Under the pieces are notes generated by a model. It ran no database searches. It saw only the letters and a list, made by a program, of their open reading frames with translations, and was not told the origin of the DNA. From contig OZ231126.1 in NCBI GenBank assembly GCA_965153355.1, forward strand, positions 5,890,001 to 5,954,000: DNA of 64,000 bases, given 5' to 3'. The stretch comes from Flaccisagitta enflata. Its lineage: Eukaryota. Position 1 is the first letter of the stretch. Each line of letters starts with the position of its first letter. This document shows positions 1-64,000 of this stretch, piece by piece. The position numbers were made by a program, and so were the translations under genes.

Positions 1-176
1 GCCGCTGCCCTGCTTCTTCCCTCAAATTCCGTCATAACCTGTTCTGGCAGGGCACTGGTACCGCTGACCATCTACGACGCTTCTGCGACTATTTACTATA
101 CAGAGCGCCTAACTCCTTGACATTTTTCTCCCGCTATTTACCCACCAAGCATTAATAGTTCTGATGGCCTTTTTAG

Positions 177-421
177 ACTCGAGCCGCCCTTCTCGCCCTT
201 CAAAAACACGGCGGGTCATGGAGGAAGAGGACAGTTCTGACTCCGAGTCTACAGACCCGGAAGACACGCGACCACAAAAGCCGGACTTGAAGACCATGCC
301 GGGAAGAGGAGGCCGTCCGCCTGTCATTTCCCAGGCATCGCGAGCCGCTTATCAGTCAAATCTTAAAAAAGTTCGCAGAAGTGACGAAAATGACGAGGAT
401 TTTGAACCCGGCTCAGACTGA
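177..421 (+). CDS. Probable terminal exon of an unidentified plus-strand gene entering from upstream of the window
   Basis: TTTTTAG acceptor ending at 176, then an open, charged low-complexity frame DSSRPSRPSKTRRVMEEEDSSDSE...DEDFEPGSD* ending TGA at 421; no recognisable domain. Confidence 0.4.
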
Positions 422-1104
422 CCAATCTGTCCTCAAATCGTAGCTAAACGAGGTCAACACCTACAAGTTGCTTGTGCCTAATCAAATCGCAAATAGGGTA
501 GTAGTGTTGTTCATATTTATATCCAATTTGATTTCATAGATTTGATCAAAAAATGTTCAAAACTTGTGTGGACGGACCGACGGGCTGACAAAGCGGAATG
601 TTAAGTCGCATGCATGTGTTTGAATGATCAGCAAGGTCTTCTTATTCATTTACATTGTATAAAAACAATGCGTTTGGAATTACAATTTTATCGTTACAAA
701 AAAGAACTGTACTGGTTTGGACACGAGGGCCTTTTTTTTACACTACTCGATTGATACCAAAGGACTGACGGAACAAGGCCAAGTAGGCGAATGAGGTGCG
801 ACGCGTGGATTGTCGAATGAATGCATTACCGACAGACAGACAGACTGACCAATGGACACAGCCAGTTATAGAGGTGCTTTGTCGCACCTAAAAAGCCTCT
901 TATAAATTCGCTAGTCGCGACTAGAAATGAACAAGGCTAAGCAGCCCGATGATAGGTCCTCTTTGAATGAACATTTTTAGGTGCGCCAACGCACCTCTAT
1001 AACTGGCTGTGTTCGTTGGTTGGACGGTCAGTTGGTCTGTCGGTTGGGTAAAGAATTCCTTCGACGATCCACACAGCGCACCTTATTGGCCAACTTGGCC
1101 TCGT

Positions 1105-1260
1105 TTTTAGTCGCGGACTCGCGATTCTAGAATTTGCCGTGTCGGTCGGTCGGTCGGTCGGTCTGTCCGTCGGTAACCAAATCAAAATGCGAGCGTTTTT
1201 TTGCCATTCCGCTCCTGCCCACCCGTCCGCGACTTAGGGAGAGTGTATACGGCCTTGTTT
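1105..1260. repeat. Representative copy of a dispersed short-repeat family with (GTCN)n microsatellite, possibly Helentron/HINE-like
   Basis: TTTTAGTCGCG..., (GTCG)n, CCTGCCCACCCG, GTATxCGGCCTTGTT; related copies at ~2205-2400, 6165-6510, 11325-11490, 11680-11932, 18770-18932, 28945-29882, 35560-35715, 41400-41570. Confidence 0.55.
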
Positions 1261-2145
1261 TGAATGAACGTTGTTTATGAATGAACAAAGGACTGAATGA
1301 ATGATTGAATGATAGAATGAACAAATAATTGGTTGGTGCTGGTTTCGGTGTAAAATAGCTTCAGATTTCGCGATTTTAATGCTTGCGTGATGGACAGATT
1401 GACCAACCAACCATCCAAACAATGGACAGACATGACCTCTTACAGAGATGCGAGGACGCATCTAAAAACGTCTTTTACAATTATTTCCGATCGGCGGTAG
1501 CCGCTAATCCCGCCATTACTGGTAAGATTGTGAGGCCTTTATGGTCAGACGTGATCGTAGATTCGGTCTCTTGTCGGGATTCTTCCGCAAACTAGGGGGA
1601 TCCATAATCTAAGTGTGGAATCAGAACGGCGACGATTCTTGTCAGATTTGACTGGACGATGTCTGAGTTAAACATCAAACTCGAGGAATTTTATTCCAAT
1701 CCATTCATGAGACTCACTTGGCATTTGCAGATAGCCGTATAACTTGAAAATGAAATTCCATCAATTTTTTTTCCAAAACATGAGTTGATACAGAATTTGC
1801 CCCTTTGTGAGCACCATGACTAGTGCTTAATCAAATCGCAAATCGGGTAATATATATGCTGTCCAGCTGACAGTCAGGGAAAAAAGACAAAATGAAATCA
1901 TGTTGCTAATTCTTTACTTTCAAAGGACAATGATATGTTCAAGGGAGTCATCACAATCCACAAGGCTAATTCATGCTATCAATCCTCGTATTCTTTTGGT
2001 AACATCCTCTCGGAGAATGAGAGAGATTTCTTGTTAAAATTCCGCTGTTGTGAGCGCCAATGTGACGTTTCCGCCGCCGCGGTTGTCGGCGCTAACGTCA
2101 TGTTTCCACCACCGCCAACGTCATGTTTCCGCCTCCGCTCTCGTC

Positions 2146-2200
<55 letters not shown>

Positions 2201-2555
2201 TGAATAAGTGACACGGGGTCACAATATCGTAGCAGACGGGTGGGCAGGGGTATCCAACACACACACAAACATTCACAAAAAATATCTAAAAAGCTGGTTT
2301 TTCCACCTTTTGACTCGATCACCACGGACCAGCGGACTGACGGACGGACCAACGAACGGACAGACAAAGCCTCTTATAGAGTTGCGTGTCCGCAATTAAA
2401 AGGACAAGCAGACAGACAGACGAACTCGCCGACTTTGGACAAGGAATTCTTTTTCTATTGTCGGCGACTTTAATGAGGTGTCATCAACCGCTTTCCAACG
2501 TGACCAAGCAGCGATGTGAAGAGATTTCAAAACGGGGCTCCAACGACGCGTTGCA

Positions 2556-2562
2556 TTGTTGT

Positions 2563-2596
<34 letters not shown>

Positions 2597-2698
2597 GTTG
2601 CTGTTGCTGTTGCTGTTGTTGTTGTTGTTGTTGTTTTCATTGTCGTCACAGTTGGTATTGATGTTGTTGTTGTTATCGTAGTTGTTAATGTCGATATC

Positions 2699-2754
<56 letters not shown>

Positions 2755-3425
2755 GGTGTTGTTATCGCAGTTCTGTCACCGATTCAAGGATTCAGGGGAA
2801 CAGCGAAACGGAAACTTAGATACAGGAAACAGGAAACAGGAAATTGCTAAGTGTGTGGCCAATAAGAAGAGGAAGAGGCGGAAGAAGAAGAGGAGGAAGA
2901 AGAAGAGGAAGAAAAAGAGGAGGAAGAAAAAGAGGGGGGAAGAAGGAGATGGGAAGAAGAAAAGGTAGAAGAAGCAATAAAAGAAAAGAAGAAGAACAAG
3001 AAGAGGAATACGAAGAAGAAACAAGAGAAAAAAAAAGAACAAGAAAAAGAAGTACAAGGAAAAGAAGAAAGAAAAAAAAAAGAAAAAGAAAGAAAAAAAG
3101 AAAAAAAGGAAGAACAGTAAGAAGAAGAAAATGAAGAAGGAAAAGAAAGGGCAAGAGATGAAGAGAAGAAGGAAAAGAGAAAGAAGAAGAAGAAGAAGAA
3201 GAAGAAGAAGAAGAAAAGGAAGAAGAAGAAGAAGAAGAAGAAGAAGAAGAAGAAGAAGAAGAAGAAGAAGAAGAAGAAGAAGAAGAAGAAGAAGACGAGG
3301 AAGAAAAGAAGAAGAAGAAGAAGAAGAAGAAGAAGAAGAAGAAGAAGAAGAAGAAGAAGAAGAAGAAGAAGAAGAAGAAGAAGAAGACGAGGAAGAAAAG
3401 GAAGAAGAAGAAGAAGAAGAAGAAG

Positions 3426-3457
<32 letters not shown>

Positions 3458-3510
3458 GAAGAAAAAGAAGAAAAAGAAGAAGAGGGAGAACAGGGAGAAG
3501 AGGAAGAATT
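2556..3510. repeat. (GTT)n and (GAA)n microsatellite/low-complexity block
   Basis: Directly visible; accounts for the poly-C/V/R/E ORFs in the track. Confidence 0.95.
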
Positions 3511-3695
3511 TCGATTTTAATTTGACCATGTCAGCAAAAACACTTATATGCGAGGACCACGACATGGCTTCAGCCGCAGTGAAAGTTCAAAAAAAAAAAA
3601 AGACATTTACTGCTGCCACTTGTACAGTTATGTGATCAGGGCCGTATTGCATGAGGTCGCCGGGGCGGCAATGATGGCACATGAAGAGGAAGAGG

Positions 3696-4745
3696 AACAG
3701 TCGCAAAAGCGTTAGATGGTCAGCGGTACCCGTGCCCTGCCTAAGTTGGTTGTGGTTGAAGTTGAGGGGGGAGCAGGGCAGCGGCCTCAAAGGGGTTGAT
3801 GACCTATGCTTTTGGGCAGCGGCTCCGAAGGGGTCGATGACCTATGCTTTCACACATATGGGGGATTTTCTCCTTCTCCTCCTCCTCCTACGTCCCCCCC
3901 CTCAAATCCCAGTCTTGAGGCCCAAATTCCAGTCTCGAGGCCCAAATCCCAGTCTTGAGGCCCAAATCCCAGCCTCAAGGCCCAAATCCTAGCCTCAAGG
4001 CCTAAATCCTAGCCTGGAGGCCCAGATTTCAGCCGTGAAGCCCAAATCTCAGCCTCAAGGTCAAAATCTCAGCCAAGAGGCCCAGATTCCGGCCTTGAGG
4101 CCCAAATCTCAGCCTCCAGGCTAGGATTTAGGCCTTGAGGCTAGGATTTGGGCCTTGAGGCTGGGATTAGGGCCTCAAGACTGGGATTTGAGGGGGAGGG
4201 ACGGAGAAGGAGGAGGAGAAGGAGAAAATCCCCCATATGTGTGAAAGCATAGGTCATCGACCCCTTTGGGGCCGCTGCCCTGCTCCCCCCTCAACTTCAA
4301 CCACAACCAACTTAGGCAGGGCACGGGTACCGCTGACCATCTAACGCTTTTGCGACTATTACACATGTGGGTATTTTTTCCTCCTCATATCCCAGTCCCG
4401 AGGCCCAAATTCCAGTCTCAAGGCCTAAATCCCAGTCTTGAGGCCCAAATCCCAGCCTCAAGGCCCAAATCCTAGCCTGCAGGCTGAGATTTGGGCCTCA
4501 TGGCCGAGATCTGGGCTTCTTGGCTGAGATATTGACCTTGAGGCTGAGATTTGGGCTTCTTAGCTGAAATCTGGGCCTCCAGGCTAGGATTTACGCCTTG
4601 AGGCTAGGATTTGGGCCTTGAGGCTGGGATTTGGGCCTCAAGACTGGGATTTGGGCCTCGAGACTGGAATTTGGGCCTCAGGACTGGGATTTGAGGGGGG
4701 GACGTAAGAGAAGGAAGAGGAGGAGGATGAGGAGAAAATCCCCCA
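3696..4745. mobile_element. Foldback-like repeat: ~330-bp inverted arms (3696-4360) with 20-bp minisatellite, followed by a second inverted array
   Basis: AGTCGCAAAAGCGTTAGATGGTCAGCGGTACCCGTGCCCTGCC is inverted at ~4315-4357; unit GGCCCAAATCCCAGCCTCAA switches orientation near 4110 and 4480. Relatives at 1-93, 10010-10825, 46830-47660. Confidence 0.75.
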
Positions 4746-7361
4746 TTTGGCCCAAAAAGGAAAAGAAAAACTGAGGGAGAAGAAAAAGAAGAAGAAGAAG
4801 AAGAAAAAGAAGAAGAAGAAGAAGAAGAAGAAGAAGAAGAAGAAGAAGAAGAAGAAGAAGAAGAAGAAGAAGAAGAAGAAGAAGAAGAAGAAGAAGAAAT
4901 TGAAAAAGAGAAGAAGAAAGAGAAGTAGCAGGAAAAAAGACTAAGTAGTCAACCATGGATCGCACAAAGTCAGCGGCACCCGATGCCCAGTGTCCATGTG
5001 TCCTACAGGATATCATCACATTGGGGCCTCTGGCAAAAAAGTGAAGAAAAAAAAGAAAAGTAGGCGGGACTCACCATTCCACCATTTCACCATATGGTTA
5101 AGCCCAAAATCTCCGGAGACAATTCATGTAAAATGAAAAACAAATTTGTTATTAGTGTAGCTCCCTGTAAAATATCATAAGAGAATTCACAAATGGTGAT
5201 TAGCAATACAGAACTTACCCCCCCACCCTCCCACATTATCATTAAAGTCTCCATCGACTCCAGCATAATAGACGCTGTAGATGAGTTCCCAAGTGGACAA
5301 AAGTATAGAAAGTGAAATTGGCGAAAGCAATAATTCCTCCAAGTCGATGACGTACCTAGGATGAAGTTTAATAAAAGCGTTTCTTTATCTTATGTAGGTT
5401 AAAACACCATGATTTCCTAAAATAGAAAATAATCTTTTTAGTAACAAAACTGAATATGGCTGATATCTGGGATTTCTGTAAGAACTTTTACAGCCAAAAC
5501 AAAAACGGAAGATGAAAGAATTTTGAAAAAAAGAGAATCATCTTAATAATATTTGCTCCTCCACATTACATAAGTAAAGTAAAGGGATATTCCCAAATTT
5601 TGCTATGTGAAGCATCAAAGCTGGTCGGTTGGTCCAGTCCGTCAGTAGATCAGTGACGTTTGAGTCTTCTCCTCTACTTGCCCATTACTTGCTGCACATC
5701 GACGTCGATAAACAAATACCATCTTACAAAATGAGATACGAAACACAAATCCACGACTCGCAGGAAATAGAAATAAAGGACTGCAATCAACGGGAAATCA
5801 TGTCCAGGAGGTCGACCTCATTTGATGATAGTAGATGGAGGAGCATTGCCTGATGACCAAAGAAAAAAAAATTGCACTTTTTGAATCGCCCCCCCCCCAA
5901 CCAAAACAGATGTGAAATAGCAAAATTCTCATATCTATACAAAACTCTGATAATCTACGAGTCGTAGGCTAAGACAGCGAGCATTTGAAGGCAACATTTA
6001 GTGTTTCATCCCATTTTTTCAACTTTTGTGGAATGATTATGATGCCAAAAAAACTATCATGGGACCAATTGTCGCCAGAAACACTGTGTATAGCTTTGTC
6101 ACATGCTGACCTCTATAGAACTTCCAATAATGCAATTCACAGGCAAAAAACAAAGGAAATCAGGTTTTTAGTTGCTTGCTACGCAACCCTACACCCCGCT
6201 TTGTCGGACCATCGGTTGGTTGGTTGGTCAGACGGTTGGTCGGTCGGTTGTTCCCCTTTTTACTTTTTTGGCGTTTTTAAGCTTTTTGGGTTCACAGCTC
6301 CTTCCAGAATGCCATTATAAGTCATTCTAAGTCATTTTAAGTCATTTTAAGTCATATTAAATTATATTAAGTCACCAAAGTCAATAAGGTCAATATGGTC
6401 ATTAATGTCATCTTAAGTCATTTCAGGTCACCATGAGTCATTCAAACTCAGTTTAAGACATCTTTAGCTATTCATGCTCTGCACGCTACTTATAGGTGTG
6501 GTCTTGTTTAGTAAAGTCTTGCTCACACATTTTATTGTTTTGCTGCCTTCAACATAATCGGCCATAAGTGCCAAAAAATTTTGCATTTTAAAAAACATAG
6601 CCTTCTCTGTAATCAGTTCAGGAAGCGGGCTGTGTTCTTCATTTTTATGTTATTTTATTATAACAAAGTGATTGCAAACCTCGCTATAAACTTTGCCATT
6701 GAATTGAATGAATGAACTATTTATTGTAAATTTTCCTTTATCTTTTTCTTCTGATTATTTACATCTGTCGCTTTTTTGCTGACAAAATGGAAGAGCATGT
6801 ATAATCTATGCAAAGTCAAAACTTTGACAAGCCCTCCATCAGTGAACAAATATGAAATATTGTATATTTTCTAACTATACTCTATGCATGCCAGAGTATC
6901 GAAATCAGCAAAAAATGGCTTTCCCCCTCCATCTTTTTCCTTTGCTTATATGCCACAAATGAGCCATAGGGTAACGTTCAAATCAATCGGGAACCATTGT
7001 TTGAGTGACCATGAAGTTTCCATAGAAATCTATGACAGAGGCAAAATTTGTATTTAAAGAAAATTGATCCTAGTACTGATTCAATACAAACTTCAACCTC
7101 ACCCTAACACTGGCTCTTGATCAAATTGAAGGTTTTACAATAGCTCTGCAAAGGCGAAAGATGATGGCGGGGTGAGAGCTAGTTTTGCCCGTGATTGGCA
7201 CCCTGACATGTATACTACACTTGCTCCTTTGTCCTATTTGAATGAAAATTTTGCAATTTGATATTCAATTTGACTTAGTTCAAAAATTTGTTTTGTCTTT
7301 TCTTTTTTTTACTCTAATAAATTTTCTATCTTGACCTCTGATGATATACTAAATCTTGCCT

Positions 7362-16474
<9,113 letters not shown>

Positions 16475-16919
16475 TTGACTTAAAATCGCAAAAACAATCG
16501 CGTAAAAGTAGAATGCATTCATTCGCATTCAAATATTTTTCGTATAGCCTCTCTGCAGTAATGTTACTTTGTGAAGAAGATTTCGGTGGATAGAAAGATT
16601 CTATGGAGTAGTTTTAAGCCTACGATCTAAAATCATCTACAACATAGAAACTAAACTGACTGTAGAGATTTATACCAATACCGGTTTGTCCACTGACTGT
16701 GATGTCTTGGTAATGGTAATAGACCAAGTGAAGTATGGTGAGTTTTGTTCACCTTATTTGTCTTTGTTTTTTGGTAAAGGATACCAAAGGAATGGATTTA
16801 CACGGAAATGTTTTTAGTTGTGATGGATATGTACGAATGCAGATGAGTGACGGTTTGCACCGGGTCCACAAGCCATTGGCTTTCCTTTTCCGGTTGACTT
16901 GAACTTGAACTTGAACTTG

Positions 16920-17600
16920 ATTTTTTTCTTTTCTTTGCTTTTTTTTTCTCTTTGCTGCTTTTCTTTGAAATCTCTAGACTTCCTTTATCTTCTTTAATGA
17001 TTTTTTTAATCTATTCCTTCATCTTGTTTTTTTTTCTCTCCTCTCCTTTTTCATCAACCTATCTTTCTTCGTCTTCTCTCTTTTGTGCCCTCTTTTTCTT
17101 CTTATTTTCTTTCTTCAATCTTCCTGTTTTCTCTTCTTCCTTTCTTTTCTTCTTCTTTTCTTTTTTTTTCTTCTCTTCTTTTTTTTCTTCTTTTCGAATT
17201 TTCTTTTTTTTTTCTTCTTTTTTTTCTTTTTTTCTTCTTTTATTTTTTTTCTTCTTTCCTTTTTTTTCTTATTTTCTTATTTTCTTATTTTCTTTTTTTT
17301 TTCTTTTTTCTTCTTTTCTATTTTTCTTCTTTTCTTTTTTTCTTCTTTTCTTTTTTTCTCCCTTTCTTTTTTCTTCTTATTCTTTTTCCTTTTCTTCATC
17401 TACTCTTTTTTTTCTTCTTCTTCTCACTTTCTTTTCTTTTTTTTCTTCTACTTTTCCTTTTTCTTCTCTTTTCATCATCTTGTTTTCTTCTTTTCCTCTT
17501 TTCTTCTTTTCTTCTTTTCCGGTTTTCTTCTTTTCTTCATTCTTCCTCTGTTCTCCTTTCTTCTTCTTTTCTCTTTAGTACTGTCTTGTCTTTTTTCTTC
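16920..17600. repeat. T/C-rich low-complexity tract in VWA8 intron
   Basis: Directly visible. Confidence 0.95.
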
Positions 17601-17686
17601 GTTTTAGCCGCGGGTACGCAGCTATACAAGAAGCTTAGTCCGTCCGTCGGGCCGTCCGTCCGTTCATTGGATCCCTCGCGTCTCAC

Positions 17687-19877
17687 CTTGAAATCTGCTC
17701 CTGAGCGGTGGATCGAGCGCGTTTCCGGGGTATTTCGGGACTGGATGTCCCAAAGCGATGACGCGGAAATCTTCGCTGACTCGCAGCAAATTCCACGAAT
17801 CCAATTCGGCTTGGCTGTGGGTTTCCAGCAGCTTGTCGTAACGCGGAGCAGCCACCAAGAACCTGAGAAATTAATGAAACATGTCAAGGATTCATTCATC
17901 AGATCTATAAAGTGAAATTAGTAAAGTGTATCAGTCATCAGTAAAGTGTCATCTATAAAGTGTCATCAGATCTATAAAGTATATTAATGATTCAGCCACC
18001 ATTTAACACCACCAAGATGAGCATTGGAAATAAGCCGTGGATAGAATGGTGAGTCACTACTCGTCGGTATATTCCTCAGAACAAAGGAATTAAGAGTTAA
18101 GAATCAAGAGTCACTGATGCACACAAATGCGCAAATTAACATAGTCACTGATGGCGCTGCACGCGCGTGAAAGATAAGAGCAGTGTCTTTTAAACACAGG
18201 ATCTACAATACAATCTACAATACGATCTACAATACGACTGTAATTCGTCTGATTTGGATGGCTCCTCCCACCTGCCATCGTCCAGTTGCATTTCTCTGTT
18301 TTCCAGGAGATTGTTTAGAATCGGCAGCACATTTCTCTCGGCTTTGTCGATTCCCTCCAGCACCAAAACTCGGCCCTCGATCGCAGCTTTCACCGCCGCC
18401 TACGGAGATGAAATTGAATATCATTTGCATATTGCAGTGAAGCGTTTACGCGCCAAATTTTCAACATAAGATAAGCAACTTTGTAGGAATGAGTATTAAG
18501 TCTGTCAGGGTGCCTAGAAAAGCCCAAATTAAACTCTGCTCGGTAAAAATGTATTTCCTTTGCAAAAATGCTTTCATATGAACCATTGTGTGACCTTGGT
18601 CAAGAACCATCTTTAGGGTGAGGTTTAATTTTTCATTGAATCTTTTTTAGAATTTAAATTTTCATTTTGCAAATTCTGTTTTTTTTATACAATACTATAG
18701 AAACGTCAAGGGAACCCTAGAGATGATTCCCGATTGATTTGAAAATCAAGCAATGGTTTTCTTAAACATTTTTAGTTGTGGACACGCAACTTTTTAAGAA
18801 GCTTTTTCTGTCCGTTGGTTCATGTGTCTGTCTGTCGGCCCATTGGTCCGTCAGCTTGAATCAAAGGAAAACGCTCAAATCCGCCCCTGCCCAGCCATCC
18901 GCAATTGGTATTGGCCGTGTATCCGGCCTTGTTGCAAAAGAAAAATATCTTTGCCAGGTGAAGTTCAATTTTGGAATTTCTAGGCACCCTGACAGGAGTA
19001 ATATGAACTCGCTGATATATGAACGAAAGCTACATTTTGCGAATGAACTTCTGTCCCCTACCTGATCCAAATAAGAGGCTGTTTGGGCTCTGATTTCTCG
19101 TCTTTGTTTCAAATCTGATTCTGTGGTGTCACGAGACAAAGACACAAACTCGCACTCTTTCCGCGTCAACTCCAAATACTGCATGGCTACGATTCGTCGT
19201 AAGTGGCCTATGAATAAAGTTTGAAGAACATCACATGACATGGTCATAAATACGTGATGTTTAATTAGCCCCAAAGACTTCAGCAATCGAGTTGTACCAC
19301 CCTCAGAGGCAAAACAAGGATCGATATAATTTTGGGCAGTGGCGAAATTACAAGTTTTCGCACTTTTCGGTTCAAGAAGGATGGACGGACGGACGGACAC
19401 AGCCTTTTATAAAGTCGCCTGTCCAATGTCCATGCCTTACCCGGTGATCACATGATAACGTCTTGATCGATAGCTAAGCCTACCTTCAGCGTGAGCAATT
19501 CAGCGCGGAAAGAGTGCGAGTTTGTGTCTTTGTGTTTCTGTTTTACAGGCAGCTCAGTCCCTGATCATCCTCTGCTCACCTGGCGGTCCGATGAGAAAGA
19601 CATCCTGCCCAATGGCTTCCTTTTGCATAAGCCATTTGATGTGTCTGAGATGCGATTGCGGGAGTTGATCTCCAGAGGCTGTCAAGTATCCCGTCGGCAC
19701 GAGTTCAGCCGCTTCAGGTTCCTTTAATTCCAGAGTCACGTCGCCCAACGTCACGGTGCCACCGGAAGCGCGTGACACGGAGAAGGAAGCGGCGCGCGAT
19801 GGAGGGAAGAAACGCGAACGTGTGGCGCAAACGACGAAAGACGACGCGCGCGGGACGCGTAATAAGAATAAACCCAT
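17687..19877 (-). CDS. VWA8: VWA8 (KIAA0564) mitochondrial AAA+ ATPase; first four exons, remainder presumably beyond window start
   Basis: Exons 19877-19580, 19207-19062, 18399-18272, 17862-17687. Arg/Ser-rich presequence-like N-terminus; WLMQKEAIGQDVFLIGPPG, LSRDTTESDLKQRREI, EGRVLVLEGIDKAERNVLPILNNLLENREMQLDDGRFL, FRVIALGHPVPKYPGNALDPPLRSRFQ are diagnostic. Confidence 0.95.
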
Positions 19878-20341
19878 GTTTGCAAAGGTTCACGCTTTTA
19901 GCGGAAATTGTCCCTAATGTTTTTATCTGTCGTTTGTCCCAAAATTCATGATTGTTTTTGCACTTGCAGTCATTTCTGTCTCACACATCAGTCATCACCG
20001 CCACCAGGGACCAAACGGGCTCGCACAATTATAGTTTGTCCGCAATAACATCATCATTCACCACTAACAAGTCGGCTGATAAACAGAAGAAAACAAAACG
20101 AAATGAACGGCATCACTCTTGCTACATACTAATCAACAATGATATCGTAAACATGAGAAAGAGAAACAGAAAATGAGAGGTAGATCAATTGGTTGATCAT
20201 TATAACACGTGAAAAGGATCTGGACTGATCAAAAACAAAATAAGCGAAATCTGCCTAATCACCAACATGATCATTGATCAACTGCTCATGGTCAAGAGTT
20301 AAAGCCCAAATCATGGCTATCGATCATCGAATAAGACGCAT

Positions 20342-21781
20342 TCACTCGATAAAATCGTCTTCATCTTCCTCCATCTCGTCCTCTTGTTCAACATCACCTC
20401 CTTCATCACCTCCACCATCCCCGCCTTTCCGCTCTTCTATCTTCTTTTTGATTTCCTTGACTGCCGCTGCGACTGTCGACTGCAGATCTTTCAGCAAGTA
20501 ATAAGGCACGACTCTCCTCGCTTTGTTGTAATGCTCCCTCAAGTGCTCCCAGTTTTGTACTTTGCCTTTAAACGCGCGCTCGTAGATGCTTTTGAAGTCG
20601 ATGCAATTTTCGTCTTCTTCGTCGTCGTCTTCAATGGACTTCAGCAATGCCAGACTGTCTTCCAGCCTCCATTTCGGCAAGGAAGCTCGAACGCACATCT
20701 TATGACCTTCCTTCTGCCAAAAAGATCGCAAAGTTTCTTCCGTCACTCCCGCCCTTTTCGCGACGTCAGCAAAGTCAATGTCAGCAGCCTTTATTTCCTT
20801 GACGGCACAATTCTGTTGCTCGGCCATGAGCTGAAGAGAGATTTTCCGCATCGGCATGTTCAAAGATTTATCACTGCTGGTAAGCACTCGGTAACGGACG
20901 GCGACAGAAGACCGATACCGATTAATCTCTTCTCCCATTTGCTTATGTTTTGCGCGTACGCCGATCTTTGTCAACTCGGCTCCACGGGTAAGGATGTATG
21001 CGTCAGCCTTCGCATCCCATTTTCCTTTTGCGTAAGGATGATACAATGAAAACAGACGCCTATAAAGTTGATAAGAATTACGATTCAAGTTATTCCCAAT
21101 GTGCAGAAACATCTCCGTTCTTCGATAGAAGACGCTGAACTCTTGGTACATGAGATTCCAGATCGATTCAGAATCAGTGGCATGACCGTGACGAACGAGG
21201 AACTTTTCAAAGTTTTTCATCAACGTCATCGATTCCGCCGCGCTAAAGGGTCCGACGTTAAAGAAAAATCCTTGTTTGCTCAACGCCCTTTTTAACGTCG
21301 TGTCCGAAAAGATGGAACCGCGTGGGATGGTAGTGTCGGTATTCCATTTGTATCTTCGAACGCCCAAGATGGTAGACTGAAGCGGATGATGTTCGGGATC
21401 ATTTCTTTCGCGACAAATCATGAATGCATGGACGACTTTATCAGCTTCCTGTTCCGTGAACCCCCCTTTGTTGGTCATGAAGTAATCGAGTCGACCTTCG
21501 ATTTTACCCAGTTGTTTGTTTCGCTTGGTCAGGTCGGCGATGCCCTCCAGGCGTGATATTTTCCGCAAAATGCGCGCTTTGAACTTTTCATGACCTTTGA
21601 TGTTGTCCGCGTCACGTTTGCGTCGCAGCCAATTACTCTTTCCATTATGAACTTGAGGTTCTTGAACAACGGGGATTTCCTTTGAATCTCGACCCTTTTC
21701 CTTCAATTCCTTTTTCAAGATCTTAGTTTTATCCCATCTCAAGTCCAGCCCTTCCTTCTTCGACCAGGACTCTTGGGACAT
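20342..21781 (-). CDS. TTF1: Intronless 479-aa Myb/SANT-repeat protein of the TTF1/DMTF1/Reb1 family (probable RNA polymerase I termination factor)
   Basis: Single non-repetitive ORF; GPFSAAESMTLMKNFEKF, KGKWDAKADAYI, EINRYRSSVAVRY and PKWRLEDSLALLKSI..DENCIDF resemble the Myb repeats of TTF1/DMTF1; basic N-terminus, acidic tail. Confidence 0.65.
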   Translation of the reverse strand: MSQESWSKKEGLDLRWDKTKILKKELKEKGRDSKEIPVVQEPQVHNGKSNWLRRKRDADNIKGHEKFKARILRKISRLEGIADLTKRNKQLGKIEGRLDYFMTNKGGFTEQEADKVVHAFMICRERNDPEHHPLQSTILGVRRYKWNTDTTIPRGSIFSDTTLKRALSKQGFFFNVGPFSAAESMTLMKNFEKFLVRHGHATDSESIWNLMYQEFSVFYRRTEMFLHIGNNLNRNSYQLYRRLFSLYHPYAKGKWDAKADAYILTRGAELTKIGVRAKHKQMGEEINRYRSSVAVRYRVLTSSDKSLNMPMRKISLQLMAEQQNCAVKEIKAADIDFADVAKRAGVTEETLRSFWQKEGHKMCVRASLPKWRLEDSLALLKSIEDDDEEDENCIDFKSIYERAFKGKVQNWEHLREHYNKARRVVPYYLLKDLQSTVAAAVKEIKKKIEERKGGDGGGDEGGDVEQEDEMEEDEDDFIE

Positions 21782-22067
21782 AATTGCTTTGGAGATGATC
21801 TAGAAAGCAACATTGGTGACAAGATGAACAATTCGCTTATCAGAACACCGTCGAATGACCTGTCCGTAAAACTCAAGCATCATCATGTGATCATGTGAGA
21901 AGGATAAGAGACACTTCTGTCCTTGGCTTATCTCAGCTCACATGAATGGCAAGAAAATACGAATGCATGATTGTTTTAAAAACCATCGTTTTATTCGTGA
22001 CTAATCAAACAATACAGACCAGTGAGACCACACAAAACAAGATCCAAGATGGCATGTAATGAAAGAT

Positions 22068-22779
22068 TTAGGGGGTGAAAAGGAGAGAGAAGTCGGCAGT
22101 AACTGTTGGAAAACGAGAATAGTCAATGGAGTGAAAGGAGGAAGCCGTGTTTTGAGGTGGAAACATGGAGGGAGACGATGGCTGTGGCGGTGTTGGGGCG
22201 AGAAATTTATTCTCCAAATAACGAAAGACGTGTTCGTAGATGAGTAACATGATGGCTCCTCCAGGCCCGAGTCTCATTACTTTAGGCACGAGTCCGCGAT
22301 AAAGCGCAGTCACGCCTTCTTCCTTAGCAACGGTTGCCATGGTGACGAAACATCCTCGATATTTGACTTGTCCGGGAATCGGCTGAGGACCTTGAATGCG
22401 GGATTTGGCGACGTCAAACGGAATGTTAGAGATCGACGCCAAAGTGCCGGCGGTGAGGCCTGGGGAATGGAAGGATGGGTTTATCAATTAATTAAAAGGT
22501 TCGATAGATTGCATTCTTTTTTGTTGGTTTCCGTTCACGAGTGGAGTAGAAAGAATCTCATCAAGGAAGGAGTTCGGTGCTTGCTGTCATAATCCTCAAG
22601 TACTGGTGACATTAAATCTGATTTGCATATTGCATACCGATGAGAAAATTCTTGCCAAATTCCTTCCAAGGATTTTCTTGAACAGGGAAAAGTGGCCGAA
22701 CATTGTGATAAAATCCAAAGTAGACCCCGCCGAAAACGCCGTGTCTGATAAATGATTTTCTCTTATGAAGTTGCGATTC

Positions 22780-22834
<55 letters not shown>

Positions 22835-22971
22835 CTCTTTCTTTCTCTCTTTCTTTCTTTCTCTCTTTCTTTCTTTCTCTCTTTCTTTCTTTCTCTCTTT
22901 CTTTCTCACTTTCTCTCTTTCTTTCTCACTTTCTCTCTTTCTTTCTTTCTCTCTTTCTTTCTCACTTTCTC

Positions 22972-23013
<42 letters not shown>

Positions 23014-25404
23014 TTTCTCTTATTTTTGTAATTCTTCATCCTTCCAACTTTCGATCTTTTTTCGACCATTCTTTCTCCCTTTCCACTCTCCTGCTTGCTC
23101 TCGTCCACTCCCAACCTTTCCTTTCTTTCCCCACACGCCTTCTCTTGACAGCGCCACCCACCTGCCGAGTGTCGCTGTGAGTCCCTTGTAGATTCCACTC
23201 GTCCCGATTCCACCTTCTTTGATAATTTGTTTGGCGGCTGCAAAAGCGCTCATTTGATCCTTCAAACTCACTTTGGTCTCAGTCTGTAGACGTACTTTCA
23301 CGGTCTATTCTGCCGAAGAGGAAAGAGAATGGGAAATAGGGAAATTATAAGCGCAGCAAGTGATAATCATGAAACAACCAATCAGTCAATCAATCAAACA
23401 ATCAACGATGAAGCCATTGGGCTATTGGCTGTTGGGGAGGCATGACGACAATAATCAAACAGCCAACAGTCGAGGCTCTTTATTCAAACCAAATCAAAGA
23501 GACAGTTTTATAAATCAAAATTTATACATTTGAATCCCGCTCTAACGGATTTCAAGGGACTAATAATTTTCATCTGTTATAGCCAGAATTGTGTTATTGC
23601 TAATAAAGGAAATAAAAGAAATCAACCTGAAGGGACCTGTAGTAGGCGGAATTCCGTTGGTGGCGGGTCCGTTAGAGCGAGGTTCAACTGTACTAACAAA
23701 ATCATTATAATAACAAAATCATGCCGCAAAGCCGCAACACGCACCTCGAAAGGCGTAATGATCAGCGCTTCTGTCAGTCCGGAGCAGAATCCGGCCATAG
23801 TTACGGCGACGGCGCCGGGTTTCCGTGTCTTATCATGATTAAAGAGCACTTTGTACTGCTCGAAGGTGAAGAATTTAGTGGCCCGTTTCGGAGTGTCTTG
23901 CAGGAGAGCGGGCAGAATGCCTTTGTACAAGGCAGAGGCGCCTTCCGTCTTCACGATTTGTCGGAACGTGGATAATACCGATGACTTGGTTGTCTGGGTG
24001 GTGGGAAAAGGAAAGAGGAGAAAAAGAAAGGATGCGGAGGAAAAGAAAGGATGAGGAGGAAAAGAAAGGATGAGGAGGGAAAGAAAGGATGAGGAGGGAA
24101 AGAAAGGATGAGGAGGGAAAGAAAGGATGAGGAGGGAAAGAAAGGATGAGGAGGGAAAGAAAGGATGAGGAGGGAAAGAAAGGATGAGGAGGGAAAGAAA
24201 GGATGAGGAGGGAAAGAAAGGATGAGGAGGGAAAGAAAGGATGAGGAGGGAAAGAAAGGATGAGGAGGGAAAGAAAGGATGAGGAGGGAAAGAAAGGATG
24301 AGATGGGAAAGAAAGGATGAGGAAGAAAATAAAAGATAAGGAGGAAAGAGAGGAAGAGGAGGAAAGAAAGGAAGAGGAGGAAAGAAAGGATGAGGAGGAA
24401 AAGAAAGGATGAGGAGGAAAAGAAAGGATGAGGAGGAGGGAAACAAAGGATGGGGAGGAAAACAAAGGATGAGGAGGAAAACAAAGGATGAGGAGAAAAA
24501 CATAGGAAGAAGAGGAAAACAAAGGATGAGGAGAAAAACAAAGGAAGAGGAGGAAAAACAGAGGAAGAGGAGGAAAACAAAGGAAGAGGAGAAAAACAAA
24601 GGATGAGGAGGAAAACAAAAGATGAGGAGGAAAACAAAAGGTGAGGAGAAAAACAAAAGATGGGGAGGAAAACAAAAGATGAGGAGGAAAACAAAAGATG
24701 AGGAAGAAAACCAAAGATGAGGAGGAAAACAAAAGATGAGGAGGAAAACAAAAGATGAGGAGGAAAACAAAAGATGAGGAAGAAAACAAAAGATGAGGAA
24801 GAAAACAAAAGATGAGGAGGAAAACAAAACATGAGGAGGAAAACAAAGAATGAGGAGGTAAAGAGTGAGGAGGAGGAGTAAGAAAAGGAATGAGAGTGAT
24901 CGACCTAATAAGAGGCGAGTAAAACCATGAAAACGATAAGTAAAAGAAACGAAAAAATGGAAGGATGAGAAAAAGAGGTCTGAGCCACTCGGATATCGGG
25001 GATTAACGCGTCGGGCTTCGTCTTGAACATGGCGGACAAATACCGTGGAGGAATTGGAGGATGCAGACAAAGCGCGGTCAGACAGTCAAGCACTTGAAGA
25101 ATGGTTTAAAACGGACCTGGACTTGGAAACGTGTTTTGACGAGATCCAAAGGATGCATCAAAGACACTTCGACGAATCCCGCGCTACCTCCAGCGCAAAT
25201 CTGACATAATGCCTGACAGAAACGAGACAAACGCCACGCTTCAAAAGAGGCACATTTTAAACTCATGTCTGACGGAAAGTCAAGCGAACGGACAGACAGA
25301 TGGATAAACGGACAATACCCTTAATAGAGAGTACATGACTAAAAACAGACATCGATAAATTCACTGACCTCCTTAACCAATGATCTTTTCCCATCAGCCA
25401 CCAT
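22068..25404 (-). CDS. SLC25A21: Mitochondrial 2-oxodicarboxylate carrier (ODC), tandem paralogue copy B
   Basis: Exons 25404-25369, 25212-25117, 23993-23745, 23304-23162, 22744-22638, 22459-22068. HPLDLVKTRFQ, GILPALLQDTPKRATKF, GRHGVFGGVYF, IPFDVAKSRIQGP, PKVMRLGPGGA; ~44-aa C-terminal extension relative to copy A. Confidence 0.9.
24020..24870. repeat. 18-bp purine minisatellite (GGATGAGGAGGGAAAGAA-like) in SLC25A21-B intron 2
   Basis: Tandem 18-mers, drifting from GAAAGGATGAGGAGGGAA-type to CAAAAGATGAGGAGGAAA-type units. Confidence 0.95.
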
Positions 25405-25972
25405 GGTCACTTGAGGAAGCTTCAAGACTTCACTGTTACCAATGTCATCATGATTGTTTTTTTTTTATAGTATGAACGTAGCTTGAATTTGAAAAGTTCC
25501 GATTTACTTCATTCTACTGTGCCTAGAAATACAAACAAATTCATTTCCATATATAAAAGCTATAAACATACAAAATGAATTGTAACAGCTTTTTAAAAAA
25601 ATTCTAATTCATTTCTGCTGCTGATTAACACAGCCGAAGTGTTTCCAGAACTAGTCTAAAACATTAACACCATCGGCCATTTTAAATAAACAATAACTTA
25701 AACACTCAACAAACAACAAGAAAATGTAAACAACTAGACTCAATTTGCATAAATTTGAGATGAGATGATTTCTTTTTCAACAAAAATCGATTTGCTGATT
25801 ATCCGGTTTCCGACACGGCAACTGCTTTGGACATTCAAACGATTTAAGCTAAAGATGTGCCACCAATTAATACCTAAATCCATTACACGTGACACCAACT
25901 ATCTGTTGCGTTTGTGCAAATGACACCAATACGTTCTGAACGCTACTGACTGGCGCTGTCAGAGTCGCTATT

Positions 25973-26774
25973 GGCAATTTCTCCTATAAAGTGGGCCGGC
26001 TGAAAAACATGATTTGTTGGCAAAAAAACACTGTGTTCTTCAACCAATCATTCTGTTGAGGATGAAAGCTGTTCTTAGACATCCCTTGAGACAAAACGCT
26101 CAGCATACATCCTTCAAACTCAAGATTTTGATAGGTTAGGTGGCCAAAAGTAGAGCCAAAACAGCCTATTTTCCCTGTCACACTTATGTCACGCTTCATA
26201 TCTACTATAATAAAAACATTTAAAAATTGTCAAGCCTTTCCAATGATAGGTCATTTTTGTATCATTGCTATCCTTAAAGAAGCATCAAAAATTTGATGGT
26301 GACTGGTGGACATTTACTATGAAAATTTTTCATTCATAGTTGATTTGCTAAGAATGAGTAAATATCTCATCCTGATATAGTAATATGCAATACATAAAAA
26401 AACATATTTTTAAGTATGATATAAAATTTCTTTTTTTCCCCTGTCAAGTAAAGACATAACCCAGGTTACATGTCAAATTTCATAACTTTATGTCATTTCT
26501 AGCCGGAGATATTAATTTTTTAAGAAAGTGTCCTATCGAGTTAACACCTTGTCACACTATGTCACACTGTTTTTCACAAAAATTTATATAATTGAACACA
26601 GTTCAAAACTTTAAGTGATTTTTTCATTATGACTTGAAAGAGTATCAAATTCTGAGCCTGCAACCAAAATTTCAAACTGATAGATGCAACTATCATTAAA
26701 TTATATTATTTTTTTCAATGTTAACTCAATCAGGCGCTTGATTCTGGCCGGCCCAGTTTTTAGGAGAAACTGCC
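25973..26774. mobile_element. MITE between the two SLC25A21 copies
   Basis: TIR GGCAATTTCTCCTATAAAGTGGGCCGGC / GCCGGCCCAGTTTTAGGAGAAACTGCC, flanked on both sides by TATT (4-bp TSD). Confidence 0.8.
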
Positions 26775-26962
26775 TATTGCTCAATATGCATAGCGCTACA
26801 CTGACTTACAAATTTGCGATGTAAGTAAATCAGACGGACAGGACGAGAAATTGTCTTTTTTACGTTGAGATTCGCGAATGACTTTTTTTTTTCATTAATT
26901 TGTGCCTAATTCCGGAACAACAACGTTACTAAAATTGACTTTCTTTTTTCGCTCCTAACATC

Positions 26963-31426
<4,464 letters not shown>

Positions 31427-31918
31427 CTTATTTTGTTATCTTCGATGATTTGACTTTCCTTTCTTTCTATTTTTCAATGATGGTCCGAATGATGCTTCAC
31501 CCGCAGGGTCAAGTCACCATTGGCTCAAATAGTCTGATGAGCACAAAATCAACAACGTAGTAACACACGCAACAGCCGGGTAACAACCGTGGGCCCCTCT
31601 CCATTGTGGGCCGGTCGTCGAAACGACACCCAGCAACGAGGGCGGCATTGGGCATTCACTCAAACCACGCCAGATGGACAAATTGTACAAACGCACGCGT
31701 GCACAATGAGATGGGAGGTGCTCTTGTAACCAACGGAAGAGAGGAAGAAAGGAAGGATTTGGGTGAGAGAGCGAGAGATCGGAGAGGAAGAATCAGAGAA
31801 AGTGAATAATTAACAATAGATAAAAAAAACTTGAAATGTTTCTTTAAAGTAACCATCGAAAACAGCGGAAAATATGTATCTGGGTGTGGGGCAATTCAAC
31901 AAGTGGGTGTATCTGTTA

Positions 31919-34900
31919 TCAAAAGGGCGTGTTCCTCTTTCTGCCCGTGTATTTCGAGTCTCTCTTGGTTTCTTTGCCTTGTTTTAATCTCCTCTCTTTC
32001 TTCTCCATGACCCAAGCTTTGTGAGTTTGATGTTTAGCTCCTTTCAGACCACGAATCTTTTCCTTTCTGTCCGCGAAACTGATTTGTGACTTGGATGACT
32101 GTTCTTGACGTTCTTCCGATCCCAAACCTTACATGTGGGTAATAATGGTCAAGGAGAATTAAGGAGCCATTTTGTTTTAACATTCATTTTGCTGTACAGT
32201 TTACCAATATCAACGATTTGAAGCAACCTCAAAACTCGCAGGAGTGACCATCAATCAATCAATCAATCGTTCAGACTTCAGATGCTAATCTAATTGTGGG
32301 TAGGAAAATTAAGGAGCCATTTTGTTAACTATTGCTTTGCGGTACAAACAATATGGTACTTCACTACGGTACATTACAGCACATGACAGTACAGTTTCTC
32401 ATGCTCGAGAATTCAGTCACATCAAAATTCTCAGGGCTGACCATCATATTTACTAGTAATCAAAAGGTATTAATGGTTAAGGTAAAGGGAACGTTAGAAG
32501 CCCTTTTTCACATCAATTTTACTGAACAGCTCCCCAATACCCTAATATCGACATCAAAACTCGCAGGACTGACCATCAATCAATCAATCAATCGTTCAGA
32601 TGCTAAAGCATTTAAGTTTGATATACCTTTTGGCAATTTCTCGTTGCCTCCGCCCGTCATTAAGCAGAGGAAGATCTTTTTGGCTTTTGAGCTGTTGGGA
32701 TAATCCACGACCAAACCACCGCTGAATCCAGCCTTCATCGCTGTCAAAGTTAACAATTTATAAAGCATGAATTTATTAGCAACTTAAAGCCGGAAGAATC
32801 ATACGCGAATGAGGGCCTACTGATACCACTATTACAAGTGGATTTTTCTTATGCCGATGTATGAAATACAGTATGTTTTTTCTGAACTGATACGAAAGAA
32901 AATCTCATTACTCTGCAATGGAACAAGATATTCAAAATCCGAAAAAAGCGCTAAATAGAGCTTGGTCTGCAGATTTTTCATGTTCTTTCTATGTGGCTTG
33001 TCAAAGAATAGTGTTTCCACCATATCATAACAAGTTAAGTCAGTGTTTTTTAGGAAAAATACCTAATTTATAAGCAAAATTCTCATCAAACCACTACCGC
33101 TTGGTGCTTATGATCCTGATTTTGATTCAAGATGCCGTAGTATATAATTTAAACTGACTTACTTCTCCAATTTGAGTGGGAAATATGTGTTGTTCAATTA
33201 TCATCAACATTTCACTTCAAAAAATGTGGTTTTTTGCATGTTTTTACAAAAAAATGCCTAATTTGTGATCCTGAACTTAAAATTGGTAATTTCTTCACAA
33301 TATAGAGGCAGAATATGCATCTATGATAAGTTTTCCTTTATGTAAGACCATTTCTAGAGTTTTGGCTTGATCTATAGAGAGCCAGCATGAATTCGAAATG
33401 ATATACTTAAGAGATGCTTTTTAAGAATTCATGCCATCTGAGAAATGGAAGTTTTGATTTACATAGAATGGGGGCCTATTTTCTGAAAGTTATGCATTAT
33501 TCAATTCATGACCAAAAATCTGCAGACCAAGCTCTATTTAGCGCTTTTTTCTTGTTTCATTGCAGAGTAATGAGATTTTCTTTCGTATCAGTTCAGAAAA
33601 AACATACTGTAAAAGCTTTGATAATGAGGACAATAGTTTCATACATTCAGTTTAACCCGATTTCCGTTATTCTTGGTTCCATAATAGCTGGTTGCAGCTG
33701 CACGTCTACTACCAGTAATGGCGGCTGTCGCCGTGAGGAAAAAAGTCGTAAGCATTGGTCACTTTTCACCAAGCTTTTGTTTTCAGTCAGTGCAAATCTT
33801 TCTACTTGTTAGATCAAACCAAAAGCACTTGTATGTATTGGTTGGACTGTTAATCAGAGAAATGTAGGTCTGAGCCAAATGAGCTAAATGAGCTAAAATG
33901 CTCAAAATCACTCAACCACACAAACAGCTATGCTCATTACAGGGGTGTATATTCTTGAGTCGCTTTTGTTTTTCCCCCTTGCCTTTGATTTTTTCTTCCC
34001 CGACGCGTCGTCCGTTTTATATCCATTTTTTTCTTTATATAGCAATAACTATGTAGTTAAGGCTTAAATAGTGTTAAATTGTGTTTACTAATTGAGTTTT
34101 ATGATTTGGTACTGTAAAAAGTCCCCAAATTTCTTTTTTTTCCCCTGAATTTTAGCCATCTCCAGACCCTTGATTTTTCCCCACTGAGAAAACTCAAATC
34201 ATACATGAGCCTGGCTCATTGACATGCTTTTTTGTATTTGCATTCATATTTGATCTTATTAAAAATCAGAAAAAAATATTGAGCTAAATGATAAGTGAGC
34301 TAGACCATTAACTCTCATAAATGAGCAACTGACTCACTGACATGAAAGATTTAAAGTGGTGGAGATGCTTAGTAAGAAAATGAAAACCCTGTTTCTCTCG
34401 AATATGTCAAAAAGTCGAAGACTGACTTCGACTTTTTTCCCGATAATTGTGGATAAGCCATCTTACCCTGTTGCGTTATTAATTCCACTTGCGAGTCATT
34501 TTCAGGGTAAAACTGGAAGACTGCTCTGGCGCCTCTGGCCAGCGCCGCGTAGAGAGAAGCGAAGAATGTGGCGAGTCTTTTAGCGGGTTTATGAAAGGCT
34601 TTATCGGCGTTGCAGAGCCACTGCAAAGCGGAAATGGAGATGGCGCCATCAGCGCAGCCGGGCCGAAGTCCCAACCCTTGACCCAAATCGTGCAGAAGAA
34701 GATCGCCGGAAGCCTGGAAACGGAACTAAAGAGACTATTTTTGGGGCTTCACGAAGCTCGAAGTATGTACATGTAATCGAAAGATTTTTCAAAAAATGTA
34801 ATTCAGACTCTTTCTTTGATCATCTTTTTCTCATATCTGTCATCTTTACTGTAAGCAGTATCGACGCACAGGAGGAGATTCCGAAAGCGTGACAGTCCGA

Positions 34901-36034
34901 CTGACCTCTCTTTCGACTGCGACATCCAGCATGGCTTTTGAGATGTCAAATCCGATCCATTGATGGCCGGCCTCTTCAATCGCCTCCCCGCTTAACCCAG
35001 AGCCGCAACCTGCAACATAGTTAAATCCCGAAGACAGAGACAGAACTGTTAATTCTAGCCGGCCTCCTCTTTCGCCTCCCCGTTCAACCCAGATCCGCAA
35101 CTCGAAACATGGTTAAATCCCAAAGACAGAGACAGAGCTGTTAATTGGCTGACCGAGATGACGCAAACTGCGCAAATGCCCTGGCATGCAGCATACTACC
35201 AAGCTTGAAGCTGTAGATTAAAATGGGCTATGTCGGAAAATTCCGGCTCGCTCAGAATAATTTTTCTTCATAATGATCCCATCGAACAAATCACAATTGT
35301 TCTAACCAGTAAAATGATTCTAGAATAAAATTTTGCACTTCCTCATTCGAATTGTTATTACGAGATCCATGGATCTTTTTGTTTTGCCATAATTAAATTT
35401 GGCGCGGAGAATGATTCTTCTCTTCTTTATAAAACGTTTTCTGGCGTGTATGAAACTTGAGACTGCATTATGCAAATAAGGATTTCATCCACCGTGACTA
35501 AAACACGGAGGCGTAAACTAGAAATCTGACCTGAACATACAGAAGCCATTAATAAAATGTTAGTCCGTCCGTCCATTCATCGGTAACGCCTTGCTTTACC
35601 GGCGTTTAAAGACGATTTTAACAGCATTGCTCCCGTCCAAAAGCTTTTAGTATTTCTCATCACCGCCGCTGCCCACCCGCACGTAACTCGAATAGCCATG
35701 TATCCGGCCTTGTTTTCTCCAATAACCGCCTTGGCGCTTGCCTGCCGCGTAGCATTGCCGCTAAAAGCATTGCCACAAAAGGCACAATGGTGTAGACAGA
35801 ATCTGCCCCTTTAGCCTACCACGACCATAAACCTTAACTGTCGCACACACACTGACCCAGATCGAGAATGAGCGCGGGTGTTTCATCGGGCAGCGCCAGC
35901 AGTTCCAAAGCCCTGGTGGACATTTGCTCTTGAATTTCGATCATGCGTGAGTTGGTCGTGTATTTGCGAGCTTCATCTTCGCCGTAGAAAATCTCCGGAG
36001 GCGCCAAATGCTCGGGACGACGACAAGACGCCAT
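31919..36034 (-). CDS. BUD23: 18S rRNA guanine-N7 methyltransferase BUD23/WBSCR22
   Basis: Exons 36034-35857, 35009-34906, 34713-34467, 32740-32627, 32127-31919. [89 protein letters not shown] are diagnostic. Confidence 0.97.
32869..33609. mobile_element. Tc1/mariner-type MITE (TA TSD)
   Basis: ~100-bp TIR starting CAGTATGTTTTTTCTGAACTGATACGAAAGAAAATCTCATTACTCTGCAATG, TA on both flanks. Confidence 0.8.
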
Positions 36035-36728
36035 TTTTGGGGCTAAATGAGTATAGAAGCTGTCACGTCCGATGGCAGTTCTAGGAAACTGATTAATATG
36101 ATCGTTTTCTCTGCGTCATGTAAGCGACGCCGATAGTTTGCATCGACGAGAAACAAGAACGTTCTAGTTTCAGTTTCCACCTTCCTCACCGACTTTGCCC
36201 GCTCAGCCCACTCAAGCGTTTTCCAACATTGACGGTCCTAATCTGAGCTGATGTAATTTTGATAACGGTTCAGCGTGAAATCTAATACAGTTTACTTTTC
36301 TAAACTTCTGCCTAAAATATCACAGGCGCTGCAAAATCTGACAAAAACTGGTAAAAAGCACGCTTTTTATTACTAAAAGATGAAAAGGAACAATAGCAAA
36401 GTTATTTTCGATATTCGCGTATTCGTAATGATAAGAGCGGTAGGAGGGGGGAAGAGGGGGGGGGGCAAGATTCCGAAACCAAAACCTCTTTCTAATCACA
36501 CAGCTGGACCAATTGTCACCACAATTACAGTCGCATGATCACAGATTTGAAACTGAATTATTGTCCCATGTCCACTGCAGTAATTTACTCGATGTAAGAA
36601 CCTCGGTTTGACAACCACACTCGCAACGCCCATAGGGGCTTGGAGATACTTTGTGCCTTCGATAAGATAGTCACATTTTTTCCTCTTTCGACTTACTATT
36701 GTAATAGAGTCAAGTCGTCATTGGTTGG

Positions 36729-36815
<87 letters not shown>

Positions 36816-36821
36816 CCAACA

Positions 36822-39357
36822 TCAATTCCTCCTATTATGATCCGTACAGACGCCTCCCATTTCCAACAGCAGTCTATCTGGATTGTCCTGCCACCCCGCC
36901 CTCGCCGCTCCTCTCCCAGCTCCTCCCCCTCCTCCTCCTCCCCCTCCTCCTCCTCCAAATGCCGCCTCTCTTCTGACTGTTTGTCCTTTGACTGCTTCTT
37001 TTTGTTCCCAAGTCTTTTGGCTCTTTTGTTGGTCCAATGCGCGTGAACTGGAACATCCCCAAACTTCGATCGCGCGAATGTTTTGTTCCATTCCTGTTGA
37101 GGGAAGGTGCAAAGTTCCCACTAGTTAATATACATCAAATTTATTCACATGTCAAGAGAAAGGAGGAAATGGACGATGATTGTAAAATCTCAAAGAGAGT
37201 AGAGACGAAACGAAGGGAAGATTGTCACCATTAGTCAGAACATCGATGTTCAAGTACATATAAGTAAAGACTTAAATGAGGTTTAATGAAAATACACAAA
37301 TCCAGCATGCTTGCCTTAGACAAACTGAGGCTCAGGAACCCGTGCAATAATTTTAGTTGCGGACACGCAAATCTATTAGAGGCTTTGTCCGTCAAGTTGA
37401 AAACGCCAAGAACGCTGCAGTTGTTGTTGTGGGTGTGCGTATGTGTGGGAGGGGGACGGGGTTGGGCGAGGCTGGGGGTTGGATGCCCCTGCCCACTGGT
37501 CCACATTGATATTGTGACCGTGCGTCGCTATTTAACACACAGTGATTGATGCTCAATACTAACTGTCCTTCCGTCAATCCGTTAAACTCCATTTGATGAC
37601 TTCTCACCGTTCGCGGCGGTGCAGAGATCAAATCCCGAGTCGATTTTGAGGATGGGCGTCTTAGGATCGTGACCCAATAAAATTCCCTTCGGTAACGATC
37701 GTCCCCATTCATTTAAATACAGGATTTCGCGACCAGAATCGCGACAACGAAATCTGGAACGATACGATGAGAATCACAAGATCATGAGTCTTCTTCATTT
37801 ATTTATTGAACGATACATACATTGAACTTTACATTTTCACTCTCTAATTTTGCATAGGCTCAAAGTCTCATAGGTCAAACAAGACATTTTGTGAAAAGTT
37901 CTTTTTAACCCCTGCTTAATAGTTGTTACGTACTCATTAATAACTAAATTGTAACTCGCCTCGGCACGGCTTCGAGAATGACGGCGTCCATGCCACCAAA
38001 GCGCGAAGTGCTTTCCTTCCATTCCGCGTCTGATGCCACCACGTAAAGATCACCCGCCTCCAGTTCTAATAACATCACAGTCTGGCCTTTATACGAGAAC
38101 ACGTGATGCTGACAGGGAAAAGGAAAAGGCCAAAAATATTCTAAAAGGGGGACTTGCCTCTACTTCCACTGACATAATATGGCATACAAAGCGGAACGAG
38201 ATTACCCTGAAGTAAGATATGGGAAGATAAAGAGTTAGATCATGGCAGCAACTTATGATAAGCAAAGTTTACTAGGCGCTCAGCCGCTCACTCACCTGGA
38301 ATCGGTTCATGCTTAGGCCATGACTGTTGCTGTTGTACAACAGACTCCACTGCGTCGATTGAGAGAGAGAATTTATTTTATCAGACATGGGATCAGAAAT
38401 GTCGTCGTCTGTTTTATCTGGAAACAATTGTTGGAAGCTCATAAATCTTCAACATAAATTCATTTCACATTTCACATACAGTAACAGTTAGCAATTTCAA
38501 GGCATGCTTGCAATCCCGCAGAAAATGCACACCTAGTTATCCAAGTTATCCTGCTAGGATCAAAAGAAGATCGAATTTACTGACACGAGAAGAGCCAGAT
38601 AGTAACGACTAACGAGTTTGGTCAATATGCAAAATAAGCATACCTTGTAATCCTGTTAAGAAGAAAGATCTGGCTAACAATCCCGATAGCAACCATTTGA
38701 GCATGGGACAAAGGATTTGGTCACTGTGCATCGATCCCATCGACTTCAAAGACGCGCTCGAACTTCGCGACACCAGTTTTGGACGGGTACGAGACATGTT
38801 TGGAGAGAGATGAGGTGGGTGAGCGGCATGAGGAGGATGAGGAGTTGAGGAGGAGGAAGGAGGAGAAGAGCTGAAAGCGAGTTCCGGTGGAAGAGAAGCT
38901 AGTTGAGGAGAGAGATCGTTGTGGAGGGCGGGATCGGTGTGCACTGGACCTGTTAGCGGACATGAAGATAGAAAGAATCTTTTCAGATACAGACAAGATA
39001 GAATATGACGCCCATAACGCTGATTTACGTGACTGTCAAATGAACCTATTGCATCTTTTTCTGGTGAATTACGTAAGTCGTACCTTTATCATCGACCAGA
39101 GCGCGAATAAACCAAGCGTGAGTGGCACCAAATAATCGTGGACAGTTTTCGTAAATCTGGGCAAAAGATTGACTATTCCAAATACACGATTCTCATCTCA
39201 ATTGTACAGAGAAAGACTTGAAATGTCGAGGACCAAGGGTCCGTTCGTTGGTCCGTAATGATTGAGTCATTGAGTCAATAAAAGAGAAAATGCGCATTCA
39301 AGATGCTGTGTGTGAGTGTGTGCGTGTGTGTGCGCGTGCGTGTGTGTGCGCGTGTGT

Positions 39358-39439
<82 letters not shown>

Positions 39440-39495
39440 ATTCGTTGGTCCGTAATGATTGAGTCAATAAAAGTGAAATTGCGCATTCAAGATGC

Positions 39496-39592
<97 letters not shown>

Positions 39593-39750
39593 GTGTGCGT
39601 GTGTGTGCGGGTGTGTGTGAATGTGAGAGTGTGTGAATGTGTGTGAATGTGTGTGAATGTGTGTGAGGGTGTGTGTGAATGTGTGTGAGGGTGTGTGAGA
39701 ATGTCTGTGAGGGTGTGTGTGTGTGTAAGAGTGTGTGTGTGTGTGTGTGT

Positions 39751-39846
<96 letters not shown>

Positions 39847-42800
39847 CTTTGAGGGGGGGGGACATTTTATATGCCCCTTCCAACACACCCAGGACAATAT
39901 CGTAATCCCGCGTTACTTCATATTTTCATTTGTCATCAATCTCGCCACATTCGCGTCCTCTCACCCACGACAACAGGTCGTCTTTATGAATGTGCTTCTT
40001 GTTTTTCATGATGGAAATGACGAGAGAGTTGAGTAGATATTGATCTTCCATCGTCAACACGGCAGATCCGTGATGAAGGCTTTGGTGCAAATAGAAGCAT
40101 GTGATCAACATATGGCGTAGATGAACCTCGTCCATTTCCGAACACAAATGCCATCCATTGTCATGAGTGTTATAGCCTGTAGAGAATGCAATCATGCAAA
40201 CGTTATTGGTCATCCCCAATGAATTTGGTTAATTTTAGAGAAATTTAAAAAGAAATGCCGCGCAAGGCTAGCGTCCATTTTCACATACACATGGAAAGAC
40301 ATGACAGTGAATGTTTTTCAGATTTTTTCATGGAGACCTAGTGGTGTTGCGCGTATCAACTTATCATCTTGGGTTCAAAATGCCCATCTCCACTCATTTC
40401 AGTCTGAGGGATATCGTTCCACATGTCATACACAATTGAATCCGTTGTTAACGTACATAACAACGACATAGCATTTAATGACCTGATTGCTGAGGTCATA
40501 AATAGTAAAGTCATGGTAAATGCTATGAACGCGCACGATAACGTCAATTTACCAATGAACATTTCGGCGCAGTAGTTGGTCTCTGACATGGTATCGACGA
40601 TCTCTTGACAGACATTTAAGAAATCGTCCGCTTTCAAATGACCCTGGTTGAGAAATAAGTTGTTCTTGCATGTAAGACAAAAATAGTCCCAATGGAAAGC
40701 CGGAGGGGCCATCAAAGATCAATGTGCTTGTGTGTGTAGTTTGTGCTCAAACTGTACATCCTCAGATACACCTAAACAGATAAACGATAGTGTTCACATG
40801 AGGTCAGCGTGCATGCCATCATTAAATCGCACATGTAATACCGATTGATGTTTGCTTTTGGCGACGAGAAAATTGAGAAAATAATCTCCGATAGATGGCG
40901 TTGGCGCTTGATGGCATCGATCGGCCGGCGGACGGCCAGCGCCGCTTTTAATTGGACTAGACGGGATATGAGTCACGTGATTGTCATCTCCGTCCAATCG
41001 AAACACGCGACGCAACAAGGACACGTCCAACTCACCACCTGATTGGCGAAAAGCGTAAAAGACGGATCAACATAAAAAAGACGGATCAACATAAAAAATG
41101 GGTGGGAAAAAAAAGGAAACAGAGGTTTGGCTGTTTTTTCCTACTCTATACCATCACAACTTATAATTTCAGAGACCTTGGCCAACCTTGGACACCGGGA
41201 AAGTATCAAGATGATGGTCTTAAAAACACATGAAAATCGAGGAAAATCGACGAAAATCGCGCCATATATTATGCAAGATTTTGTCAACAAAATAGGTGTA
41301 CATCCCTATTTTTATCCTTTGAACGGTTTGAATGGGTATTCATTTGGAAAATATGCGTAAATAAGTCAAGTGGGCCATAAGATAAGCTTTGGGGGTCATT
41401 TTTAGTCGCGTGCACGCGACTCTATAACCTACTCTGTCCGTCTGTAAGTTTGTCAGTCTGTTGATCCGTCACGCTTAACTTTTTTTGCTATTTTACGTTG
41501 TTTTAAGTCATTGTTCATGTTGTCTTTTAGTCTTGACAACTGCACATGACTTAGAGGTGTTGGCCTTGTTTACCATACAAACCTATCAGTACATGCAGCC
41601 TCACCCATTTTAGATTTTCTAAAATCTTTCTTCAGTTGCAAACTAGTGATTGGTTAACCTTCTTCAAAAACCGACCTAATGATGATAAATAAAAAATTGC
41701 AAATGTTACAAAAATGAATTGAAATTATCAAAAAACTGTACATGAAATTCAATGAAATTCATCATATTTCTTCATCAGTGTCATCTTCGATGGCTACTGC
41801 TGCATCAATAAGGTTTGTGCAATCTGAACCTGTGCAATGAGTGCAGGCCATTGTGCACTTCAGATTATTCTTTCTGCAGGACCATCGCAAATTACTACAA
41901 CCACTTTTGCAGCTACATCTCACCACTTTCAAAAGATTTTCAGGGGCTACTGGAAGGTCAGTGGCAACTGGCGCAAAACCTTCTTCATCAATCCTCCATC
42001 CCCAACTTTCAGGTTGCATCTCACTGTCCCACTCTTTCCAAACACAAATTTGATGATAAACTTGATAGCTGTGATACTTCATTGCTGCAGAAGTAGGAGG
42101 CAGTTAAATTAGTTAAATTGAAAAATAGAAGTACTGACAGACAAACAGATAGATACTAGTAATGGCAGCTGTCGCTGTGAGGAACAAAAGTCATAAGCGT
42201 TGTTCTTTTTTCATCAAGCTTTTGTCTTCAGTCACTGCAACTCTTTTTTTTTTTTGTTAAATCAAATTAAGAGCAATTGTATGTATTGGTTGCCCTGAAA
42301 ATCAGAGAAAAATAGGACTGAGCCAAATGAGCTAGATGAGCTAAAATAGTCAAAATCACTCAACCAGACAACCAGCTATGCTCATTGACATGCTTTCTTG
42401 TATTGGCATGCTTAAATCAAACCATTTATTTATCTGTTTGAAAATCAGAAAAAAGAGCAAGCTAAATGAGCTAAATGAGCTAGAATACTTAAAAACACCC
42501 TCACAGATGAGCATCTCTGCTCACTGACATGCTTTCTTGTATTTGTTTTCTTAAACATCTATCAATATTTTTGCTTATTTATCGGGAAAAAAGTCGAAGT
42601 CAGTCTTCGACTTTTTGACATATTCGAGAGAAACAGGGTTTTCATTTCCTTATGGGGAAGTTGAGGGAAACAATCGACCGAATGAGCCCTCCAATGAAAT
42701 TGATAGGGTAAGTAAGTTGGATAATTCTCTTCCATTTGGCACCAAGCAGGATGCTCTACAACAAATATTTTTCTTTTTCTTTTATTTTTTAAAGATTTAT

Positions 42801-44443
42801 TTATAAAAAATTCAAATGAATTTTTTTAGATTTTTTTAATTTTGTGTAGGATCAATAAAGGAGTGTATTTATGTTTATTTGAGCTTGCAAATACAAAAAA
42901 ACATGTTTATGAGCACAGCTGCTCATCTGTGAGGGCGTTTTTGAGTATTCTAGCTCATTTAGCTCACTTAGCTCAGTCTATTCTTTCTGATTTCAAATAT
43001 GATAAATGAATAAATATTTTCATACTTGATTTAGCAAGCAAAGAAAAAAACATGTCAGTGAGCAGAGCTGCTCATCTGTGAGGGCGTTTTTAAGTATTCT
43101 AGCTCATTTAGCTCATTAACCTTGCTCTTTTTCTCTGATTTTAAAAAGGATAAATATATCGATGTTTTCATTTAAGCATGTCAGTGTGTAAAGCTGATTG
43201 TCTGGTTGAATGATTTTGAGTATTTTAGCTCATCTAGCTCAGTTAGCTCAGTCCTATTTTTCTCTGATTTTCAGTGGAATCAATACATGAAATTGTTTTT
43301 GATTTGATCTAACAAATAAAAAAAAATTCAGTGACTGAAGATAAAAGCATGGTGAAAAATGACCAATGCTTACGACTATTTTCCGCACGGCGACAGCCGC
43401 CATTACTGGTAGTATTTGAAATCAGAAAAAAAATTGAACTAAGTGAGCTAAATGAGCTAAAATGCTCAAAATCACCCTCACACATGAGCTGCAATGCTCA
43501 TAAGCATTTTTTCTTGTATTAACATGCTCAACAAAACTTAGAATGACTCCTTTATTGATCCTACATAAAATCATAAAAAATGGAAAAAAATTCTGTTTGA
43601 ATTTTTCGTAAATAAATCTTTAAAAATTCATAACGCAAAAAATACTTTTCTCAGAGACTTCTGCTTGGCGCCAAATGAAAAAGAATTTTCAAATTTACTT
43701 ACCCTATCAATTTTATCCAAGGGTGCAATCAGCCAGATGAGACCCTCAACTTCCTAATAAGAAATTGAAAACCATGTTTCTCTCGAATATGTCAAAAAGT
43801 CGACTTTTTTCCCAATGAGGTTCAACCAGTAGCCCACCTGACCTGATTCTTGTAAATATTTTTTCAATATTAACAATTCTCTAGAAAAGAATGATGATAT
43901 GCACCTGTTTTCCTTCATTCTTTTTGATGTTTGTAAAATATCTTTTAGAAGGTTTTGGCAAATTTTGGCGATTTTCGCCTATTTTCAAGGTGCGATTACC
44001 TGTTTTTCAAACCATGATCTTGATACTTTCCCGGTGTCCAAGGTTGGCCAAGGTCTCTGAAATTATTAGTTGTTATAGTATAGATTAAGGAAAAACAATC
44101 AGACCTCTGTTTCCTATTTTTTCCGGGTGCTATTAGAAAAAATTCTATGTTGATCCGTCTAGCATGTGAAGGTGAATAGTGAAATATGTGCGCTTTCGTA
44201 GATTGCCTATACAAGGCTACAACTATGCGCGGTAAGGCAGGAGTGGGTGAGACGAACAAACTGGTAATTCACAATTCAGAAGTTTCTAATCAAGATTGAC
44301 TCACCCCCTTGCTTGTTGTCATTTGATGCCATGCACAATTTGTTGCAGAGAAATTGGAGTGATGGATGAAATGACTTCAAGGGTGATTTTCCCCCAGTAG
44401 GCACTCGGCCAGACGCTGTTGGTTGACTTTCAGCGTTGCCCAT
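36822..44443 (-). CDS. N-myristoylated TLDc-domain protein (Rtc5/MEAK7-like), ~568 aa, 10 exons
   Basis: Phase-consistent exons 44443-44305, 41038-40842, 40643-40553, 40176-39965, 39156-39084, 38949-38644, 38417-38296, 38108-37960 (GC donor), 37753-37608, 37093-36822. N-terminus MGNAES fits MGxxxS; TLDc motifs [28 protein letters not shown] and [10 protein letters not shown]-terminal [14 protein letters not shown]. Confidence 0.85.
39307..39845. repeat. (TG)n microsatellites with a duplicated ~70-bp spacer
   Basis: Directly visible; TTCGTTGGTCCGTAATGATTGAGTCA occurs at ~39244 and ~39441. Confidence 0.95.
41762..42110 (-). pseudogene. C-terminal fragment of an Academ-type transposase (LPT..AMKYH..VYHQ..W..PESWGW..APENLL plus CXC/Cys-rich finger)
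   Basis: ORF 41762-42082 has CSCKSGC...[24 protein letters not shown], lies inside the TIR element, and lacks upstream coding sequence. Confidence 0.75.
42588..43812. mobile_element. Nested long-TIR element with GAGCTAAAT subrepeats; related sequence at 33705-34445 in a BUD23 intron
   Basis: TCGACTTTTTGACATATTCGAGAGAAACA at ~42608 is inverted at ~43775-43804; similarity continues inward for several hundred bp; the same terminus occurs at 34385-34440. Confidence 0.6.
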
Positions 44444-44513
44444 GTTTGACGTGTACTGTCAATTTTGGTGACCTTTTTTTTTCGCTCACCAAGTCACTTA
44501 AAAAATTGTAGAA

Positions 44514-45091
44514 TTATTGAGGAGGAGTTTGTCTTTCTTTGTCTTTGTAAGTCCCCAAAACGGTTTCGTCCATTTCTGGGAGTTGCATTCCTTTTTCTTT
44601 CAACGCTTTCTTCACGCACTCTTGATAAACTGGAGCAGAAAATGACAAGGACGGGAAAGAATGGAAGTAAGAGAGAAGATGAATTGTTTTGGAAGAAATC
44701 CAATGGCAAAAGAAGCTCGATCATTTGATCATTCTTTTTGTTGATATCCACGCATCTCTATCAGTAGATATAACCAACTATCGGTTTATACGTCCCTCCG
44801 TAACGCTCACTAGAAGTAGAACAGCAAGCCTTAGAAACATCGTTGTAAAGCCAATGGAAAGATCAAAGTATGCATAGAGCAACGATAGAGCTAATGGATG
44901 TAACTGTAAGCCTGTAGTTCAGGATCAGATGCAGCATAGACTAAGAATGCACTTGTAGTTTACTGACCTTTAAAAACGGGCGCGCAGGTGTCCTCCTTTT
45001 CGCCTTTGAGAAACTTTTCTGAGAACCATTGATTGAAACAAGCCTCGTAAGATTTCTTGAGTTCATTGCACTCAGACCCGATGCTCTGCAT
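44514..45091 (-). CDS. TRIAP1: TRIAP1/Mdm35 twin-CX9C mitochondrial intermembrane-space lipid-transfer chaperone (absent from the ORF track)
   Basis: Exons 45091-44968 and 44629-44514 splice in phase 1 to MQSIGSECNELKKSYEACFNQWFSEKFLKGEKEDTCAPVFKVYQECVKKALKEKGMQLPEMDETVLGTYKDKERQTPPQ*, with the family signature CFNxWFxEKFLKG and two CX9C motifs. Confidence 0.95.
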
Positions 45092-45589
45092 GACGTCTTT
45101 CAAAATGGGTCACAGTTTCAACGGTGAGAATAGTAAAAGGAATGAAAACCTGAATAACAATCGATTTCTCACATTAAAATCCAAATCCAACGTGATGATT
45201 GGCGAGAAAAAATCTCGAAATGTTGGGCTCTTACTGTTGGCGAAATATCGATTGAGAAGGGACGATTCACAATCAAAGAAAGTTACATGGACAAAAGTTT
45301 GTAATCATGTTTAGATTCACAATTCGTACACATCGCCAAAGTAATGGAATATCAAAAATAACCTAATCACTGAATTAGAAGCAAGAGCGCAGAAAATGTC
45401 CTTGCTAGTTATTCCTAGTTATTCCTAGTTATTGCAAGACTAGACCTACAGATATCAATCAAAACAGTGAACCCTGTCCAATGAGGAGTTATGAGAGACT
45501 AGACCTACAGTTAACTATCAAACATTGAAAAGTTTGGGTGCCGCCGCTTTGAATCTTTCTCCGCGCTTTTTCAGTAGCCTTTACTGCAT

Positions 45590-48500
45590 TTACTCTGCCG
45601 ATTCCAAAAACCCGAGGCACTTGGCCGAGGCGCTTTCCGCGTCCGTCCAAAAATGGACGTCTCCGCAATCGCATCGGCTGCCGAAGATGAGGGGATAGAA
45701 GGCAACCGCGTCTGTACCGTCAGTAAAGGGATTAAGTCGTTCGTAGAAGCGGATATTGCCATTGTCGTCAGTCATGAAGCGGGAAATGACGTCCATGGTT
45801 TCGAGTCGATGCAACTTCTCTCGCCAATCATCAACCAATCGCTGGACCACTGTCGCGTCCTTCAGCTGAATGAATTTCCGTCTCGCGCGCATCGTTTCTT
45901 CCACAAAATTGATATCAGTTTTGTCCAGTCCCTTCCACTCAATTCCAATATCTGGGGGGATGGTGATTAGGTCCTTTTCATACAGGTCGATGGCGATAAG
46001 ACAGGTGCGAAGTTGACTCCACGCCGAGATTGCGGGCAATTCCGAAGGCGAGATACCGTAGACACCCTGACACGGCCATTCCCCTGAAATTCTCCAGATG
46101 AGGGGTTGCTTCAACGATCGTCGCCAAGCTGCCTGGTTCTAGCTGGACGGCAACATCGAGGGCCAGAGTTTTCAAATTTTGAAGTCGATCTCCACAGAGC
46201 CAGACAGATCGAGCCAAATGGTGTCCGTGTTCAATCCAAACGTCGCACCACAGAAAGAACTCCTTCAGTTGGAAACTTGCGGGAACGTTGTTCGGGAGCG
46301 GGAAACAGGAGACTAGAAACTCTTCGTCTTCGCAGAGAACGAACACCAAAGCAAAACGCCTGACGCAAGTCCAGCAGGACAGCGGGATCTCTTCAAACCA
46401 CTTTGATCCGATAGAAACTAAGATGAATGTGAAAACTAAGAATAAAGAAATCGGTAATGTTAGGGAATTCAATCCTGTCACTTTTTTTTCTCCCGCAAGG
46501 CGCAAGACAAATGTTCAATTCAAACTTTTTCGAGCCAAAACATATAAAACCAAACCCACACCCGGCCCTAACACTACTCCTAATCCCAACCCTAACCCTA
46601 AAACCCACCCATCTCTAACCCTTACCCCACCCCTAACCCTAAAACATTACCCGCTTAAGAACACTTAAAAACAAAAGACACGGATTGAAATCACTAACGT
46701 GACCAAGAAATCTATCGCCTAGGCCCTAGGGGGAGGTCATTTTTGCCGCATAATTTAAATACCATATCCCAATCTGGTACAATTGTACTATCATCTGTGA
46801 TCTTTCGTTTTTAAGACTTTTTAAGCGGATTTTGGGCAGCGGCCCCGAAGGGGACGAAGTCCTGTAGAACACAGGGGGAATCTGTCCGTCCGTCCGTCCG
46901 TACATCCGTCCGTCCGTCCCCCCCCCCCCCGCCCCACCCTCAGGGCTTTGTCTCCTTTGGGGCCCAAATCTCAACTGTATGGCCCAAATCCAAGCAAAAT
47001 GGCCCAAATCCAGCCAAAATGGGCCAAATCCAGGCAAAATGGTACAAGACCAGGTAAAATGGGCCAAATATGGCTATAAAACCTGAATTCTGGCCTGAGT
47101 TTTATCATCTTGGCCCCTTAAACTTAGATCCTGGCTCCCAAAACCGACATCCAAGCATTAGACACCCAGATCCTGACCTTTGGGACCCAGATTCTGACCT
47201 CCAAGACCTAGGTGCTGGCCTTAAAGACCTAACTCCTAGCCTCAGAGGCCCATATCCTGGCCTCAGAAACTGAAATCCTTGCCTTTGAGACCAAGAAATT
47301 GGTCTCTGAGACCCAGATTCTGGCTTCAGAGACCCAGATCCTGACCTGCTCCTCCCTCCACTTAACCTACAAAATATACAATAAGAGCAAGGGTACCATT
47401 GTCCATAAAGTGCCTTTTGTCATTTCTCCATGGTATTCAATGAAAATTTGAATGACAGGGCATCCTGGACAGAAGGAAGGCAGACAGGACAGACAGACAG
47501 ACGGATGGATGGACGGACGGACGGACGGACAGATTCCCCCTGTGTTCTACAGGACTTTGTCCCCTTCGGGGCCGCTGCCCTGCTCCCTCTCAACCTTTAC
47601 TACTTCCTACTCAAGCAGGGCACGGGTACCGCTGACCACTTACTGCCTTTGGGCTGCTATTTAAATTACGGTTAGGGGTGGGGTTAGGGTTGGAGATAGG
47701 GTTAGGGTTGGAGATAGGGTTAGGGTTGGAGATAGTTTTAGGATTAATGACAGGGTTAGCTTTAGGGCTAAGGGTTGGGTGGGTTCTATGTATTACGGCC
47801 CGAAACTATTCGAATTAAATTCGCTCTGGATTAGGATTCGGAAAGTAAAACAAAATCGTGCAGAGAATCATTCATTTTTTCCCCAAATCTGAACCATGTC
47901 ATAGTGACAACCAATCCCCGATCCATTCCCCGATATTTTAACGCTGAATGATTACAATCTTAATGAGGTTGTCTTACCATCGTGGAATGTGAAAGTGAGG
48001 GAATCGAGCGGCGGTAAAAGCGCAGTCGGCGTAACTTCAATTGCTTCAGCGACGTTGGATGATCCATCTCCCCGAGGAAAAAAGAGCACGAGGGACTGGA
48101 GCTTCACGAACTGCCCCAGCATAGTTCTCAGACGGATCCACTCCGCGGGGGTTTTCAACGCGAAATAAGCCGAGGATATGTTTGCCCACAATTGGAAGTT
48201 GGTCAGGGCAGAGAAAGAGGTGAGATCGAGGACAGGAATGTCGAGGGCCTCTACCAAAATGTTGCGCGGCATGAGTTGGATGTCCACGTTGGTCGGAAGA
48301 AGGGCAAGTAGCTTCAAGATTCTACGATAACCACGAGAGCGTTCGACAAGCTGAGACAGTAGTAGACAAAGAATCAGTCAACATTTGCAATTAATTCGCA
48401 TTTACAAGAAAATCCAGAATGTATTATAATCCTATTTCCTGTATCAATACCGAAGACTGTCAGAACGGGCAGATACGCAACCACTTCGATGTCGCATCAA

Positions 48501-50721
48501 AGTGGGCAGGGTGATCAAAGTGGAAATCTAGCATTTGAGCATGTAACATGACAACTGGCGAACTGACAGAGAAACTTAAGAGATCACCTGCACCCGACTT
48601 AAAACTTTCAATCAGCACAAAGATACTAACCAATCCATAAACTTGGAGTCCCAGGGTCACCGAGCATAAACTCGGCGAACAATCATGTTGCGTCTCCATC
48701 AAAGGCGCAACTTGTTCGGGGCTATTTCCGTCAAGTTGACCATGTGAATCTTCCCCGAGCCACACCTTCGCCAGGCACAAAGTTTTCAAAGTTTTGCAGT
48801 GGTATAGCAGGAACTCCACATAGTCGTAATAGACGTAATCGTGGATTGAGAGATGCACTAGTTGCTTAATAAGCTGAGGCGTGGAAGCAAGATTGAGGAC
48901 TTTGAATTCTCGGCTTGACTGTTCATGGTCATGACGATGAGAGATATCTGTTCCGTCATAATCAATCACCCCCGCAAGCTCAAGAGACTGAATCTGTAGC
49001 GTGTCCAGAGCTGCTGCAAACATTGGATCAATAGGATGACTCCGAACCCCTGGAACGGTCCGGTCCCCCTGTTCTGCTACTCGGACTTCGCCATAGGTGT
49101 TCAACCCAGGCCACAGCGTCAGAGACTTGAGATCCTTGAAGACGTGAAAAGGATTTTCGCAGACGTCGGTGGTCAGGCGCTCAAAAGGCGTCGACAGGGT
49201 GAGGTGCTTTATCTTTGGATGTCTTGTGGCGATTTTCTTTAACAGGCTGCTGCTCGAGTAAAAGCCCATTGGTAGTCTTAGGTCAGTGAGCTGACTCAGC
49301 TCAGCACAGCCGAACCACAGCGCCCTGTCATTAATAGAGCGAATAAGCAGAAAATGGTTCATACTAGCCATTCAGGTTGAAGATACAGAATTCACTGGAG
49401 CGCATGTCCAGGGACTGAGCAAAATTATGCCTTAAGATACAACTATTGGGTGCTTCACATAACAAAAGTTGTGAATTTCTCTTCGTCCCGCTTACCTCAT
49501 GTGGAATGGTTAATTTTAAGACCCTTACCATTTTTCTTTTCTTCAAAATCATTCATCTTCCGTTTTTTTTAGCGAGCTTTTTGTCAGACTTAATTTGCAT
49601 AATGCAGTGGGATAAATTGTTGTGCTGATGTTTTTTTAAATGATTTTTACTAATTCTTTTTGTCATGAAATTATTTATCAGCTTACTAAGTTAGCTCTTA
49701 CATAGTTTTTGCTATAATATTGAAGTATCCTTACAAATATTATGATTTTCCAATACAAATAACTGCCCTATCAATAACAAAACTATGAAAGGAATTTTTG
49801 ATTCCCATTGATTTCTATGGGTAACTTCAAGGTCAAAACAAAAACGGAAGATGATGGAATTTTTAAAAAAGGAAAATGCTTATCTTCATAATTTTGGTTT
49901 CTATTTTGTAAGTGGGACGAAGGGTTACTACAAATTTTTACTATGCGAAGCATCCAAATGCGACTACTTTACTGCCAATATAGAATTAACTGCAAAACCA
50001 CATGTGTAGTTAGTAGTTTGCCTTTAAGGGGGGCAGGACTTATTAGCGGGTGAGCTCCGGCGGTGCTCTACTAAACACTGGTATTCACTTAAGGCCATGA
50101 AGCTTTCAACATCTAGACTCATTTGCGCCAAGACAGACTTAACTCCTAATACCTGAAAGCGGCGGTGTTTTCCCTTCCCAACCACATCTCAAACATATCG
50201 AGTTTCCTTAAATTGGAGCAACGATGTAGGATGACACGGAGTCGCGCCAACGGAAGCTTAGTTATGCGGTACTCGACCGAAGAATCTGGAGCATCGTCCG
50301 GGAAGCGAAAACTTTTGCTTTGCTCTTTGAGGACGGAGGGAACGCGGGCTTTGAATACGACTTGTTCCGCGTGCGGCAGCGGAAGGAAATCGGCGGCGTG
50401 CGGCGGCGCGGCGTCGTAGCAAACGGCGTTGCGGCCCAAACACACATCGCGCCAGTTGACGGACGTCTGCGTCAACTCGGTCCGCCAGGACTGGCAAACT
50501 CCGGCGCAACGAAGACGATCTTTCGTTGACAGATAGGCGAATAATTTGGCCAAAATGGGAGGCGGCAAAAAGGCGAAAGACTGCGCAGGTAAATCTGGGT
50601 TACGTCTTACCGGATCATCTTGCGCCGGAGGAACAAGTGGAGACGAGTCATCTTGCGTCAGAGGATCAGGTCGAGATGGATCATCAGCGGGTCGTTTTGA
50701 ATTTATTGAGCCATCTTCCAT
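45590..50721 (-). CDS. F-box protein with degenerate leucine-rich repeats; apparent +1 frameshift in last exon
   Basis: Exons 50721-50153, 49363-48631, 48350-47978, 46417-45590. F-box motif FAFLPPPILAKLFAYLSTKDRLRCAGVCQSWREL-like in exon 1, followed by LRR-like segments (CSNLRKLDM, HPKIKHLTL, CKTLKTLCL, LQNLKTLAL, TPHLENF). The last exon changes frame near 46060-46085. Confidence 0.75.
49446..49958. mobile_element. Degenerate TIR MITE in F-box gene intron 1; family fragments also near 5420-5620, 8250 and 11930
   Basis: TTGGGTGCTTCACATAAC..TTCGTCCCGCTTAC is inverted at ~49908-49958; shared core AAAAACGGAAGATG. Confidence 0.6.
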
Positions 50722-51279
50722 GATTGATTGGTTGAGAAAAAGAGTTCGATTTTTGAATTAAAGAAAAGATTGGTTTGAACTGATTCTGAAATTTTAAAAA
50801 AGAACGATCATAACAACTGAAGATGATAATTCTACGGTCTGGACCGCTTTTTGAAACAACAAGCCATCACATCAAGTTCTGCAATTGTGTTAACCGTGAC
50901 AATAATATCATAGAATGCTAACAAGGAAGTTATGTATCCAAGTCCACCAAGAGCGTTTAACTATTATGGGTAGAGTTATTACCGCGCGTGTTCCAGCGTC
51001 TTCTAACACTCATCCTAAATCTTGGGCATCTTAAATATGTACGGAAAATACGTAAGGTTACGTATCAAAGTCCAGACCCAACCCACCCTAGAATATCACC
51101 ACGGATCTTCAAAACTGTAACATCCGGACCATTCGAATGAAAGCAGAATGTTTGGTTTACCGAATCGATATTCATTGATGCTCGGAAGTAAATCGTCTGC
51201 AAATCATCGGCTTAGGGCCTTTAATGAAAATCTCGCTTCGAGGTTTCGCGGATGAAAGGAAAAAAAGAGGAAACGAGGT

Positions 51280-54148
51280 TCATGTTTCGTTGGTCCACTT
51301 TTTGTAGAAATCTCGGATGAATTCGATGGAAATTCCCGCTTGACTGTTGAACCGACGCAGCGTCTTCGGACTCACCTGAGAAAGAACAAAGAAAAGTTAG
51401 GACAGGTTTAAAATGAAGCAGCTTGTGTAGCACGAAAGGAAGAGCAGACAGAAACTGTTACGGACTACAACATTTGCAACGAATGCCGACGTCAGTAAAT
51501 TGGCTTACTGGACAGTTTTCGTTGCCGCCGGTTAGAATCGTGACCATAATGCTTCGTGACCCAGTCTCTCTTGTCGCCGACGTAGTTTCTCGTTCCGCCG
51601 ACGCAGTTACTCGTTCCACCGACGCCGCCGATTGTATCCCTGCCGAAACAGCTTCATCTCGTCTTTCATTTTCCTTTTTCGCCGCGGCATCACCGTCTCC
51701 CATCGATTCATTCGCTGTTTCATCTCGCTCATCGACTTTATCGCAGTCTTCCAGCGGTATTTTATCGGCGCCTTTCTCTACTCCAACAGAGTCTGGATCG
51801 ACGGCGTTCGGCGAAGGCGAGGAAGAGGAGGAAGAGGAGGACGCGCGAGGAGAAAAGAAAGCGGCGCAGCTGAGCAACTGCCGCAGCTGGAAGGTCTTTT
51901 TCGAGGACGCGTTCATAGGCGAGGAGGTGACGCGCGGCGATGAGGAAAAGGCCCGGTTTTTGTTGTTGTTGTTGTTGTTGATGCTATTATTCTTATTTTT
52001 ACCGAAGCTATTGTTTCTGCTGTAGTTATTGTTTTTGCCATTGCCGGTGCCAATACCGGTGCACCCTTCGCCATGGTCGTCACTTTCATCTCTCTTTACG
52101 CCCATTTCATTTCCTTCCTTCCCTCCATCCAAATTGCGTTTGAGATCCCCTTGCTTTACCGCCCGTTCTTCGTTGTCGAGTGTTTCTCTTTCCTTCTCCT
52201 CTTCAACATCATCCTTTCCACCTTCTACCTCTTCCCCTTCCTCATCCATGATCTTGTCAACGAGACGGTCATCGCGTTCGGTTTCGGAATTTTGCGGTCG
52301 AACGAATCGATTTCCGTTTTTGAACTGAAGTTCGAGCCACCGAATCGAATCGCGGACTTCGTGAGATGACTTTTTTAACCCGTCCAATTCGTCGATGATC
52401 AAAGCTTGGGGAAAGCGAATGGGACAAATCTGAGATTTGGGGACAGCTGTAGGAGGTTTAGTTGTTATTATTGTAGTTGTGTTGTAGTTGTGTTGTAGTT
52501 GTTGTGTTGTAGTGTTGTAGTTGTTGCGTTGTTGTAGTTGTTGTTGTGTTGTTGCGTTGTTGTAGTTGTTGTTGTGTTGTGGTAGTTGTTGCGTTGTAGT
52601 TGTTGCGTTGTAGTTGTTGCGTTGTAGTTGTTGCGTTGTGGTAGTTGTTGCGTTGTGGTAGTTGTTGCGTTGTGGTAGTTGTTGCGTTGTGGTAGTTGTT
52701 GTGTTGTGGTAGTTGTTGCGTTGTTGTAGTAGTTGTTGCGTTGTTGTAGTTGTTGTTGCGTTCTAGTAGTTAGTGCGTTGTTGTTGCGTTGTTGCGTTGT
52801 TGTTTCGTTGTTGTTGCGTTGTTGTTGCGTTGTTGTTGCGTTGTTGTTGCGTTGTTGTTGCGTTGTTGTTTCGTTGTTGTTGCGTTGTTGTTGCGTTGTT
52901 GTTGCGTTGTTGTTGCGTTGTTGTTGCGTTGTTGTTGCGTTGTTGTTGCGTTGTTGTTGCTGCTGTTGTTGCTGTTGTTGCTGCTGTTGTTGTTGCTGTT
53001 GTTGCTGCTGTTGTTGTTGTGTTGTTTTAATTATTGTTGTTGTTGTAATTGTTGTTGTAATTGTTGTTGTTATTGTGGTTCTTGTTGTTGTGGTTGTTGT
53101 GGTTGTGGTTGTTGCGTTGTTGTAGCGTTGTTGTATCGTAGTTGTTGCGTTGTTGCGTTGTTGTTGCATTGTTGTTGCGTTGTTGTTGCATTGTTGTTGC
53201 ATTGTTGTTGCATTGTTGTTGCATTGTTGTAGTTGTTGCGTTGTTGTAGTTGTTGCGTTGTTGTTGCGTTGTTGCTGCTATTATGCTGTTGTTGCGTTGT
53301 TGTAATTATTGTTGTTGTTGTTGAGGTTGTGGTTGTTGTTATTGTGGTTCTTGTTGTTGTGGTTGTTGAGGTTGTGGTTGTTGCGTTGTTGTAGCGTTGT
53401 TGTATCGTTGTTGTTGCGTTGTTGTTGCATTGTTGTTGCGTTGTTGTTGCATTGTTGTTGCGTTGTTGTTGCATTGTTGTTGCGTTGTTGTTGCATTGTT
53501 GTTGCGTTGTTGTTGCATTGTTGTTGCGTTGTTGTTGCATTGTTGTTGCGTTGTTGTTGCATTGTTGCGTTGTTTGTTGTTGCGTTGTGTTGTTGTTGTT
53601 GTTTGTTGTTGTTGTTGTTGTTGTTGTTGTAGTTGTTGCGTTGTTGTTGCGTTGTTGTAGTTGTTGTTGCGTTGTTGTTGTTGTTGTTGCGTTGTTGTTG
53701 TTGTTGTTGCGTTGTTGTAGTGTGCGTTGTTGTTGTTGTTGTAGTTGCTGTTGTTATTGCTGTTGCTGTTGCTGTTGCTGTTGTTGCTGTTGCTGTTGTT
53801 GCTGTTGTTGTTGCTGCTGTTGTTGCTGTTGTTGTTGTTGTTGTAGCGTTGTTGTAATTATTATTGTTGCGTTGTTGTAATTGTTGTTGTTATTGTTGTT
53901 GTTGTTGTTGTTGTTGTTATTGTTATTGTTGTTGTTGTTATTGTTGTTGTTGTTGTAATTGTTGTTGTTGTTATTGTTGTTTTGTAATTGTAATTGTTGT
54001 AATTGTAGTTGTTTTGTTGTAATTGTAGTTGTTTTGTTGTAATTGTAGTTGTTTTGTTGTAATTGTAGTTGTTTTGTTGTAATTGTAGTTGTTTTGTTGT
54101 TATTGTTGTTGTTGTTGTTGTAATTGTAGTTGTTTTGTTGTTATTGTT

Positions 54149-54207
<59 letters not shown>

Positions 54208-55637
54208 GGTGGTTGTTGTTGTTGTTGTTGTTGTGGTTGTTGTGGTTGTTGTTGTGGTTGTTGTTGGTGTGGCGTGGTTGTTGTTGGTGTGGCGTGGTGG
54301 TTGTTGTCGTTGTTTGGTTGTTGTGTTATTGTGTTGTATTATTGTGTTATCGTGTTGTGGTTGCGTTTTGTCTTTTGTTTTTTTGTGTTGTTGTTGTTCA
54401 AATAAACGGATGGATACAGTCGAGGGGCGCACTCGAAAGAGGCCAATGGGGAGGGGGGGGATATATGTGAGTTGGCCATTCAGTCTCACCGGGAATGACG
54501 ATAACGAATTTCTTGGAAGCTGCGAGTCTTTGGATTAAAGGCAAATGTTCAATCAATGCCGCCGAATTCGGGATCAAATACGGAGACAGCGTTTTAGTCG
54601 GCATACAAGACTCCAAATTCGACACTTCGTTCTGTAAAGAGCAAAGAAGATAAAGGGTAAAGACACTTCGACACTTCACTCTGTGTAGCAAAAGTGTAAA
54701 GAGGAAAGTTGGCGTGCAAATCCAAAATTTGACACTTGTTTCACTTCATTTATGGGAATCACACCAACTGATGAGTCTGACCTCAAACATGTTTTAGACA
54801 TAAGTTATGACCGGTCATCCGACCTCTCATGAGTAGGTAAAATGTTGTCCAACTCAACTGAGAACTCTTTGGTTTAGACCTAATATGAGCTCTTCCATCT
54901 TAACCTACTTTGAGCCTTAGCTGCGCCATCTTGTTCATCAGTTTCTGACGCTTTTCCTCTTCGTCGCCATCGGAGTGATCCTTTGACGGTGTGTCTCTTG
55001 AAGGTGTGTCTCTTGAAGGTGTGTCTCTCGAAGGTGTGTCTCTTAAAGGTGTGTCTCTTGAAGGCGTGTCTCTTGAAGGCGCGTCTCTCGAAGGCGTGCC
55101 TTTTGGCGAGAAGTCATTCGAATCAATGTCTCCCGACGACGTGTCTCTTAAAGGAGTACCTCTTGGTGACATATCCGTGGAAGGATTGTCTCTCGATGGC
55201 GAATTAGTTGACCCATCATCCACCAGAACGTCCATTCCAGATTCGAAGGATGACTGATTTGTCGGCGTCGTTGGCGTATCATTGGCGGTGTCGATGGAGG
55301 CAAATTCACAGGCGTCTTTAGAGGCGGCAGCGTCGCCCCAATAAGATGTCGAGACTGGAGGAAGTCGAATTATGTCGTCGTCGTCGTCATCGTCGTCGTC
55401 ACTCAAGCCTTCTTCCACAATCACATCCGAATCGCACTCCTAGGAACGAAACGAATGTCAATTGCAAACATTCGAAAGTTGTTGTCGTCGTCGTCGTCGC
55501 TGTCGTCATTATCGTCGTTGTCAACGTCATAGACTCGTAGTGTGATACACTCGAAATTTTCATCATCAATCATGATCATTCATCATCAATTCATCATTCA
55601 TCCTCAATTCATCATTCATCATCAATCATTATCATTC

Positions 55638-55672
<35 letters not shown>

Positions 55673-58600
55673 CAGTCCCTACTCTTAGGTCAATGGTATC
55701 CTGATTCAATCGCAGTGAATTTTCATCTCTCAGCACGATTTTCTTGGGCGACCCCATCCTGCCGTCTAAAACCCTTACAGGCCTGTCTCCTTCACCCCAC
55801 ACACTCCGCTCTCCTCCTCTTCCTCCTCCATGTCCCACCTCCATCCTCTCTTCACTCTTCCTTCCATCACCGCCTCGGTCACTTCTTCTCCATCCTCGAT
55901 CACCTTCGAGACCCGCTTCCGTTTCCCCTCTTTCGTCTCGACCATTTAATCTTCTGCCACCACCACTGCCGCCGCCGCCGCCACCACCACCACCACCACC
56001 GACACCTCCCCCTCCTCGGGGTATTCTGTCTCCGCGATTGTTTCGAGATATGAAGCCACCTTCGCGCGAAGATGAGGCAGAGGAAAACTTGCCATGATTC
56101 TGTTTCTTGTTGCCGAATCGGGACCCAAGGAAACCTGAGAGGTTGAAACAGCACATAGGCAAAATGGTATAACTGGGTTATAAAAATCATAATGCTAATG
56201 TTATATTGTCGTTCAAACGATTACAAAAGCCATCACTGGCTAAAGCATCAATCAAGCTGACGCGGCTCTCTGCGCGATACCATTTGAAAAGTACAGCTCT
56301 GATTTTTGTCCCCATCAACTTACACCGTCTTTAAATCGAAATGGCAAATTGTAAACCTTTGTAGCTCCATAACTACCAGCCCAAAAGCCTTCAAATTTTC
56401 AGTGAATGTTAGTAACAACTGACCATTTTGTCATGCCAAAACTCAGATTTTATAACTGAATAGGTTGGGGGTCATTAAAGCATTGAAAAGCTATCAATTT
56501 CATGGAAAAAAAAACAATTTGTCCCAGCTATACTTGGAAGAATCTTTTTTCTTTTAATGCTTTTTTCCTGATTAAGCAAGCTTGAACCCAGGGGTTGGTC
56601 TTAAATGAAGAGTAACAAATCATGAATATAAGTTCTGCTTGAAAATTTCATTATTTTATTGTATTTATGAAGATTTGAATGATTTTCAAATGATCGACAG
56701 TTTGGATTTTAGCAATGATTGCCAAAAACCAATGATAACCTCAATCTATATCCAACGTTTTTCAATTTTTTAGGTAAATGTGTAATCTCTGAAAAAATTC
56801 CTATCATTTGAGACCAACCCCGGAGTTCTAGCTCAATTTTTTTGGTATCTGTATATTGATAGAGACAATTCTTCTCAAAAGAAAAAAAAAAAAAAAAAAA
56901 TCAGCCCTGAAAATTAGGCATATTTTGTTAGTTTTACTGACCCCAAACTATTCAGTATCAAAATCCGTGTTTGGACATGACAAAATGGTCAGTTGTCACC
57001 AACATTCACTGAAAATTTGAAGGTTTATGAGCGAGTAGTTTTGAAGCTACAAAGGTTTACTATTTGCCATTTCGATTTAAAGACGGTGTAGGCCCTCCAA
57101 ATTCTAAATTCTCAGGGGGCGTTTCTAGTCAGGGAAAATCGCGTTTTGAACGGGCCACTCGGTCGCTCGCTACGTTCGTTCGCTCGCACCACTCACTCCG
57201 CTCATTCACTCCGCAGCGCTCCGCTTTGCTACACTCGCTCCATTCACGGGCTCGCTCACTCACTTCGCTCACTCCCTCGTGGGACAGTTGAAATTCTTGA
57301 ATATGTGTTCACACTGTTATCGCGTTTCACGGAAACAAACACGTTTTTGGCGCTCAATAGAAACACGCCCTTACCCTCTCTGTTCCGTTCGTCCTTCCTT
57401 CTCTCTCGGTTCCGCTGCGGTTGCTTCTCCCTGGGCGTCCTTTGTGGAGGAGGAGGTGGAGGTTGAGGAGCCTCGAATATTTTGCGATCGGGGAAAAACT
57501 GAAGCTCGCTCACGTCCTTTTTCATACAAGCAACGTATCTGCACGCGGGGAGGAGGAAGAGGAGAATTTGATGAGCGAGAAGAATGAAAAGAGGAGCGAG
57601 ATGCAGATTGAGAGAAAGAATAGACTAAAAAAGACCACATGAAGATTGCGCGAGGGAGATTGAAAGGGAGAGCGAGATGAAGATTGCGAAAGGATAAGCG
57701 AAAGGGCCAGTGAGCGAAATGAAAAGCGAGAGAAAAAGTGAAGAATAGAGCGATTCAACAAGATATGAACAAAGAGATGACATGATAGCGAGGCTTGAGT
57801 TTCAGTCATTTCCGACCCCGTAATACAGGACCCAAATATCACCCCAAATTTCTGATGGCGGCGATTCTAAGCAGACATTCTTGCATGGAAGTGAGTCCTT
57901 TGATCCCAGAATCAGTCACGTCTTCATAGTTGGCTTTTTCCGTCTCATCCTCGGGTTTGGATTGGGACAACAATCGTTTGAATCCACTCGCGCTTTTCTC
58001 ATATCCTTCGCGGCAATTCTTCAAAATGGAAAGGAGGAAAAAAATACAGTTGAACCCCGCGGCAACAGACCCGCTTTGAACGGAATTTCTGTCGGTTTTA
58101 AATTTTTCTTGTAGCTCTTACAGAGCCCCGCTTATAATAATTAAAAATCATAAGTCCCTTGAAATCCGTCGGAGCGGGATTTTACTGTACGGTACAAATC
58201 ATTAACATTGGCTCGTCTTCACATGGTCCATCGGTCATTGTAGGGTTTAACGCGCATCTTAGATACTGTGTGTGGAGGAGGGGGTATAGTTGTACGCCCC
58301 TGCCCCACCGTAAAACAATAACCTGGAATATGGATAGACTTTGAAGTGCGAGGTCTTCTGGGAGAGCGATGAGTTGTTTCCAATCTTCGTTGGGAGTGGC
58401 TTTCAGAATAGATGACATACGAGAAGTGATTTCCACGCCCGAAGCCCCCAAAATGTCGTTCTCGTGCGGTAGGCGATTCAACAAAAGCGATAATCGATAC
58501 CACAAAGCCTGATAATAGTACAGTAGATCTCGTCTAGACTTGAGATAACGGGGGCAAGCACTATGGAAGAACAAATGAAATTAGAGAGCTGATATTTTGA

Positions 58601-61286
58601 ATATAAACTAATAAAGGAATAATTTATTCCCCATGATACTTGGTTGCCATGGAAACGCATTTCCATGTATTTATGCTAAAATGTCAAAATTTTGAGAAAT
58701 TTTTTGAGGGAACATTGTTTAAAATTAAATCTGCTAAAACTTTCTCACAGAATGGTCTGTAAGAATATTGCTAATTTGGCTGTTGCTAGGGAGCGTATCC
58801 ATGTGTGACAACCCCTAGCAACCGCTAAACGAGCGACATTCTTACAGAATATACTGTGAGAAAGTTGTAACAAATTTTATCTTAAGCAATGTTCCCTCAA
58901 AAAATTTCTCAAAATATTGATACTTTAGCGTAAATACATGGAAATGCGTTTCTATAGCAACCAACTATCATGGGCAATAAAGCATCATTTTATTAGTCTA
59001 TGTTCCAAATATCAATCCCTTGGCTTCATTTGTTAATCTTCAATGCTTTCCCCCGTTATCTCAAGTCTAGATGAGATCTACTGTAGATCATAGAAATCCA
59101 ATTGGTGACCAAATATCCAAAGACTTCCAGGGGCATGTTTCTAAATATGACAACTATCACGATTATTCCGGTAAATCACGTTAACGGCATGAACATACTA
59201 CTTGTACAGTTAAACCCCGCAATATAACGGACGTCAAAGAACCAAATAAACGAATTTTGTAATTGCCAATGTAGAAGTAGAAGAAATTAACATAACAGGA
59301 CCAAGTTTTTTAAACAATTATAGGCGAGTTTCCTTTACTCACGGATCCCTTGAAGCGGGGCTTAACCTAAGCCGGATCAACAAGGCGCGGGGCCCTAAGC
59401 TAGGCTAGGGGCGCGAGGCCCCCTAACCCCCCCTCTTTGCCCCCCTTCTAACCCCCCCTCTTTGCCCCCCCCCTGTTTACCAAATAACTCAAAACCAGTT
59501 GATTAAAATTTAATCTAGCATGCATAACTTCCTGCCTGCCTAAAAGTGATATATTTAAAGAACTAAAAATAAATGAAACAATAAAATATGACATTTCCAT
59601 TACAGTTAAGCATATCACAGTGGAAAAATTCAAAGCAAACATTCCTGGCTTTTTTGGCTGCAAATTTTTGTGACTATGTCATCAACATTAATTTTTCGTA
59701 AAAGTTCATGCTCGACAGACAAAAGAGTATGATTGTTCAAACAATCGCGATCTTGGCTAATAGATGTGCGTTATTCATTTTTTATGCGTTTTAGTTTGGA
59801 GAAAGATCAATTGGTTACTATCATGGAAAGGTAGATGCGAAGCGCTATTTCTATGTCTAGGAAAGTGGATTGGAGTTCGTTCTGCCTCAAAAATACGTAA
59901 TACTGACATTTTTTTATCTTTCTGTCTTTTTCTTTCTTTCTTTCTTTCTTTCTTTTTCTCTCTTTCTTTTTTCTCTCTTTCTCTCTTTCTTTTTCTTTCT
60001 TTCTCTTTTTTTCTTTCCCCCTTTTCTTTTATTCATTTGTCTTTCCAGGGGTGGGTGCTGCAGGCGCGGGGCCCCCCTGAGGCGCGGGGCCCTAAGCTAT
60101 AGCTTTTTTAGCCTATTGGTTGATCCGGCATAGGGCTTAACTGTAATTATACATTTCAAGCGACCCATGAGACAGTGAGGGATGCGAGTGCGCAAGCTTG
60201 TGAATAGAACGAAAAAACGCTTTTAAATGCAAATGTTCGCGTTTATTAACAGATCCAAAAACTGAATACAAGACTAACCTCTTTCCCATAGGCCGAGGTT
60301 GTGACAGCGGCAAAATTCATTTTGAGCCAATCGGCGATGATTTTGACCAAAGAGATGAGTCCTTGTTCATTCATCACTTTCAAATCACCGCTCAAACCTA
60401 CGGTAGGGAAAAGTGAGTGAATGAATGAATGAATGAATGAATAAATTCATGAATGAATAAATTCATGAATGAATAAATGGATATGTGAATGAATGAATAA
60501 ATGAATGAATGAACAAATGAATAAATAAATAAAGAAATAAATAAATAAATAAATAAATAAAATATAATATAATAATAACAAATAAAGAATACCGCCGTTC
60601 AAAGATTCCATCACAAATGAATACCATAAATAAAGGAAGGTGCCTTCGTAACCACCCTCGCCCATGTAGGAGTACATTTCCTGCATGCTTAACCACGCTC
60701 AATTATGCTTCTTTGTAATCATTTCTCATGCTAATAATCGTTTAAGCTTATCCTTAGTTTGCATGCCACGCCCTATAACTCATGGACTTTCATTCTCTGT
60801 TCTATCCTTAGTTATAGATTCGACCTAGCATTAGTGGCTTTAAAGATACGGTAAATTAATAACTGCATGAGAACCCTTACTAACATTAGTCTATCCAAAC
60901 GCACTTTCATAATCGCTTCTATTTGCCTCTCTAGATACTAACACAACTAATCAATTGACACCTGAGCCGGACTTCCCAATAGGCTTAATAGGCTTAAGCC
61001 TAGGGCCCCGCGGTAAGGGGGGCCCCGCGGTACAGCCCTCACCCCTGGAAAAGGGGGAGAGAAAGGGAGAAAGAAAAAGAAAAAAGAAAGAAAAAAGAAA
61101 GAAAGAAGAAAGAAAGAAAGAAAGAAAAAGAAAGAAAAAGAAAGAAAGAGAAAGAAAAAGAAAGAAAAAAGAAAGAAAAGAAAAAAGAAAGAAAAAGAAA
61201 GAAAAAGAAAGAAAAAGAAAAAAGAAAGAAAAAGAAAAAAGAAAGAAAAAGAAGAAAGAAAGAAAGAAAGAAAGAAAGAGAGAAAG

Positions 61287-61353
<67 letters not shown>

Positions 61354-61387
61354 GAGAAAGAGAGAAAGAAAGAAAGAGAGAAAGAGA

Positions 61388-61423
<36 letters not shown>

Positions 61424-63309
61424 GAAACAAAGAAAGAAAGAAAAATTTCTTTCTAGTGCCCTCCTCAATATTTGCAAAAAAAAAAAAAAAAAATTTCTTT
61501 GCCATTGCTTTTGGTTTGATTTTCTATCAAAAAACTTTTTTTTTCAAGAACAGTTGAACCCCACTCCAATGGACCGCATACTACAGATGCTAATTCTTAG
61601 TCTGTTTTGCTTACTTTCACTTATTTCTTAAATCTCATTTTGGCTCAAACAGAATTCCACTAATAACACATGCTCCTCAATTTGGCATTTTTTTTGGAAA
61701 TAGACAAAAACTCTGTCAATGCGGTTGTGTTTTGATCTTATTTGGTAGTTTTTTGGTTACAAGTTCCTTCTTCAAGCAAAATTCATCTCTGGCAGCTTTT
61801 TCAAAGACAAAACGTCATGAAATGCTTCTGTGCCTGTATGGTTTTCTGCAAATGAAGAGTAAACATGGTGACGTAATTTAGAACATGAAGATCTCTTTTG
61901 TCACAAAAACATTTCAATGGCAACAAGGCAATTTGATTGATCAGCGGAAAATAATACAATAAGATACATTTAAATGTAAATCACAATTTCAGCATTCGAG
62001 GTATTTCGTCATATGTACGTTCTATGGCTTACAGTAACCTTGCCTTTTATAAAATAACAAGTCTCGATGCAAAACCCGATCTTGCTTGGAAAAGCATTTT
62101 TACAACTTTCAAGGAGAGTTATTTTTTCAGTAGTTGGTCATTACATTGGTCGGTTTGTCTGTTGGTGCGTTCATTGATTACATCTACTCTGAAATGCTAT
62201 TTTTGACGTTGTGAAGGAAAACTATTATTGTGTTCATAGAACTCGGATTTGACCCTAAGACCAGAAATTGACAACCGCATTTGTGGAGTTTTCCATTGTA
62301 TTTAACAGGGTGAACAGAAGAAATTTCTCAGTCCTTTCTTAGTCCATTGTTGGAGTGGGATTTAACTGTAGGTTCCTAAGCTTTAAAAAATTAATGCTTT
62401 TCTAATTTAATTCGACGAGTAATAAGAGGAGGGTAGTGGGTGTTAACACAGGGGGGGGCAGCAAGGGGGGGGGCTAGGGGGCCCCGCGGTAGCTGTCAAG
62501 CCTAGGGCCCCGCGGTAGCTAAGTCCGGCTCAGATTGACACTCTTTCGGGCATGAAACTAATGACGATTAGCCCGCTGATGATACTGAATGCCAAGAACT
62601 CATGCATACAAGTAAGTGTTAATCGCTCCTAGATTAGCTTCTTACACCCATGTAACCACCCGCTCTCCTCATCACCGAAGTTATCAGGTTACTACCTTCG
62701 GCTGCTCTTTCGCCGATTTTGTTAATGTTTTCTTGTGTTTCTGCGTCGGCGGCTTTTTCCTCATCGGAGAAGTCTTCGCCTTCCGCAGTTGACGATTCAC
62801 ATTCCTCTTTCAGTCTCACTCCTTTCAAATCCTCTCCGCCCGCATTTTCTTTTTCAACCCCGTTGAGAGATCTGACGAGAGAAAAATATGTTGTAGGAAC
62901 GACAGTTGCGAAACGGTACAGCAAACTCATTTGCACATGACTGGGAAGTTCGAATACTGTTCATTCCGAACCTGGGATGAGCGCACAATTTGTAATTCAA
63001 AGAAGCTCTATAAACAATGAAATATTCAAATGTAAGAACGAACCCATTTGCGTGTTTAGACATGTTATCCAGCGACGCGTCGCCGTCCCCGTTTTCCACC
63101 GCCTCCACTTTCAACTTTCCATCTCCATCAGACTCGAGAACCATCCCCTCCTCCTCCTCCTCCACCCACTTTCCCTCCTTGCGCGGCAAATCATCATTCT
63201 CGCTCTCATTTCTTTCCTTCTTCTTAACATCATTCCGTTCCTCTTCCACTTTCTCAACCTCATCCTCCTCCCTATCTTCATCCTCATCATCATATTCGTC
63301 GACTTCCTC

Positions 63310-63355
<46 letters not shown>

Positions 63356-63868
63356 GTCAAGTCATCTAAATCCAGGTCTCCTTCACTCAGATCGCTGCTT
63401 TCATCACTATCGTCGTCCTCATCGTCATCATCGCTTCGGCCGTATTCATCATCATCATCGTCGTCGGTGCTGCCTCCATCTTCCTCAGACTCGTCTCCTC
63501 TTCTTCCTCGTGCTCTTCCTCCCCCTCTCCCTTTCCGTCTTCTTCTCCGTCGCATCATCATGAGTTTCCTTCTTCTCATGACAACCGGATCTTCTTCTCT
63601 CAATCCCTTTTTGGCGTTGTCTGTCGAGGGACGCCTTCTCTCACTGACGTTCTTGTTGTCGTCGTTATTGTCCTTGTCAATGTCCTTGTCCTTGTCGTTA
63701 TTGTCCTTGTCATTGTCATTTCTTTCCTTAAGGCAGTTGTCGATTTCAAGGCGGTTGTCGTCATTGTCAGCTTGCAAGCTGTTGTCATTGTCATATCGCG
63801 AGCTGTCGACAATCGCATCGTTGCCGTCTTCAGCAAGATTGTCTCGTTGGGAAGTGACGACTGGATGA
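51280..63868 (-). CDS. SMG5: Nonsense-mediated decay factor SMG5 (EST1-like, C-terminal PIN domain); 3' portion only, 5' exons lie beyond the window
   Basis: Phase-consistent GT-AG exons: 63868-63044, 62940-~62696 (donor uncertain), 60397-60279, 58508-58323, 58018-57843, 57538-57375, 56134-55683, 55439-54909, 54631-54490, 52404-51509, 51375-51280 (TGA). Peptides GLISLVKIIADWL, ALWYRLSLLLNRLP, ALPEDLAL, LRIAAIRNLG, MAQLRLK-NEVSNLE, SPYLIPNSAALIEHLPLIQRLAASKKFVIVIP-ALIIDELDGLKK..RDSIRWLELQFKNGNRFVRPQ, MVTILTG, IRDFYKKW match the known SMG5 C-terminal half. Confidence 0.92.
52460..54400. repeat. ~1.9-kb degenerate (GTT)n/(GTTGTTGC)n satellite in an SMG5 intron
   Basis: Directly visible; lies between donor 54489 and acceptor 52405. 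Confidence 0.95.
56323..57088. mobile_element. Tc1/mariner-type MITE (TA TSD) in SMG5 intron
   Basis: Long TIR CACCGTCTTTAAATCGAAATGGCAAAT..GTAAACCTTTGTAGCT, TA flanks. Confidence 0.85.
58521..59083. mobile_element. Near-palindromic TA-flanked MITE in SMG5 intron
   Basis: CAGTAGATCTCGTCTAGACTTGAGATAACGGGG / CCCCGTTATCTCAAGTCTAGATGAGATCTACTG; arms complementary over ~270 bp. Confidence 0.85.
59367..60133. mobile_element. hAT-type MITE (8-bp TSD) nested in a CAGT-terminal MITE (~59207-60143)
   Basis: TIR CTAAGCCGGATCAAC / GTTGATCCGGCATAG; GGCTTAAC duplicated at 59359-59366 and 60134-60141. Confidence 0.8.
60962..62533. mobile_element. hAT-type MITE (8-bp TSD) containing a nested CAGT-terminal MITE (61551-62368)
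   Basis: TIR CTGAGCCGGACTT / AAGTCCGGCTCAG; ATTGACAC duplicated at 60954-60961 and 62534-62541; subterminal GGGGCCCCGCGG repeats. Confidence 0.8.
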
Positions 63869-64000
63869 CTGAAAAAGAAACACAAAAAAAAAGCTGAAAA
63901 ACTAAAGGCCACATCTTAGTTACTTAATTGAAAATAAACCCAGCTACTCGATCAGACCCGGCTACTCGATCAGACCCGGCTACTCGATCAAATCCGGTTA

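Follow-up and report, generated by a model that had tools for sequence, protein, structure and literature searches.

A TRIAP1/Mdm35 homologue and a MEAK7/Rtc5-like TLDc gene, unrelated to one another, both containing introns and arranged head to tail on the minus strand, are probably transcribed together: the gap between them is 70 nt, and RNA from environmental samples covers it. Within the window (the whole 64 kb stretch of DNA analysed), the TRIAP1 stop codon (TAA, 44516–44514) is followed by the spacer (44513–44444, minus strand) and then by the TLDc ATG (44443–44441). A sequence-only reading had reported this distance, which proved exact to the base, with a spacer string identical letter for letter; it is the solid part of the observation, since stop and start are both well anchored. 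The same reading held that there is little room between the genes and, with stop and start both fixed, 70 nt is indeed all there is for a 3′UTR, processing signals and a 5′UTR. The mature product may be a single mRNA carrying both genes or a separate mRNA for each.

The gene pair and its spacer

The features of the locus, in order of transcription, are as follows.

44968–45091, minus strand: TRIAP1/Mdm35 exon 1, coding part; ATG at 45091, donor G/GTCAGT after 44968, match to PF05254
44630–44967, minus strand: TRIAP1 intron, 338 nt, GT..AG; joint 44629/44968 in RNA contig X1 record 4
44514–44629, minus strand: TRIAP1 exon 2; stop TAA at 44516–44514
44513–44518, minus strand: AATAAT overlapping the TRIAP1 stop, the sole poly(A)-signal-like hexamer besides the A9 run
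44444–44513, minus strand: spacer from TRIAP1 stop to TLDc start, 70 nt, entered by RNA contigs from both sides
44497–44505, minus strand: T6 run then AAG (AG at 44498–44497), resembling an acceptor, 53 nt ahead of the ATG
44465–44492, minus strand: hairpin found by folding, 7-bp TTGGTGA/TCACCAA stem, 14-nt loop with the A9 run
44446–44462, minus strand: second small hairpin, TTGAC-AGTACAC-GTCAA, 5 bp, with the −12 AG (44457–44456) in its loop
44305–44443, minus strand: TLDc exon 1, MGNAESQ...; donor G/GTGAGT after 44305, phase 1
41105–44124, no strand assigned: transposon bounded by 124-nt terminal inverted repeats, lying in intron 1 of TLDc
40842–41038, minus strand: TLDc exon 2; phase-1 acceptor at 41040–41039 completes the exon 1 codon; 61.5% identity to P0008 by tblastn
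36825–40643, minus strand: TLDc exons 3–10, from colinear tblastn of P0008 and P0010; approximate aligned ranges 40643–40551, 40177–39962, 39153–39073, 38950–38651, 38421–38296, 38111–37959, 37755–37606 and 37100–36825

The upstream gene is a real TRIAP1/Mdm35 homologue on the evidence of its Pfam match, its similarity to human TRIAP1 and its splice joint in RNA. Exon 1 scores 55.9 bits against PF05254 (UPF0203; cut-off 27), to which exon 2 adds 16.2 bits, and among solved structures human TRIAP1 is the closest (E 2.8e-13), with yeast Mdm35 next. The reading frame of 79 codons contains the twin Cx9C motifs of TRIAP1/Mdm35, as C-NELKKSYEA-C in exon 1 and C-APVFKVYQE-C across the splice joint, and the 3′ end of exon 2 reads CCT CCT CAA TAA on the minus strand. 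A U6atac candidate (RF00619) at 44500–44606 was rejected: its 25.3 bits fell short of the gathering score, 33; the alignment lacks the six model positions GGAGAG, the conserved catalytic box; and the region is TRIAP1 coding sequence.

The downstream gene is, by its similarity to predicted proteins and to the TLD domain, a real MEAK7/Rtc5-like TLDc gene. It comprises 10 exons, and its environmental relatives P0010 (MGNTES) and P0008 (MGNAESQ) map by tblastn over 10 and 8 window exons respectively; both are spliced and both align from residue 1 at 44443. Another splice joint of this gene, 40642/40841 (cut +1), was present in X1 and X5. The transcript contigs behind the relatives measure 2,230 nt for P0008 and 1,796–1,988 nt for P0010, P0012 and P0013. 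The TLD Pfam domain was matched by P0010 (56.2 bits) and P0008 (33 bits), while window exon 7 alone reached 19.7 bits, below the cut-off of 24.5; exons 2–4 gave no Pfam match at all, hence none to the EF-hand-like N-terminal domain of MEAK7/Rtc5-type proteins. Searches with exon 1 recovered, among longer relatives, only the environmental allele P0001 (98% identical), and no short relatives. The window gene resembles MEAK7 and yeast Rtc5, N-myristoylated V-ATPase regulators, in its Gly2 start, long N-terminal region and C-terminal TLDc domain; similarity to solved structures is weak (P0010 best matches yeast Rtc5 over the conserved IEVWGCG tail, E 0.006), and myristoylation, from the MGNAES motif at the N terminus, and V-ATPase binding are predictions here. 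In this family a free Gly2 is needed for myristoylation (PMC11066047 and PMC5942914, in excerpt). Because the protein needs that residue free, the TLDc start codon cannot move. Intron 1 of the gene is long (3.3 kb) because of the inserted transposon, which lies outside the mechanism considered below; in P0001, ~44165 is joined straight to ~41075.

All the spacer elements named by the sequence-only reading are present: the lack of AATAAA, the U-rich stretch (T6 at 44505–44500), the stem around an A-rich loop (A9 at 44482–44474) and the AG 12 nt before the ATG. Neither AATAAA nor ATTAAA occurs between 44600 and 44300. The stem pairs TTGGTGA (44492–44486) with TCACCAA (44471–44465), and this string occurs just once in the window when ≤3 mismatches are allowed. 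However, the hairpin is only mildly unusual against chance: the spacer folds at −14.1 kcal/mol, compared with −9.24 ± 2.4 in 200 shuffles (z −2.02), and 7/200 shuffles were as stable. The hairpins have a putative role only, and gene pair and hairpin are by themselves no evidence of a new mechanism. In a back-translation of P0001, a predicted protein whose first ‘M’ may be a TTG start, an A-to-G change at one position per stem would keep G-U pairs; this was not counted as evidence.

The −12 AG probably does not serve as a splice acceptor. With 3570 AGs on the 64 kb of the minus strand, or approximately 1 every 18 nt, chance alone would be expected to place one within 12 nt of the ATG. The 18-nt stretch preceding the −12 AG is 33% pyrimidine, the 21st percentile of the 3570 AGs, compared with 83%, 72% and 61% at the three acceptors of the locus; the AG at 44498–44497 has 67%, the 88th percentile. 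The site formed there, TTTTTTAAG (44497/44496), is 15 nt downstream of the AATAAT at the stop codon, which would be a tight coupling of the tunicate kind.

RNA across the spacer

RNA data comprised contigs from three marine metatranscriptome studies (X1, X4 and X5) and one raw-read run (X8). Contigs do not reveal where a transcript starts or ends, or which pieces belong to a single transcript, and bridging was called at ≥31 letters per side. On the TRIAP1 side, X5 record 23 (44458–44628) extends 114 letters to one side of the stop codon and 56 to the other, and continues across the AG at 44498–44497, with 131 and 39 letters either side. On the TLDc side, X1 record 3 (44326–44478) spans the ATG with 118 and 35 letters either side, and its genomic match reaches 22 letters beyond the −12 AG on the upstream side, below the 31-letter bridging minimum. 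TRIAP1-side RNA extends 56 nt into the spacer, TLDc-side RNA extends 35 nt upstream of the ATG, and pieces from both sides overlap at 44458–44478. Two X4 pieces, record 15 (44474–44624) and record 14 (44307–44453), each have the read length of 151 nt and a depth of 2; they lie on opposite strands with 20 nt between them, a geometry which suggests that they are mates of one fragment of ~318 nt (44307–44624) spanning both frames.

By arithmetic, the spacer pieces make up all of the depth in bins 44298–44481 and 44482–44665 of each run; contig depths in this region are only 2–4. The intron bins 44666–44849 (TRIAP1) and 44114–44297 (TLDc intron 1) had zero depth in 3/3 metatranscriptome runs. Since these bins are empty and the TRIAP1 joint is present, the spacer coverage does not come from DNA, and the empty bins also make unspliced precursor an unlikely source of it. 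Further upstream, X1 contigs cover, at the same depth of ~3, most of the 498 nt between the stop of an F-box gene (~45590) and the TRIAP1 ATG.

None of the contigs listed holds at least 31 letters of both frames. In X5, depth falls to zero past 44458 and TLDc exon 1 is uncovered, yet TLDc exons 2–3 stand at 7.5; such holes prove nothing, but the run lends no support to a joined RNA. Raw reads were scarce, with 5 of ~12.2 million X8 reads on the locus, all partial and 0 in the spacer. The 18 loose ends listed (there are 44 further loose ends) included no leader, and no poly(A) end was seen either, contigs being unsuited to showing ends; contig ends at 44500, 44478 and 44458 were set aside as processing sites on the same ground.

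One transcript or two

The reading that we favour, tentatively, is a single transcription unit giving an intron-free two-gene RNA (dicistronic, possibly longer). Polymerase starting upstream of TRIAP1 would run through the spacer into TLDc exon 1, and intron removal would leave an RNA in which the last part of the TRIAP1 frame is followed by the complete spacer and the beginning of the TLDc frame, so that the spacer pieces would derive from one molecule. The TLDc protein would then be made from this two-gene RNA, most likely by termination and re-initiation after the 79-codon TRIAP1 frame; leaky scanning is unlikely, because, once spliced, the RNA has four AUGs between the start codon of TRIAP1 and that of TLDc. 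Consistent with one unit are the lack of AATAAA and ATTAAA in the spacer, the weak −12 AG and the position of all 8 recognisable genes of the window on the minus strand; against it, a second frame behind a first of 79 codons is translated inefficiently under standard eukaryotic initiation. The bicistronic option put forward from the sequence holds in part, in that coverage of the gap with empty intron bins fits transcription across it, but no listed contig joins both frames. The fullest version of the proposal is improbable: a marine eukaryote, most likely an invertebrate, would have a stable dicistronic mRNA with TRIAP1, a complete and conserved protein of the mitochondrial intermembrane space, as the upstream frame and an N-myristoylated V-ATPase regulator produced by re-initiation 70 nt later, the two hairpins holding or positioning the post-termination ribosome. 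Were the dicistronic reading true, one message would couple the output of a mitochondrial lipid-transfer factor with that of a lysosomal regulator.

The same pieces might instead come from separate, overlapping molecules, an explanation that is somewhat unlikely. TLDc would have its own promoter, with a start site in TRIAP1 exon 2 or the spacer (~44629–44478), TRIAP1 would be polyadenylated at or after ~44458, and the two mRNAs would overlap by at least 20 nt. All that the pieces would need is a TRIAP1 3′UTR of ≥56 nt and a TLDc 5′UTR of ≥35 nt, both ordinary; unusual translation is not required, the four intervening AUGs pose no problem, and X5 record 23 ends at 44458 just before a CA dinucleotide, in a run without depth on TLDc exon 1. 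However, no canonical poly(A) signal precedes 44458, and if the two X4 records are mates then RNA spans 44307–44624, which overlap does not predict. Nor is there a promoter-like CpG observed/expected ratio upstream of the TLDc ATG, a measure discarded as a promoter signal because it is uninformative in this genome (window mean 0.86, no consistent peak at other gene starts). A start at the intronic TATAAA (~44790–44785) is unsupported, the TRIAP1 intron bin having zero depth in every metatranscriptome run; of the two places for a TLDc start that the sequence-only reading had associated with overlapping independent genes, the intron is thereby disfavoured; a start in the other, exon 2, or in the spacer may be used. 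Simple overlap of this kind would make the locus an ordinary one. In a trans-spliced operon, which we consider unlikely, the precursor would be cut and polyadenylated in the spacer, and TLDc would receive a leader at the −12 AG (44456/44455) or, better, at the TTTTTTAAG site with its 88th-percentile pyrimidine tract, which the ends of X1's two contigs (44500 and 44478) flank. The stop-to-start gap falls within the range used for calling operons, all eight recognisable genes share a strand, and the Myb-like neighbour gives a weak arthropod lead (Atlas score 0.88). One X8 raw read on ~45021–45096 (by depth arithmetic, 0.34 × 184 and 0.07 × 184 nt) ends at AG/A, 5 nt before the TRIAP1 ATG, and approximately half of it matches nothing in 40250–45750, hinting that the TRIAP1 5′ end is joined to sequence from another place; X1 record 4, however, continues 28 nt past the AG before that ATG. 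X5 record 23 crosses the 44497 site, and the −12 AG, suggested earlier as a trans-splice acceptor, is not supported, its pyrimidine tract being weak and genomic letters lying upstream of it in X1 record 3. Intron-free RNAs overlapping from both sides at 44458–44478 are not expected from a single cut, the loose ends listed yielded no leader, and no SL RNA family was found within the window (Rfam). The dinoflagellate leader motif is also absent from the window. A leader, if found, would mark operons in a marine lineage without named relatives in the protein collections searched (0/6 relatives of a neighbouring gene were named). It is highly improbable that the juxtaposition is unreal or that one gene is a pseudogene, through an assembly artefact or a dead locus: contigs from independent samples repeat the junctions of the spacer with TRIAP1 exon 2 and with TLDc exon 1, P0001 has spacer and exon 1 at 98% protein identity, and both frames are open, spliced and conserved.

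Known close gene arrangements

Like C. elegans SL2 operons, the window pair has co-oriented genes with a U-rich stretch and a stem-loop between cistrons, and the U-rich stretch resembles the nematode Ur element. In those operons, however, the gap of ~100 nt runs from poly(A) site to acceptor (PMC7986045, in excerpt), and the whole 70 nt from stop to ATG is too short for this. Operon-calling distances are ≤60 bp in Oikopleura, a median of 1 bp in Ciona and ~100 bp in C. elegans (same excerpt), and chaetognath operon genes have gaps of <250 bp (PMC12460157, in excerpt). As described in these two excerpts, SL operons of tunicates (Ciona, Oikopleura) and chaetognaths share with the window pair same-strand, unrelated housekeeping genes, gaps of 0–250 bp and no room for a promoter; in contrast to them, RNA from both sides overlaps here within the gap, and neither a spliced leader, an SL RNA gene nor a poly(A) end was observed. 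Calanoid copepods have a 46-nt leader, short 5′UTRs and AAUAAA in only about half of cDNAs (PMC4664967, in excerpt).

A small upstream frame (79 codons here) with a larger one close behind is the layout of dicistronic nuclear mRNAs in green algae, and dicistronic genes of Drosophila are arranged similarly. The algal pairs have a median inter-ORF distance of 212–260 nt, with a single promoter and poly(A) tail (PMC7896298, in excerpt), and are said to use leaky scanning (PMC11291117, in excerpt), which the four intervening AUGs make unlikely for the window pair. If TRIAP1 and TLDc are co-transcribed, the locus is a clean natural example in which to study how a eukaryote makes two full-length proteins from frames 70 nt apart.

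Scans of JGI metagenomes with TLDc exon 1 and TRIAP1 exon 1 gave no relative in which gene order could be compared. No title or abstract opening in the literature presented a bicistronic TRIAP1 or an eak-7 operon; supplementary operon tables (chaetognath, SLOPPR) may list the pair. Other genes of the window include the upstream F-box gene, the Myb-like neighbour, an LRR gene, for which the Atlas gave nothing useful, and BUD23. The BUD23 exons, like those of TRIAP1, come closest among solved structures to human chains, which is in keeping with an animal without being proof of one; look-ups of protein clusters gave no names. No tRNA was found within the window, nor any Rfam family at its gathering score.

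Two adjoining genes and the spacer between them

Both genes lie on the minus strand, and TRIAP1 is upstream:

45091-44968 and 44629-44514, minus: TRIAP1/Mdm35, two exons read from the sequence, ATG at 45091, TAA at 44516-44514
44443 down to 36825, minus: exons of the TLDc (MEAK7/Rtc5-like) gene, from sequence and relatives, ATG at 44443, frame opening MGNAESQ

TRIAP1 exon 1 matched PF05254 (Pfam, 55.9 bits, cut-off 27), and its closest solved relatives were human TRIAP1 (E 2.8e-13) and, next, yeast Mdm35. The 338-nt intron is spliced out in an RNA contig (joint 44629|44968), giving a protein with two Cx9C motifs. A sub-threshold Rfam U6atac match over exon 2 and the adjoining T6 run (44500-44606, minus; 25.3 bits vs 33) was rejected as a composition artefact because its alignment lacks the GGAGAG box.

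Queried by HMMER with the TLD exon, a set of 1.84 billion cluster representatives yielded four proteins, two of them informative: the environmental proteins P0008 (421 aa, N terminus MGNAESQ) and P0010 (487 aa, MGNTES; closest solved relative yeast Rtc5). Both possess the Pfam TLDc domain (33 and 56.2 bits, respectively) and map colinearly on the window between 44443 and 36825, over 8 and 10 exons. RNA contains the joint 40642|40841, and the phase of exon 1 is compatible with the acceptor at 41040-41039. Since these N termini align at 44443, and localisation of MEAK7/Rtc5-type proteins requires a free N terminus (PMC11066047 and PMC5942914), 44443 is the true TLDc start. With stop and start both fixed, the 70-nt distance reported by the sequence-only reading is therefore real.

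That reading also gave the spacer (44513-44444) correctly letter for letter, and its description held: AATAAA is absent, as is ATTAAA, there is a U-rich stretch (T6, 44505-44500) and an A-rich loop (A9, 44482-44474), and a 7-bp stem pairs TTGGTGA (44492-44486) with TCACCAA (44471-44465), its sole copy in the window. Apart from the A9 run, the sole signal-like hexamer is AATAAT (44518-44513), which overlaps the stop. Fold stability is mildly beyond chance (-14.1 kcal/mol, z -2.02, equalled by 7/200 shuffles); the same fold contains a second, 5-bp hairpin (44462-44446) whose loop holds the AG noted 12 nt ahead of the TLDc ATG (44457-44456). With 3570 AGs on the minus strand of the window, chance alone should place one within 12 nt of an ATG, and the 18 nt preceding the AG at 44457-44456 are 33% pyrimidine (21st percentile), against 83%, 72% and 61% at the three acceptors of the locus. 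TTTTTTAAG (AG 44498-44497, 67% pyrimidine, 88th percentile) looks more like an acceptor.

RNA entering the spacer

Of eight candidate RNA runs, four from four studies were mapped on 40250-45750; those containing the locus are marine metatranscriptomes. X1, X4 and X5 supplied contigs, and X8, a poly(A) run and the sole source of raw reads, supplied just 5 partial reads, uninformative on transcript ends. The following contigs explain, by our arithmetic, all depth in both bins covering the spacer:

44458-44628: X5 record 23
44474-44624: X4 record 15
44307-44453, plus 4 loose letters: X4 record 14
44326-44478: X1 record 3
44500-44629 joined to 44968-45124: X1 record 4

Counting a place as bridged when at least 31 letters lay on each side, X5 record 23 bridged the TRIAP1 stop as well as the AAG at 44497, and X1 record 3 bridged the TLDc ATG; none of the contigs listed from X1, X4 and X5 on 40250-45750 bridged the entire spacer. 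In 3/3 metatranscriptome runs, depth was zero in the bins that lie within the TRIAP1 intron and within TLDc intron 1, and contigs enter the spacer from both sides, so the RNA on each side is intron-free. From TRIAP1 it continues into the spacer for ≥56 nt, and on the TLDc side it extends ≥35 nt upstream of the ATG; RNA of the two sides overlaps at 44458-44478. X4 records 14 and 15 (each 151 letters, depth 2, opposite strands, 20 nt apart) look like mates of one fragment, 44307-44624, that would span both frames.

Models of expression

We tentatively favour a joint dicistronic RNA carrying the TRIAP1 and TLDc frames, a reading somewhat short of probable, which among the models weighed needs the fewest extra assumptions about RNA. 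Its second frame would be translated by re-initiation after the 79-codon TRIAP1 frame, since four AUGs between the two starts argue against leaky scanning, in contrast to green-algal polycistronic genes, for which PMC7896298 and PMC11291117 report that mechanism. Independent, overlapping genes would require only ordinary UTR lengths and pose no translation problem, but nothing observed speaks positively for them, they do not predict the putative X4 fragment, and a TLDc start site in the TRIAP1 intron is unsupported, that bin being at zero depth; we regard this arrangement as rather unlikely.

An operon resolved by trans-splicing is more doubtful still. The 70-nt gap resembles known operon spacing (Oikopleura ≤60 bp, Ciona 1 bp and C. 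elegans ~100 bp, PMC7986045; chaetognaths <250 bp, PMC12460157), and the one-strand gene array fits. So does one X8 read, which depth arithmetic suggests matches 45021-45096 and departs from the locus at an AG|A located 5 nt ahead of the TRIAP1 ATG, with the remaining half or so derived from elsewhere; X1 record 4, unlike this read, continues to 45124. Against trans-splicing, no leader was found among the contig loose ends listed, both candidate AGs are crossed by contigs, the intron-free RNAs of the two sides overlap, and the -12 AG is weak. The sequence-only proposal of a bicistronic mRNA or trans-splicing-coupled 3′ end is supported in part: RNA enters from both sides with intron bins empty, but the proposed acceptor is poor and X1 record 3 carries 22 genomic letters 5′ of it, fewer than the 31 that count as bridging.

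Operons, dicistronic mRNAs and tightly spaced co-oriented genes are all arrangements of known kinds. The TRIAP1-TLDc pair, which a literature search outside supplementary operon tables did not find in print, is a well-anchored candidate and no new mechanism.

Neighbouring genes and repeats

All 8 recognisable genes in the window are on the minus strand (F-box/LRR, TRIAP1, TLDc, BUD23, two mitochondrial carriers, a Myb-like frame of 485 aa with 6 environmental relatives, and an AAA_5 gene), and 0/5 plus-strand frames tested had Pfam matches. In the Atlas, the Myb-like frame pointed, weakly, to arthropods. Spans include 18861-19889, 20342-21799, 22068-30608, 32580-36115, 36825-44443, 44514-45091 and 45590-50757, several gaps being 70-500 nt. 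Animal genomes do not usually show genes all running in one direction like this, a point relevant to the question of polycistronic transcription. At 45125-45590, X1 contigs extend over most of the 498 nt that separate the F-box/LRR stop from the TRIAP1 ATG, at the depth of coding exons (~3), reflecting either a long 3′UTR or read-through into TRIAP1.

TLDc intron 1 holds a transposon:

41105-44124: ~3 kb, 124-nt terminal inverted repeats (90% complementary), nested inverted repeats

The insertion looks recent, because P0001, an environmental allele, lacks it and reads directly across. Within it lies a Cys-rich frame (41762-42103) with no Pfam match. A 45-nt segment, 41398-41442, had summed RNA depth of ~1640 in X1, 314 in X5 and 21 in X4; in contigs it has variable upstream flanks and then (GGTC)n-like repeats, and it is a widespread repeat tied to a GTCC/GGTC microsatellite, not locus-specific.

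Elsewhere in the TLDc gene, an intron contains a 538-bp (TG)n array (39307-39844), and the last exon (36825-37100, minus) encodes a run of ~12 glycines without counterpart in P0010, with a (GAAAG)n repeat closely downstream. The mitochondrial carriers are tandem paralogues (22068-25085 and 26963-30608, minus; Mito_carr 64 and 65 bits), and simple repeats of the (GAAAG)n type fill their introns.
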